Assembly (NCBI GenBank): GCA_023515795.1
Contig: JALGPX010000050.1
Coordinates: forward strand, 1-64,000
Length of the DNA stretch: 64,000 nucleotides
Direction of reading: 5' to 3'
DNA from: Amoeboaphelidium occidentale
Lineage: Eukaryota
The notes below the pieces were generated by a model. It was not told where the DNA came from. It worked only from the letters and a program-made list of their open reading frames with translations, and ran no database searches. A program made the position numbers and the translations under genes. The stretch's first letter is position 1. Each line of letters begins with the position of its first letter. Positions 1-64,000 of this stretch are shown here, one piece after another.

Positions 1-693
1 ACAGAATTTGGGCCATTCCAATCCTTCAGTAATTCTTTAGACACTTCAGAGGGAAAGTATTCATTTAGTGCCTCTATAGGTGAACGTTTCAACAAATTGA
101 TTGAATCTATCTTGCGGTGCATTATATAGCTGAACAGTGTATCTTCAAATGAAGCACTCGGTACCAACTCGAACATCAGCACCTTCCCTTTTTCAAACCA
201 CTCTTGATCATACATCTCTCTTATGAAGTTTTCTGCCTAAATGTATAATTCCAATGTGCGGGAACATTCTTTCTGAACATCGATAACAAATTCTTCGCCA
301 TAGACGGCCTTTTATTGATTAATAATTGTTGGATCCCTGCTCAGAAAACTTCCAGGTTTTTTNNNNNNNNNNNNNNNNNTATAATTCCAGTGTGCGGGAA
401 CATTCTTTCTGAACATCGATACCAAATTCTTCGCCATAGACGGCCTTTTATTGATTAATAATTGTTGGATCCCTGCTCAGAAAACTTCCAGGTTTTTTCA
501 AATGCCTTGGCGCCTTCAGAAACTTTGAAACGAAGTCCGAACCCTCAGTTTCAGACAAGATCAACTCATTTGCAATCAACTGCACCCACAACGGCGGTTT
601 GAGAGCAGGGCTTTCTCTCTTGTGTCTCTTGGAGTTTTGCGTTTCTTCTTGGTCGTTCGAGCTTTCCATTTCATCGCCTTCCTGTCCCTGCAT
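1..693 (-). CDS. Partial multi-exon hypothetical protein, running off the window start
   Basis: ORF 448-693 plus an open frame at 1-236 (AENFIREMYDQEWFEKGK...) after a TTTAG acceptor. Interrupted by an N-gap with duplicated flanks. No family recognised. Confidence 0.4.
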
Positions 694-1042
694 CCTTGAC
701 AGCTTAAATCACTTAAAAGACTTCTTTTTATGCGGGAAATTGTGGAATCCTTTGCGCTCTATGATGAGTCATCGGAAAAAAAATCAGCTTGCCTCGAATC
801 GCTCCCATGTGGCGTAAAAACGAACTCCAACCGGAACAACTTATGCCATCTCATGTTTAATCAAAATTCGCGATAATTAATGTCCCAATTGATTTGGTTT
901 TCGCGGTAAAACTGTTAGACTATCACGTGTTCACTGGAATAATTAGCGATTCGATCATTACCAGTTTGCTCTTAGGTACAGTTAAACAAGACACAAATGT
1001 TTCAAAATATTTAATATTAAACCTTCCCTTGGTAATAAGATT

Positions 1043-1801
1043 TTAATCTGAGCCCTTGAGTCTCTTTGGTACATGAACGCTGTGATCAAACGAATGTGAT
1101 TCCACTGCTGGTGGTGGTAAAGATACAATAGGAGGCGGCGCGACATAAGGCGTCCATAAATTGGTAGATGGAGACCAGGATCCATTAACTGGTGTTATTG
1201 AAGGTGAACATTTCATTGCGCCATTTTCCTTGTTTTTAACTGCGCACGATAATTCTTGTTGCAAGCGCATTACTTCGCCCTGCAGGAATCGAATGTATGC
1301 TACAGCTTTACGAAGAGTTGCTGCTTTTGAGTCTCCTGAGCCTGATACTGGACAATTTATGCCCGTAGAAAACGCGCCACTTTCTGCACCACAAAATGGA
1401 ATCACTTGCCGCAACTGAGTGAAACCTTCATTGATGTTCAACCTTCGCTTCTGTTCAGATTTAACATGCGCGTCCCGTCTTGTTTTTGAGTTGATCGTGA
1501 GATCCCTCTGTGTAGAATCGTTAGAATGAGCATCTTCTGTTGAGTTTGTAGGTGAGTTTGGTAGGGATTCTGTGACAGACTGCTGCTGCTGATGATTATG
1601 AGCATTATGAGCAGGAGCGATTATATGCGCAAATGTATTTGATGATCTTTGCATAATATGTTGTTGTTGATCATTTGTAGGCTGAACATGCATTGTATTC
1701 AAAAGCTCCGAGCTTGATGATTGTATAGTACTATTGGCATTATTAGCTTCATTCACAGCCAAAGTCGCTTCAGAGAGTAAAAGTAACTTATTGATATCCA
1801 T
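1043..1801 (-). CDS. bHLH(-zipper) transcription factor, Myc/Max/Mlx-type
   Basis: RRDAHVKSEQKRRLNINEGFTQLRQVIP...SKAATLRKAVAYIRFLQ. The H-E-R basic-region triad is typical of CACGTG binders. Confidence 0.85.
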   Translation of the reverse strand: MDINKLLLLSEATLAVNEANNANSTIQSSSSELLNTMHVQPTNDQQQHIMQRSSNTFAHIIAPAHNAHNHQQQQSVTESLPNSPTNSTEDAHSNDSTQRDLTINSKTRRDAHVKSEQKRRLNINEGFTQLRQVIPFCGAESGAFSTGINCPVSGSGDSKAATLRKAVAYIRFLQGEVMRLQQELSCAVKNKENGAMKCSPSITPVNGSWSPSTNLWTPYVAPPPIVSLPPPAVESHSFDHSVHVPKRLKGSD

Positions 1802-1882
1802 TTGAAGGAACGGGAGAAATTAATTGACGAGTAATGAAAAAAACTGTTGAAGCAATTCTGCGAGGAGTTGAAAAATTTAGCA

Positions 1883-1894
1883 AAGCACGTGCTT
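1883..1894. promoter_or_regulatory. Palindromic E-box upstream of the bHLH gene
   Basis: Perfect 12-bp palindrome AAGCACGTGCTT about 80 bp upstream of the ATG at 1801, followed by CATGTG at 1898-1903. Confidence 0.35.
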
Positions 1895-2023
1895 CAACAT
1901 GTGATTATGCTTGCCCTTGCAAAAAAATACCTCAAACTTCTAGCCCTAAAAGTATTACATAGCAACTTACAGCTTCTTTATTGTTGTCCTTTTGAGTTTC
2001 ATACGTAAATATCATTAAATTGA

Positions 2024-3185
2024 TCAAGCCCAAATTTTCAGTAAACTGTCCCAACTACCTGTACACAATCCCATACCATCACTACTTACACCAAGACAAC
2101 TAACACGGTTGTCATGAGCTGCCAAAACACCAACACGTTCTCCTTTGAGTGTGTCCCAAACGTTGCAGTTGAAGTCATCATAACCAGCGAACAGTAATCT
2201 TCCGGATATAGAGAAGGCGACAGATGTGATACCACACAAGATATTGTCATGAGTGTACTGGTTTAATTCTCTGTCTGCTCTTAAGTCAAATAGACGGCAG
2301 GAGGCATCATCAGAACCTGTACCAACTGCATCACCATTTGGGAAGAAGCTACACAACAGTTAGACTCGGGAAGATAATGATAAGATGCTTACTTGACGGC
2401 ATTGATATCAGATTCATGCCCTGTGAATGTTTGAACGCAGCGTCCAGTTCTGATATCCCATACTTTGGCTGTTGCATCACAAGCACCTGAAACGAAGATG
2501 TTCTTGTCTGGTGATAAAGACAAACTAGACATCAATTATGACTGTAGCAATTCGAAATATACCTCATTACATCACCTGTATGGTCATCGAACTCCATCGT
2601 CTTCATACCTGCATCAATATCCCACAACATGCAGGACATATCGCCGGAAGAAGTGATGATTTGACGATCAGACAAGAACCGACAACAACTCAAATATCCA
2701 GTGTGAGCACTTAGCTCTCTTGCAACTTTTACTGTTCCTTCTTTGGTCTTCAGATTGTAGACTGAGCAAATGTTATCAAGACCGCCGCATGCGACAAAGT
2801 TTCCGGATGGAGCATAGGCGCAGGTCATAACCCAAGATGATCGTAATGGAATCGCATGGACCTTGTTTGTACTGTATCCATCCCAGACGATCAGTTTACC
2901 ATCTTGAGAAGCAGATACCAAATGACGCTTATCTGATGCCCAATGCATGGAGTAAATCTTTCCAAGATGGCCTTTCAAAACCCTTCTGACTCTCATTACG
3001 ATCCTTGGAAGTTGATCTAATTCAGAAGCAACTGCTTTTACTATAGAAAGTTAGTTTGGTATGATCCCTTTGTAGATGTTGTTACAAGTTGTATCAGCTA
3101 GGGCTTCCTTCTTTTGCTTGATCTTTTCCTTCAAAGCTTCAGCCTCTTTTCTAGCTGCACTGATCTTTTCCTGTATATCAGCCAT
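2024..3185 (-). CDS. GPB1: Heterotrimeric G-protein beta subunit (4 exons)
   Basis: Spliced [23 protein letters not shown]...[17 protein letters not shown]...[18 protein letters not shown]...[12 protein letters not shown]. Three short GT-AG introns. Confidence 0.96.
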
Positions 3186-3348
3186 TCTCGTTTAAAAGTC
3201 AATCTGATCTGTTGAGAAGTTCTTTAAAAGAAAGAAGCTGTGCTTGATCTTCAGTGAAACAAGTTCGTCTCTATGAATGTTTGAAGTTGTGATGTTTGAT
3301 CTGACACAAATCTATCCACAATGAAGCGACATAAATGCAATATACAAT

Positions 3349-4356
3349 CTATTTTACTATAAGGGTTCCATCCTTATATCCATTCACGATGATCCAAATT
3401 ATCATCACTATCAACGACACAAGGTATGAGAGCAAGTAGAATTGTACCACCAGCTTCTTGCCTTTGGAGAACAGGAACCGATGCCGTCCAAAATATACAC
3501 GACTTATCTTCTCAATAGACTCATCGATGCTACGATACAAGTGAATAGAGAAAGGAACTGCAACCAGAGCAATCAAGATAAACCCCACAGTCAAACCACC
3601 AGGGAAATTTATGCTGGTTGCAGCAAACAGAAGGCCATAGAGTATGGAAGCTGTAATGAATATTGCCCATTCCCATCGTGTATTGAGTTCAGCGTGAACT
3701 TGTTCCACGTGAGCAACCATATGAATTAAACTCATGACGAAAGCACCAGCTGCGTAAATGTAGTGTGAATAAACATGTTGCCATTTATCCCTAATGTAGC
3801 TATATATCTCTTCCAAGGGCGGTGTAGTTGGAGTTCCTTGATATTGTTGAAGGTTCTGAGCCGCGACTTTAACTGGATCTTTGAAGATTGTGGCAGCTGT
3901 GTGCAGTCCATGACCTTCGACGTAAACCCCCATCGCAATAACGAAAATCAGCTTTAATAGCGTCCTCCTACTTATCCACAGAAACCGAGGCATTTTACGT
4001 AGCAGCTTGACTGTATCCCGAGGATTGTGGTACATCATGGCATTCTCCAGTATGAAGTAGTACACGGGTAATGTAAAAAGAGGGTCCACTATTTTCCAGA
4101 CATCTCCAGAATTGAGCCAAGGGTATGAGTAATATGGAGCGTCGATGATAATTGGCAGTACCACGAATATCAAAAGCACAATTGGAAGCATCATGATAAG
4201 TACCAAAGTCCTGATATGAATGTATCTGGGCACCTCAACCACTTCTCCGGGTACAGTATGTGGAGATAAGTTCAAGTTCAAGCTGGTGTTGCTTGTGGTG
4301 TATGGATGCCTTTCACTGAGCTCAAAATCCATCGAATTGCTGATAAGAAGAGACAA
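3349..4356 (-). CDS. Seven-TM membrane protein, possibly CLN6-like
   Basis: About 7 hydrophobic segments. Motifs SGDVWKIVDPLFTLP, EGHGLHTAA and HVYSHYIY have spacing resembling CLN6, judged by eye. Confidence 0.55.
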   Translation of the reverse strand: MSLLISNSMDFELSERHPYTTSNTSLNLNLSPHTVPGEVVEVPRYIHIRTLVLIMMLPIVLLIFVVLPIIIDAPYYSYPWLNSGDVWKIVDPLFTLPVYYFILENAMMYHNPRDTVKLLRKMPRFLWISRRTLLKLIFVIAMGVYVEGHGLHTAATIFKDPVKVAAQNLQQYQGTPTTPPLEEIYSYIRDKWQHVYSHYIYAAGAFVMSLIHMVAHVEQVHAELNTRWEWAIFITASILYGLLFAATSINFPGGLTVGFILIALVAVPFSIHLYRSIDESIEKISRVYFGRHRFLFSKGKKLVVQFYLLSYLVSLIVMIIWIIVNGYKDGTLIVK

Positions 4357-4410
4357 TTTGATGATTGCACTTTGGATCTCGGTTAGTTCAATTGAATTTT
4401 CTATTAAAAG

Positions 4411-5679
4411 TTAATTACTTTGAGGTACAGGAGCAGGCGCAACCAGGAAAGAAGGTCCTATTGGGTCATAGACAGAATTTGGTGTTGGAATTGTGGAATT
4501 GCAGAAACTTTCACGAAGTTGAAACCCACCGAGTTCACTGTGAGTTCTCCATGTCCAGTCTAAACACTGGTAATGGAAACTACACGAAGAATCTTGACCA
4601 GGTGCACATACTTTGAAACCATACTCAGGAGGGCATCTAAAAACGAAGCTCTCCCTGTTCTGTGAACCAAATGATCCATTAGGCATGAAACCAACATGCG
4701 GAATCATATCATTCATATTCACCACGCGGATGTATTTATCATTACCGATAACATCGAGAAGAGGATCCATCAATTCAACATTTCCAACCATTGGCTGTCC
4801 GTATGTGTAAACAGCTGTGACATTGACCTTGTGATTAACAACCAAATCTGCTGCTTCTAAAACAGCCCAAGCACCTCCTAAGGAATGACCGATAACAACG
4901 AGTTTTGTTGTTTCAGAATACTTTTTCAATGTCTTTTGTACATCTTTAGCAATCTGGTCGTGTGTATCATCAAACTTTTCCCAAAATCCTTGATGAACTT
5001 TAGCACCAGTGGTTTCATTAATTCCTGGAATTGGCAATTCTTTATAATCAAAAGGAATCTGCTTAACCATCGCGTCTAGAATGAAATCATAAGCATTATC
5101 GCTACCACGCAAAACCAAGGCTGTGATATTCTGAGCAGGGTTGGTAGCAATGAAGTACATTGGAAGCCTCTTGAAGTCCTTCTTAACAACATCAACAGTG
5201 AAATTACCTACGCGCAGGTTCAAAGCAGCCATTTTCTCGATACTTTCTACTTCATCACAATATGACATGGCAACATACTCAGAGAATCTTCTTATCAAAT
5301 GAACGTCAGTCAAACTTTCAAAACAATCTAAGCCGTATGTATTCAGTATACCACGACCTCTTTCGTTTGAACCATAAGAATTGACGTATTGCTTGTGCAA
5401 TTCTTCCGGAGATACATTCTCAAATTGTTTGTAGTATTCAGTCTCAAACGTGCTATTGATCATATGACTAACGCATTCCTCGCCAAAGTAATCATCCAAC
5501 AATTTCACTGCGACGCGATTTAGCGCTACAGGAAACTTCTCAGGAAGAGGCTGATCAGTGACAGGTTGCTCATAAACGATATTCGCTTCGCATTTTTCCT
5601 GAATTGCAGCATATCCAGGCACAAAATTCTGAGAAGACGCGCCAAAAAACGCCAAAATCGCTATAAATTGCGAGATCAT
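4411..5679 (-). CDS. Secreted class-3 lipase
   Basis: Signal peptide, LVLRGS, VHQGF, nucleophile elbow GHSLGG, YTYGQP, RVVNMNDMIPH and a Cys-rich C-terminus with a His. Confidence 0.9.
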   Translation of the reverse strand: MISQFIAILAFFGASSQNFVPGYAAIQEKCEANIVYEQPVTDQPLPEKFPVALNRVAVKLLDDYFGEECVSHMINSTFETEYYKQFENVSPEELHKQYVNSYGSNERGRGILNTYGLDCFESLTDVHLIRRFSEYVAMSYCDEVESIEKMAALNLRVGNFTVDVVKKDFKRLPMYFIATNPAQNITALVLRGSDNAYDFILDAMVKQIPFDYKELPIPGINETTGAKVHQGFWEKFDDTHDQIAKDVQKTLKKYSETTKLVVIGHSLGGAWAVLEAADLVVNHKVNVTAVYTYGQPMVGNVELMDPLLDVIGNDKYIRVVNMNDMIPHVGFMPNGSFGSQNRESFVFRCPPEYGFKVCAPGQDSSCSFHYQCLDWTWRTHSELGGFQLRESFCNSTIPTPNSVYDPIGPSFLVAPAPVPQSN

Positions 5680-5788
5680 GCTGAAGTTTTCGAAAAAGGA
5701 AAAATAGCAAGAGAATCTTCACGTGTTTCGCAACGTTCCTATGACGATCAAAAAGCTTAAACCCTTTTTAGAAAAATACTGCTCTATT

Positions 5789-7687
5789 CTAAAGACCGTA
5801 TGCTTCCAGTCTTGAAGTGTTCATTCCATCGTCCTTCTTCTTCTTTTTGTTCTTGTCCTTAGAGTCTGACTTGCGCTTTTTAGTTTGAGGTTCTTCTTGT
5901 TGGGACTGAGCTTCTTTTGCTTGCTCTTCCAATTTTCGCTTGAATTCCTTCTTTCTCTTCTTTGAGTGCTTCTTCCATTTCTTCAACCACTCGACATCTT
6001 TATCTCTTGTTCTGAAGGGCGCCAATTTCTTTAGAGAAATGTATTCATTAAGTAAAGAATCATCAGCCTCCAGTATCTCTTCGGCTTCAAGGCCAAAACT
6101 AGATGCATCCACTGGTCTGTACCGGAATTTCGTAGGAACACCGCCTACAACGTCTTCGTAATTCAAATTGTCTACTTCTTCAAGTAGTTTCTTCAGACGC
6201 TCTCCTTCTTTCTTAATGGCTTCATTATTATCTTCCGGTTCTTCATCTGGAGCTTCTTCGGCTGGTTCTTCTTGCTTATAAGCGTTTTGACTATTTTCTG
6301 TTGTTACATCTTCGACTTCTTCGTCGTCACTGAACACAGGCTTCTTCTTGTCTTTTACATCATAGTAATCTTCACTAAATACTTTCTCCATAAGTTTGTC
6401 ATACTTTTCAGGATCCCATTCTCCGTCAGCCATATCCTCAATGATCAGGTCACGCTTCTTGTCGTCAATTTCTGCTTTGCTCCATTCTTCGATCTTTTCT
6501 ACGAGCCTTTTAACTTCCTTCTTCTTTAAATTCTTAAGGCGATTAATTTCTTCCATCTGTTTCTGTTTTTCTAACTGTTTCCTCTTTTCTCTCTCTTTTC
6601 TCTTGTCAGATCTTGTTGAGTCAATTTTACGAGCAGACTCAGGCAAAGCACGAGCGTGTGTTGTAATACCAAACAGTCTCGAAGGAGCAACAATATCTGG
6701 ATTATACTGCGCACCAGGGCCATGAGTCTTTTCGATTTCTTCGAAACGGAAGTTGAATTTCTCTTCAAATTCTTCAGCCTTCTCAAACTCTTCCAAATCT
6801 TCTTCATCATCAATTAGAGTTTCAGTGAGCTTTTTGTCTGTTGCATCACCAGAAGAAGCATTATTATTCAGCCATCCCTTCTGGAAAACATAGTCTAATA
6901 GAAACTGTTCTCCTTGATCATCCATAGCCTTTTGATCCTTCTTTTCAAGCCACTGCTTCTTAAGATCTTCTTGTGCGGATTCAGATACTTTGCCAATATT
7001 CTTTACCAACCATTCACGATATTCCTCATCTTCCCGCTTCAAATCTTCAGCGGTTTTAGGCTTCCTTTTGAAAACTTGCTCAGAATCTTCAGCATCGTCT
7101 TTATCAAAAGCTTCATGAATGGCATCTTTCAAGCCGCGTCGGAGCTCTTCCATTTCCTGGGCGTGCGTCTTAAGGCCGCTAAGTTCGTTGTTTGGCCCTA
7201 CGAATTCGCCGGTTAAAGATTGCTCAATCGCGCCAGGAATGCGGCCCTGCTTCAGAGTTTCTCTGTGATAATCCTTCACGTAAAGAGGCTTCTCTTTAGT
7301 CGCTGAGATATCTTCACTCTCATCCCATTGCAATTCCTTCTTGGCCTCAGCTTTAATCTCTTCCAGCTTATTTGGATCAAAGAACGAATAGTTCTCATCA
7401 TAGACGACGGGATCCTTCTTACGCAACGCTGCTATGGTCGACAGAATCTGTGCATCCGTAGCTGGATCTATTTTGATGATATCTTCTTCCTCCTCGGATG
7501 AAGAATCATCTTCTAAGTCTCCTGCTTTATGATCGTGTTTCTTTTTGTACTTCTCTTCCAGCTTCTGTAATTCATCGCGTTCCTTATTATACGCGTATCT
7601 TCTGGCATATTCGTCATTAACTTTAATGGTGACATTTTCCGTGCGTTCCTCGGCTTCTGAGTCCGAGTCAAACAATTGCTTAGGCAT
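5789..7687 (-). CDS. KRI1: KRI1 (KRR1-interacting, 40S biogenesis)
   Basis: NDEYARRYAYNKERDELQKL, EEKFNFRFEE, KFRYRPV...FGLEAEEILEADDSLLNEYISLKKLAPFR and terminal RLEAYGL. Confidence 0.93.
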   Translation of the reverse strand: MPKQLFDSDSEAEERTENVTIKVNDEYARRYAYNKERDELQKLEEKYKKKHDHKAGDLEDDSSSEEEEDIIKIDPATDAQILSTIAALRKKDPVVYDENYSFFDPNKLEEIKAEAKKELQWDESEDISATKEKPLYVKDYHRETLKQGRIPGAIEQSLTGEFVGPNNELSGLKTHAQEMEELRRGLKDAIHEAFDKDDAEDSEQVFKRKPKTAEDLKREDEEYREWLVKNIGKVSESAQEDLKKQWLEKKDQKAMDDQGEQFLLDYVFQKGWLNNNASSGDATDKKLTETLIDDEEDLEEFEKAEEFEEKFNFRFEEIEKTHGPGAQYNPDIVAPSRLFGITTHARALPESARKIDSTRSDKRKEREKRKQLEKQKQMEEINRLKNLKKKEVKRLVEKIEEWSKAEIDDKKRDLIIEDMADGEWDPEKYDKLMEKVFSEDYYDVKDKKKPVFSDDEEVEDVTTENSQNAYKQEEPAEEAPDEEPEDNNEAIKKEGERLKKLLEEVDNLNYEDVVGGVPTKFRYRPVDASSFGLEAEEILEADDSLLNEYISLKKLAPFRTRDKDVEWLKKWKKHSKKRKKEFKRKLEEQAKEAQSQQEEPQTKKRKSDSKDKNKKKKKDDGMNTSRLEAYGL

Positions 7688-7755
7688 AACGCTTCGATCT
7701 CAAAAAAATGTTCAAGATTCAGCATATCGTTTCAGTAGGGAACACAGTTAACTTT

Positions 7756-10700
7756 TTATTGAGTTGGCATTAATTTGATCATCTTGCATAGAATAGCGGA
7801 CCATGAGAATAGATCACCAGCTTTCATTACTGCTCCGAGGTCGCTTTCAGGTAATTGACCTCTGATTGCTAAAAATTGTTCTGGAGCAATGAATGAAATA
7901 CTGCTGTTGTCCGGTCTGTAAATAGGGAATGCTTTTCTTGCAATTTCCTCAACGTCAGCTTTAATAGCACCACCGAATCCAGCTACAACTGCATAGAATG
8001 CACCAGATGCATCGCGATTGATGTAAACATTGCGAGGCTTAATATACCTGTGAGCATACCCACGGCCATGCAATGATTCTAATGCGCGAGCCATTCCCAA
8101 AACTAGGTTCAAAATTGTTGGAACAGTGAAAGGGATGTTCTTTGCCATGAAAACTTGTTCCAGTGTTCCAGGATGATTCTGGAAGATGATGGCAACAGGT
8201 TCCAAGCAGTAACCAAGTAACTTAAACGTTAGTCTGAATGTATTAATGACTTACCTGAGAGATGTTCTTGTGTTCATTGAATTTCCATAATAGTCCAACC
8301 TCTTGCCAGAACATTGTTTCAAATCCAGGGTTCATGCTGTAAGTATTTTCTCCATAAACTTTGACGACAACTTTGTCTCCCTTTGATCTTAAACCGTCTT
8401 TCAAGGCGACAGCAAGGTGTAGCATGTTACCGTTCTGGCTGCCAAGTTGTTGTTGCATATCAAAGTCGCTTCTTCTTACTTCCAAATAATCCGGAAGATC
8501 AGGGCGATTGATCTGTTCCTCAGCTTCTTGTTGAACTTCTTCACGTTGAACAACTTTTGGCTTTTCAGCTTCAGGTCTAGGAACCAACATTGCAGGATTC
8601 TCAATAACATTTGCTGGAATTTGACTTGTGACTGGTACTACTGCTGGACGCGGATAATCAATAGCAGGTTCGTTGCGAGGAGCTGAAGGCGTTGGTGCTG
8701 GAGCAGCTCCATATTCATCATGCGCAGCTTGAGTTACAGGAACCTTATTTGGTTGTGGCATTTGCTGTTGAGGCCTTGGCTGTTGTGGTTGCTGCGGTTG
8801 TTGCTGATAGTCTCCATTTGCAGTATAGTTTTGTCTAGCCATTGGCTGCTTTGACATTGCAGTAGCAGAATTGGCACCTGCTGTGTGATAAGCATCGCTA
8901 AGACTTCTTGGTGCACCAGTAGCNNNNNNNNNNNNNNNNNNNNTATAGTTTTGTCTAGCCATTGGTTGCTTTGACATTGCAGTAGCAGAATTGGCACCTG
9001 CTGTGTGATAAGCATCGCTAAGACTTCTTGGTGCACCAGTAGCACGAGTTGTGCTTGTGTGATATGCTTCTGAAAGACTTCTTGGACCAGCATTTCCGTC
9101 GTAAGGAGCATCTGGTGCGTAGTAAGATGCGCCTTGACTTTGAGCTTGTTGAGCCATCATGAATTGCCTCTTCTGCATTCTGGCTTGTTCACCAGATCGT
9201 CTTAACACAAATAGGAAGGTCCCAACTACAGCTAAACACAAAACTACAACTATTGCAATAATCGCGAATAATGGAATTCCAGCCTCTGGAGCTTCTTGTT
9301 GAAATCTGTTAAAATTCCTGCTTCTTGATAAAAACTCTTCGATGGTTGAAGCCATGCCTTCAGTTGTGCTTCTTGTAGTTGATAAAGAAACAGTGCTTGG
9401 ATTTCCAGTATCCGAAATAGTAGTAGTTACAATTGGCGGATCGCCGTTATCCTTGAATGACCAGATTTCATTTGAAACACCAGCTCCAAATTTTCCTCCT
9501 CCGAAAACCCATGCTGTTTTCAGAGACTGATCAAAATAAACTGTTACTTGCCAAATAGCACCTGGATAATTGGTGGGATCTTCAATACCCTGTTCATTAT
9601 AGTTGGCTCCGATCAATGGTTCTTTTGGACCACCTATCCATGTCCAAATGTTTGACTCAATAGAATATCTCCATAAGTCTGACATTGGTTCTGAATAGAA
9701 AAGTTCACCACTCTCATCAGTGTAAATCCTTGTTCCAGCAAATAGATACAATTTTTGAGTTTCGAAATCAATCCACATTGAAGCACCTGTTCTCGAACGA
9801 GGGTTATTGTTTGGAGAGGCAACATACTTTTCACCAAACGAACCGAAACTTTCAGACAAGAACTCTCCATTATGGAAAACCCATTCATTAGTAGCAACAT
9901 CATAGTGCCATAGATCATTCAGGTTTCCATAATCTGCCTGAGAGAAGCCTAAACCACCAAATATGTAGAACTTGCTGTTGACATCATCGTAATACTGAGC
10001 TGCAATGCTTCTAGCACCAGGAACATTTGTTGAAGCACTTACAAGAGGCGTTCCATAAACACCATTACGGTTTGGCTCATTAGGACCGTGCATCCAAACC
10101 CAATTATTACTTGTGATGTTATACTTCCACATATCGCTGAATCTGTCACCGTACGGCTGACTGAAAATCGCATCACTCATGGAAGCCCCGCCAAATACGA
10201 AGAATGAATCTGTGGTTGAGTCAAAAAAGTAATTATGGCCAAGTCTTGCAATAGGATTGTTTGATGGAGATTCAACTCCTCGAACACCATAAGACCCAGC
10301 AGCAACTTCTGGTCCGCCTTTCACATATTCAAAGTCTCCTTGGAATAAATCGAACTTAAAGAGCGAGTTTGTTACAGATAAGTCTGGAAAACTTCCTCCA
10401 AACACGTAAATCTGATTGTCTGTACAGAACCCTCCTGGTAACATTCTTCCACCCCAAGTAGCATCAAAGGATGAGTTGATATAAACAGGAAACGCTGATG
10501 AGCTCAGACCAGATCCTGCCTCCCATGTGTACATCTTATTTATGAAACTATAACTCCAAAGGTTGTCCGTGCGAATTCTGCCGTTCCAGCCAAAACCAAA
10601 GAACAACTTATCATCCATTCTGCATGTGAAGTATCCTCTCATTGCAGGTGGAGTGTTCGAAGGGTTTGATACACCCTTTCCTGCAGAAAATCCATTATCA

Positions 10701-10881
10701 CCATTCTCAAATGAACCTCCTATGGATGTTAGAATCTGATCATCAAACAATAGTGTTGTGTGCATGGGCTAGTGACAATGAACACCACCCCACGCATTCA
10801 ATAATTACCTATCCATACCCATCCTGCTAATGCTGGAGATGCTAGAAGTAGAGTTGATAAGACAAGCAGAGAGTGCCTCAT
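7756..10881 (-). CDS. Kelch-repeat ectodomain, single-pass receptor pseudokinase (3 exons)
   Basis: Signal-peptide exon MRHSLLVLSTLLLASPALAGWVWIG (10809-10881), introns 10720-10808 and 8221-8254. Kelch repeats (FGG...NDLW.Y), TM helix, Q/P-rich linker, then a kinase-like domain with HRYIKPRN and AGFG. Confidence 0.85.
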
Positions 10882-11079
10882 CTTATTGCGATGAAGAAGT
10901 GATTAAGTGCTATAAATAGACATCGATCCATTGGTAATTACGCCATCGCGCTAACACCACTGATAGTGAATGATAAAATGCCTTAACGCAGAAGTTGAAA
11001 CAAGGAGCCAAGCCACCATGATATTCACATCGAAGCCATTTTTGCCATTTTTGTCGTCAATTGGTGAACGTACTTGAAT

Positions 11080-12090
11080 ATGAACACTTTGCAAATTCCA
11101 GAGTCCCTTACATTTGAGAATGTCACATCATTGAATGAGTTGAGAATTAATATAAAGACGATGGAGCTGTATAAAGTGCGCGCTGATGGTAACGAAGATA
11201 TGGTTGATCATTATGCGGAGAACACTCAACCAAACATCGAAGATAATAATAATACTAATGAAAGCCCCACGAGCATATTCATTCTGAAGAAGGAACGGTT
11301 AATTGTGGCTCTTATTCCGGAAGAAGCTCCTTCCAGAGAAAAGCTCGTTTATGCATCGTCTTTGCCACAACTTCGTGACCACTTGATCCGCTCAACTTCA
11401 GCTTCGTGGAGAATTGTGTCAATATCAGACATTAAGGATTTGAACTCAGCTATAGGATCATGCAAGACTTTAAGTGCTGCTGATAAGAAACAGGCAATGT
11501 CTCAGAATGAACTTGATCTATTGGAGGTTAAGGAAGAAGAAGAGAAGGAGAGACAGAGAAGGGGCGATAAACCCGCGTTCGTTTACTATTCTTGTAATCC
11601 CTCATTTTCAGATGCTGCATTATCTTCACTGAAATCTTTTCTCGGTGACAGTAATATTGATGCATCTTTGGGAAAGCTGTTGATATTTGAATTGGTTGAA
11701 CAGGATGATGGTAATTTGGAATTTGAGGTCCTGGTGCAAAAATCTATTCTAATTAGCTCTCCTGACACAGAAATCCCAATTTCATCAGAACACACTCGTA
11801 TTTATTTGTACACGTTTTACTATTACGGTAAAGCAAGAACAGGAGTTATCGTAAAGTACAAGGAAGGATCTCCAAAGAAGGACATGTTTGTGCATGCTCA
11901 GTGTATTCCAACCCTACTAAGACGTATTGAGATTGAAGGCAAGAAGATTGACATGAAGATGACTATAGAAGCACAAGATGCGCATAAAATACTGAAACAT
12001 CGTGATATTCTGAAGGAAGTTTCTGTAGAAGGCGAAATACAACGGAGCACAAAGAGAATCAGCCAAAGTGGTTTCGTAACTTCTGTGTGA
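11080..12090 (+). CDS. Divergent twinfilin-like protein (two ADF-H-like domains)
   Basis: PEEAPSREKLVYASS, linker MSQNELDLLEVKEEE and a second ADF-like SPKKDMFVHAQC. Length fits twinfilin. Confidence 0.6.
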   Translation: MNTLQIPESLTFENVTSLNELRINIKTMELYKVRADGNEDMVDHYAENTQPNIEDNNNTNESPTSIFILKKERLIVALIPEEAPSREKLVYASSLPQLRDHLIRSTSASWRIVSISDIKDLNSAIGSCKTLSAADKKQAMSQNELDLLEVKEEEEKERQRRGDKPAFVYYSCNPSFSDAALSSLKSFLGDSNIDASLGKLLIFELVEQDDGNLEFEVLVQKSILISSPDTEIPISSEHTRIYLYTFYYYGKARTGVIVKYKEGSPKKDMFVHAQCIPTLLRRIEIEGKKIDMKMTIEAQDAHKILKHRDILKEVSVEGEIQRSTKRISQSGFVTSV

Positions 12091-12175
12091 TAATCGGTAG
12101 CGTCGAAGGGTGTCGCAATATAATATTTACAATTAACATTTTTCTTTTCAATCACTAAAGCAACAACAGCACAAG

Positions 12176-12495
12176 ATGCCTTTCCATACACCGCACAAAT
12201 ACAACACAAACTTCCAGAAAGATCCCGCAATAGAACGATGGGTTTACCAGAGATACTTTGGCCAATTTGGAAATTTTAGGGTTTTGCTCCTCATCTTCTT
12301 GGTTGGATTTGATTTCTGATTGTGTAGGTGAATGCTTATGCGCTTAAATGGCTTGTTGGATTGTATGTCATCGTCCCTGTTGGCTTATTCTATTGGAATG
12401 AAAGCTATACCCGCTGGATTGACGATTTTAAAGAGGAGGATGTTAATTCCCTTAGATTTGGCAGAGTGGATCCAAGTGTATTTAAAAACCAATAA
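12176..12495 (+). CDS. NADH:ubiquinone oxidoreductase subunit NDUFB4/B15-like (2 exons; absent from ORF track)
   Basis: Exons 12176-12280 and 12328-12495 splice to MPFHTPHKYNTNFQKDPAIERWVYQRYFGQFGNFRVNAYALKWLVGLYVIVPVGLFYW...NQ*. DPAIERW motif plus one TM helix. Confidence 0.7.
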
Positions 12496-12953
12496 ATTCT
12501 TATGTAAAAGAGGGCTAAGGTTGAGTTATATGATGTCGAATGGTTGTGTGTCGCATATTCTGCATGTTGGCCTACTTTTGGTGCGAAATACTGAACATGG
12601 TTTGATGCTACTCGTGATCAATTAAATCATGCCANNNNNNNNNNNNNNNNNNTATATGATGTCGAATGGTTGTGTGTCGCGTATTCTGCATGTTGGCCTA
12701 CTTTTGGTGCGAAATACTGAACATGGTTTGATGCTACTCGTGATCAATTAAATCATGCCATGGTAGTCCTTGTTTTAATACATGATCACCATGAGCGTGC
12801 TGCGACTTACCAGCATAATTCCATCCGTTACAGTTCCCAATTGAAGCTCTGCTGTTTGAAGTGGCGCAATCGAAAACATTTGAGGCAACAACTTTGTATT
12901 CTTCGTATCACTTTGCTTGAACAGCTTCAACGAATTCCTCCGGCTCATTTTCC

Positions 12954-14638
12954 ATGAAGTCCAACACTGACCAGAAGAGCGATAAGATGACGTCACAGCA
13001 GAATGTTACTCCTAATACGACTCAAACTTCAATTAGCGATGCTTCAGTAGCAGCAGCGACTCAGAATGGTGTTCCTAATGCTGATGATACCCAAAGAGAT
13101 CCAGGCAATTTTTAGAATGATTTATTGTTAATTAATTAATGTGTGTTCAGCCTACTTTCAGTATTATTCACAGTTGATACATCAGCAGAATATGTTGTCT
13201 GATTATGTTCGCACAAATTTATACCAACAGGTTGTTCAACTGAATGCACAGGAATGCTTCCAAGATAAAATTGTTATGGACATTGGGGCTGGTTCAGGTG
13301 TGTTGTCCTTCTTCTCATGCCAAGCGGGAGCGCGCAGAGTTTTTGCAATTGAAGCATCCCAAATGGCAGAGAAGATGAAAATGTTAATTGAAAAGAGTCT
13401 GCAGTTGGGAAATGCAAATGCGAAATGGTTGGGTGCTGGTGGAGAAGATAAGATTAAAGTTTATCAGGACAAGATTGAGAATTTGGTTACGAAACAGCAG
13501 ATTGCGCCAAAGAGTGTCGACACGATTATATCTGAACCTATTGGGGTATGACATTCTGTTTTATGGTTAAGTTTACTTTTGAGGTTTTTCTGGTTCACGA
13601 GCGCATGTTGGAGAGTTTTATATTGGCTCGTGATCATTACTTGAAACCAGGCGGTCGCATATTTCCAACAACTGGCGTAATTCACTTGGCTCCGTTCTCT
13701 GATCAAACTCTGTATGCGGAAACTATACAGAAAGCCAGGTTTCTACTCGGTTTTGTGTTTTCACTCATTCTGTAGATGGTGGCAACAACAGGATTTCTTT
13801 GGTATCGATTTTTCTTCATTCTTTAGCACTGCTGCAAAGGAAGCATTTTCAATGGCTGTTGTTGGAAGTTTCTCGCCATTTATTTTGCTTTCAAATCATA
13901 CTGTTTCAACTTCCTCTTACACTATTGATTTCAGATACGCTACAGTACCTGATTTGCAAGAGTAACATTCTAATCCCGATGTCATAAGTTAATGTTTTTA
14001 GGATTTTCATACCTATTCGATGGGTTATTTCTTACACTGGTATTCTACATGGAATAGCATCATGGTTTGATTGTCATTTCTTTCCTGGTCCAGTTTATGA
14101 GAATGAAAGGGAGAACACTGGTGATGCTCAGTATGAAGATATTGTTCTATCAACACATCCTTCATCTCCACTGACACACTGGCAGCAAATTCGATTTTTG
14201 TTTCAAGAGCCTTTAGCTGTAAATGCAAATGATGTAATTGTAGGCTGGCTAAGAGGGAAAACTAATTCTATGCGCTCTTATTCACTAGAATCAGAAATCT
14301 GGATTGAAGATTCTTATCCTACGCCTAATTCCACAGAAATGATATCCCAGGCACGCCCAAATTCAAAGCGTGCTGGAAAATGGGAACTTCAAGATCAAAC
14401 TTATTATTATCCCAATAATGCAACTCCTGGTGGCGCTGCATTAGGTCAGAATTTACAGAATTTGAGCAGTATGAGTTTGAAACAAGGAGCAGGACAGAAC
14501 CAAATGTACGGCAGCTCTTCTGCAAGCACTCAACAAGAGGCAACTTTTAATGCTGGTAATCAGACATCACCTCAGCCAAGAATTCAAAGCGCTCAGGAGC
14601 AAGCTGGCATTTATGCTCTAATGGATTTCGGTCAATGA
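12954..14638 (+). CDS. Type I protein arginine methyltransferase, CARM1/PRMT4-like (5 exons)
   Basis: YFQYYSQLIHQQNMLSDYVRT, MDIGAGSGVLS, IISEPIG-VFLVHERMLES and THWQQ loop. First intron 13105-13150 is GC-AG. Confidence 0.88.
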
Positions 14639-14676
14639 TAATAAAATAAGCACAATCCTGTACATTTATTGCTTTT

Positions 14677-15706
14677 TTAAGAAATCAACTGTAAATAGTT
14701 TGATGGTGCAATACCCATTTGCCCAGTAGCTTTCTTCACGTGCCACCAACGACCCTTGTTGTCTAAAACATCAAATTCTTCATTCTTCTCAAAAGACAGT
14801 TCATTGGGGTCTTCTGGATTTGCTGTGTATGAATACAACGCTTTCGCACGAAGACCAGTGGATGAAGTTGAAGCAGGTTGCTTCTCATTCTTTCCACCGA
14901 CGGCAGGCTGTGCAGGGGTAGAGGAAGACGATGGAACATAAGGAGGGGCTTGCTCTGAAACAGAGTTCGAAGGACCTTGAGATTGTTGAGAAGGTTCCAC
15001 TGATACTTTCTCCAAATTCTGATTCTGTTTACGAGAAGGAGCAGGATAAGCTTCACTTGAACCTCCAGCAGCTGCACCAGCAGTAGGGAAAGGTGTAAAA
15101 GAACTACCCGCCATGCTCAAATTATTATATACAAACTGTGACACAAAAGAGTTGAAATCAGAGCCAAGGACAATGATCCACAGCATGTAGCACATCAAGC
15201 CCATAATAGCGCCAGCCAGGTAGGCCCTGGATGAAGCCAGAGTATTCGTAAATACAGCAGGAGGAGTAACACCAGCTGGAACGTTGATTGCAGCCAATGC
15301 AACAACGGTACCATTGATTCCGTATGTGAAGAATGTTAACATAGCAGATACATAAGAGAATAATCCAACGAATGATGATCGGTAAGCGAATAGGGACGCC
15401 TTCTGTGAAGTGGCGCTTGTTGAGACAATCGAAAGTATCAGCGCCGATAGGATGAACAGTTGGAAGAACAGAATCCACCAGGCAAGACTCAAATCTAATA
15501 CACCTGCTCCAGCTCCGGCTCCAGCACCTGCATTATTCTGATTTACTATACTCTGCAAAGAGCTCAAACCAGCCAACTGAATAATCCATCCAATCTTCAA
15601 ACGAATTAGTACAACGATTGAGAAAGAACAGACTTACTACTGAGATGACAAGAGTAGCCGCCCAGAAGAAATTAGAGAAGAGATTTGATATTACAAAAGC
15701 TGGCAT
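14677..15706 (-). CDS. SHO1: Sho1-like osmosensor (4 TM plus C-terminal SH3; 2 exons)
   Basis: Four TM helices ([13 protein letters not shown]...) and SH3 [21 protein letters not shown]...GIAPSNY. First exon starts at 15706. Confidence 0.88.
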
Positions 15707-15859
15707 AATCCGTTAAGCTTGTTTGATCTTTCTAAAGAATCAGAGTGGCTGAGGTTGAGGTTGCACAAATGGCTTGAACGATTCTGAAAGATCTTGATAC
15801 GTTTCAACTATGTAAGCAGGGCAAGGAGAACTTTAAAAGATACTACGTACAAGAGATAT

Positions 15860-16696
15860 TTATTGTGTAACTGGTGGCTTAACATTATTGGCATAGTATG
15901 AACCACTCATTACATTGCCTTGCGGATTGTAATCACAAACTACATACACTGCTGACATTCTAAATCTTGATTGTCCACCGCAGTTGGCAATAGCACATCC
16001 GATCTTATCAGAAGCTGCCCATACAACTTGTGTGAAGTGGCCACACATACCACGTGTGCATTGAGAAGTATTAAAGTCGTAGTTGGAAATTTCATCATAC
16101 CAAGCTTTAACTGCGATCTCTGGACTTCCTCTCGAGCTGAACATTAAGTTTTGGCCAATTGGTACTGTTGTTCCTTCATCCTGATGTCCGAGAACACAAG
16201 TATTGGCGTGTGCTTGAGCTCTTTTTGCCATCTCTTCAGACCATTGGACATCTGGAGCACCATGACGACGTCTGTACATATTGTGCGCGTCAACGAATCT
16301 CTTCGCGATCGATTCATCAGACGTGTCTTGATTGCTTGATCCCGGAAGTTGTTGTGGTTGTTGTTGTGGTAGTTGTTGCGCTGGTTGTTGAGTTGGGGGT
16401 TGTTCTTTCGGGAGCTGCTGTGGTGGAAGTTGTGTTGGAAGTTGTTGCAATGGTTGTTGAGACGGAATCTGTTGTTTCGGCAATCCACCTGGAAGCGTGT
16501 TATTAGGAAAAGGACCTTCAAACGGCTGCTTTGTCTTCCTACCAGATCTTCTTCGATCTCTTTGTGAAGGCGTCATTTGTGGCACGCTTCCGACCGATTT
16601 TGCTCCCACAGGACATGGTGGAGAGACTGATCCTTGAGCCAATGCTGGAGAACCAAAAGCAATTAAACAAGTTACAATAAACAGAGTAGAATACAT
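15860..16696 (-). CDS. Secreted CAP/SCP (PR-1-like) protein with a Q/P-rich linker
   Basis: Signal peptide, HNMYRRRHG, GQNL, GHFTQVVWA, IGCA and VCDYNPQGN. Confidence 0.92.
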   Translation of the reverse strand: MYSTLFIVTCLIAFGSPALAQGSVSPPCPVGAKSVGSVPQMTPSQRDRRRSGRKTKQPFEGPFPNNTLPGGLPKQQIPSQQPLQQLPTQLPPQQLPKEQPPTQQPAQQLPQQQPQQLPGSSNQDTSDESIAKRFVDAHNMYRRRHGAPDVQWSEEMAKRAQAHANTCVLGHQDEGTTVPIGQNLMFSSRGSPEIAVKAWYDEISNYDFNTSQCTRGMCGHFTQVVWAASDKIGCAIANCGGQSRFRMSAVYVVCDYNPQGNVMSGSYYANNVKPPVTQ

Positions 16697-16980
16697 TTGA
16701 GAAAGAATTCAAATCTGTGCACCATTCTTTTGTATCTATATCTTGTGGTACAAGGTTTTACTAAGGGTTTCATGAGCGTAACACAGACAGATTGAAGAAC
16801 CTTGATCAAAATCCAATTGGTCAAAAATACTAAAAGGTTACACAAAGTCCTACTGCAGCGTAATACAAAAGGATGATTTCCTACAAACTGTTTCATAATT
16901 ATTGTCTTACAACGCACAAAGATATGGCGCCATTGTGAATTCAATATCGCGTTAAGCTATGAAACTAAGACGTCTATTGC

Positions 16981-17748
16981 TCATTTACCAACTTCTCGAA
17001 CATTTTTGGAGGTTACTCGTAATTGTACCAGAATTCCCATGGCTGCGATGAATAACATACTGCCCAGCAGAGCATACGTATCCGGATTTTTAATTCGGTA
17101 AAGCTCTTGTTTGCCATTGAGAATAGAATAGACGCTTTGCCTGAAACCTGTGTTGGAAAAGCAATCAACTCCAAGACATAAGACGTAAGATCCAACTAAA
17201 GATGTCGCGCATATTATCGCAACATTGTCAAAGAAAAGAACGGCTATTCCGCCTATTAACGCTACGGTCAAGAGGAAGGAAGTCCTGGCTAAATCGTTCT
17301 GAATGATTAAACCAGATTGCCAAGAGCATACAAAGGCAGCAAACGTGAAACCAGCAAAGCCTCCCAACAGAAACAATCCAAACTTCCACGCAAATCTTAC
17401 TATGCACCCGAAAACCAATCCAGAAACGAGACAAGACACAAAGTATATCGTTGTGCGATCATGCCATTTCGAGTGTCCATTCTCGTCGTATGGTTCCACG
17501 TTTGTTAGAATTGTAAAGAGCAGCACAGTTCCAAACAGAAATCCAGATAAAAATAGAACTGTTTTGTATAGATATCTTCCAAAAAATGTGAACATGAAAC
17601 CCAGAAGTATTGAGAATATTCCTGTTAATGCAGTGGACACTTGATATGATTGTTTGTTGGCGGCTTTTGAACCAGCCAATACCGAACTTACGCTGAGCAG
17701 CATGTATACCAGCAAAGTATTCCGTATAAATCTTACTCTATTGTTCAT
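16981..17748 (-). CDS. TMEM198/TM7S3 (DUF4203)-like multipass membrane protein
   Basis: FFGRYLYKTVLFLSGF, GLFLLGGFAGF and TSLVGSYVLCLGVDCF motifs, with about 7 TM helices after a signal peptide. Confidence 0.8.
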   Translation of the reverse strand: MNNRVRFIRNTLLVYMLLSVSSVLAGSKAANKQSYQVSTALTGIFSILLGFMFTFFGRYLYKTVLFLSGFLFGTVLLFTILTNVEPYDENGHSKWHDRTTIYFVSCLVSGLVFGCIVRFAWKFGLFLLGGFAGFTFAAFVCSWQSGLIIQNDLARTSFLLTVALIGGIAVLFFDNVAIICATSLVGSYVLCLGVDCFSNTGFRQSVYSILNGKQELYRIKNPDTYALLGSMLFIAAMGILVQLRVTSKNVREVGK

Positions 17749-17825
17749 TTCCTGTAATAGAATGACTAGTTCACGAAAGCATGATCGTTTCCATCAATCT
17801 TGCCATCAATCAGCGATATATCTGA

Positions 17826-20090
17826 TCAACGGCCAGTAAGAATTCTCTTAGCGTACATCAAGCGTTCTTGGAATAAATCACGGATATTCTCCTTCAACTT
17901 TGGATTTTGAGAGCCAAAATGTTTCACCCAAACACCAACTTCGTCATCAAGTCTATCTAAAATGACTTTGACAAGCACAACAATTAAACCATTTCGAAGT
18001 TCAGAATATTCTTCCTTCTTTGCCTTCAAGAAAATTGTGCGCAAATATTCTCTGACCTCTTTGTCTTCGAATAAAGTGGATGGCATCAATAAATACGAGA
18101 TTACGACTTGTAGAAACACACACAAGCCATCTGGTAACTCAGTACTTTCAAAAGTTCTGACCAAGCTGACAAAATCCATACCTCTTAGAATTGAAATACT
18201 CAAGCTCTCATTTCCAATTAAATACGCATAAAACTGCGCAGTGTTCGTAATCTTTGTCAGTTCTTTTCCAGTAGCTTTCACCCCAAGTTTGATAGTCTTG
18301 AAAAAGTCCCACAGGATAAACTGTAGCGTAACTTTGTGGTGTGTCTTAAGAGCACAGAATTTTTGCGCAAGTTTTGTGTAGAAAGGGTTGTATGACTTTT
18401 CCCTGCTGCAGCAAAACACCAGAACTCTCATAATTTCTCGTTGTTGCACTTCAGTCAAGCTAAGCTTCATAATCTTCTCATATGCATCAAGTATATCGTC
18501 AGATGACATTATACATGCAAAAATATTTCTTCTGACTTCTGTATTGAGTCCTATTTTCCTAGCGAGCATCAACAATGAATTGTTTCTTTGTATTTGTTCC
18601 ATCCTGACAGCATTCTCCTGTACACTCTGTCTAACTTTGTGATCCACAGCACAAGCGGCACCAACTAGCCACCATTTTCCTTTGTCATCAATTAGTCTGA
18701 TATCTTCCAATGAGCATCTCAATGCCTCCAACTCCGAAGAGCCTCTCTTCTTGATAGAACCTTTTAGGACTTTCAGCATCATGTCGAATTCATCAGGACT
18801 TTGTGAAACTTTCAGGTTACCCTTATTGTTTTTTAAGTTTTCGACTTGTTCAAGTAAAAATTTGAAACGACCACTTTCAGCTCTGCCTTTCGCGTTTGCA
18901 AACAGTACGGTAATGAACTCTTTCAATGCATCAGTATCGGATGCACGCAATTTTTTCCCACAAATCTTTATGATCTTGAGCACCAATTCTACACCAGTTT
19001 CTGACAAGTCTTTCGTGAACAAGTTCAGAAGATCAAATACCAATACAGAGGAAACAACATTGAACATGAAAAGATAAGAAATCAAGCAAACCAAATTAAG
19101 GCACTTTTTGCTCATAACTTCGTTAGCCACTTCCTGATCATTAGTAGTAGCAGCACTTGCGCACAATTCCATGTGAACCTCTTCAATTCTGCAAACAAGC
19201 TCCTGCACGAATTGTGCGCCAACATCTTGCCCTACCATGTGGAAGAGATGTGCAACCAAACAAGAATAATTGAGAATGAATGAATCCATCAAATTGAATG
19301 AATCTGCGACAGCATTAATAATTCCGTTGATAAGAATTGAGGTGCAAGAATTTCTAGCATTGGACGCATACAACGACTCCAGAGTATTGAAAATAGATTC
19401 CAAATTGGAACTACTGAGCCTGTTTAGCTGCCCTTTGATCTGTTTGCTCAAGCGTATAAACTCTTCCGTGTTTTCATCAGAAGTTGTGAATTTGGGGCGT
19501 TCCTTGAAGAAATGCATGGGATCTCCCCTCACCGTAGAATCATTCGATAATTCCTCTTCGTCTTCTTCCTCTTCTTGTGAGGCGTACTCGGGTTCTTCTT
19601 CTTCAAAGCTCTCAGCGTACTCGTTGGAGCTTGCCATACCATCATCGCTACCAACACGGTCACTATCACTTTCAGAGTCTTCACTGTTTACGACATCCAA
19701 GAGGAAGTCAAGACCGTCTTTCTTAAAAGAATCTCCAACTTTGTTATGATCTTTGATCTTTAGCTTCTTGCTGTACTTCTTCAGCATTTGATCGTCCTGA
19801 TCATCATCATCCATTGAAGCCCCGTGGCGTCCTTTGGATAGCACCTCTACGTCCTTCACGAGACCATCTTGTTTAAGCAATTTGTAAAAGTTTGGCTGTG
19901 ATTTGGCCAATTTCCGTAACTTATCACTATCATCCAAGCCGTCGTTTTCCGTTTGGCGTTTACGTGACCGCGGCGTGCTTTCTGAAGAAGCAACTTTTAC
20001 GGACTTTTTATAAGAAGCATTGAGGTTTGCTTTATTTCCGGAGCGCTTCAACTTGCGTTGTTCTTTTCTAAGCGCGATTTTCGTCTTCAT
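17826..20090 (-). CDS. SGD1: Nucleolar MIF4G/MA3 protein NOM1/Sgd1
   Basis: KGQLNRLSSSNL, KGKWWLVGA, NTEVRRNIFACIMSSDDILDAYEKIMKL and EKSYNPFY. Confidence 0.92.
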   Translation of the reverse strand: MKTKIALRKEQRKLKRSGNKANLNASYKKSVKVASSESTPRSRKRQTENDGLDDSDKLRKLAKSQPNFYKLLKQDGLVKDVEVLSKGRHGASMDDDDQDDQMLKKYSKKLKIKDHNKVGDSFKKDGLDFLLDVVNSEDSESDSDRVGSDDGMASSNEYAESFEEEEPEYASQEEEEDEEELSNDSTVRGDPMHFFKERPKFTTSDENTEEFIRLSKQIKGQLNRLSSSNLESIFNTLESLYASNARNSCTSILINGIINAVADSFNLMDSFILNYSCLVAHLFHMVGQDVGAQFVQELVCRIEEVHMELCASAATTNDQEVANEVMSKKCLNLVCLISYLFMFNVVSSVLVFDLLNLFTKDLSETGVELVLKIIKICGKKLRASDTDALKEFITVLFANAKGRAESGRFKFLLEQVENLKNNKGNLKVSQSPDEFDMMLKVLKGSIKKRGSSELEALRCSLEDIRLIDDKGKWWLVGAACAVDHKVRQSVQENAVRMEQIQRNNSLLMLARKIGLNTEVRRNIFACIMSSDDILDAYEKIMKLSLTEVQQREIMRVLVFCCSREKSYNPFYTKLAQKFCALKTHHKVTLQFILWDFFKTIKLGVKATGKELTKITNTAQFYAYLIGNESLSISILRGMDFVSLVRTFESTELPDGLCVFLQVVISYLLMPSTLFEDKEVREYLRTIFLKAKKEEYSELRNGLIVVLVKVILDRLDDEVGVWVKHFGSQNPKLKENIRDLFQERLMYAKRILTGR

Positions 20091-20479
20091 CTCAGAAAAG
20101 AGTTAAGCACGCAGAGGTCAAGTCAATAGGCGAGGCGCAGAACTTAGGAAAATTTATTCTTATCGTGCAATATCAAAGTGAAGGGTTTGTCTCAAGTGTT
20201 ATGACGATGATTTTGTTGCTAAAATGTCTTCGCCCCAATACGCAACCGAAACATGCCACGCGTAACCATAAAAGGGAAACTATTAGACACGGTAACGTTG
20301 TAGATCTTCTCTAGTTACATTGCCCCGCTTTACATCATCAGTCGCGATACGCTGATCGAAGATGCGATGGATCAATTCAGATTGATTTTGACCAGTCGAT
20401 CTTACTGATGGATCAATCCATCCAAATCTTGATGGATACTTAAGCGTGAAAATCTGCAGCCCACTTTTTCTTTCATCTA

Positions 20480-22573
20480 ATGAAGGTCAGTTTGAAGTAC
20501 TTTGCTCCTTTGCTACTTGTTGCATCCGCGCTAGCGTTGCCTCAAATGGCTGGCAACGATCCGCAAGTTCCAGATATTGATACTATACCAAGTGGTGGTG
20601 CACCTCCTAAAGAAGATATCCCGGCAGGCACTTATCCTGATGCAGCTCCTGTTGCCCCTGCTCCTGTTTCTGCTGATGGTGAGCAAGTTGCTCCTGTTGC
20701 TGTAGAGAAACCAACTGTTTCAGGTGATGAAACTCCAACCAAGACCTCTGAAGATAATGCAGAGGCTCCACCCGATGGCATTTACCCTCCATCCGAGCCT
20801 GGAGTATCTCCAGTTCCATCACACTCTCCAACTCCTTCCTCTGATCTTTATGTGGTTCCAGAAAACGCGACTTCAATCTACCCTCCTGGTAACATGAACA
20901 GCACTACTCCTGAACAACCTGTCTATCCTGAACAGCCTGAAGAAGCTATTGATTATGATTTTATTAACAAGGCATTGCAATGCAGAAAAGACAAACGTCT
21001 AGATGATCCTGATTTCTTGTCAAAGTTGTCGGAACACAAGGAGCAGGGTCAAGACGATCCTGCTGCTGATGGTCCTCCTATTCCGAAGAATGACACTGTA
21101 TATCCTGTTAATGGTACTCAAGAACTTCATAAGAGAGCTGTCATGACTGAATTGTATCCAGCTAATGAAACTTCTGCCGAAAACCCAAGTGTTGAAGCTC
21201 CTGTCGGTGAAGGCAGTGCTAACGACCTGTATCCAACTGTTTCTCCAACTCCATCTGTTCCAATGAATGAAAGCACAATCTATCCAACTGTTTCTCCAAC
21301 TCCATCTGTTCCAATGAATGAAAGCACAATCTATCCAACACATAATGCTACCGAGACTCCTGAAGAGTGTAATTTGAATGAGTTTGATTTGTCCAAGGTT
21401 AACAATGCTACATTGAAGGAGTTGTTCAAGCAGATGATCGACAGAAACATTACCAAGCCAAAGACTATGCAAAGAATTATTCGTCTCACAAAGATGAAGG
21501 GTGTTCCTGAAGAGCAAGCAAAGAAGGCTAGTCAAGAAGCTGCAAACGAAGCTGTCAAGAAGAATCCATCCACCGCTGAAGCTGCCAAGAAAGTCGCGTC
21601 ATCAGTTAGTTCTGCTGCTAAGAAGACCAAGAATGAAAAACAGACTACAAAACATACCAAGAAGACCAAGAAGGGTTGCAGAAAATACGTGCAGGATGGT
21701 TATGAATATGAAGAATGTTTCTCTTCTGTTGAAAGTGAAAGCAGCAGCTCTTCAGATTCTTCCAACAACGGTGCTGCAAGTTCAGCTGCTGGATCATCGG
21801 CTGCATCCCAAAATACTGAAACAGAACCTGCACCAGAAGATGGCGAAGATGACATTTATCCAGTTGAAGATGTTCCTAATGTGGAAGAGGACGAAGATGA
21901 TGTCCCTGCTGGAAGCCCTCCACCTTATTCAACTAATTCAATGCCTTCCAACGACACTAATTCTATTTACCCATCAGGTGATAACTCAACTGCACCAGCA
22001 AAGAACGAAACTCTTGGTTTGTATCCACTGAGTGATTTGAACAGCTCCCTTCCTGATGCTATGAATGCAACAAAGCCTGAGAACGCAACTGATTCTTTGT
22101 ACCCAACTGAGGGGAACAATGCAACTACACCTGATGCTCCAACTGAAGGATTATATCCAACTGAAGGAAACAATGTGACTACTCCCGAGACTCCAACTGA
22201 TTCTTTGTACCCAACTGAGGGGAAAAATGCAACTACACCTGATGCTCCAACTGAAGGATTATATCCAACTGAAGGAAACAATGTGACTACTCCCGAGACT
22301 CCACCAGAGGAAGTTTATCCAACTGGTGAAACTAACCCGACCGAACCTGTTGCTGCAGCTGCAGACAAAGACACCATTGAAATTCCAGACCTTGAAGCTG
22401 AGAAGGCACCAGAAGAGCCAACTGAAGAGCCTGCTGAAGGACCAACTGAACCAGCAGAAGAAGCTCCTGCTGAAGATGTTCCAGCTGCTGGAGTTGTTTA
22501 TGATACAGCTGCCCCTCAAGAAGGTGAAGCTGAACCAGAGGCTAAAGCAGAAGACAGTCCATTTAACTTGTAA
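20480..22573 (+). CDS. Secreted acidic low-complexity repeat glycoprotein
   Basis: Signal peptide, many [LIV]YP motifs next to N-x-S/T sequons, an LHKR dibasic site and a central basic helical segment with Cys. Confidence 0.8.
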   Translation: MKVSLKYFAPLLLVASALALPQMAGNDPQVPDIDTIPSGGAPPKEDIPAGTYPDAAPVAPAPVSADGEQVAPVAVEKPTVSGDETPTKTSEDNAEAPPDGIYPPSEPGVSPVPSHSPTPSSDLYVVPENATSIYPPGNMNSTTPEQPVYPEQPEEAIDYDFINKALQCRKDKRLDDPDFLSKLSEHKEQGQDDPAADGPPIPKNDTVYPVNGTQELHKRAVMTELYPANETSAENPSVEAPVGEGSANDLYPTVSPTPSVPMNESTIYPTVSPTPSVPMNESTIYPTHNATETPEECNLNEFDLSKVNNATLKELFKQMIDRNITKPKTMQRIIRLTKMKGVPEEQAKKASQEAANEAVKKNPSTAEAAKKVASSVSSAAKKTKNEKQTTKHTKKTKKGCRKYVQDGYEYEECFSSVESESSSSSDSSNNGAASSAAGSSAASQNTETEPAPEDGEDDIYPVEDVPNVEEDEDDVPAGSPPPYSTNSMPSNDTNSIYPSGDNSTAPAKNETLGLYPLSDLNSSLPDAMNATKPENATDSLYPTEGNNATTPDAPTEGLYPTEGNNVTTPETPTDSLYPTEGKNATTPDAPTEGLYPTEGNNVTTPETPPEEVYPTGETNPTEPVAAAADKDTIEIPDLEAEKAPEEPTEEPAEGPTEPAEEAPAEDVPAAGVVYDTAAPQEGEAEPEAKAEDSPFNL
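21230..21339 (+). repeat. Coding tandem repeat, 51-nt unit x2.2 (YPTVSPTPSVPMNESTI)
   Basis: Identical copies at 21230-21280 and 21281-21331, plus a partial third copy. Confidence 0.9.
22088..22303 (+). repeat. Coding tandem repeat, 108-nt unit x2 (each made of two related 54-nt subunits)
   Basis: TDSLYPTEG[N/K]NATTPDAPTEGLYPTEGNNVTTPETP repeated twice, starting at 22088 and 22196. Confidence 0.9.
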
Positions 22574-22636
22574 TATTAATTTGTTGAATAAAAAATATGT
22601 AAATTGAAACCATCTATTCCCAATGCCTCATAAAGC

Positions 22637-24651
22637 CTACCATGAAGAAAACCAAGGTTGCGACTTAACAAAAGTTATAACTTTTCCTCTAAAAGCATCC
22701 AAGTTTCCACGCAGGCCTTTCTTTCCACTACCTTTAGTGGTTTCTGCATGCTCGTTTTCATCATTCTCAGAGAGCTCTGTCAAGAATTTCCCGTCTGGCG
22801 CTGCATCTGATCTTTTGGCTTTCTTACTACTGGAACCGACATCTTCCTCTCTTGTCATATGCCGTTCATGCTTATTCTTGTCAGGGTGTATGACTGCATC
22901 TATACCGCCAATAATGGTTGCTAATACACCATCTCTACCGGCAAAATCAACACCAAATTTCCCAGAAACCAAATCTCTAACATCTTCATCCTCCCAAACA
23001 AGACATGGAGGCTGAAGTACCAAATCATAAGGAGCTCCCGGATTCTCTGCTATCGATGGTTCATTATTCCGAGTAGGCAATAAAGGGTTGGTTGGTGAAG
23101 CTCTAGAATATTGTGAAGTTGGCGTATCTCGAGCTGTAGTTGGTTGGTTAGTTAAGCTCGAAACAGAAGGATTATTCTGAGAAATATATAAAGCACCACC
23201 ATTCCCCATTCTAAGGACTTGGACCAAATTATAAACTTGTCCCTTCATTACAGCAACCTGTCTTCGGAACAATTTTTCATCAAAGTCTGCATCCAATTTG
23301 CAAATTTGCCTTAGATCTTTCATCAGATCGTCCCACCATAGTTTTGAAGTCAATAGAGGCAAAAGCCTATCGCGAGTAGACTGCGAGAACGGAACTTTTG
23401 CTGCAGGGAGATAAGACCAGCCATAAGGATAAGATCTCCACTTGTCAGGATGCTTGAAAGGAAATGCAAGTCCATTATCAATCGCTGCAATATGAATTAT
23501 AGAAGGCGTTGTGTTAACAGGAGACTGTAACGGAGTGTGATTTTCTAAAGCTGAAGGCGACCCAGAGTCAGCTTGAGGACCTTGGTTATCAGCGATAGTG
23601 TTAAAATCGTTTAGACTCCACGTTGTTGAATCCTCCACTCTTACCATCCAATTATCCAGACCTCGATCAGTGTTCCTGATAATATAATCAAGAACAGCAA
23701 GACGTTCGAATTCAAACTGGAATTGTGCTTGAACCACATGATGCAAGCCACTAGTCTTATCATCAACAGGCAATCTTCCATCGTTTACCATCTGAGGTCC
23801 CTCTCGCAAAAACTTTGTAGCATCCATATAGCCTGTATATTAGAACTTTAACCACCATAATAATTTACTTACCGTGCATGAAGAGTTGGAATGACCCAAT
23901 TTTAGGAGGTAAAACTCCTCCGTTCTTACGTGCTGCCCTTAAATCCATGTATGAGTAATAGAAACTTGGGCTGGCAAGCTCAATAACTTCAGTACGCGGC
24001 ACAACATTTAAATTTAAATGCCTATCAACAAGACTTGCTGCAGCCTCACTGATATAACCCAGATTTGGCATCAAACAACTCCGCCCAAAACAACAGGGAC
24101 AACAAGTCTTATGTAACCATTTAGTCCATTTGGGATTCAGTTGACCATAAGGTTCCTCGTTCTTTGGTTTGAATACACCCACAATCTGATGCTGTCGATT
24201 TAAACAGAAGTATGATCCAGATGATCCCTGTTTTATGCGAACTGGCTGGATGCCCTGTGATATAGCCAATTTAACTTCCTCAACGATTAACAAGAACTGC
24301 TGAGCCGAGAATGGCCGATAAGTGACGAAGGGCGGAACAGGAGCAGCTGTGGATTGTGGGGTTGTCGATAAAAGTGGTTTCTCGCTTTCGAAAGCATGGC
24401 CCTTTCCTTTAGCATCGGGGTCATTAGCCGCCCGTTCAGGTGAAGAGTCCCTATCATTAGCAGAATGTGCAGCAGAAGTATTCGTTGATCTAATGAAACA
24501 ATTAATGATTTCCTTTAGGTAAAAGATACTCCATGATATTCAATTCTGACATGAAATCAGATTCTGTTTTGGTTATTTGAAGGTCGTAAATGTAATTCTC
24601 CAACTTCGACGATGATACTGCGGCGTCTGTTAATTCTATATAACCCTTCAT
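22637..24651 (-). CDS. LSB6: Phosphatidylinositol 4-kinase type II (3 exons)
   Basis: QGSSGSYF, VFKPKNEEPYG, CCPCCFGRSCL, LDYIIRNTDRGLDNW and AIDNGLAFPFKHPD. Start inferred from an in-frame upstream exon. Confidence 0.92.
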
Positions 24652-24882
24652 TCACCACTAATCAAAGTGGCGCTGGTGTGGTTTTGAGGCGGACTTGAGT
24701 CGTGAAAAAGACGCAATTGATGTTTGATCTCGGTACTAGTCGAGATAACTTTAGAAGGGTGGATATTTTGAGGAAATATAACTGTGTACTTTCTAATGAT
24801 CACATGTACACACGCCGGGATGTTGATTAAGGGGCTAGACTTCAGATTGAGCTAGTGATTCTTGACAATTTTTCCTCTTGAG

Positions 24883-26022
24883 ATGAAACTTATTACTGTA
24901 TTGCTTCTGGCACTTACAATCGTAGTATCTTATCCTTCATCGGTTAGATGTCTTGATATTAATGGCTTTCCTTTTGCTGAAACAACCAATTTGATACTGA
25001 AACACGTTATAAAGTCGGTTTTCAAGGTTAAGGACACAACTTTTACGCCTCAAGAATATCACGATGAGTATGTCAAGTCATTAAAAGGGGAAGGCCCTAT
25101 AAAAGATAAGCATGGAAGATTGATTCCACAGAACATGTACAAAATTCATCGGCTACCGCGAAACAGCAAGCATGTGATTCTTACAATGGCTGAAGCAGCT
25201 GGCATTGCATATTGTGAGCTCTACGGTTTGAAGCAAGCTTCTCAAGCGAATTTAAGACTGGGCAGGTTTAGAACTGTTTATACGAGTGTTCACGATGGTG
25301 CTGGTTATCACTTTCTGCTGCTAGAGAATTTGCAAAGAGACATGTTGATCGTGTCAATAAGAGGAAGCAAGACTTATGAGGATTGGAAGTACAATGTAGA
25401 TTCATATGGCATTCCACCGCATAACGGCTCTTTTACTCATTTTCCTCCGGAGTCTCTAGTTCACCCAGGATTTCAGAAGCGATTCCTACACACAAAAATG
25501 CACATAATCACTGCATTGCGAAACTATTACGCTCAACCTGGCAAGAAATCATATAATCTTTACATTACTGGACACTCATTAGGCGGAGGGGTCGCTTCTC
25601 TAACTGCATTATTCTTGGCTCAGAACCCATTGGTCTTGAAGTTTGGTAACCATGTTCCGAAAATTCAAGGCCTCTACAATTACAATATGCCAATGATCGG
25701 CAATAAGGTATTTGTTGAATGGGCAGTAGATCAAATAGGACACGATAAATTCATTCGAGTCGTGAATGGTAATGATTTCGCTCCACATTTTGGCTTATCC
25801 TTATATGGTTCACACCCACACAATGTACCAGAGTACTTCTGGGACAAAAAACAAAAGAAACTCATCAAATGCAAATATGGACTCAACATGTGCAGCGATA
25901 AGTTTTCTTACAGTGCAATTACAACTGGAAAACATTCATACGTTGGCTACTTGCAGACATCTCAAAAGCTCTGCAAGTTGCCATATCCAATTGATCAAAA
26001 ATACTACGTCAACAATGATTGA
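24883..26022 (+). CDS. Secreted class-3 lipase
   Basis: Signal peptide, SIRGS, VHPGF, GHSLGG and RVVNGNDFAPH. Confidence 0.9.
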   Translation: MKLITVLLLALTIVVSYPSSVRCLDINGFPFAETTNLILKHVIKSVFKVKDTTFTPQEYHDEYVKSLKGEGPIKDKHGRLIPQNMYKIHRLPRNSKHVILTMAEAAGIAYCELYGLKQASQANLRLGRFRTVYTSVHDGAGYHFLLLENLQRDMLIVSIRGSKTYEDWKYNVDSYGIPPHNGSFTHFPPESLVHPGFQKRFLHTKMHIITALRNYYAQPGKKSYNLYITGHSLGGGVASLTALFLAQNPLVLKFGNHVPKIQGLYNYNMPMIGNKVFVEWAVDQIGHDKFIRVVNGNDFAPHFGLSLYGSHPHNVPEYFWDKKQKKLIKCKYGLNMCSDKFSYSAITTGKHSYVGYLQTSQKLCKLPYPIDQKYYVNND

Positions 26023-26055
26023 ATTGCCACCACGTGATTAAACGTTTTTTCTATA

Positions 26056-27021
26056 ATGATTTTTCTCTCGCTTCTGTTTCTACTTCCTCTCTTAGAAAGC
26101 GTGCGCACGAACACTCTGAATTGTGCTCCAGAGTTAGCTTTTGAGCGTTTCGCGTCAAAGCTCACACCAACACCTGACGCTGTAGTGATTCACGGCTACA
26201 AGGAATCTCTTAAGATTGCGCCTAAACTTTACAGTCTTGACAAGGATCCTGAGTCTCTAGAGATGATTTATACAATGGCTGACATATCTGGTCTCGCGTA
26301 TTTAAGGTCGGAAATGTTCCAACAGGTGTCGGACAATGACTTGCGAGCAGGCAAATTCAAAGTCTTGAAGGAAGGCATACAAGACTCTTATGGTCATCTT
26401 TACGTTATTGTACAAAATCTGGAGCTTAATTATACCGCTCTGGTTGTTCGCGGAAGCCAGACTTTGGATGATTGGAAAGTTAACCTTCAAACAGATCTAA
26501 TTCCGTTCACATCGAAATGCCGGTCATGCAGAGTACACGAAGGTTTCTATGAGAGGTACAAAGAGATCCGGAATGACCTTTTCAATCAGACGTTTCAAAT
26601 GAACACGAAATTCTTTATCGTTGGACACTCGCTTGGTGCATCAGTCGCTTTGCTTTTGGCTTTGGATTATCAGCCAGATTTTCTCTACACTTTCGCTTTA
26701 CCTGTTGTTGGCAATCGGAATTTTAAAGAGCATGCAAAAGCAGAACTAAACAGAAGATGGATCAATGTGGTTAATGAGGGCGACTGGGCACCATACATTG
26801 CAGAGAATCCAAAGATAGACTGCATAGAAAGAAGGATTATCATAAGCAAGAACGGAAATAAGACAAAATGCAATGACTTTAAATCAATTGGATGTGAAAT
26901 ACCAAATTGCGATCAGATGGATGTTCGCATGCACTCAAAGTTGGGTCCCATGTTTTACGGTAGTAAATCAAGAGTCAATACACGACCAATTCACATTCTT
27001 AAACCTGTCCCAACGATATGA
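26056..27021 (+). CDS. Secreted class-3 lipase (tandem paralog)
   Basis: Signal peptide, VVRGS, VHEGF, GHSLGA and NVVNEGDWAPY. Confidence 0.88.
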   Translation: MIFLSLLFLLPLLESVRTNTLNCAPELAFERFASKLTPTPDAVVIHGYKESLKIAPKLYSLDKDPESLEMIYTMADISGLAYLRSEMFQQVSDNDLRAGKFKVLKEGIQDSYGHLYVIVQNLELNYTALVVRGSQTLDDWKVNLQTDLIPFTSKCRSCRVHEGFYERYKEIRNDLFNQTFQMNTKFFIVGHSLGASVALLLALDYQPDFLYTFALPVVGNRNFKEHAKAELNRRWINVVNEGDWAPYIAENPKIDCIERRIIISKNGNKTKCNDFKSIGCEIPNCDQMDVRMHSKLGPMFYGSKSRVNTRPIHILKPVPTI

Positions 27022-27043
27022 ACATCTCAACTTTATTATGGAG

Positions 27044-27623
27044 CTAGATAGGTTTAATCTTAAAATGCAACGAAACAAGAGATAAAACAAAACACTTTAG
27101 GTCTTGCACCAAATAATAAAACACGCGCAAACCATCAGGATCCTAAAAAGTAAGTGATCGAAAGCGATACAGAAGGCTAGCGAACCTTGCTCTTGTTAAC
27201 ATCCATAAAACTTCCAATCTTATTAGTGCAGAACGAAATGTGTTTGTCCCCGTAAACAATCTCCAATTCCTGTCGTCCAAATCTGTCTGGCTCAGGCCAT
27301 AACGTATCATCCTCTTCCATAATCTCCGAGTCAGAAACAATCTTTGCCAATTGCTCAAGAACCAAAGGCGAAAGGAACACTACGAATTATTCAGAATCGA
27401 TCTTAAACGGAAGCTGTCAAACCTTCTTTCTTTATGAGCGTATCATTCTTGTAGTTGGAATTATTTAAATAGAGACAACGACCATCAGGATGAAACTCAA
27501 ACTCCAAGAACTCATGACCAAACTTCCCCTTATGTCCAGTGCTTTATAAAATATTAAGGTCTACTTGAATATGAAGTATAATTACTAGTAGCGCAAGTAA
27601 ATTTCATGCGTCGTGTCCGCCAT
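27044..27623 (-). CDS. MAGOH: Mago nashi (exon junction complex; 4 exons)
   Basis: Spliced [21 protein letters not shown]...NNSNYKND...[14 protein letters not shown]...[32 protein letters not shown]. Confidence 0.95.
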
Positions 27624-27663
27624 TCAAGTTTTAGAAAAGGCTTGACGCTCAAGAAAGCACGGA

Positions 27664-27677
27664 CCAATCATGATTGG
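27664..27677. promoter_or_regulatory. Inverted CCAAT-box pair in the mago/eS1 bidirectional promoter
   Basis: Perfect palindrome CCAATCATGATTGG in the 115-bp spacer between two divergent ATGs. Confidence 0.5.
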
Positions 27678-27738
27678 CTGGATCGTCCAACCGAAGCGGC
27701 AAAATTTTTTCTACTCAAATCGAAAACGTAGAACCAAT

Positions 27739-28714
27739 ATGGCAGTTGGAAAGAATAAGGTGCGCTCACTGTTGCGATTTAAACTAAAACCAATGTAGAG
27801 ACTTTCAAAGGGAAAGAAGGGAATAAAGAAGAAGACCGTTGATCCATTCACCAAGAAGGACTGGTACGACTTGAAGATTCCAGCAATCTTTGAGAAGAAG
27901 TCTTTGGGAAAGACTCTTGTCAACCGTTCCGCTGGTCTTAAAAACGCGGAAGATTATTTGAAGGGACGCGTTGTCGAAATGTCTTTGGGTGATTTGAACT
28001 CTGATGAGTCTCAAGCTTTCCGTAAGATGCAGTTTGTTGTTGAGGAAGTTCAGGGCAACACTTGCTTGATGAACTTTTACGGAATGGACTTTACTTCTGA
28101 CAAGATTAGAAGCATGGTCAAGAAATGGCAAAGTTTGATCGAGGCTCACGTCGATATTAAGGTAGGCTCTTTGTGTTGCATTTATGGGAATTATGATGCT
28201 TTCTTAAGTATTCACACTGTATGACGCGTAATCGCATGATTCTTTTATCACGCTGAATTCCCTCTTAAAGCTCCCCTGTTGTTAAAGATCAGAACTAATT
28301 TCATTCTTGTAGACCACTGATGGTTATTTGGTCAGATTGTTCTTGATTGCATTTACCAAGCGTCGCCCTGATCAAGTGAGAAAGACCACTTATGCACAAT
28401 CCAGTCAAATAAGACAAATTAGACAAAAGATGTTCCAGGTTGTCCAGAAGGAGACTCAAGGTGTTGATTTGAAGCAGCTCTTTGAGAAGTTGGTTCCTGA
28501 GGTTATTGGTAAGGAAGTCGAGAAGGTGTCTCAGGGAATTTATCCTTTACAGAATTCTTTTGTCAGAAAGGTCAAGATCTTGAAGGGACCAAAGCCTGAC
28601 TTGGGTCGCTTATTGGAATTGGTTGAAGGTTCTGGTCCTTCTGTCGCTCCAGCTGCTGACGGTACTGTCGTCAAGACTGGTGATTTCAAAGAGCAGGTTT
28701 TTACCAGTGTTTAA
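27739..28714 (+). CDS. RPS1: 40S ribosomal protein eS1 (S3a; 3 exons)
   Basis: [30 protein letters not shown]...[25 protein letters not shown]. Introns 27760-27798 and 28162-28312. Confidence 0.97.
28186..28262 (+). ncRNA. Candidate intronic box C/D snoRNA
   Basis: Terminal stem GGGAATT/AATTCCC encloses box C-like ATGATGC (28193), D'-like ATGA (28221), C'-like ATGATT (28236) and box D CTGA (28253). It sits in a 151-nt intron, much longer than neighbouring introns. Confidence 0.72.
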
Positions 28715-28838
28715 ATACGCGTAAAGACTTAAAGAAGTAATAAATCAGCATCAACAATATCGTGGTTCAGCTATCGTGCTTGGGAATTGCGATGAATGCC
28801 CTGCATCATGTTGTATATTTATAGATTTCTACAAAGAA

Positions 28839-31800
28839 ATGACCTTTGAGTCCTTGGCGAAACACACTGATGAAAGTATAAGGAGCAGTAGGGAGCTGCA
28901 AAAGTTCTTGTCTGCTAAAGCGCAGTTGGATGTGGAGTATGCTCAAAAGATGCGTATGTTCTGTTAAAATATGTATTCTTAATCGTTTCAGTGAAACTGT
29001 GCAACAGTACCATGACTGCTTATCCTGTTCTACAGCAAGAAAAGCAGAGTAAATCAAAGGATACTGGTGATAAGAATGCTTTGCTTCGAACGTAAGTTCT
29101 TGGACTGTGATCAAACCAATTGTTAGATCCTTATGGCAATCCTTTGCAGAGCTGGTACAGCAGACGTGCGAAAGTGCAGTTACCATGGTAGGCTGTTATG
29201 ATCACTCTTTTGCTATAACTCTGACTTGTGTAGAAGACCGTAGCTAATAACATCACATCGGAGATCTGTATACCAATGTTGGCCTTCCTCAAAGAGATGG
29301 AAGCAGCACGAAAAGCATTGGTCGATGAAGGTGCTAAGCAAACGCATGTTCTACAAGATCATTACACTGCTTTGAAAAAGGCGAAGCAGCAGCTAGATGA
29401 TGTTAATGCAGCGTACTCTGAATCTAAAGACGCTGTGGTTAAGGCACAGAGGTCTCCGAATATTAAGGAGAAGGAAATCGAAAAGTTGAATCTTAAGGTA
29501 ACACAGTACGCAGAGAAAGTTGCCGCCGCTGAACAGAATTTCAAAGAGATTGACGAAGCTTGTAAGAACGCGCAATTGAGATACTTCCAACAATTGATTC
29601 CTGATTTGTTGCAACAACTATATAATGGGGAAGAGGAGCGATTCGTGACAATACATAATGTGCTGAAGAATTGGGCTTACATGGAGAAGCAGTTCTCGGA
29701 GTTTCGTAACAAAAATGCAGACTGGATGCAAGACAAAATCGACTCCGCTGATGTTACCGGTGATTTGGAAGACATTTTCACTGAACATATGAATGCATCC
29801 GTTGTAGAGACTGATGATCCTTCAAAATCTAACGGAATCCCAAGCATTTCTGTGAGATCTTTGATAAATCCTATAAAGGCAGGACGTATGCAAAAGAAGG
29901 CAGACGAAAATGATACAACTTGGAAACCACGTTATTTTGTTCTTATGGGCGATCGTGAAGCTCCGACAAATCCAAAGTATCAGCCTGCCTCTGGTAAATT
30001 GTATATATTTGATACAGAAGATGCTCTGAAACCAAAAGGTATCATTGATTTATGTGTCGCATCAGTGTATTCTGTTGATGATTCACTTTATCCTGGAAAA
30101 CAGAATCTATTTTTAATTTCGACTTCTTTAACTACCACGGAAGATAATGTTTTGGTAACCAAGCACAAAACTCATTATCTGGCTGCTGAAAGCCCCGAGG
30201 AAAGAGAAAGTTGGCTGTTGGCACTGAAGAGATACGCACTTTGCTGCTTACCTTGCATCAGTATTTACTTGGCGGAGCCAATATCTTTGAATTTAGATAA
30301 CACCGAGAGGGTTGTAGCAAACTTTCCTAAAGCTTCAACAAGAGAAGTTTCTTACAGGACTTTGCGAAGTGTTCGAATGTGGATCATGGAAGGTAGAGAT
30401 TTTGGTCGATTAGAACCCAAATTCGCTCATCATACAGAAAGTGTCTTTTTCGGAATGGGTCTCCAGAAGAATCAACTTAGTCCATTCTGTACTATTTACG
30501 TTAATGATGTTAAAATTGGAAAAACCACTACCAAAAATTCAAACTCTCCGTTCTGGGGCGAAGAGTTTTACTTTAACGAGCTAGCCGAATGTGAAACAGA
30601 ATTTAGAATTGCTGTAAATACACACCTTAAGAGAAGAGATATTGAGCTTGGGCATATTGATATTAAGCTTTCACAATTTAAGGATATGGTATCAGAGAAT
30701 CATGTTCACAAGAAGTTCGAAGCGTGGATTCCTTTGCAAGATTTTATTCTTAAAGATGTACCTTCAGATGATGAAGATTTTTCAAACAGAAGCTCAACTG
30801 GACCTAGTCCTGCTTTGCGTGTTCAAGCAATCTTGACCGAAGAATCGATTCTACCTTTGTATGAATATCCTGTATTTGCCAACTGCCTTTTTGCGGAAGA
30901 CTATAGAGTTTTAAGAACTATTGCAGGTTCAGCAGAGAAATGTACATCCTTTGCTAGAGATGAATTCGCTAGATCATTGATTTCAATTCTGTGTGCTACA
31001 GAAACTGATATAACTGGATTCCGCGCTTTACTTTCGGTAGATGTTGAAGGAACAGATGATCCAAACATCATTTTCAGAGGAAATACTCTAGCGACAAAGG
31101 CTATCGATCAATACATGAAGTTTATTGGAAGTGAATATCTAAAGAACACCTTGTCTGGAGTGATTAAGTTAGTCTTTGAAAAAGCAGGTAGACAAGAATC
31201 TTGCGAAGTAGATCCAACAAGACTGGAAAGACCTGATGAAGAATTGCTTAGAAAACATCAAAAAAGATTACTCGCCTGGGTCCAAATGTTTTGGGATGCA
31301 ATTCAAGGCAGTGTCGATAAATCTCCGCGAAACCTCAGAGAAACCCTTCAAAATATTAGGGAAATTGTCAAAGCGTCTTTTGAAAGAAAAAATATTGAGC
31401 AAAAACTCATAAGCCAGGTGCAGCTTTCAGCAGTTTCTGGATTTATATTCTTGCGATTCTTTTGCCCTGCTATTTTAAATCCTAAATTGTTTGGATTATG
31501 GCCCGAAATTTCTGAAAATCCTGTGGCTACAAGAACACTAACCTTGGTAGCTAAAGTTATTCAAAACTTGGCAAACTTGAGTGATTTCAGAGGAAAGGAA
31601 CCACACATGGAGTTCTGTAATGAATGGATTTTGTGGAATTTGGATTCTATGAGAGCTTGCATTCTCCAATTTTCTTCTACAAACCCAACAGATGAAAAAG
31701 TTAAGCCTGCCCATAGATACGCATTCTTGTTTGACGATCAGTCACTGAATATCGACTTGAGCAGAGAGTTTAATTATCTATTCCTTCATATTCAAAACAA

Positions 31801-32860
31801 CTATATGGACTTGAAGCAGGTTTATGAAGAACACAGCAAAAATGCTTCTTCACCAATTTCTCCTGAGAACGGGGCGTCCGGGACTTCAAAGAAGATTGAC
31901 CCGAAAGCTTTGTATTCTCTGTTCACTTGTTTGGAGACTCTTAACTTGATGTACGCGAGGTATGATTTAGCTTTTAAAAATCATCGCGATAAATTAGAAA
32001 ATTGCTCACATTTACAGAAGCAATTTACCTTAATGAACTTTGCCTCAGCATTGGGCTCAGTTGTACAGGATGACAAGAAGAAGAACACTCTCAAGAAAAC
32101 AGCAACATCTCAATCAGCTAGAAGCAGAATGATATCTCAACCAACTCTTATCACTAGCTCTAATACTGATATCGGAAACTCTAATAACGGATCATTACTT
32201 GACCTAGCACAAGCAGGTGCTGACGAACATAAAGAAAGGCGCCCAACGTTATTGGCCCAACACAGTGTTTCTCTTCTAAATAAGGCGAGAGCTGTTAATA
32301 ATAATTCAGCCGAACACGAATCAGATGCAACTGGAAACGGGACGCTCAGCAATGATGCTACTTCAGCCTCAAGGAAAACAACAAGTGGGCCTCTTATCCG
32401 AGCAGACTTACAGGACCCTTCAAAACAAAGCAACAGAAATTCAATGGTACTGTCAGCGGCTAGTAGTGCTAGTAGAACTACGATGGACTTTGCGAAATCA
32501 ATTGAAGAAGAACTGAACAGAAAGCTAGGCATTGAATCGCCATATGCCGCTTCAGCTTCCGATGAAAGGCCGCCTCAAATCTCGGTTTCTGCTAGGCTAA
32601 CCAGTGCTCCAAGACCGGCATCGATATACGTGACATCATCGACTTCAACTACATCATCAGCTTCTGTGTCCGCAGTGAATCCGAAAATGACTCCCACAAT
32701 TGCAGAAGAAGGAAGTCCTGGTCTGTCAAAGAGAGTCAAAAAATGGCTTGGTAGTGGCGGAAAATCGGAGAATAGTAGTGGAGAACTTCCAAATCCAGAA
32801 GAACCTCGAACAAAATACGAAAGAAGCGTTTCTTCTCCGCTTCTCAAAAAGGCGAAATAA
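28839..32860 (+). CDS. F-BAR-PH-C2-RasGAP multidomain protein (at least 4 exons)
   Basis: FCH-like N-terminus (ELQKFLSAKAQLDVEYAQKM), PH (WKPRYFVL...EERESWL), C2 (SPFWGEEF) and RasGAP (FRGNTLATK, FLRFFCPAILNP). Start codon uncertain. Confidence 0.85.
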
Positions 32861-32890
32861 ATTAAGAATACTAGAATGTGTATTGATTAT

Positions 32891-34826
32891 CTACATATGC
32901 GACTTAAAGTACTCCAAAACCTCCGAAACATCGCCTCCTAGTCTCTGCAACGTTAACGAATCGACAGAATTAGCCTTATCTTGATGAAGAGTGTCTAGAA
33001 ATTTGATGACGAGTTGCATGTTGATATCTCGCTTGAGCAATGAAATATTCTCTTCATCTTTAAAGCAAGCCGAGACCAAAGAAGGCACAAGTATCTCAGA
33101 GCAACTAAAACATTAGTCTTTCAGAATCGAATCATTACCTTTTACGAATAAAGTAATCCACGGGAAGCGAGCATATCTTTTGAAGAATTATGGGACTTCC
33201 TCCATATCTTAAGATACACTTGTTCTTTTCATTTCCACAAACATACCAGCCCAAGAAAATTATTGTTTCATGTAAAGTATTGGTGTAGATTATTGAATCT
33301 TTTCCTGTTTTCTGGAATCGTTCTATACAAAGTGTCAAATAGGAAGAGCAAAGTATAGCAAATTGTTTAAAAGATTCATCAAAAGGGACGATAATGTGTT
33401 GAACTTCTTTGAGATGTCCAAGACTTATCAAATTTAAAGAAGAAACCAAGAAATGAAAAGCTCTTGTAAACCGTTGATAATCATGAGTGTGTGCAAATGT
33501 TGCAATAATAGTTAAAATTATCTTGCTGTCAATGATAGACTTTATCAATACATCATCTTTGCTTTGAATGAATAGATGTACAAGTTCCGTAATCGTCTCA
33601 ACCGTATCCAATGTGACCAAATCTGATTTGATTGAGTTTATAACGGCTGCCCAGTTAAATCTTACAAGAGTCATATCACGCAGCAAAAAGCAGAGAAATG
33701 ATAATACAGTAGGAGCATTCGATGAGAATTGAGGTATGTTCTTTTTGATGAGAATCTTTCCCACGCTTTCAATAACTGTAACGATTTCTTCGTCTGCTCG
33801 CAAAGCTGGATCATTCAACAGAAGATAGCGCACCATCTGCATTACATCATTTGTTCTTGTGTTGATATAGTCGGAGCAGACTCGTAACAATTGGGATTTT
33901 TCCAGTGCCACAAGTTTCTTTCTGTTCTGTACAGTCTTGAGCAATGACAGGAACGTATCTGAAAACACTTTAGAGGAGCTTCTATGCTGATTTAACGATT
34001 GAACTTGGGAAATACCATGGAGAATAGTTGGAAACAGCCTAATTGTAGATCCAGGAACAGACTTTGCAAGAACATCAGAGTATTTCAAGGTTGTAACAGG
34101 AACATCAACCACAGATGAAGCACAAGAGCCGCCAACAGGGGAAGTGCTTGAAGAAGCAGATTTCTTCTTTCTACTTTTTCCAGAAGAAGTTGCAGGGTTT
34201 TGCTTACACAGAACATCAGCATATGACTTGACTCCAGGCGATACCATGGTCGATCTAATAGAGCTTGCTTGTTCGTCAATCTTGTAGGTAGAGTTATGAG
34301 GAGCATTATTCTTTTCTTGATTTGGCGCGGTAATAGAGGGCCATTGATCTAAATTATCCGCTTCGTTTCTAGTGCTTTTCTGTGCCCTCCGATGCTTCTT
34401 GTTGCTTGTTCGAACCTCCATCATGAAACCGGAATCACTTTCATTATCATCACTCAATGGTATGACCAATTCGACAATCTCATCGCTCTTTAAATGGAGT
34501 GTAGTTCCGTTGTTATGACTCTGATTTACACCAGGTTTCGAATGCTTTTGATCGAAATCATGATTACTATGACCAAGCAACTCAGTTTCAGACTGTCTGT
34601 CCATACTCCTAGGCTCCTGCACCAACATGTAGTCCGCTAGCAAGGCCTTTATAGCAGCGTTCTGCTTGACAGTTAGCGATGCTCGGTTCTGTTTCAAGTG
34701 ATCAATTGTGGTTCTCAGAATTGCGATGGTGTAATCCAAGTTACTCTTGACTATTGCATCTTGGGAAGGCGACAGTTCCTTGGAAGGCTCATGGTTTGAC
34801 TTTTTAGTTTCGTTCAAGCTGATCAT
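32891..34826 (-). CDS. Protein with a SCAPER-like C-terminal domain (2 exons)
   Basis: LHETIIFLGWY...N...GGSPIILQKICSLPVDYF|...ILVPSLVSACFKDEENISLL resembles the conserved SCAPER C-terminus. Confidence 0.65.
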
Positions 34827-34925
34827 TTGCAGGTGAAACAAGGAAACAAATCCGTACAAGAAAGTTCTGGGAAACGGCGAATTGGAACGCCTAAAGCGAA
34901 CTAAGCTAAAGAATTTATTTCATAA

Positions 34926-37900
34926 TCAAGATTTTTCAGCAGAATTATTAATGTAATCTCCGCCTTGGTGATAATTAACTCTTCTCATCTCGCCCAGCTT
35001 CTTTCTGGCATCTTGCAAAGTCTTCTCAAGAGTCAAAATATGAACTTGCTGCTCCATTTCTCTCTTCTTAAGTTCGTGAGGTGTCAGCTTGTCATACTCA
35101 ACAACAACTTCTTTGTCTTTGGCGCTTTGAGCTCTTGCTTTCTCAGCGGCATCAAGCAGTAGCTTGCAAGCATCTGTAACAGCTTTAGACGCCAATTCAA
35201 GTTTATCTTGTGTTTTACTTCCGCGAATAGATTTGACACGACTGGCTGCTACAAGCTGAGCAACGGAAGAGCTAACTTCATGAGCACTGACCAAAAGCTG
35301 TTCCATACTCTTTGTGCCGTGAACAACACCATCTGCAGTATCAACTAAGAATCTTGTCGCAGTTGCAACAGCTTTAGCAGCAGAAATCAAACCCTCCATC
35401 CATCTACTATTCTTTTTATAGAACGCAGCGCTGCTTCCTGTTCCTTTGCCATTTGCGACAATTTCTTGTTGTGAATGAGTAGCACAGATAATCAGCCTTG
35501 CAATTGCATCAGTGATAGATTTGACCGACTCTAAAATAGAATTATGTACTTGAACGTCAGTCTGTGTGAGCTTAGGATCACGCGGAGCACCCAATAGCTT
35601 AGCAAGAAGAGCAGCAGCTTCTTCAATAGACTTTGCAGCGTTAGTCAATTCATTATCAACAAAAGATGACAAATCTTCTTCCTTGCTAACTTCTACGGAT
35701 TTCTGAACAAGGCCTTCTGTTACTTTGATCATTGGTTGAAGTGCAGAAAGGAATGAGCCATTACAATCTTGTACTTTCTGAGGACGGTTAGGCAAAGCAG
35801 TTTGGTTTAGCTCTCGAGACTGCAATTGGCTGAAATAAGACTTTCCTTGTTGAGCAATCGATTTTGCAGCATTTATAATAGCTTCAGTGCCTTTCTCATC
35901 TCCTGATAATCTTGTCAAACCTTTTGCGTTGTTCAGGATGGTGTAGACTGCCTGAGCCAACAAATTTGCATGCCTAATAGCTTCTGCTTGATGTTCACCA
36001 GTAGTATCTCCACTCGTAAGATGCTTGGTGAAAGAAGATGAAAAATCATTTGAATTGAAAGTAAGCTTTTCAATTAATGACAGAACCAACTCTGGTGTGG
36101 CATTTTGGTTCCCTGGATTTGAAGGATTCTCCAACTCATAAAGAGAATCTAGAGACTTATTTTTACAGTCCTCCAAAACAGAGTCCATAATCTTATCCAT
36201 TTGAGACCTATGTTCCAAGCTCAATTGGTCCATCTTGCCCATCAAAGAAGCTGTTTGGTCAGAGTTCTTTTGTTGCAAATGTTCAAGAGCATGTAAACTC
36301 TGGTCCATTGCAGACTTCAAAGTAAGTAACTCATTGTCTTTGGCCTGTAATTCTGTACGAGACTGATCCCATGCACTCTTTAAAGTCATCAACTCAGACT
36401 TCAGTTTTTCAAAATCTTCAAATTGCTGCTTGAAACGTGCTTCTTGGGCTATCTTCTCTTCTTCATACTTTGCAACCAAGCTCTGAGTCTCAGCTCCTTT
36501 GCTCTTGGAGAGTTCATCGAATCTTGCCTTTTGTTCTCCCAAAGATCTAGTCAGTCTTGTCAATTCAGCAGCGTAATGATCTTTCTGCAGTTCTAAATCA
36601 TTCTTGTACTTTTCTTTTTCCTTCACCAATTCACCAAACTCTGCTGTTTTCATTTGTAGTTGACTAGCCATCTGTTCCTTTTCTTTTTGGAAAGCGGTTA
36701 CCGATGTCATTGAGGTTTGGGTTTCTTTATACTTTTGCAACAAATCCAAATGCTCTTTTCTCAACTGGGCATACATCTTGGCTATGTTTTCATATTTTGT
36801 TTTCCACATGGCAACCTGTTCTTGCAAAGATGCTATTAATGTATCCCTTTCTCTATCTCTTCTTTCTCTTTCAGCGTCAAATCCTAAAGCGTTAGTTATG
36901 GAAACCAAGAAAATCAAACCTTGTTTCGAGTACAATTGCTGTTCATAAGACTGTCTCATTTGCTCATACTCTCTAAGATGTGCCTCCATTTCATTAATAC
37001 GTGCTTGATACCCGTGTAACAACTGTTGTGCTTGGAAATTTTGCTGTCTCAAATTGTTCAGTTCATTTTCTTTTTCATCGTTGTAGTGATGAGTTACTTG
37101 TTGTTGAGAATGTAGAATCATTTGTGAATTTTGGTCAAGCTGGGTCCATGGTTCAGGTGTTATCGATGATACGCTTCCCCAAATATCTTCAGCTTCTGGT
37201 GTCTTTTCACGAGGAGCTTCTCCCAGCATTTGAGATTTCGACCTTGGCAACGCCTTATTAAGAAAGTCAGTCGGTTGCGAGGGTAATCTTGGAACAGTAA
37301 TCAATGAAGTCAAATATCTCAAGTTTGAACACTCAAAGTAAAACTTTTGCAATGTGGAGTATTGTTTGATGTATCGCTCACGCAAAGGTTGAAGTGCATC
37401 ATCTGCTGCGATACTTTGATGCATGGCATTTAGCATGCTTGTATTAAACTTGTAAATACCGTAGCTCTCTTCTACCAACGGTACCAGAGCAGATATGCGA
37501 CACTCATTATTCGACGAAGGCCTAAAGGAACCGAAGATAACCTTTTGTAAATCTTCTAAGCGATCCAACAAAGTCATTAATTCCATAATCGCAGTGTATC
37601 CTTCGTTGGGGTCATCCACCTTCCGAAGTGCCCTGTACTCTTCATAATCCAAATCAGCCGTAAATTCCGGATGCATCGAATGAAACTCCAACTTATACTT
37701 TAGAAACTTCACATACGCCAAAATCAAGGAAGCATATCCTCTATGCGCATTGTACTGCATCTGTCTAGCAAGCGTATCAAAGAATGGAACTTCTGCCATT
37801 GTATCCTGCAACACCGATGAGTGACCATCCCTCATAACTTTGTGAATTGTTATCAGCGCCTTGAAGCATTGAACATCATCGCTTAGAATCGGCTGAGATT

Positions 37901-38123
37901 TGACGGCATTCCAGAATGGCTGGGCAGTGCGGAAATCATGAGTAAACAGATAACAAACTCTGACATGCTTTTGCTTTGGTGCAGTTTCGTCAGGGTTCAA
38001 AGCCTTCTTAACGGAAACGAATAAGTCCTGTTCAGCCCTCTCCCGGTCCTTAAGGGACACACTAAAGATTATTGAAGAGATAAGTTTATTGAAAGCTTAC
38101 GAACGGTTCATGCTGGAAAACAT
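34926..38123 (-). CDS. SLA2: Sla2/End4/HIP1 endocytic adaptor (ANTH, coiled coil, I/LWEQ)
   Basis: ETAPKQKHVR, NECRISALVPLVEESYGIY, FYKKNSRWMEGLISAAKAVA and EMEQQVHILTLE. Short first exon from 38123. A probable in-frame 36-nt intron lies near 36885-36920. Confidence 0.95.
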
Positions 38124-38200
38124 CTTGAGGAGAAGATTATTCGAATGATGCTAGAGTTTCTATTCAAATGATGTTTCAACCCATTTCCTTAGGCAAATCT

Positions 38201-38869
38201 TTACCAAAATGTCCAGTTTCGTTTGGGTTCTGGCCTACGAGTAAGTTTTCCTATGATGCTATCGATACTGTGGCCAATGTATTCTATCACGCCCAGAACA
38301 TCGCTTGATGCATTGTAAAATACGTCGAACACTAAGCCAATATACGATACAAGTCGTACTATTTGCCATATTATAACAGTTAACAAGATCATTTCCCAAA
38401 CCGTAACAGCATATCGCATCCTCGGCGACAAAGACAGCATAAACCTCTCGTGCTTTTCTATGATCATGCTTATTGATGAAGCTATCAGACCAAAACCAAA
38501 CACATCACTTAATGATATGTTCATGTTTATATTCTGTAACCCAAACAAGTTGACCATTGTCGCTTTCGAACTGTTTGAAGTTGAAACTGATGCAGCAGGC
38601 AAAGCATTTGAGAACATGGAATCAGTTGATAGTTTCATTTTGGCTGTTTTAAGAAAAGTCTTGGCTTTTAATGTGTCGACTTTTTTGTATTGCTGTACTG
38701 TGAATTTTCCCATAGTTGGATGTTCAGCGTCTTTCGTGTTGGCAATATAATACGTGTATTTATCATTAGTCTTGACTGCAACAAGTTTCTTCTTCTTACG
38801 CGAGTGTAACATATCGCTCATCTTTTCCAATAAACCTTTTGAATTATCGTCTTCCTTTATTACTGGCAT
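38201..38869 (-). CDS. Hypothetical membrane protein
   Basis: 222-aa ORF with two C-terminal hydrophobic segments. No family recognised. Confidence 0.55.
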   Translation of the reverse strand: MPVIKEDDNSKGLLEKMSDMLHSRKKKKLVAVKTNDKYTYYIANTKDAEHPTMGKFTVQQYKKVDTLKAKTFLKTAKMKLSTDSMFSNALPAASVSTSNSSKATMVNLFGLQNINMNISLSDVFGFGLIASSISMIIEKHERFMLSLSPRMRYAVTVWEMILLTVIIWQIVRLVSYIGLVFDVFYNASSDVLGVIEYIGHSIDSIIGKLTRRPEPKRNWTFW

Positions 38870-39104
38870 ATCTTTATCAGTGGTCCTCGTGTGAAACGTC
38901 GAAAAAATCTATAAATAGCGCTAACCAAGTACGCAACGGCCGAGCGGTATCCTGTGGAATTATGTAAAGCCTCCTAAGCTATGCGCATTATTTTAATTTC
39001 TTGCCTTATAGTTGAATGATGTTGCAATGCTATGGTGCCCGGATTTTTTCAAAAAGTTTCCGATACTTACTGCAACTGAACTTGCCGGAAATTTCACGTT
39101 CGAA

Positions 39105-40190
39105 ATGTCGCTTTCACATCGCACTAAGAGACGATTTTCTGAAAGCGCTCTGATGCTATTGGCTTTAGCTGTATTGTTATCTAAAGCCTCTGCTGCTCAC
39201 GTTACGATGATGCTGGATCCGATATTTCCATGCCTGGAATCTTCTTATGAATCGCTGATGTGCACGTTGCGCTCAATTGACTACTATTATTCCAATAAGT
39301 ATTCAAAGCATCTTACTGCAAATGATTACCGTCTTATCATTAATACGACATTCCCGTATTGCGATATCTCCAAAGCAACCGAAGAACCCTTTAATGAATC
39401 TGTTCAATTTGGCTTGGAATCTTTCGATCTTTTGTCCATGTATGATATTTCTCTGATGTTTGAATGTGGCCTGAAGTTAAAGTATCCGATGACTGAGTCG
39501 TCCTTCTACAAGAAAATTCGGAAGGAATCTAGCCATGTTCCAAAGATCTATGGCAGCTACTCTGTGAACAAACTGGAACAGCGCGAAAAACGAAGGAAAC
39601 GCGCACAGGCTGTGGGCTTAGAGGATATCGAATGGATCACGTTTGGTGAAGCTCAACAAGTTTATGAGAAGAAGGACTGGTTGGCTGCACACTTTTTCTC
39701 AAGTGCTGCTCAGATTTATGGGCCAACCGATCCAGCGATATCAAAGAACATGCTGAGTTCATTGAATGGTTTTGAATTTGTTAGAAAAGTGGCCGAAGGT
39801 AACGAAAAGTACGGCATAATGCTGGAAGATGACGCTTTGCCCGTGGTTGGATTCCAAACGAAGTTTCGCGCTTTTGTTTCTAGCCTTCCTGAAGACACTG
39901 ATCTTGCTTTCCTTGGTACATGTTTAGATATACACAATTGGTACTTGAAGAATTGGTATGAGTCTGGTACTCCTTTCCTATTCGAATTCCCATCCACTCG
40001 TTGCTTCAATTCCGTTTTGATTTCTAAACAAGCAGCAAAGAAAATCCTGGATACGGGCGCATTGTTCTACCAATATACTCCAGTTGATCATTACTTCAAC
40101 CACGCTATTGAATATCTTCAACTGAAAACTTACTGGGCAATGCCTCCACTGTTTTACGAATCATCAAAAGTCGCTGGTGTTATTGAATAG
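39105..40190 (+). CDS. GT25-like glycosyltransferase with an N-terminal signal/anchor
   Basis: MLEDDA, DLAFLG, RCFNSVLISKQAAKKIL and PVDHYF match the GT25 motif order. Confidence 0.75.
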   Translation: MSLSHRTKRRFSESALMLLALAVLLSKASAAHVTMMLDPIFPCLESSYESLMCTLRSIDYYYSNKYSKHLTANDYRLIINTTFPYCDISKATEEPFNESVQFGLESFDLLSMYDISLMFECGLKLKYPMTESSFYKKIRKESSHVPKIYGSYSVNKLEQREKRRKRAQAVGLEDIEWITFGEAQQVYEKKDWLAAHFFSSAAQIYGPTDPAISKNMLSSLNGFEFVRKVAEGNEKYGIMLEDDALPVVGFQTKFRAFVSSLPEDTDLAFLGTCLDIHNWYLKNWYESGTPFLFEFPSTRCFNSVLISKQAAKKILDTGALFYQYTPVDHYFNHAIEYLQLKTYWAMPPLFYESSKVAGVIE

Positions 40191-40215
40191 AACACCTTTA
40201 TTGAGAGGATGAATA

Positions 40216-41220
40216 CTACAATTTCGGCCTCACGACAGTAAATTCACTACAACAGCCAGGGGAAACAATATTGTACTCGTTCGAAGCTAAATAATATCCG
40301 GCTTTATCCAGCTTCAGAAACAATCTAGCCAACTTCTGTCCCAAGCTTTTATCATCAACATCCTTATCATACCCACCAGGAGCAGCTAAATGAACTTCAA
40401 ATGAAATTTGTACAGGAAGTTCATCTAGAACTTTATGCTCCAGAATCGCTGGTAATACGACCCATTCGAAACCTTCAATGTCCATCTTCAAGAAATCAAT
40501 CTTTTTGATCTTTAAATCACTGAGTATTGAAGCCCATGACTTGAACTGTCTCTTATTTCCATCTACGAAGTCAGAGCTACCAAGACACACATTAACAAAT
40601 GTTATTTGTTCTGAAGGAGGATCCCACTGACCGGTACAGTCAAAAGTGTAAATCTTGGTATTAGACCCAAGCACTTTGATCATAGACTCTTCAAAGGAGA
40701 AGTCACCATTCGATCCGACACTAAAGACAACATTGGCAGGCTCATTTGACTTCCTGGGCTTCAAGAATTCACCACAGATCCATTTTCCTCCATCTCCATC
40801 ACCACGATCACCAACCCTCATCAAAGTATTTCGATCACAGTCATAAGTAACAGGAATAGCCTTGTAAGCAATCTCAGAGTTTGTCAGAATATCAAGCGAT
40901 GGATCCAGACCAAGATAGCTTTTTCTCACAGAATTTGCGTAGACTTGACGGAATCGATTCCAGCTGTAAAGCGACGATATGAGCGGCTCAAAATGTACTT
41001 CTACAGGCGCAGAAGAATCCCTGAACGGATTCTTACTTCTATCAATCTTATCTTGAATAGAGCGGTCTTCAGGATCATCAGATTCTCTGTCCTGATCAGT
41101 ATCCATCTGGCACTTGGCATAATAATCAGACACAGCCGTAGCGAGGAACAGCTGGAATACAATAAACAAGCCAATAAGCAAATATACGACTCTGTAACCG
41201 GAAAAAAGTGGAGGTGTCAT
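40216..41220 (-). CDS. METTL24/FkbM-related methyltransferase, type II membrane protein
   Basis: N-terminal TM, RVGDRGDGDGGKWIC, FSVGSNGDFSFE, LKMDIEGFEW and QISFEVH. Confidence 0.85.
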   Translation of the reverse strand: MTPPLFSGYRVVYLLIGLFIVFQLFLATAVSDYYAKCQMDTDQDRESDDPEDRSIQDKIDRSKNPFRDSSAPVEVHFEPLISSLYSWNRFRQVYANSVRKSYLGLDPSLDILTNSEIAYKAIPVTYDCDRNTLMRVGDRGDGDGGKWICGEFLKPRKSNEPANVVFSVGSNGDFSFEESMIKVLGSNTKIYTFDCTGQWDPPSEQITFVNVCLGSSDFVDGNKRQFKSWASILSDLKIKKIDFLKMDIEGFEWVVLPAILEHKVLDELPVQISFEVHLAAPGGYDKDVDDKSLGQKLARLFLKLDKAGYYLASNEYNIVSPGCCSEFTVVRPKL

Positions 41221-41540
41221 CTTATTACTAAAAAAAATCGCTGGCCAGAAAACGATTGACTGCGCGTACGAGAAAGCCAGTGGAAGTTCAATACGCCTTA
41301 ACCAGTTTCAACTATCGACTCGTCAAAGTACGCAACTCGCAATATTGGTAATAATCACATGCCAACATTGATGACTCTGATAATTGAATGTTACGCGAAC
41401 GCCACAGATACCTTTGTCAAACTCTCAAACAAGCGAGCATCTTCGGAATTCTTGTGACCATTCAGCAACAAAAAGCTAAAACAGCTTGTTTGCCTTTTTA
41501 ATTCGGTTGCATCGGCCCCTTATTGATACACAGGCTGACA

Positions 41541-42860
41541 ATGGTTGCAAGAAGCCATCTTCATTCAATTAAGAGCACTTGGCTTCTCTCGTTGATGGCT
41601 GTTTATAGCATGTCTGTGACTCTATTTTTTCTCATCTCTAACGATCTTGAACACAGTTTGCATCATTGGACTGTGGGCTTGTCACAAGAGACTCCACAAG
41701 ATATGAATCTTACTTATGACAATTTGGTCACCGTTTCAACGAATAAGGAGTATTTGCTGCCAAAGGGCTCACCGTTTATTCAAAGCTCTACAGCCAACTG
41801 CTCTTTTAGCGGAGACCTATCAGATACAGATGTGATATTGTCAACTGATGTTATGGACTTTACTTTATACACAAGAACTGATCAGCTACATGGACTTGTT
41901 CAGTTGTCAAAGGAAAGAAAGATACCCTTTGGGTCGGTGTTCAATGCTGATTTGGATATCTCATGGACGAATTCTCACTTGAATTTTACTGGAAAGCTGA
42001 ACTCAACTGTTTTTGAAAGGATGATTATGGGTATTGAAGTTGATCGTAATTCGTCATTGCTACTCCCAACATTCTTTCACGACTTGTGCGATCTGGCAAA
42101 GTATCGTTTAGATTCCGTTCGTTGCATGAATGATTATCTGAATAATGTTACACTGCATCATCTCGATGAAAGGTTTAATACTACCGGCAAATGGCCGTTT
42201 ATTGACCAAGTCTTTGTTTTGCACTACAAGAAGAAGCCTGAGCGCTTAAATCATATGCGTGACCTTCTTTACCAATTTAACGTCTCTAGCAAGGTTATCA
42301 AAGATTTTGATAGAGACGAATTAACTCAAGACATTATTGAATGTGCGTATCCTGTTAACCGCACAATTGATAGTCGCAATTGGCAACCCAAGAATCTTAG
42401 CACAGGGGAGATCTCTTTAAGTCTGAAGCATTTTGCTGCATTTGACTATATTATCAAGAACAAAATTGAGCATGCATTAATTTTTGAAGACGACGTGGTC
42501 ATTGAAGGAAATTTAACAAGCTTTGACAAGTCCTTTCGTAACGCTATGTTGGACTTACCTGCTGATTATGATTTGTATTTTGTTGGCGGTTGTTTAGATC
42601 TTCACTGTAAGGCTGTGACCGGAACTCTTGACGCCCCTAAAGCATGTCCGCAGAATAACAGAAGCAGATGTACGCACGCTTATGTCATCAGCTATCGCGG
42701 GGCACTCAAGATGGTCAAGAACCTACCGATACGGTGGGCTATTGATTGGCTTATGAACTCTGAAGGCATTGGTTTAAAGATTTATCATGCTGAGCCTCCG
42801 TTGTTTTTACAAGGAAAATCGTTCGAGTCGACTGGTATCAGGCAAGGAATTGAAACATAA
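41541..42860 (+). CDS. GT25-like glycosyltransferase, type II membrane protein
   Basis: N-terminal TM, FVLHYKKKPERL, GEISLSLKH, IFEDDV, RCTHAYVISYRGA and AIDWLM. Confidence 0.85.
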   Translation: MVARSHLHSIKSTWLLSLMAVYSMSVTLFFLISNDLEHSLHHWTVGLSQETPQDMNLTYDNLVTVSTNKEYLLPKGSPFIQSSTANCSFSGDLSDTDVILSTDVMDFTLYTRTDQLHGLVQLSKERKIPFGSVFNADLDISWTNSHLNFTGKLNSTVFERMIMGIEVDRNSSLLLPTFFHDLCDLAKYRLDSVRCMNDYLNNVTLHHLDERFNTTGKWPFIDQVFVLHYKKKPERLNHMRDLLYQFNVSSKVIKDFDRDELTQDIIECAYPVNRTIDSRNWQPKNLSTGEISLSLKHFAAFDYIIKNKIEHALIFEDDVVIEGNLTSFDKSFRNAMLDLPADYDLYFVGGCLDLHCKAVTGTLDAPKACPQNNRSRCTHAYVISYRGALKMVKNLPIRWAIDWLMNSEGIGLKIYHAEPPLFLQGKSFESTGIRQGIET

Positions 42861-43316
42861 CCAGATCCCCATATCAAATAAAAAGCATCACTGATCAAAT
42901 GGAGACATCTCCATCAAGAATTTAATGTCCAGCTAAGAAGTAAATGAATGGTATGATCATGATGAATTTTGAGATCAAAGCGGTTTGTATTGTGTTATAC
43001 CTGTTAGAAACATTAAACTAAATCAATAATACCAAGCAATGTTTTAAATCATGTCCTTTAATTAAACTTGAATATCTTTTCTTGTGATCTAAAGATGTCT
43101 GGGACAGGGCTCGTTAATCTTGTCGTCATGGAAAATTTTTATGCTCAACTTAGTTTCAAGGATGATCTCCATAAAGGCAATGTTGCTTTACTTTGTGGTT
43201 TCTTGCATACCACTTNNNNNNNNNNNNNNNNNNNNNTTGTGATCTAAAGATGTCTGGGACAGGGCTCGTTAATCTTGTCGTCATGGAAAATTTGTATGCT
43301 CAACTTAGTTTCAAGG

Positions 43317-46300
43317 ATGATCTCCATAAAGGCAATGTTGCTTTACTTTGTGGTTTCTTGCATACCACTTCTTGTCAGTTTACTTGAACATGAAAAGAGC
43401 TTCTTGATACAAGATGATGTAACAAATGGAATATCTATTGCTTTGTTCAAAGATTCGGTGCTGATAACATCTTCGAGCGATCTGGTCCAGAAAGACATTG
43501 AAACCGGTGCTATACAAAGAACGTTAAGAGCTCACACCAATGCGATCTATACTTTGACTGTTGTTGAAGATTCTCAATTGATCACTGCAGGATGGGATGA
43601 TATGATCGTGGTTTGGGATTTGGATTCAGGTGCGGTGCTACGAAGGATAAGACTTGGCTCCACAGAAACTTTCATCAAGAGCATTTCTTATGAAAATGGT
43701 CAGATATATGCTGGGGGAGCTGACCAATTTGTGAGGCGTATCAATTTGGTTTCTGGTATGGTAGTAAAATCGTGGTTTTATGAATGGTTTATCAGCTCTG
43801 TGGTGGTCAAAGATGGTTTCCTCTATGTTGGGATCCAAAGAGAAGTATCTCAAATTGAGAAAATCAGTGTCTCTACATCCGATGTAGTTTTGAGATTCGA
43901 GGGGCACACCACAGGTGTTTATTCTCTATATTATTATGAGAACTTGCTCTTCTCTGGTCCTGATAAAGATAGAATAATCGCATGGAACCCAGAAACAGGG
44001 AGTATTGTTCAAACTTTTTCTGGGCCCGCAGAAAGAATACTAGCTTTGGTGGTCCACGAAAAGGTTCTATACTCGGCCGGAGTCGATAACATTATCAAAT
44101 GGAATATTGATGATGGTCAATTGATCAAAATATTTCCAGCTCTTCATACAGATGTCATTAGAAGTCTGGGCTATAAAAACGGGACTTTGTTTTCTGGGTC
44201 AGATGATAACCTAGTGATAATGTGGAATGCGACAGACGCAACATCTATTTTCACATATGAGGGAAGAAAAAAGATCCTTTATGCCGCGGTTCTTTGGAAA
44301 TCTTTTCTAATAAGTGGCGGAGAAGATGGGATAATCAGATCTTGGGATGTTACTGTTAATAGTCTTGATCCATTGTTATCGGTGAATGAGCATTTCAGAG
44401 CTATTAATTGCATGGTCTTGTCGGGAGATTCACTCTTCTCGGGCGGATTTGATGCAACTATTAGACATTGGAATCTCACTAAGTTTACTTTTTTAAACGT
44501 TCTGAACGGTAAGTTGCTAGAATTGGTATTTTACTGTAGGTCACACGAGAAAAATTCTTGCATTAATAGCGGACTCTACATACTTGTATTCTGGGGGCGA
44601 TGATTTACGTATTAAACGATGGGAAGTGTCTACTGGTGTCGTTATTGCAGAGTTTATTGAGCACACTGACAAGATCTCTTCATTGCAGCTAAGCGATACT
44701 ATTTTGTTTTCGGCTTCGTATGATCCATCGATCAAGTTTTGGAATTTAGAAACAAGGGACAGCATCCGTACACTCAACTGTAAGATAATTCGTTGAAGCT
44801 AATTTCTTTTAGTTCCTAATGATGTTTTTGCTCTTCATCTTGCTGGAGAAACTTTGTTCAGTGGGTCGATGCTAGGAGTACACGCGTTTTCAACGATCAC
44901 CGGATTGACTCTTACCTTCCAATTAGGTGATTGTTATTGATGCAGTCTTATTTTTTTGTAGAAAACATCGGCTGCATANNNNNNNNNNNNNNNNNAAACT
45001 TTGTTCAGTGGGTCGATGCTAGGAGTACACGCGTTTTCAACGATAACCGGATTGACTCTTACCTTCCAATTAGGTGATTGTTATTGATGCAGTCTTATTT
45101 TTTTGTAGAAAACATCGGCTGCATATCAATTGCATCGTGGGATAATGGTGTAATAACTGGTCATCAAGACAGTTTGGTCAGAGCGCGAGATTTCAATTCT
45201 CTTGCTATTGTTGGCATATTCCAAGGTCACCAGGATTCAGTCAGATCTCTTACTTTCGATAGTACAGGGACACTTTATACTTCAAGTAGTGATGGCTCTG
45301 TAAAAAGGTGGAATATGGCTTCGAGGAAGGTTGCATTTTCCTTTGAGAACAGAAATAGTTCAGTCACAGTACTAACTGCAAGCGGAAATTATTTATATAT
45401 TGGTGTAAAAAGCGGAGTTGTCAATCGCTTTGACATCAGGAATGCAATTCTGGATCGCTCTTCTTCTTCACACAGTGGTTTTATTACTTCTTTCGTCCAT
45501 GTTAATGGCAGCCTTTATTCAGCAGGAAACGATGGAACTATTGTAAAATTGCCATCAAACCGAAAAGAAGAGCCTGTTGTAATTTTCTCCTCTTCACCTT
45601 TCCCTATTCGAAGTTTGACTTATTCCAAAGTCGAATTCGCTTTCATTCAAGGAGAAAATCAGATTTCATTCCTACCCTTTAATAGCGATGCAGACGTCTC
45701 GAGAACGATCATATCACCAACCCCAATTCTTTGTATAGCTGCTTACCAGTCTTTTGTGATATCTGGATCTAAATCTGGAATCATTTTTGTTTGGAATATG
45801 GATAAGCTCAAACTGGAATACGAGCTGAGAGGCCACACATCTCAGGTCAATATGGTTCTTATTGATCAGAGCTCCCTGTATTCTGCGTCGGATGATAAGA
45901 CAATTATTATTTGGTCTTTAGAGGAAAGATCAATCGTGAGAACATTGCAGCGATTATCCGCTAGCGCATTAGGTCATCTTGGCCCTGTCAATGCGATTTC
46001 TGTTTGCAACGGCTTACTATTCTCTGTTGGTTCAGATGTGGCTACTAGACGATGGAACATCCAGACGGGGAGACACGAAGGTGTGTATTTTGGCTTCTCA
46101 AAACCTGTTACTACTGTAATTTGCCACAACAGAACGGTAATTGCTGGTAGTGAAGATTTTTCCGTTTTGCTTTACAAACCAAATATTCCCGAGGAGAAAA
46201 TTCTTTCCACGTCCATAAAGACTCAGTGGCCAACTACAAATCGTGCAAGGAATACAAGAGTTGTGCGAAAAGCACAGACAATCACATCTGAAGCTTTATC

Positions 46301-47177
46301 TTCTTTAGTACCGATCTTTGGAGCGGCTGCAGGAGTTGTTGCTTTGCTTCTAATTGTCGTTGTGGTTTACTTGTTTGTTAAGGCAAAGTCTAAACAGTCC
46401 GCTTCTCCTAGAGATAGATCTACAGAAAACGAAGCGAATGAAACAACTACGGATCTCCAAACCGTTATCAACTCCGTTATGGGCATATCCCGCCATGCTG
46501 AGTATCTTTTACCCGTTAGTATAATCGCAAGAGTCAAGAAGCTTACAGCTGGTGGTGGCGGCGAAGTTTTTATTGCGAAAGTGATGGACCCTGTTTTATC
46601 AAAGAAATACGGAGACACTGTTATTCAGAAAGTAGTTTTCGTGAACCAAAAGTCCACGGAAGAGTCATTCTTTCAAGAGGTCGGTATAATGATTATGCTT
46701 TCATCATTTCCACACTTTTGTGAAATAATTGGATATACCGATAAACCTTTGTCGATGATACTTAAGTACTACCCTGATGGATCATTGACAGAGTGGTTGC
46801 AGAATAATTTTTACGGCGAAAAGATTGTGGTCAAATGCACGAAGGAGATTTCCAAAGCATTAAGTGTAATGCACTCTCATTACTTAGCGCATTGTGATAT
46901 TAAGACTCAGAATGTGTTGGTTAGAGTCGATAATGGTATTCCGTCCTGTTATCTAACTGATTTCGGCATTACTCAAGTGTTATCTGATAAAATTTTGGCA
47001 TCTGCAATGTTCCAAGTTGTTAACTTAAGGGGTCTATCTATACCATATGCTTCACCAGAGGCATTCATCAACTTTAGATCAAAAAATTACGCAAATATCA
47101 ACTTCAAGAAGTATGATATCTATTCCCTTGGTATGATTCTTTATGAAGTCATGGCCAAACGCATACCATGGAAGTGA
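43317..47177 (+). CDS. WD40-ectodomain receptor-like kinase 1 (4 exons)
   Basis: Signal peptide, GH...WD repeats, TM at about 46308-46380, kinase GGGGEV/VIQK/HCDIKTQN/DFG/YASPE. Introns 44509-44539, 44780-44812 and 44927-44961 (the last duplicated across the gap). Confidence 0.9.
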
Positions 47178-47261
47178 TTTTATAATAAATGCTATCTTGA
47201 GGAAATTCTCACACGTTGGTACCAGCTTTCAAGGGCAAACCGTTTGTCTCGTTGATCCAAC

Positions 47262-50200
47262 ATGAAACAACAACTTTTAGCGCTGGTTTTGCTTCTTACG
47301 TCAACACTTACTTTGATCTTAAGCTTGGAACATGAGAAAAGTTTCTTGCTTAAAGATGGTTCGACTTCTGTGTACTCCGTTGCTCTGTATCGAAACTCTT
47401 TGCTCCACACTTCAACTAGTGATATTGTCCAAAAGGATGTCGACACAGGGGCTTTTCAAAGAACATTCAGAGCCCACAAGGGTCGAGTTATGGATTTAAT
47501 TGTTACGAATAGTTCAACGATGTTCAGCGCTGGTATTGATGATACGATCGTAATGTGGGACTTGGAGACAGGTGCCATCATCAAGAGATTCCGCTTAGGA
47601 GCTTCAGGTACTTTGGTCCAAAGCATATCTTTGCAAGGTGATCACATATTTGCTGGCGGAATAGACTTCAAGTTCAGACAAGTGAATGTCATAACAGGAA
47701 TAGTTATGAGAACATTCGGTTAGTTTTTATGTCGTTTGCCCTTATACTTAAAGATGTTCGTAGCCGCATTGAAAAGGTTGTAGCAGACGGAGACTTTCTT
47801 TACATTGGAAAATCAGGAATTCCTCCCTTGGCTAAAGTGTCCATTCTGAATGGAAGGAATCAGTTGATATTCGACGAACATTCAGATGGAGTTTTTGATA
47901 TAAGGCTGTATAATGGTATGCTGTTTTCTGCATCTGATGATGCGTTTATCGTTTGCTGGAATGTTCTCAACGCTGCTATTATTGCAACGTATGTTGGGCA
48001 CACCGATGGTGTACGTGTGATAACAATTTGGAATGATGTGCTCTACTCTTCGTCTAAAGATCATACAATCATCAAGTGGGACATCTCTAGTACGGAGATC
48101 CTAAAGATATCTCCATATTTCACTTCATCTGGAGCACGCAGCTTCGCATTCAGCGATTCTTATTTAATCTCCGGAGGCACAGATGGAATTCTTCTTAAAT
48201 GGGATTTCAATCTCGGGTCACCTCTATTTTCATATTCCGGCTCTGACAAACGTTTAAGAAACGTTGTTTCGTGGAAGAATTATGTTATCAGTGGCGGCTT
48301 CACAAACGAAATCAAACAGTGGGACACATCACAAAATAGTCCAGATCCTTTTTTCATTTATGCTGGTAACGAAGAATCTGTAAATTGCCTCTACATTTTC
48401 GAGGATGCTCTTTTCTCAGGAGGGCTTGACACTTTAGTTTTATTGTGGAACTTGACGAGTATGATTAAGTCTGGTGTGCTTCGTGGTAAAATTCGAGTCT
48501 ATTCGCTTATTTTTGAAAGGACATACAGAAGGTGTTTTAGCTATCGTGGCTGACCAAAATTTTCTTCACTCAGTCGGAGATAATCGAAACATCAAACAGT
48601 GGATTTGGAAAACAGGAACCTTCAACGGCGAGCTACTCACTGGCACAGACTCAATTCAATACTTGCAGCTGAGCAATGAAGGCCTATTTTCTGGATCCGA
48701 ACAGTATGTGCTGTACAAATGGGATGTAACATCCAAAACTGGAATTCAAGTATTTGTTTGTAAGTATTTGCTCATATTCTAACTTTAGCTTTAAACCAAA
48801 TTTTCACCATCCGCATTTTCGAAAAATACATACTGATAGGATCGTTTGGTCTTGCTAAAATTTCTATTGAGAACGGAGAATCGATTGCAAGTCAAACAGG
48901 CAAGTTTTGTTCTATCTTTCTTATATTTAGAAAGCGTTATATGTTTGAGTTTAGTATCAAGCTATACTAGAATATTTTCTGGACATGATGACGGTCTGAT
49001 AAGAGGAAGGGATGTGCTTTCCTTGGGTGTTTTGGAGACATACCAGGGTCATGTTGATGCTGTTTTTTCATTGTCTATTGATGAGGCAGGCGCCTTGTAT
49101 TCTGCCAGCTTGGATGGATCGGTCAGGCGTTGGAGTTACATGACACGAAGAACAGCTTTCTCATTTGAAGATAGAAGTGGTTCGGTATCTTCTCTTACTG
49201 TCCTTGAAAATCATCTTTTTATTGGCACAAGGAGCGGGAGTTTAAACACTTTTGATTTGAGTGACACAACAATACAAGGATCCATGAAAATGCACAACGC
49301 CGCAGTCACTTCTTTGATTACAGATGATAGTAGAGTGTTTACATCTGGTCTGGATGGTGTGATTTTTAGTATGAGACAGGGCTTCAATGAAAACGCTAGC
49401 ATTATTCTGAACTACTCCCCTCTGTCTCTGAAAGGCCTCTTTAACCTCAAGAATGTTTTGTTTTTTATAAGTGACGATACAGAGATTTATTCTATTGGCA
49501 CCAACAGCTCAAATCCTGCGACCAAACGTGTAACATCAGGAATTCCTTTGAACTGTCTCTCTGGGTACAACGGCTTGATATTGGGTGGCTCAAAATCGGG
49601 CAGCATCTTTGCTTGGAGCTTGGATACTGCCGTACTAACATACGAACTGAGGGGTCACTCTTCTCAGGTGAATTCACTTGGAGTTTCAGGTGATTTATTG
49701 GTCTCTGCATCAGATGACCAAAGCATCATTATTTGGTCTTTAGTTGATATGGCTTCGGTAAATGTACTAAAAAGAGTATCCAGCGATTCTCTAGGTCACA
49801 TTGGTCCTGTAAATTCTATTTCATTGTGCAACGGTTATGTTTTCTCGGGAGGGAGTGATGCAACGACCAGGAGATGGAACATTCTTAGTGGCAAGCACGA
49901 AGATGTTTACTTTGGCGCCTCAAAATCGACAACGACTGTTTTATGTCACAATGAAACAGTATATACTGGTGGAGAAGATTCTGCAGTATTAATGTTCAGG
50001 CCAGTCTTTTCTAAAGAAAGTAATTATAAGTCGACTGGTACTTCAAGTCGAGATAGAAGGCTTGTTCAAACCAGATTAAGGCAAAGAATCTCATTTTCCG
50101 GAATGATAGATCTCCAAACTATCATCCCAATGATCGTTGGTTTTGCCATACTAGCAATGGTTATTTTAGGATGCACTATCTATATATTTCGTTACAGAAA

Positions 50201-50999
50201 TTCAAAAGCCAGACGAGATATCTCTCCAGGGCAAAAAACTTCATCCGAGGAAACAAGCCAGGCTGTTACTGACTTGCAAACAGTTGTAAACTCGGTCATT
50301 GGCATTTCAAAACATGCAGCATTTCTTGTAGAAAAGTGGGCAATTGCAAGAGATAAGAAAATTGCGGCCGGTGGTGGAGGGGAGTTGTATCTTGCAAAAA
50401 TCATGGATCCTGCGCTAAAAAGAAAGGCCAGAGAAGAAACTGTAATACAAAAAGTTGTGTTTTTGAAAAACAAGATTAACGAAGAGGCATTCTTCCAAGA
50501 AGTTGGGATCATGATTATGCTTTCTTCATTCCCGTGCTTTTGCAGCATAATAGCTTATACGGAAGATCCATTTTCAATGATTTTAAAATACTACCCCGAA
50601 GGAGCATTGCATGAATGGTTGAGATCCAACAAGTATAGCAAAAAAGTTGCTGTTGCAATTTTGTCAGATACTGCTTCTGCTCTGAAAATCATGCATTCAT
50701 ACTACTTGGCACATTGTGATCTAAAATCCAAGAATATCTTGGTTGAGTTAGTTAACGGACAACCGTCGTTTAGATTGACAGACTTTGGTATCACCCAAAT
50801 TCTATCTGAAAAGGTTATGGACTCGAGATCATTCAAAATAATCAATCTAAGAGGCTTGTCTGTGGACTACGCATCACCCGAAGCGTTTAGAAATTTCAGA
50901 ACCTCAAAGTATGTTCGTGTTGATTTCAAAATGTATGATATTTACTCCTACGGCTGTTTAGTGAAAGAAGTTCTAACAAAAACATCTCCGTGGGGCTAA
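47262..50999 (+). CDS. WD40-ectodomain receptor-like kinase 2 (5 exons)
   Basis: Same architecture. Introns 47719-47753, 48486-48519, 48760-48788 and 48900-48930 (GC-AG). HCDLKSKN and DFG. Confidence 0.9.
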
Positions 51000-51113
51000 A
51001 GACTATTCATGTTGTGAACAATAAACTTTAGTTGAGTTGAGAATCTGTTCGAACTCTCGCAAACATGTCGCAGAGTCTTTCCAGACGCTTTTTCGTTTCA
51101 CCTTCAAGTCACA

Positions 51114-54100
51114 ATGAAAAACAACAGAGCTTTTTTGGCTATTATCTTAACAGTCATTTTGACCCTATCTAAAGCAATTGTGCAAGAGAAGAGCTTCATC
51201 CTGAAGAATACCACACCAAGCGTCTTTTGCATAGCTTTGTACCAAAACTCCTTGCTACTGACCTCGTTCTATGATATTGTACAGAAGGACATTGAAACTG
51301 GTAAAACACAAAGGACCTTAAGGGGACATGAGAACATTATCTTTTCGTTTGTGGTGACTTCAGATTCCAAGTTGATCAGCTCAGCCATTGATGATTCTGT
51401 TGTTCTTTGGGACTTGCTCACAGGCTCAGTGTTGCAACGGATCAAGTTACAACAGAAGCAAACGATTATTTCAACCATCTCAGTTCAAGATGATCAAGTT
51501 TTTACAGGTGGTTTTGATAGCCTGGTAAGGCAGATCGATTTAACGGAAGGCAGAGTAGTTAAAACGTTTGGTACATTATCCATTATCATTAGCTGACTTT
51601 TCTAGCTTTCGGTGACATAATTACAAGCATCGTGGTCAAGGGGGACTTTATTTACGTTGCTACAGCGCAGCAAGGCAACTCAATACAAAAACGGCGCATT
51701 TCCACATCTGAAACTTCTCTTTTCTTCACTGGACACACAGATACCGTTAGTTGCCTGGTCTTACGAGAAGAAACGTTATTTTCCGGCTCAAATGATAAGA
51801 CTATAATCTTTTGGAATGTCGTCAACGGCCAGAGCATAAGGATTCTGGTTGGTCACGCTGGCAGCGTAACAGCATTGACTATCTTAGGCAAGGATTTGTA
51901 CTCTGGGTCGAATGATGGTATGGTCATCAAATGGGATATTGCAAGCGGCGATAAGTTGATCGATTTTCCGAGGCGCCACACGAACGTGGTTAAAAGTCTT
52001 GCATGTAACCAGAATAGTCTTTTCTCTGGATCGGACGATAAATCGGTAATACGATGGAACAAGTTAAATGGTTCTCCTGAATACTTTTACTTAAGTCAAG
52101 AAATTAGAATAAGGAGCATGTTTTTGTGGAAAAATTTCATAATTGGTGGAAGAGACGATTCTGATATTCAACTTGTTGATGCTTCTATTCTCAAGTTGGA
52201 ACCAATAGCATTGATGAAAGGCCATATTTCTAGCGTACTGAGTCTTGTCCCGTATGAGAATGAACTCTTCTCTGGAAGCTTGGATACTACAATCAAACTA
52301 TGGAGCTTGACGACTTTGACAGTTCAGACTGAATTAAGAGGCAATCTTTCGTTTTCGGCTCATAATTTTAGGACACACTGGTGCTGTAAGAACACTTTCG
52401 GTTGATAATTTGTACTTATTCTCCGGCGGGGACGATCTTATTGTCAGACAATGGACAAAATCCACATGGTTCATTACGGAGTTCATAGGGCATGTCGGTC
52501 AGGTTAACAATTTACAACTTGAAAATATCAATCTTTTCTCTGGATCTCAAGATAAAGATGTAAGAGTATGGGATACAAGATCAGGATTTAATTTCCAAAC
52601 AGTTACTGGTAAATAATTTTCTTAGAAAGACTTACTTCAAGCAACAAATATTGTCAATGTCATACACTTACTTCAGAATTCGTTCATTGTAGGAACCAAC
52701 ATTGGGCTGCAATCATTTTCCAAGACAAATGGCGAGAGCTTAATTGTCTACGCTGGTAAATCCCTCTTTTTTTAACGCTGACCTTTAGAATTGACTTCCT
52801 GTACCTCATTGGCTGCAACAGACCTGGTCCTTTTTAGTGGTCATGATAATAATTTGATCTACACCAGAGAATTCAATCTGCTGTTTGCTTTGACGACGTA
52901 CTTGAGCCATAATGATGTGATCACATCTCTCCACATGGATTCTACAGGAGTGCTATATTCTGCAAGTCTAGACGGGCAGATCCTCAAATGGGATACCAAA
53001 TTAAGAAAAGTAGCTTTTTCATTTGAAGACAGAAGTAGGGCTGTTACTTCCTTGGCTGCAGTCCAAAATTACCTTGTAGTCGGTCTTCAGAGTGGATATA
53101 TCAACATTTTTAACATCGAAGACACTATCCTTATCGATACTGTTTGGCTTCACAACAAATCAGTTGACTCTCTTGCAGCAGTTGGCGATCAAGTGTTTTC
53201 GTGCAGTTCGGATGGAAATTTGAAGTCTTTCAATCCTTTTGAGAGGTTTAACCAAGAAGTTGTTTCTGATCATGGAAAAATCCCCATTCGAGGACTAATA
53301 CAGCATGATAATAACTTGCTTTACATCAAAGGAGACTATGATATTATTATATCCTCCTCAAATGCTTCCTCTCATGTTCTTAGAACCATAAGTTCTTCTT
53401 ACCCTGTTTTTTGCATCACTTCAACGACGGACAAGCTTTTTGCAGCATCTCTCTCGGGAGAAATATTCGCTTGGGATCTCAAATCTGGACGCTTTGAATT
53501 CAGCTTAGTCGGCCATCTTGCAGTAGTAAACTCCTTGCTGGTGGCGGATGGATCGTTGTTTTCAGCATCGGACGATAAGTCAATAATTCAATGGTCGCTG
53601 GAGAGACGCGATATTGTGAGAACATACAAAAGGTATTCGGCCGCTGCACTGGGTCATACTGGCCCTGTTAATGCGATTACTTTTTGCTCTGGACTTTTAC
53701 TATCTGTCGGAAAAGATGACACGCTTAGAGTTTGGAACATTGACACTGGAAACCAAGTGGATCAATTTCGATACTTTAAGTCTGCTACAGCTGTTATTTG
53801 TCATAACAATATTTCATACGCAGGTAGTGAGGATTTCTCCGTATTAATGTTTGATTTGGAGAAAATCAATGTGCAAAGTGGACCAGAAACGTCCAGAATT
53901 AAAACAATAAGTACCAAAAAGAGGAAACGGTCCAAAAATGTTCGAGCAACCAGGGAAAGCGAAGACTTATCTCAACGCTGGATCGTTCTGATTATTGCTA
54001 GCTCGTCAGTATTAGTAATACTCATTACTGGTTTTGTTTTCTACGTATGGAGGTCCAAAATAGCATCCAAGTCCGCCTCGCCTACTGTTAGCAGTACAGC

Positions 54101-54848
54101 AGATTCAACTTTTACAGAAATGGATCTTCAAACTGTCGTTAATTCTGTAATGGGTATTTCAAAACACGCGGAGTATATTATTGACAATTCAGTGGTTGCA
54201 AAAGTAAAGAAGATTGCAACTGGCGGAGGCGGAGATCTTTTTCTGTGCAAAGTTATGGATCCGCGTCTTGTTAAGACAACTGGTGACTTTGTGGTTCAAA
54301 AGTTGGTGTTTGTTAACAACAAGTTAAAGGAAGAGGCTTTTTATCAGGAGGTTGGAATTATGGTTATGCTTTCGTCATTCCCACACTTTTGCAAAATTCT
54401 TGGCTACACTGAGAAACCGTTATCGATTATTATGCGCTATTACTTAGAAGGATCTCTATTCGATTGGATCAGAAACAGAAGCCTTAGCAGGTCAATCGCA
54501 ATTCAAATTCTACTGGAAGTGTCTAGAGCATTGAAAGTAATGCATTCTAATTATCTGGCTCATTGTGATTTAAAGTCCCAAAATATTCTTGTTGAGATCG
54601 TGAATGGCATTCCAGCTTTCCGTTTGACGGATTTCGGCATCACAGAAATCCTTTCGGATAGAATAATCGCATCGAAGGCTTTTCGTGTTGTCAATTTGCG
54701 TGGTCTATCAATTCTATATTCTTCACCAGAAGCCTTCGTTTGTTACAAAACGAAACATTACGTAGGTGTTGATTTTAAGAAGTTTGATGTCTACTCTCTT
54801 GCATGCCTGTCGTATGAGGTTCTGACACAAAAATCGCCATGGAACTGA
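51114..54848 (+). CDS. WD40-ectodomain receptor-like kinase 3 (5 exons)
   Basis: Same architecture. Introns 51571-51605, 52341-52371 (GC-AG), 52609-52641 and 52756-52788. HCDLKSQN and DFG. Confidence 0.9.
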
Positions 54849-54894
54849 ATTAATAAAACACTACTAAAACGCATTGTCAATGCCTTCAATTAAT

Positions 54895-57639
54895 CTATTT
54901 GAATTTTGACCACGGTGTTCGTCTGGAAATCATCTCGTAAAGTAAGGATGCCCAAGAGTAAACATCTCCCGCTTTGAAGGTATCCGCACTATCGCTAAAA
55001 ACAGTTTTAGCTCTTTGTCTTTTAAATGTCTCAGGTGAAGCATAGGCAAACGATAATCCTCTAATGTTTGAAACATTGAAACCGTTAACCACCAAACTCA
55101 TAGAAAGAACTTGAGTGATACCGAAATCAGTCAGAACACAAAATGCAAAACCATCCTTATCAGTATCAATTAAAACATTAGCACTCTTGATGTCTGAATG
55201 CGACAAATCGTGCTGATGAAGAGCACTTATTCCAGAAGCAATATCGGAGATGAAATGCAGCATGATTCTTTTTGTGATTCTTTTCTCGTTCTTTATGAAT
55301 TTATCCAATGGTCCAAGGCGATAATGCTTCATAAGGATACTCAGAGGCTCTGATCTACAATAACCAATTATCTTTGCAATGTTTTTATGGTTCTTCAGCA
55401 TTGCCATAATGCTCAACTCTTGTTCAAACAGTTTAGCTTGTCTAGCGTTCAAGTTCTGGTTACTTGAATTGGAAATCAATCGCTTTACAACTATGACATT
55501 TCCAAAAATACTGGTCTTTTCATCCAAAGCATCGGCCAGGTACACCTCACCTCCCCCTCCTTGTGAAAGTTTTGACGTTACTCGAAAGCTTGTATCTGGT
55601 ACTTCCATGTAAGCTGGGACCGAAAGCACTTCCTGGCTAAAGGAAACAAGAGTGGCTGTCTCTGTTGAATACGAATCAGGTCTAGCAGGAGTTACCTTAT
55701 AGACCGGCGGAACAGATGGGAGGTAGATTGCTGACTTGAATTGAGCGTAATCACGTCTTTGCCAATATCTTTTATAAAAGAAATAGGCTGCCAATAATAT
55801 TAAAAGTAGTGCGAAACCAGCGCCACCAATTATTATATAGATTAAAGTAGACAAATCTAGGAGATTTTCTAATGTCACTGAATTGTCCGGACTAACGCTA
55901 GGATTAACCGATCGAGAAATCAATGCTCTTCTTGAGGATCTGTTGTCGTCAACATCACTAACAGAAGTTTTGTTAGAGTAAGTAGAACTCGGATGAAAAG
56001 TTGTTAATGCTGATGCAACAGAAGAAGTTATTTGACTCTCATCCCTTATTGCTGAAGTTTGGTATTCCCCAATCCTTGTTTCCGCTGCTGTTGTTAATAT
56101 TTCTGTTGATATTGCTTTCTCTGAAGCAGTTGTCGTGGAAGTTTCTTCTAATTTCGTAGTTGGTGTAGAAACAGGCGGTACCTCTGAGGCAGTTGAAGTA
56201 GAAGAAAATTCAGACGTAATTTCGGTTGTGCTCGTAGTTTGTGATGTTGTGGTTGTGCTACTTGTAGATCCCACGACTAGTTCTGGTGCAGCAAATTGAA
56301 GTTTCCAAAGATCGCCATTATCTTGCCCGCCGAAAATGTATGACGCGTTCATGCTACTAAAAAATGCAGAACCACCTCTCCATCCTGGTCGATTTTGACT
56401 GCTTTGTACACGATAGGTCCCGTATTTTGGTGCAATCTTGGAGCAAGTATCATTAATGACAAGGTCCCATGTAAAGGTTTGAACATCAAACAGCCACTCG
56501 TCTGAACATTCATAGAAATCAATATTGGCATCCGTATAATCACCTCCTTGAAGCAAAATCTGATTCCTTCCCGCATCGTACAACCAATTTGGAGATATCT
56601 TTGCTGCTGGATAAGCATAGCGAGAGTCAACCGTATAATTCCCAGGATCGTATGCATATGGTGACCCTCCAACAAATGCCCACATACCAGCTGTGATATT
56701 GTACATCCAAGTCTCTGATGTGCAAGCCCAGGTAGTATCCATAGATCCTCTAATTGGGAGAGGTCCACAACCTCCTGTAACAAAAAGGAGGTTGTCATGT
56801 GTTACAATCATGGATGCTGTTCTTCGTAAACCTGGCTTATTTCCACTACTCAATGCACCATAAGACTCGATTATTGAGAACTCATTGGTGCTTGAGCTCC
56901 ACAGGGCAGTAAATCGGTTGTTCGACACGCGATACCTCCAAAGAGTATTGGAAGTATATCCAGAGCCGTCGCCACCAAATATGTAAAGAAGTTTATCATT
57001 ATGGCTGTATGCAAATGCAGCGACTTGAAGACCGCCGATATTTGTAGTGTCAGACTCTTCCATGGGAACAAATACAGGCATCTCATCAAGCTCTGTTGTT
57101 CCCCCTATCCACGTAAACATGTTTGTATCAACATCATAAGACCAAAGGTCATTCAAATAACCAAAGTAGGGGTAAATTGTTTTTCCTATGCCTCCAATTA
57201 TGAAGAACTTTCTCAAATCAGAATCATAGAAGTATATAAACTCCCCACGAGAACCCGGATAAATACTACTGTTTGTATCTCCAATAGAAGTATAAACTCC
57301 AACTGCTTCTACCTGATTGCTTCCGTGAATCCATGTCCAAGCAGAGGAAGCATCTCTTGAGAAATCGCATTTCCACAAATCATTAGTTCTATCATACCCC
57401 AATTCATAGTCTGAGTATGTATAACCCCCAAATACATATGCAGCGTTTTTTAGATCATCAACGAACATGCCTGAGTAATGCCGTGACCCGACTTTATTTG
57501 ATGCTAGATAGACACCTCTCGATGGCGGATACACTGCGCCTGTTCTATAAGTTTCACCTCCCCACCAGGTCCAATTGTACGGGATAGACTGTGTAAAGAC
57601 TGAGGATGCTAATAGTGGCGCCAACAGTTGAATGATCAT
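54895..57639 (-). CDS. Kelch-ectodomain receptor-like kinase (intronless)
   Basis: Signal peptide, Kelch repeats (FGG...NDLW), S/T-rich stalk, TM helix and kinase QGGGGEV/VVK/HSDIKSAN/DFG/YASPE. Confidence 0.9.
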   Translation of the reverse strand: MIIQLLAPLLASSVFTQSIPYNWTWWGGETYRTGAVYPPSRGVYLASNKVGSRHYSGMFVDDLKNAAYVFGGYTYSDYELGYDRTNDLWKCDFSRDASSAWTWIHGSNQVEAVGVYTSIGDTNSSIYPGSRGEFIYFYDSDLRKFFIIGGIGKTIYPYFGYLNDLWSYDVDTNMFTWIGGTTELDEMPVFVPMEESDTTNIGGLQVAAFAYSHNDKLLYIFGGDGSGYTSNTLWRYRVSNNRFTALWSSSTNEFSIIESYGALSSGNKPGLRRTASMIVTHDNLLFVTGGCGPLPIRGSMDTTWACTSETWMYNITAGMWAFVGGSPYAYDPGNYTVDSRYAYPAAKISPNWLYDAGRNQILLQGGDYTDANIDFYECSDEWLFDVQTFTWDLVINDTCSKIAPKYGTYRVQSSQNRPGWRGGSAFFSSMNASYIFGGQDNGDLWKLQFAAPELVVGSTSSTTTTSQTTSTTEITSEFSSTSTASEVPPVSTPTTKLEETSTTTASEKAISTEILTTAAETRIGEYQTSAIRDESQITSSVASALTTFHPSSTYSNKTSVSDVDDNRSSRRALISRSVNPSVSPDNSVTLENLLDLSTLIYIIIGGAGFALLLILLAAYFFYKRYWQRRDYAQFKSAIYLPSVPPVYKVTPARPDSYSTETATLVSFSQEVLSVPAYMEVPDTSFRVTSKLSQGGGGEVYLADALDEKTSIFGNVIVVKRLISNSSNQNLNARQAKLFEQELSIMAMLKNHKNIAKIIGYCRSEPLSILMKHYRLGPLDKFIKNEKRITKRIMLHFISDIASGISALHQHDLSHSDIKSANVLIDTDKDGFAFCVLTDFGITQVLSMSLVVNGFNVSNIRGLSFAYASPETFKRQRAKTVFSDSADTFKAGDVYSWASLLYEMISRRTPWSKFK

Positions 57640-57840
57640 TTGTTGAAAGTACCATTCGAAGCGCTAATCAGTAAGCTTGCAAATCATGACACCAGCGGAT
57701 TGGTTGAAATGTAAACTGAGCATAACTAAAACTTTGCTTGTTTAGCATGTTCAGGATGCATTATGAAAATATGGTTACAATTGAGTGTTCAAGGACTGTG
57801 CTATAATATATCGGAAAAGATAAATTGCTAATGTTTATTC

Positions 57841-58323
57841 TCATGATCCACGACCGCCTCCATTGCCATATCCACGACGAGGTTGCGGCGGTGGTGGAGG
57901 TGGGCGACGTGGTGAAGGTGGACGAGGAGGTGGTGGAGGAGGCATGCGCGGTGGAGGTGGGGGTACATGTGGTGGCGAAGTTGTCATTGGTGGTGGCGGA
58001 GGCACAACAGTAGAAGTTTCAGGCCGTGACAGGGTGCTGCTCGTTGGTTGAGGAGGTGGAGTACTGCTTGTTTGAGTTGGTGGAACTGGTGGAACCAAAG
58101 TTGTTTCTTGTGCTGGATATGATATAGATACAGTTGTTGTCGGACCTACTGGTGGAAGAGGCGTCATGTACGTGACAGCTGGTGGAGATGGAATATGTGT
58201 CGACAGATCAGGAAGAGCAGACGTTTTTCGTGCTGAACCAGAACAAGGCGCAGCTCCATTCGCGTCGGGAGCAGCAAATGTTGTCAGTGAAAGCAAAGTT
58301 GAAACAATCAGGATGATCTTCAT
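57841..58323 (-). CDS. Small secreted Pro/Thr-rich (extensin-like) protein
   Basis: Signal peptide MKIILIVSTLLSLTTFA, poly-Pro runs and an R/G-rich tail. Upstream TATA-like CATAAAAAG and downstream AATAAA. Confidence 0.7.
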   Translation of the reverse strand: MKIILIVSTLLSLTTFAAPDANGAAPCSGSARKTSALPDLSTHIPSPPAVTYMTPLPPVGPTTTVSISYPAQETTLVPPVPPTQTSSTPPPQPTSSTLSRPETSTVVPPPPPMTTSPPHVPPPPPRMPPPPPPRPPSPRRPPPPPPQPRRGYGNGGGRGS

Positions 58324-59263
58324 AATACAATGTCGATTGCCAAAACAATAGATTTAGAAATGACATTGACAGTTACGGCCGCTTTTTATGCGATGCTTGT
58401 GTTAGTCGCACATCTTTTTATTGGCTAGGGAGTTACACAATTTAGATCTCATGTCGCACAATTACATGAATCCACGTTACACAGGTTTGACAGGTGATTT
58501 AGAAGAAAACCTGTACGATTTTCCTTAAAATAATCACCGTTTATGAAAACAAAATTAAGCTCTTCTTTTTGCTCATTATAGCGGCAAAATTCTATCACCT
58601 CTTGAACATAACGTTGAAACAAAGGGTTCAAAATGCAGATGATAGAGGTGTGCTCATTAATGGACCATTCAAGATACACTTCATTAAGGTGAAATTGGAA
58701 CGACCACGTTTGAAGGCACTAGAGTAATGCTAAATAAAGTGATTATCATTGTTTTCAGAGTGATTATATCTCGGTTTAAAACGTCGCAATATTCCTTATT
58801 GGCAACGGCTCGCACTTTCATGCTAAGAGATAATTGAGTTAGTCAAAGCCCTATCATTCTTTTTTTGTAGAAAATGTTTCATAGCAATGTATGCGCGTTA
58901 TTATGACAAATAGTTATTTCAAGCTTTATCCCGTTGCTGCCGACAAGACTCACGAAAAGAAATTTGATTATAACTTTTCATCACATTCCATCTGGGCTAG
59001 GGCCCCGATGTGTAGCAGATTCTCTTGATGATGTCTTTGTATAGTGTAAGTCAATGCCTGAATGAGCGGTCTTCGCCATGAGCCCAGCAAGGAAATTTGC
59101 GTACCTATCAACAATGATATTGCTGTATTTCAAGGTATATTGATTTTTATCAACGGAGCTATGTTTCATGAAAAGAGCTGTCAGACAAGCCGATGTTTGA
59201 AATTCTTTGAGAGTACATTCTAGTTGTTTCCCTGCGATATCCGTTTGAAAAACAGCCTTTTTT

Positions 59264-62200
59264 ATGATGATCATCCGAATGTTCATATCTTTACTGTCAT
59301 TACTAAGCTTAGTCTCTTTGGTTTCAACGCTGCAGCATGAGAAGAGCTTTGTTTTTGATAGTTCTGCCTCTAATGTTGTAGACATAGCGCTGTACAATCG
59401 GTCATTGCTCATAACAGCTTCAAATGCAGTAGTCCAGAAGGATATTGAAACAGGCATTTTTCTTAGAAAATTTTCTGCGCATTCAGGCAAAATTCGTAGT
59501 TTTTTGGTTGTCAATGGCTCTATAATGATAACCTCAGCTTGGGACGATATGATCATCGTTTGGGACTTGGCTACTGGCTCAATTCTGAGGAGAATATGGC
59601 TGGAAGCCTTAAATACATATCCTTCGAGCATAAAGTTAGAGAGCAATAGTTTGTTTGTATGTGGACTTGATGGTAGGGTAAGGATTGTGAATATGATGTC
59701 TGGTAGAGTTGTTCAAACAACCTGTAATTTCTTTCTTGATTTCTTATGATTTCTTTAGCCCTGAACGAAGAAGTAAATGTAATTGCTGTTAAAGATGATA
59801 ATTTTTATGTCGGAAAACGAGGAATATCATCTCAGTTGGAAAAATATTCTACAACTTCCAGATCTTTACAACTGATGTATGTGGGCCATAAAGATTCTGT
59901 CTTCAGTTTGTCTCTGCAAGAGGGGTTGCTTTTTTCTGGCTCATATGATACCAACATTGTCTGTTGGGATGAAATGAATGGACAAATAATCCGTATATAT
60001 GAAGGCCATCCGGCACCAATTCAGGTTATTTCTATTTTTGAAAATTATTTGTATTCCAGTGGTGAACAAGGTATTATATTGAAATGGAATATTGATTCCG
60101 GAATCATTGAAACAAGCTTTCCGGCTCTTCATGGAAGCACCATTTGGTGTTTGGCGTTTGAGAGCGGAAGTTTGTTCTCAGGGTCTATTGATACAACTGT
60201 TGTCCGGTGGGATGTAAACTCTTCATCCGCACTTTTTTCATATGAGGGTCGCATAATCAAGCTTGGCTGTCTTGTTTTGTGGAAAAATGCCGTTATAGCT
60301 GGAGGTAATAATCCACTATTGTCGATTCAGGACAAGTCGCAAGATTCTGTTTCACCAGTCGAAATTACGTCTGGGCATTTCGGTGATGTTATCTGTATGA
60401 TATTACTCGATGACACTCTTTTTTCAGGAAGTACCGATACGACCATTCGCCGCCGAAGTTTGATCGACTACGCTGATTTGAAAATTTATTACGGTAAGAA
60501 TTTGCCCATCAGGATTTAAATTTTATAGGCCATTCCAATATTGTTAGTTCGTTGGCTTTAGACGAAAATTACATGTATTCTGGTTCTTATGATTCTGTGA
60601 TTAAACGTTGGAATATATCAACCGGATCTGTGGATAAAGAGTATATTGGTCATACAGATTTAGTCTGCGGTATTCAAGTGAAAAGAGAGTTTCTTTATTC
60701 TGCTTCTTTTAATAATGATTTGAGAGTTTGGGATAAAGAATTGGAGATCACGATCAATGCTTTTCAGTGTAAGTTTGTACCGCGAATTAACAGTTTAGAT
60801 TTCAAAGAAGTGTTCTGCATCTTCGTTTATGATGATTTTCTTATTGTGGGAACATTTGGTATCGACATTATTTCGACCTCCACTGGTGTACTGTTGGCTG
60901 GACAAAAAGGTTTAACACGGAAGTCTTCACCACTAATTTTATAGAAAATACTATTTGCTTTACAATTATAGCTACAAAGTTGCTTGTTTATTCAGGGCAC
61001 GGCGATGGTGTGATAAGAGGAAGAGATCTGATGACTTTAAATGTTTTGCAATCGTTTCAGGGCCACAAAGATAATGTGATGTCACTTTGTTTGGATGAGG
61101 CTGGTATCTTATTTTCGACGGGGTTTGATGGCTCTATTAAGAAATGGAACATGGCTTCCAGAAGAGTTTCTTTTTCATATGAAAATCGAAATGGTTCTGT
61201 AACAGCATTGGTTGCAACGAGTGGACTCTTGGTGGTCGGAACAAGGCAAGGATTAATCAACTCGTTTGACATACGAACTGCGTACATAATCAAGTCCACA
61301 GCTCACCATCAAAGTTCTGTGACATCCTTGACTATATATGATGGGATGATCTACTCAACTGGGAGGGACGGGATTGTTCTTGCATTTCGTCCGGCTGATA
61401 CCTCGATCTCGGATGTTTTGTACGATACAGAGACTCTCCCTATCGCAAGCGCGACTCTCAACATGTTAAATTTGATAATAGTCAGAGGTGAGAACGAGGT
61501 TATTTTTTTACCCAGGACGAACTCAAGTAGTTCAGTGAGAAGTCTTAATTATGCTTTGCCAATTGTGAGTATCGCAGCCAATGATGATATGATATTTGCT
61601 GGCACAAAGGCTGGGTCGATTGTCGTTTGGAGCGCCACATCTTTGCAGACTTTGTTTTATATGGAAGAACACACTTCTCAAGTCAATTATCTTTTGCTGA
61701 CAGATTCTTCGCTCTATTCCGCATCAAATGACAAAACCGTCATCAAATGGTCTGTAGAGCAAAGACGAAAGATGATTGTGTTTAAAAGATTTTCTTCGAC
61801 GGCACTTGGACACTTGGGCCCCGTGAATTCTTTATCTTTGTCCGGCGATACTTTGTTTTCTGCTGGTTCAGATTTATCAACTCGGCGATGGAATGCACAA
61901 ACAGGCCGCCATGAAGATGTGTACTTTGGAGCCACAAAGTCTGTAATGTCTGTTTTTTGCTTCAACGGATCTGTTTTTGCTGGTAGTGAAGATTTCTCGG
62001 TGCTGATGTATTCACGTAACCTTCCGTTGAATGCCGCAACTCGAAATGCGATTAGCCTTTCAACAAAAACTAAGCGAGGGGTCAGAAGAAAGATTGTTTC
62101 GAGAACTAATTACTCTGGCTCTGAAAATTCACAAACTGTATTTTTAGTTGGTGGAATCGTTGCCTTATTGATAATTGCCGTTACCGCTATTTGGGCATTA

Positions 62201-63007
62201 TTCTATTGTTCATCGAAACCAAGTATTAAGCAGATTGAGAAACATGGGTTGTTTATACAGGAATTATCAGAAATTACTACTGATTTGGAAACGGTTGTTA
62301 ACACCGTTGTCGGCTTATCGAAACATGCTGCTTACATGGTGGCGAACTCAAACGTTGCAACTATTAAGAAGCTTGCATCTGGTGGTGGAGGAGAGATATT
62401 TTTGGCTCGAGTTATGAACGCCTTTTTAACAGAAAAGACCGGAAATCTGGTGATACAGAAGATAGTTTTCATCAAGAACTCCAAATCAGAGGAAGCTTTC
62501 TACCAAGAAGTCGGGATAATGATCATGTTATCTCCGTTTCCGAACTTCTGTCGTATAATCGGACTAACAGAAAAACCTGCGTCGATGATCTTGCAGTATT
62601 ATCCTGACGGTTCATTGCAAAGCTGGATTCAAGGAAACAGGTATGACCGAGGTGCTATCGCAAAAATTTCAAAAGAAATTTCTTCTGCTTTGAAAATTAT
62701 GCATTCGCATTACTTGGCTCACTGTGATATTAAACCTCAGAATGTTCTGATTGAAATTGTGGAGGGAATTCCCACATGTTTTGTAACCGATTTCGGTATT
62801 ACTCAAGTACTATCTGATAAGATCCTGGCATCTCGTGATTTTCAAGTGACTAATCTTAGGGGATTATCAGTACCTTATGCTGCCCCAGAAGCATTTTCCT
62901 GTTTCATAAAAAGAGAGTTTTTTGGAGTTGACTTGAAGAAATTTGATATTTACTCGTTCGCTTGTGTAGTACTAGAACTTCTAACTAGAAAGATTCCGTG
63001 GTGCTGA
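59264..63007 (+). CDS. WD40-ectodomain receptor-like kinase 4 (5 exons)
   Basis: Same architecture. Introns 59724-59758, 60494-60528, 60769-60798 and 60910-60944. HCDIKPQN, DFG and YAAPE. Confidence 0.9.
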
Positions 63008-63161
63008 TTAATCTTTTGGAATAGGAATGTGGTCAAAATGACAATAAAATGAAGATTTTCCGAGTGCGGGAAATGCTATTGGGTTGCATTACCCTGTCCT
63101 TGGTTAAGTTTAACCTGACCCATTCAACCCGTTTATTACAGGTTAAACTTTACATATTGTA

Positions 63162-63465
63162 TTATCTCGATAGTCTGACCAGATCAGTACCTGAAGAAAA
63201 AGCTCTCTATGACCGAACGCTAGTTGCTTGAAATGTTAAATAGTCTTTTGCGATGGCAGATAATATTGGGAAATTGTAAACACTGCTAGCCCAATGAGCC
63301 AAAACCTCAGTTTTTCTGGAAGAGTAGGACTGTCAAAGTATCTTGTTCTTTCGACTTGAGCAGCAACAGAGGTGACATCCGTTTTGGAGCGTTTTCTCTT
63401 CATAAAGTTTTCATACGCGCTTATTGGGTTATAAGAACCTGTTAGAGTAGGGTTTTCTTCTAGCG
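63162..63465 (-). mobile_element. Decayed hAT DNA transposase remnant (C-terminal dimerisation domain)
   Basis: Manual translation gives QVERTRYFDSPTLPE, a frameshift, then EVLAHWASSVYNFPILSAIAKDYLTFQATSVRS*RAFSSGTDLV. This matches hAT P.LS..A..YL...ATS..SER.FS with Glu replaced by a stop. Confidence 0.8.
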
Positions 63466-63500
63466 GCTTTTATCTTCCTTCGTTAAATTGTCGCTAACTA

Positions 63501-64000
63501 TTAATCCTTTGACAATTTTGGCCACTTTAACCGTGCCGTTGGAGTCTTGGCTGCTGCATCAGAATCACTTGCATATTCCCTTAAAGTTAAAAACTTTTTG
63601 CAAGCTCTGCGGAATTTAGTCGAACACTGTGGTTTGAGCAGCTTCTCAATATCTTTTCGAAGGGCATCATTCCGAACAAGCCCTTTGGGAAATAAAATAT
63701 CACGAAGTGTTTCATCAATGATACCAAGAATTAGATAGTCATTTTCGTCACATCGGTATCGCCAGTCCCTAGAAGGAACATAGAACCTCCATTCTAAACA
63801 ATTCTTCAGAATATCTACTTGTCCCTGAAAGAATTCATCATATTGCACGAAACAACTGAACGAACTGATCAAATCGCTCACAAAGTCGTTAAAGAATAAG
63901 TCGTAGTTAAACCTTCTTTTACCAATAATCTCTTTAAACAGGAACTTGTAAAGTTTGGCTAGTCTCGGAAGATTCTTTGGGCAACAGTATTGATTGATGA
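63501..64000 (-). CDS. Partial hypothetical protein (3' part; starts beyond the window)
   Basis: Frame is open from the window end to the stop at 63501. No family recognised. Confidence 0.5.
   Translation of the reverse strand, partial: INQYCCPKNLPRLAKLYKFLFKEIIGKRRFNYDLFFNDFVSDLISSFSCFVQYDEFFQGQVDILKNCLEWRFYVPSRDWRYRCDENDYLILGIIDETLRDILFPKGLVRNDALRKDIEKLLKPQCSTKFRRACKKFLTLREYASDSDAAAKTPTARLKWPKLSKD

Follow-up and report, generated by a model that had tools for sequence, protein, structure and literature searches.

Amoeboaphelidium occidentale is an aphelid, a parasite of algae belonging to the sister group to fungi, and such parasites are relevant to algal cultivation. Aphelids have reportedly expanded their receptor-like protein kinases, as Mikhailov and colleagues are said to have described in Current Biology in 2022, and in plants the propeller of the receptor kinase CRINKLY4 acts in development. 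In its citing passage, PMC10608142 refers to Mikhailov et al. 2022 (doi 10.1016/j.cub.2022.08.071) for differences between the receptor-like kinase sets of aphelids and fungi, and the expansion, which the original prediction for this locus had mentioned, is already published. According to the sources that follow, transmembrane kinases are almost absent from fungi, with 54 in 18 species (PMC10463195); the extracellular WD40 domain of CRINKLY4/ACR4 carries signalling function (bioRxiv 10.1101/2020.08.10.245050); and EFR, a non-RD kinase, retains a kinase activity that is dispensable for signalling (PMC8463890, PMC11259431). The activation segment and helices G, H and I (G-H-I) are described as co-evolved hallmarks of ePKs, both G-H-I and the Glu208-Arg280 pair are important to catalysis in ordinary kinases (PMC3415842), and a recessive allele of plant HT1 carries a stop that takes away subdomains X-XI (PMC4892718).

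We analysed a window of 64,000 nucleotides from A. occidentale and built models for four WD40 receptor-like kinases (G1 to G4) and a Kelch-propeller receptor (K5; Table 1). These models and a Pfam scan, which returned WD40/propeller families together with Pkinase (E 1e-23 to 1e-26), bear out the expectation of four paralogs, here intron-containing and 1,197-1,204 aa long, each beginning like a signal peptide and carrying WD40 repeats, a single transmembrane (TM) segment and a kinase, as well as that of a fifth, Kelch-ectodomain kinase on the opposite strand, which is K5. The introns of G1 to G4 are 29-35 nt long and match in position between genes; G1 lacks the first one, and two are GC-AG. 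Since WD40 repeats, TM and kinase share a continuous open frame within every gene's last exon, separate transcripts for these parts are impossible, as the proposed single-receptor architecture required. G1 crosses a scaffold gap whose flanks are repeats of each other (129/130 nt), and 44849-44995 was therefore handled as an assembly duplication. G3 and A. occidentale MP638_003508 (P0037) are one gene, the model of the latter deviating at two introns, and G2 and G4 are 88% and 95% identical to the environmental relatives P0034 and P0052, respectively. A sixth receptor of the same architecture, K6, has a Kelch ectodomain, a TM and a degenerate kinase (HRY for HxD, GFG for DFG) that likewise ends just past helix F, indicating that catalytic residues can decay in the family; most members retain them.

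Table 1. Receptor genes of the window and their parts
Feature	Position	Strand	Remarks
G1, WD40 receptor-like kinase, 1204 aa	43317..47177	+	spliced model, open from ATG to stop
G1 introns	44509-44539, 44780-44812, 45074-45108	+	
G1 TM	~46323-46385	+	
G1 juxtamembrane segment and clipped kinase	46443-47174	+	
G1 clipped 3' end	47175..47189	+	stop two codons past PW; AATAAA 9 nt further
G2, WD40 receptor-like kinase, 1202 aa	47262..50999	+	spliced model, open from ATG to stop
G2 introns	47719-47753, 48486-48519, 48760-48788, 48900-48930	+	last is GC-AG
G2 TM	~50133-50195	+	
G2 kinase end	50996	+	
G3, WD40 receptor-like kinase, 1200 aa	51114..54848	+	spliced model, open from ATG to stop
G3 introns	51571-51605, 52341-52371, 52609-52641, 52756-52788	+	second is GC-AG
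G3 TM	~53982-54044	+	
K5, Kelch-propeller receptor-like kinase, 914 aa	57639-54895	-	single exon, open from ATG to stop
K5 TM	~55845-55779	-	Ser/Thr-rich stalk; clipped kinase like G1-G4, catalytic loop HSD
G4, WD40 receptor-like kinase, 1197 aa	59279..63007	+	spliced model, open from ATG to stop
G4 introns	59724-59758, 60494-60528, 60769-60798, 60910-60944	+	
G4 TM	~62135-62197	+	
G4 kinase end	63004	+	
K6, sixth receptor	7756..10881	-	outside the cluster under study; first-intron acceptor provisional

Each protein shows two main hydrophobic peaks, at the N-terminus and ~290 aa before the C-terminus. The N-terminus of all four WD40 genes carries a hydrophobic core (KD 9-mer 2.5-3.4) followed by a conserved HEKSF-type strand, and a single TM was found in 65/65 proteins (KD of at least 2.16) and as one helix in the AlphaFold model. 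Net charge around the TM is +3.3 after it versus 0.0 before it, more positive after in 64/65, which agrees with the type I topology initially proposed, with the kinase in the cytoplasm. N-glycosylation sequons were not enriched in the ectodomain (85 observed against 120 expected from shuffles) and only 5 Cys columns across the 21 blades are kept by 8 or more of the 14 paralogs, so the extracellular placement is drawn solely from the putative signal peptide and the TM charge. Pfam scans of the window genes returned no Cys-rich domain. A further point against is a basic patch 10-30 aa upstream of the TM. Dibasic sites occur in 48/65 stalks versus 183/793 WD40 windows, a modest excess over the shuffled-stalk expectation of 34; that the stalk might be proteolytically processed would be a guess.

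The AlphaFold model of the co-linear paralog P0008 (pLDDT 87, pTM 0.65) contains 21 blades, one TM helix and the kinase, and single 7-bladed propellers superpose at ~2 A on its residues 8-284, 295-565 and 1..852. The proposed grouping of the 21 blades is thus upheld at the level of the model, which predicts three 7-bladed propellers closed by the conserved mature N-terminal strand. Mean identity among 14 full-length paralogs is 40% in the ectodomain, 59% in the kinase and 72% in the juxtamembrane segment; the high divergence attributed to the ectodomains therefore stands as an average, but it is uneven, since blades 1-2, 14 and 19-21 are 51-66% identical, with 23-29% in blades 4, 11-12 and 16-17. 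Synonymous sites between window paralogs are saturated (pS 0.72-0.89) and dN/dS between them fails, and the 7 weak loci of a metagenome locus scan (26-36% identity) were left out, hence no orthologous DNA was available for dN/dS.

A kinase is present in all five genes, as originally predicted, but it is incomplete: helices G-H-I are missing, a point overlooked at first. All five stop 1-4 residues past a PW motif behind helix F, and their Pkinase match ends at position 197-198 of 263. What is missing is the G-H-I subdomain of ~65 aa with its Glu-Arg salt bridge, and there is no subdomain-XI Arg. The same clipped end was found in 68/71 close relatives, 121/139 distant cluster representatives and 6/6 Paraphelidium proteins seen, the latter taken from a Trinity transcriptome, and in 51/68 the break point lies exactly one residue past PW. 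Judged from sequence, this is a natural kinase family of at least two aphelid genera that has kept the activation segment, has its catalytic residues intact and has lost G-H-I. Our literature search, over partial texts and with the key aphelid genome paper outside its coverage, returned neither a G-H-I-less receptor kinase family nor aphelid WD40 receptors.

The helix C Glu, the catalytic-loop His, Asp and Lys, the DFG Asp and Gly, the APE Pro and the helix F Asp are invariant in 96 aligned kinases, with 90% conservation or more for the beta-3 Lys, the catalytic Asn and the APE Glu. Among 71 close relatives, the Lys is kept in 70, the Glu in 71, the catalytic Asp in 70 and the DFG Asp in 69; HCD replaces HRD in 69, making them non-RD kinases with no Arg before the catalytic Asp, and HCD[IL]KxxN with Lys (69/71) is of the Ser/Thr type. 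Over 142 representatives, HCD was counted in 94 and HRD in 6, with the motif not found in 5. The activation segment is present, with ~30 residues from DFG to APE, Y-A-[SA]-P-E in ~68/71 and a helix behind it in the model. The Gly-rich loop has its first Gly and aromatic tip changed, and the VAIK Ala is Ile/Val, changes that could weaken ATP binding.

AlphaFold modelled the clipped domain with pLDDT 94.8 and pTM 0.89, helix F being the last element. Its top fold matches are ePKs, and it superposes at 1.8 A over 188 aligned positions on both Csk (Z 21.5) and BRAF (Z 21.2); identity to solved kinases is only 17-27%, and the BRAF sequence match breaks off at 213 of 280. The helix-F glycine (PKA 225), which packs against helix H, is relaxed: 37% of 185 clipped kinases have Gly there, versus 96% of 55 full-length controls. 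Positions 221, 228 and 232 of helix F are similar in hydrophobicity to those of full kinases, so the clipped domain may be unstable alone. The core is predicted to be stable without G-H-I, and AlphaFold confidence is no proof of such stability. A prediction of the two-copy kinase complex, made without alignment, scored 0.01 and yielded no answer.

We counted 18 A. occidentale-named close paralogs and 490 clusters at E<=1e-30, in line with the large repertoire that had been proposed, and the clipped kinase is combined with WD40, Kelch, NHL or Cys-rich ectodomains. Against 10 outgroup kinases, none of them a named RLK/Pelle reference, the family forms its own clade (100/99).

With the last three helices missing and the catalytic residues kept, unusual signalling is likely. 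The reading we favour, with slightly better than even confidence, is that these predicted single-pass surface receptors, with a predicted triple WD40 propeller outside, have a clipped non-RD kinase of the Ser/Thr type that is probably still active and likely fired by clustering. Binding to an outside surface would cluster the receptors, and the clipped kinase would then phosphorylate its neighbours. As the G-H-I docking surface is gone, the kinase would phosphorylate whatever lies close by, such as the Ser/Thr-rich linker (28% S/T) or a partner receptor's activation segment, and the still hydrophobic outside of helix F would be buried against a partner or another kinase of the cluster. The conserved blades would serve as scaffold and the variable ones would determine specificity, with the surfaces of algal host cells as the most plausible target. 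The fuller proposal, a large aphelid repertoire built on a G-H-I-less active kinase, with clustering or a dedicated partner replacing the helices and with triple WD40, Kelch and NHL propellers reading algal host surfaces, is more tentative and falls somewhat short of even chances.

The ectodomains could instead serve self/non-self recognition, mating, development or adhesion, the kinase working as in the favoured reading. This alternative, which is about the ligand alone and is compatible with parts of the other readings, seems to us rather unlikely. The CRINKLY4 propeller gives it a developmental precedent, the paralogs are old, as their saturated synonymous sites indicate, and among close environmental relatives the propeller is only modestly more divergent than the kinase (24/454 versus 9/241 differences, and 46/322 versus 14/241). 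Nevertheless, for an obligate parasitoid, a non-RD repertoire that is large and swaps its ectodomains would suit recognition of foreign surfaces.

Conserved motifs are no proof that catalysis is the signalling output, as the EFR case illustrates by analogy. The clipped kinases might be nucleotide-binding switches instead of the working enzyme, many variable receptors acting as allosteric activators of one or a few partner kinases of full length, as in EFR/BAK1 (PMC11259431), the bared face of helix F perhaps being the docking site; we judge this unlikely. In its favour, four environmental members, P0184, P0219, P0221 and P0247, keep a complete G-H-I within the family clade, the helix-F face is still hydrophobic, and K6 is retained although degenerate. 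However, these four could be relics predating a single G-H-I loss, a scenario not rejected by the AU test (p 0.35), our word-based, length-limited searches found no full-length family member among proteins carrying the name A. occidentale or Paraphelidium, and catalysis is the simpler explanation for the near-invariance of the catalytic Asp, Lys and Asn. A split kinase, switched on by a small shared protein that supplies G-H-I in trans, would fit the precise, shared break point and the retained hydrophobic face, but the packing glycine is relaxed and a G-H-I profile run against all six reading frames of the window found no match (best E 0.15), which leaves this option improbable. That the truncation is an annotation artefact, with the kinase completed by a distant or trans-spliced exon, is hardly credible: environmental relatives are often single-exon gene calls, but the last 45 nt of all five genes lack a GT donor of the tested pattern, their stop codons are of three kinds, AATAAA lies within 53 nt downstream in 4/4 WD40 genes versus 7/21 other gene ends (~2% background), a neighbouring gene only ~46-115 nt away leaves no space for an exon at G1, G2, G3 and K5 (~85 nt from the G1 stop to the G2 ATG, ~46 nt between the K5 and G3 stops), and the transcript-derived Paraphelidium proteins share the end position. 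Stop-codon read-through was rejected, since TGA, TAA and TAG are all used and further stops follow downstream.

The family also supplies candidates for host recognition in the lineage sister to fungi. The natural separation of the activation segment from G-H-I makes the G-H-I requirement testable on a 245-residue recombinant protein; if true, a minimal active kinase without G-H-I would break a textbook co-evolved pair.

Among known systems, the aphelid receptor-like kinase expansion (Mikhailov et al. 2022) concerns the same organism and almost surely shares its gene class with the window genes. An extracellular WD40-type propeller on a receptor kinase is precedented by plant CRINKLY4/ACR4, which resembles the window genes in having extracellular WD40-type propeller(s), a single TM and a cytoplasmic kinase. 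CRINKLY4 has one seven-bladed propeller with a disulfide per blade and a cysteine-rich domain (bioRxiv 10.1101/2020.08.10.245050), whereas the window genes are predicted to form three propellers with 5 conserved Cys in all, lack a cysteine-rich domain and end in a clipped kinase; the Paraphelidium member P0169 shares with CRINKLY4 the combination of WD40 and Cys-rich repeats, the latter TNFR-like. EFR-type non-RD kinases share the large variable ectodomain and the Arg-less catalytic loop, but EFR combines an LRR ectodomain with a complete kinase and a known co-receptor (PMC8463890, PMC11259431), unlike the propellers and clipped kinase described here. RIO kinases and ELKs also lack the ePK G-H-I or subdomains X-XI (PMC2564912, PMC3415842), but they lack the activation segment too, which the aphelid kinases keep in full with APE, and ELKs retain other helices past F, where the aphelid kinases have nothing. 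Receptor tyrosine kinases differ in their HRDLAARN-type loop, with Ala/Arg for the Lys that the aphelid kinases keep (EGFR alignment). With canonical TKL/TK-like kinases (BRAF, Csk, RIPK2, JAK2), the aphelid kinases share the N-lobe, catalytic loop, DFG, APE segment and helices E and F, and they differ from them in being without helices G, H and I and the subdomain-XI Arg.

Six-frame translation revealed four WD40 exon runs. The long exon that closes each run carries a hydrophobic segment and a kinase behind its WD40 repeats. The minus strand additionally contains a single Kelch-TM-kinase frame of 914 aa. The original prediction of four WD40-TM-kinase paralogs of about 1,200 aa, with a Kelch-ectodomain kinase (K5) on the opposite strand, is borne out by four open models (G1 to G4; 1204, 1202, 1200 and 1197 aa), and the long exon places WD40 and kinase exons in the same gene. 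The short introns (29-35 nt) match in position, the first one common to G2-G4 being absent from G1, and two are GC-AG (48900-48930 and 52341-52371) where the paralogs use GT-AG. G3 equals the Amoeboaphelidium occidentale protein MP638_003508 of NCBI save two introns, the one at 52341-52371 and the next, which are misplaced in the NCBI model. Within G1 lies a scaffold gap with near-identical sequence on its two sides (129/130 nt); after removal of one copy the frame stays open and aligns to its paralogs without large gaps. This 130-nt overlap, present once on each side of the gap at 44849-44995, is an assembly artefact. Four further N gaps lie at 363, 8924, 12635 and 43216, and the flank at 8924 is also repeated in translation. 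At about 40%, the window's GC content is consistent with the value listed for the species, 39.93% (PMC10608142).

Receptor genes and other annotated genes
Feature	Position	Strand	Remarks
G1, WD40 receptor-like kinase	43317-47177	+	
G2, WD40 receptor-like kinase	47262-50999	+	
G3, WD40 receptor-like kinase	51114-54848	+	
G4, WD40 receptor-like kinase	59279-63007	+	
K5, Kelch receptor-like kinase	57639-54895	-	
K6, sixth receptor	7756-10881	-	Kelch ectodomain, TM, Gln/Pro-rich linker, kinase
Small gene in array	57841-58323	-	Signal-peptide-like start, Pro-rich tail; no Pfam match
Membrane protein	14680-15633	-	SH3 domain at C-terminus, the only Pfam match
RasGAP	29234-32857	+	PH and C2 domains
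Class-3 lipase	4414-5718	-	Signal-peptide-like start
Class-3 lipase	24859-26019	+	Signal-peptide-like start; in tandem with next
Class-3 lipase	26038-27018	+	Signal-peptide-like start
CAP-domain protein	15863-16708	-	

The SH3 membrane protein is presumably similar to fungal Sho1, and the upstream coiled-coil region of the RasGAP looks F-BAR-like by eye, with no Pfam match for that region. Directly upstream of the array (39012-42857) lie what may be surface-glycan genes: one for a glycosyltransferase of family 25, one for a methyltransferase, and one with no Pfam match that looks like the glycosyltransferase by eye.

Each protein starts with a hydrophobic stretch, after which comes a conserved strand, and shows a single strong TM peak. 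Net charge averages +3.3 over the 12 residues after the TM and 0.0 before it, being higher after it in 64/65 family sequences; since positive charge sits after the TM, type I topology is predicted, in line with the proposed placement of the WD40 region outside the cell. N-glycosylation sequons lend no support to an extracellular ectodomain (85 observed against 120 in shuffles). An AlphaFold model (73 sequences; pLDDT 87.3, pTM 0.65) supports the predicted three 7-bladed propellers. It was computed for the paralog P0008, whose alignment with the window genes shows no large gaps, and contains 21 blades, a disordered stalk, one TM helix and the kinase. A single propeller can be superposed on residues 8-284, on 295-565 and on a range within 1..852; we take this last match to be a third propeller that the N-terminal strand closes. 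Top Foldseek matches, all with low TM-scores, are intracellular multi-propeller proteins including Trm734. Among 14 full-length paralogs the expected divergence of the ectodomain holds overall (WD40 region 40% identity, kinase 59%, juxtamembrane segment 72%; stalk, TM and linker only 16-17%), with blades 4, 11, 12, 16 and 17 at 23-29%, but it does not extend to blades 1-2, 14 and 19-21 (51-66%). Synonymous sites are saturated between window paralogs, so they yield no selection estimate. The stalks of G1-G4 carry a basic patch (21% K/R) 10-30 aa N-terminal of the TM, with KR/RR dipeptides in 48/65 members of the family; it might be processed by a kexin-type protease or serve as a charged binding surface.

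The cytoplasmic kinase is present in all five receptors, but it ends after helix F, with helices G-H-I missing. Stop codons (TGA, TAA, TGA, TAG, TGA) fall 1-4 codons past a PW motif behind this helix, the Pkinase match ends at position 197-198 of 263, and the alignment to a BRAF chain of 280 residues reaches no further than residue 213. None of the five stops is preceded by a GT donor of the tested pattern; AATAAA follows all four WD40 genes and not K5, compared with 7/21 other gene ends, and only about 46-115 nt separate G1, G2, G3 and K5 from the neighbouring gene. In an alignment of the five with 66 relatives (P0032, a rearranged partial, was dropped), 68/71 kinases end 0-11 residues past the Trp and 3 before it. 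When 1.84 billion representatives were searched with a profile, 490 reached E<=1e-30; of the top 150, 139 extended to the profile end, with tails of at most 15 residues in 121, 16-40 in 7 and longer in 11. These 11 comprise four environmental family members keeping the complete G-H-I subdomain (P0184, P0219, P0221, P0247), four other kinases (P0141, oomycete; P0198, basidiomycete; P0206; P0243) and three whose tails gave no match to the G-H-I profile. Ectodomains among 39 longer representatives scanned include WD40, Kelch, NHL and ephrin/TNFR-like Cys-rich repeats. The K6 kinase is degenerate (HRY, GFG) and likewise ends after helix F; K6 is likely a pseudokinase member of this clipped-kinase family.

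A tree was built from 36 clipped and 4 full-length kinases of the family plus 10 outgroup kinases. In it the family forms one clade (support 100/99) within which the four full-length members nest, and the starred branches force two changes; a larger quick tree (143 rows) agrees. A single clade of clipped kinases was not rejected by the AU test (p 0.35), and the history may comprise one early loss, several losses or regain. The four environmental complete members are candidates for the ancestral state or for a co-receptor; word-based, length-limited searches that started from two full-length members turned up no full-length relative under an aphelid name.

Across 96 aligned kinases, each catalytic residue is either invariant or conserved in at least 90%, and the catalytic loop HCD[IL]KxxN is of the non-RD, Ser/Thr type. 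The 247-residue domain model (pLDDT 94.8, pTM 0.89), whose final element is helix F, fits Csk and BRAF with a deviation of 1.8 Å over 188 residues. We lean towards a mechanism in which ligand would cluster the type I receptors and their minimal non-RD kinases would phosphorylate by proximity; host sensing is what we infer from lifestyle and repertoire only. Counted against activity are the modified Gly-rich loop and VAIK, the Glu of APE (the end of the activation segment), whose Arg partner is gone (in PKA, mutating this pair has a strong effect on catalysis; PMC3415842), and the recessive HT1 allele that loses subdomains X-XI (PMC4892718). The main rival, by analogy with EFR, is allosteric activation of a full-length partner kinase (PMC11259431, PMC8463890), which we regard as possible though rather unlikely. 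The conserved helix-F Gly is relaxed (37% of 185 parsed clipped sequences, 20/205 not being parsed, vs 96% of 55 mostly bacterial controls) and its neighbouring positions are still hydrophobic, which suggests adaptation to G-H-I loss with the helix-F surface still covered by something; a split kinase seems improbable. An annotation artefact, whereby the truncation would not be genuine, is very hard to credit: all six Paraphelidium tribonemae proteins examined (P0166, P0169, P0180, P0191, P0284, P0285) lack G-H-I and, because they derive from a Trinity transcriptome (PMC6299283), show that mature transcripts of a second genus carry the clipped end.

Expanded aphelid receptor-like kinases, as originally noted, are already published (cited in PMC10608142), and the observation itself is real. 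Our literature search, which did not cover that primary paper, found no described family with an activation segment yet without G-H-I; that paper or its supplements could already document the ectodomains or the truncation. PMC10463195 contains none of the terms aphelid, WD40, Kelch or propeller, and passages of PMC10406608 and PMC5217372 add nothing further on novelty. The clipped kinase contributes more to the significance of the finding than the WD40 ectodomain does. A receptor kinase with a WD40-type propeller is already known in plant CRINKLY4 (bioRxiv 10.1101/2020.08.10.245050). Its domain order is paralleled in Paraphelidium P0169 (a WD40 propeller with Cys-rich TNFR/ephrin-like repeats, then TM and clipped kinase). 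RIO kinases also lack subdomains X-XI, and they lack the activation loop as well (PMC2564912).

Follow-up and report, generated by a model that had tools for sequence, protein, structure and literature searches.

Aphelid receptor kinases that end after helix alphaF are likely working enzymes and may be minimal threonine kinases

The genome of Amoeboaphelidium occidentale – one of the aphelids, alga-infecting relatives of fungi – encodes receptor kinases whose chains stop directly after helix alphaF, which raises the question of whether a eukaryotic protein kinase (ePK) can do without the rest of its C-lobe. Two co-evolved hallmarks characterize ePKs: an activation segment and the substrate-docking GHI subdomain, joined by a Glu208–Arg280 pair whose disruption by loss of either residue strongly lowers catalysis in PKA (PMC3415842). 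We addressed the question in a 64,000-nucleotide stretch of contig JALGPX010000050.1, referred to here as the window, in which two genes are matched by named A. occidentale models.

Five of the genes, K1 to K5, form an array. K1 (43317–47177, plus strand; start approximate) encodes a signal peptide, a WD40 beta-propeller ectodomain, a transmembrane segment and a GHI-less kinase domain (about 46536–47174); at 44979–44995 the gene is interrupted by an N gap, one flank of which is duplicated. The same WD40–transmembrane–kinase order is found in K2 (47262–50999), K3 (51114–54848; 1170-aa model P0057, with introns near 51571–51606 and 52755–52787) and K5 (59264–63007; start approximate), all on the plus strand. 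K4 (54895–57639, minus strand) is a single exon of 914 aa encoding a signal peptide, Kelch propeller, Ser/Thr-rich stalk, transmembrane segment and GHI-less kinase. A sixth gene of the same clade, K0 (7756–10881, minus strand; start approximate; 34-nt intron at 8254–8221), encodes a Kelch–transmembrane–pseudokinase protein that also ends after alphaF. Pfam identified the WD40 or Kelch ectodomains and the kinases, while the hydrophobic N-terminus (signal peptide) and the one transmembrane stretch were judged by eye. This single-pass architecture is shared with the receptor-like kinases of Mikhailov et al. 2022 (Curr Biol), which come from the same organism group and are cited for the differing receptor-like kinase sets of aphelids and fungi (PMC10608142).

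The array kinases end in EVMAKRIPWK (K1, stop at 47177), EVLTKTSPWG (K2, 50999), EVLTQKSPWN (K3, 54848), EMISRRTPWSKFK (K4, 54895, minus strand) and ELLTRKIPWC (K5, 63007), and the pseudokinase in KMIKLMPTQ (K0, 7756), exactly as a sequence-only reading had given them. Pkinase profile coverage stops just past alphaF, at 198, 197, 198, 198 and 198 of 263 positions in K1 to K5 (190 of 263 in K0), so that the array kinases are short by about 65 amino acids at the C-terminal end of the domain. That reading had also seen no room for a further exon in four of the five array kinases, and the distances bear it out: 84 bp separate the K1 stop from the K2 ATG, 114 bp the K2 stop from the K3 ATG, 46 bp the convergent stops of K3 and K4 (54849–54894), and 68 bp the K0 stop from the next ATG. 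Four of the five array genes have an AATAAA no more than 50 nt from the stop (at 54852–54857 for K3; K4 is the exception), compared with 2.3% of 53-nt windows.

The same end point recurs across 90 proteins retrieved from the family, a set that takes in NCBI gene models and a transcriptome protein from Paraphelidium, a second aphelid genus. In 84 of the 90, the C-terminus falls 0–17 residues past the PW motif (in 54 of them at +1, in 83 within 8); because so many share it, the end point is not due to chance. The remaining six are partial or fused models, and none carries subdomains X–XI. The proposal of a conserved, family-wide minimal kinase is thereby supported, and the Paraphelidium protein, which stops at the same point, extends it to another genus. 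The GHI helical subdomain (subdomains X–XI) is thus missing from the array kinases, alphaF is the last long helix in both AlphaFold models, and the buried pair between the APE Glu and the subdomain XI Arg is absent, with the Glu present in 76 of 77 aligned rows and the chain stopping before the Arg.

The missing helices might still be supplied by an overlooked exon, trans-splicing or read-through. A donor-like GTGATT spans the K1 stop, the closest relative outside the family (the L007 kinase described below) has an intron directly after its PW motif, and many homologues are metagenome gene calls, which would halt at an intron. However, the donor-like site is absent from the four other array genes, the residue after the terminal Trp varies freely, reading frames past the stops all close quickly, and none of 1,349 candidate donor–acceptor joins yields a GHI-like product (best 2.8 bits). 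A spliced contig from a related strain is colinear straight across the K3 stop up to 54873, where the contig ends, without the joint that splicing past the stop would leave, and another continues 42 nt beyond the K2 stop; these contigs come from one study that does not record their kind and are taken as spliced since they skip the K3 introns. A DNA contig from a 90%-alike strain covers both the K3 and K4 stops and the 46 bp over which they converge, and the Paraphelidium end point comes from a transcriptome. An artefact is therefore hardly credible. Reading TAA and TAG as Gln was also rejected: K2 and K4 would be lengthened by just a few residues, up to the next TGA.

We then asked what the shortened domains retain. 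Consistent with the earlier observation that the catalytic motifs are intact in K1 to K5, all 77 rows of our alignment conserve the beta3 Lys, the alphaC Glu, the alphaE His, a His-x-Asp-x-Lys-x-x-Asn catalytic loop, DFG and the alphaF Asp. Nearly as constant are the APE Glu (above), the P+1 Ser (76), the terminal Trp (75) and the alphaF Glu (74). The ePK features present therefore include the Lys–Glu pair, the catalytic loop with DFG, and an activation segment running from DFG to APE together with the alphaF Asp. Other positions have changed: the C-spine Ala in beta3 has become Ile, Val or Leu in 77/77 rows, Ala or Thr mostly stands in for the first glycine-loop Gly, and the HRD Arg is replaced by Cys, Ser or Ala, being absent from all 29 truncated kinases compared. 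The residue after DFG is Ile in every row, and a preference for Thr is therefore predicted.

Tyrosine kinases have Ala/Arg in the catalytic loop where Ser/Thr-type kinases have Lys. The Lys is invariant here and the P+1 Thr position holds Ser in 76 of 77 rows, which rules out a tyrosine kinase. A pseudokinase identity was likewise rejected for K1 to K5, which retain the beta3 Lys, catalytic Asp and DFG Asp. K0 alone is a pseudokinase by these residues – its catalytic Asp is Tyr and its DFG Asp is Gly – and its glycine loop is degenerate. Because all catalytic residues are kept, the truncated receptor kinases are likely working enzymes.

A candidate substrate lies within the receptors themselves. 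We identified a Thr-hydrophobic-hydrophobic motif 9–11 residues N-terminal of the N-lobe cap, with the Thr encoded at 46461–46463 in K1, 50280–50282 in K2, 54132–54134 in K3, 55651–55653 (minus strand) in K4 and 62291–62293 in K5. This juxtamembrane Thr is present in 74 of 77 rows and is Ser in none; a second alignment has it in 41 of 41. It occurs in all eight deep lineages, compared with 3 of 257 background positions, a contrast to be read with the motif having been defined only after the sequences had been seen. Both AlphaFold models leave the Thr unplaced (pLDDT <50), which suggests that it is free to serve as a substrate. The motif is missing from the catalytically dead K0, a single case.

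In a tree of 51 rows built by a quick method, the truncated kinases form one clade (SH-aLRT 95) whose sister (SH-aLRT 92) is the GHI-bearing EGF–transmembrane receptor kinase of L007, a metagenome locus from an AT-rich protist. On this tree, GHI loss is a single, old, derived event, because the truncated kinases group together beside a kinase that retains GHI. Common to the L007 kinase and the aphelid family are the PW motif, the SIP cap, the G-x-S P+1 loop, a long alphaEF–alphaF loop and the Thr motif of the juxtamembrane segment; the L007 kinase differs from the family in that HRD, DFG-Leu and the Ala in beta3 are preserved and the GHI exon is complete (PK_Tyr_Ser-Thr positions 212–257, E 0.026). 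Since this sister carries the Thr motif as well, the motif alone cannot explain the loss. Among themselves, the four WD40 paralogues have dN of 0.33–0.36 against dS of 2.1 or saturated. Word-based searches, of limited reach and within length windows, returned no family protein from A. protococcarum, Aphelidium or fungi. A metagenome scan yielded seven loci, none with a member of the truncated family – six carry one plant-type kinase (of these only L001 was read) and one the L007 kinase – and hits in the ESM Atlas were confined to generic kinase clusters.

Comparison with known kinases places the family among canonical folds with an uncommon ending. Our model superposes on TKL/TK-type kinases (BRAF, Csk, RIPK2, CTR1) from the N-lobe to the end of alphaF, matching BRAF with Z 22.6 and rmsd 2.1 over 201 aligned residues, up to residue 657, and Csk with Z 21.8 and rmsd 1.8 over 188. 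The complete DFG-to-xPE activation segment is shared with these kinases; unlike them, the family lacks alphaG, alphaH, alphaI and the subdomain XI Arg, identity is at most 27%, and its Ser/Thr-type catalytic loop sets it apart from the tyrosine kinases. All matches listed in the fold searches are canonical kinases, and OspG, NleH, RIO and Bud32 are not among them.

Several of those absent from the listed matches are themselves shortened. The bacterial effectors OspG, NleH1/2 and SteC likewise have a cut-down C-lobe, and activity is known for OspG and SteC; in OspG and NleH the GHI helices are missing as part of a loss of subdomains VIII–XI (PMC12756638). OspG and NleH, which are secreted effectors, are also without an activation loop, whereas the aphelid proteins are membrane receptors derived from a complete eukaryotic kinase that keep VIII and IX, which excludes them from the OspG/NleH class of minimal kinases (subdomains I–VII only). 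RIO kinases share the eukaryotic fold and the absence of subdomains X and XI, which matter in substrate binding (PMC2564912), but they have no subdomain VIII or activation loop and retain alphaI, the reverse of the aphelid family, so the RIO class was rejected too. In Arabidopsis, an HT1 allele with the same truncation, ht1-5, is recessive and was classed by its authors as loss of function (PMC4892718). We found no precedent for the truncation in the papers checked, as far as their available portions go, and none in the literature searched, a search whose reach did not extend to the aphelid genome paper of Mikhailov et al. 2022.

Removal of GHI would expose a face of alphaF. At several positions that, going by PKA, face alphaH and alphaI in canonical kinases, the truncated family has polar or smaller residues: alphaE position 135 is hydrophobic in 7 of 29 truncated kinases, as against 12 of 18 with full length, and an aliphatic residue occupies alphaF +6 in 5 of 29 versus 17 of 18. 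Elsewhere on alphaF the residues mostly remain hydrophobic and may still require a cover. The residue four before the alphaF Asp (D-4) is hydrophobic in 28 of 29 truncated and 0 of 18 full-length kinases, and that three before it (D-3) is basic in 24 of 29 versus 4 of 18; since the loss occurred once, such compensating residues represent one event and Fisher P values overstate the contrast. Neither a basic residue at D-3 nor the alphaF Glu is present in the Paraphelidium protein.

With moderate confidence, we read these proteins as minimal aphelid receptor kinases that arose by one old loss of GHI, would be active on Thr and would target the juxtamembrane Thr of a neighbouring receptor. Receptors would cluster when a ligand binds their variable beta-propeller ectodomain, and the kinase would then act in trans on the tethered Thr motif. 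The retained P+1 loop, alphaF Glu and terminal Trp may form the peptide platform, while the D-4 hydrophobic and D-3 Lys/Arg may cover alphaF and replace the Arg partner of the APE Glu. The GHI docking surface would be dispensable because the membrane would hold the substrate in place. More tentatively, each domain may be a self-sufficient 225-residue Thr kinase of a kind not described before, having discarded GHI and the Glu–Arg pair, kept the activation segment and phosphorylating the family's own juxtamembrane site. Several observations stand against an active Thr kinase: catalysis in PKA suffers from loss of Glu208 or Arg280, ht1-5 is classed as loss of function, and the bulky beta3 residue together with the lost first glycine-loop Gly could narrow the ATP site.

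The sequence-only reading had instead favoured a kinase whose C-lobe has to be completed by a partner or by dimerization, or one that signals allosterically. A separate GHI-like protein, K0 or a second receptor could cover the open alphaF face, with the complex alone being active; the persistence of hydrophobic alphaF residues and of an APE Glu without its Arg, the presence of a same-clade pseudokinase receptor within the window, the activation of OspG by E2-ubiquitin (PMC12756638) and the LegK4 alphaF/alphaG dimer that stabilizes the activation loop (PMC4588518) are all consistent with this. Against it, the catalytic residues, P+1 Ser, alphaF Glu and terminal Trp are kept, the alphaE 135 and alphaF +6 changes are those expected of a surface no longer buried, and the monomer prediction that reading had called for gave confident folds (mean pLDDT 87 and 85). 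A homodimer prediction run without the alignment scored 0.02, which speaks neither for nor against a dimer. Neither profile nor tblastn searches found a GHI-coding piece in the window (best E 0.32), a weak result because the profile detected the L001 GHI (E 2e-4) and missed that of L007. Taken together, a required partner seems unlikely.

Phosphorylation might not occur at all, the domain serving as an ATP-binding or -hydrolysing conformational switch in the manner of RIO kinases or pseudokinases. The RIO precedent, the harm done to PKA by Arg280 loss, the bulky beta3 residue, the altered glycine loop and the non-RD catalytic loop all point this way, but the peptide-serving residues – catalytic-loop Lys, P+1 Ser, DFG+1 Ile, alphaF Glu and Trp – have been kept, and K1 to K5 differ at each such place from K0, which exemplifies a dead member; we consider a switch quite unlikely. 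The catalytic-residue evidence for our preferred reading would equally fit a kinase active alone on a downstream protein, with the juxtamembrane Thr being structural or the substrate of another kinase, and the Thr motif is older than the loss and stands beside DFG-Leu in the sister kinase. Without GHI, however, little surface remains to dock a free substrate, the strict Thr agrees with the DFG+1 rule, and in K0 motif and catalysis were lost together, making a downstream target very unlikely.

In two aphelid genera, dozens of paralogues, evolving under purifying selection, retain the activation segment but have lost GHI. If they also work as self-sufficient Thr kinases on their own tethered site, two elements regarded as co-evolved would have come apart in nature. 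The role of GHI – in folding, in catalysis or in docking alone – and the replacement for the Arg become directly testable, with the GHI-bearing sister and the dead paralogue K0 at hand as natural controls. Were the proteins inactive, a family keeping every catalytic residue yet lacking activity would still be unusual. The finding also bears on how aphelids, parasitoids of algae that branch at the root of fungi, use a large receptor repertoire in sensing hosts.

The sequence-only reading had claimed that five array receptor kinases (K1–K5; stops at 47177, 50999, 54848, 54895 on the minus strand, and 63007) and a same-clade Kelch-transmembrane pseudokinase (K0; 7756–10881, minus strand) end just after helix alphaF. 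We read the same C-terminal ends at the same stops, and the Pfam Pkinase match reaches only position 197–198 of 263 in K1–K5 and position 190 in K0. The ~65 positions missing from K1–K5 correspond to helices alphaG, alphaH and alphaI (GHI; subdomains X–XI). Little room lies behind the stops, as had been proposed: gaps measure 84 bp for K1, 114 bp for K2, 46 bp between the stops of the convergent K3 and K4, and 68 bp for K0. The AATAAA signals noted after several stops occur at most 50 nt downstream in four of the five array genes, against a background of 2.3% of windows. K1, K2, K3 and K5 are WD40-transmembrane-kinase genes with short introns, while K4 and K0 have Kelch ectodomains. A. occidentale gene models matching K3 (P0057) and K5 (P0153, 100% over residues 447–1133) have the same stops, so the window belongs to that aphelid or to a strain that cannot be told from it; in P0153, 5′ exons from 58451–58724 replace the K5 signal-peptide exon.

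Three N runs interrupt this region or its genes. Those at 43216–43236 and 44979–44995 (inside K1) are each followed by a repeat of the bases that precede the gap (134 and 130, respectively), and both are scaffold-overlap artefacts; the run at 8924–8943, inside K0, has an identical peptide on either side and is probably another. A short minus-strand ORF between K4 and K5 (57841–58320), whose N-terminus is hydrophobic and whose tail is rich in Thr and Pro, had no match in a Pfam search. A 243-codon ORF antisense to the first exon of K5 (58981–59712, minus strand; weak Pfam match, E 0.021) is likely a shadow frame. Three ORFs for class 3 lipases, each with a hydrophobic N-terminus, lie at 4411–5718 (minus), 24859–26022 (plus) and 26038–27021 (plus), two of them in tandem.

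Protein searches and a cluster look-up identified 90 distinct proteins scoring at least 130 bits on the family profile – three of them the window's own genes and many others close paralogues or strain copies. The chain ends 0–17 residues beyond a Pro-Trp (PW) motif in 84 of these, within 8 residues in 83 and after a single residue in 54. Of the remaining six, one ends at the Pro, three are shorter models and two are fused into the WD40 region of the next gene; GHI was sought in these six and found in none. Unrelated kinases from the same match lists continue for at least 55 more residues. Public gene models of the family frequently contain errors, with the kinase end fused to the next gene's WD40 region in P0020 and P0138. 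The longest tail, 17 residues after the Trp, belongs to P0089, which has an NHL and cysteine-rich (ephrin-receptor-like) ectodomain.

A Paraphelidium tribonemae transcriptome protein shares 35% identity with K3 and stops four residues past PW. This end may be an artefact of a 3′-cut transcript, but a cut at exactly this place would be a coincidence. Splicing past the stop would have undermined the claim; for K3, one ~95%-alike contig runs jointless from 52788 to 54873, 25 nt beyond the stop, where it ends – a result that, with 40 of 234 variant rows covered, speaks to colinearity through the stop site rather than to that strain's stop codon. K3 introns are skipped in ~95%-alike contigs (from sequencing runs of one study, run type unrecorded), another contig from this study continues 42 nt beyond the K2 stop, and a ~90%-alike DNA contig covers both K3 and K4, arranged as they are here. 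Neither 1,349 possible donor–acceptor joins within 6 kb nor six-frame translation yielded a GHI-like product, both weak tests since the profile missed the nearest relative's GHI. We are nearly certain that the truncation is real, family-wide and old.

The closest full-length relative that we found is an EGF-transmembrane receptor kinase at a metagenome locus from an AT-rich protist (L007), which shares the juxtamembrane, P+1 and PW motifs with the truncated kinases and, after an intron, has an exon for the complete GHI. The L007 contig (26% GC, poly-A/T introns) carries two near-identical copies of this gene, at 1–2277 and 4530–5430. In a quick midpoint-rooted tree of 51 rows – 21 full-length kinases and 30 truncated ones picked from ~95 so that all subgroups were covered – the truncated kinases group together (SH-aLRT 95), with K0 and the Paraphelidium protein among them and L007 as their sister (SH-aLRT 92). 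On this topology, GHI loss was most likely a single, derived event that happened before the two genera diverged. The intron directly behind PW in L007 hints, but does not show, that the truncation began when a last exon was lost. After family expansion, ectodomains comprise WD40, Kelch and NHL/cysteine-rich types.

AlphaFold gave confident models of K3 and K4 (mean pLDDT 87 and 85), in which the chain stops after alphaF and the juxtamembrane segment has no confident position. The K3 model superposes on canonical TKL and TK domains as far as the end of alphaF (against BRAF, Z 22.6, rmsd 2.1, 201 aligned). We compared alphaF between 29 truncated kinases and a mixed set of 18 full-length ones. 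Four places before the alphaF Asp, the residue is hydrophobic in 28/29 truncated versus 0/18 full-length kinases, and three places before it is basic in 24/29 versus 4/18; the alphaF Gly is relaxed (kept in 10/29 versus 17/18) and the +6 residue is smaller (aliphatic in 5/29 versus 17/18), while both C-spine positions are unchanged. These differences, which trace to one evolutionary event and are seen in sequence rather than as contacts, fit adaptation to the absence of alphaH and alphaI. Neither that basic residue nor the alphaF Glu is present in the Paraphelidium protein. Much of alphaF remains hydrophobic, so a partner possibly covers it.

Conservation was assessed across 77 sequences (the five window kinases and 72 proteins, without P0137, duplicates, or partial or fused models). 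The beta3 Lys, alphaC Glu, alphaE His, His-x-Asp-x-Lys-x-x-Asn, DFG, DFG+1 Ile and alphaF Asp are present in all 77, and the APE Glu (76), P+1 Ser (76), last Trp (75) and alphaF Glu (74) are near-invariant. What we take, by equivalence with PKA, to be the final platform residue for peptide binding directly precedes the chain end. The beta3 Ala is Ile, Val or Leu in all 77, Ala or Thr mostly replaces the first Gly of the glycine loop, and the catalytic loop is non-RD. Four WD40 paralogues have dN 0.33–0.36 with dS 2.1 or saturated, and the K2 kinase has 11 listed strain differences, 8 of them silent. We predict that the truncated kinases are quite probably catalytically active in some form. Against activity, loss of Glu208 or Arg280 is reported to harm PKA (PMC3415842), and in Arabidopsis an HT1 allele with an X–XI truncation is recessive and was assigned to the loss-of-function class (PMC4892718).

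In 91 of 94 rows, a Thr with two mostly hydrophobic residues behind it precedes the N-lobe cap by 9–11 places; a second alignment has it in all 41 rows, and the Thr is never replaced by Ser. The motif, defined after the fact, occurs in 8/8 deep lineages versus 3/257 background positions. In K0 both catalytic aspartates are lost and the Thr motif has gone too, a single case; an acidic stretch occupies its place, and a long Gln/Pro-rich region forms the juxtamembrane. K0 may be a co-receptor or decoy. GHI has been described as the place where substrates dock (PMC3415842). Clustered receptors might phosphorylate this Thr on each other, and a substrate tethered on a neighbouring receptor would make docking by GHI unnecessary. 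Against this proposal, the Thr motif is older than GHI loss, and we consider the mechanism as a whole evenly poised between right and wrong.

We found no description of the truncated family in full-text literature searches; the truncation may be mentioned in the aphelid genome paper, to which PMC10608142 refers for these receptor-like kinases, or in its supplements. OspG and NleH lack subdomains VIII–XI, with OspG active (PMC12756638, PMC4588518), SteC has a small C-lobe and is active (PMC13395416), and in RIO kinases VIII, X and XI are missing and alphaI is kept (PMC2564912); the aphelid family combines a full activation segment with an end at alphaF, but none of these four does. The aphelid family lacks two defining features of eukaryotic protein kinases (ePKs), yet is of ePK descent and, we predict, likely functions like an ePK.
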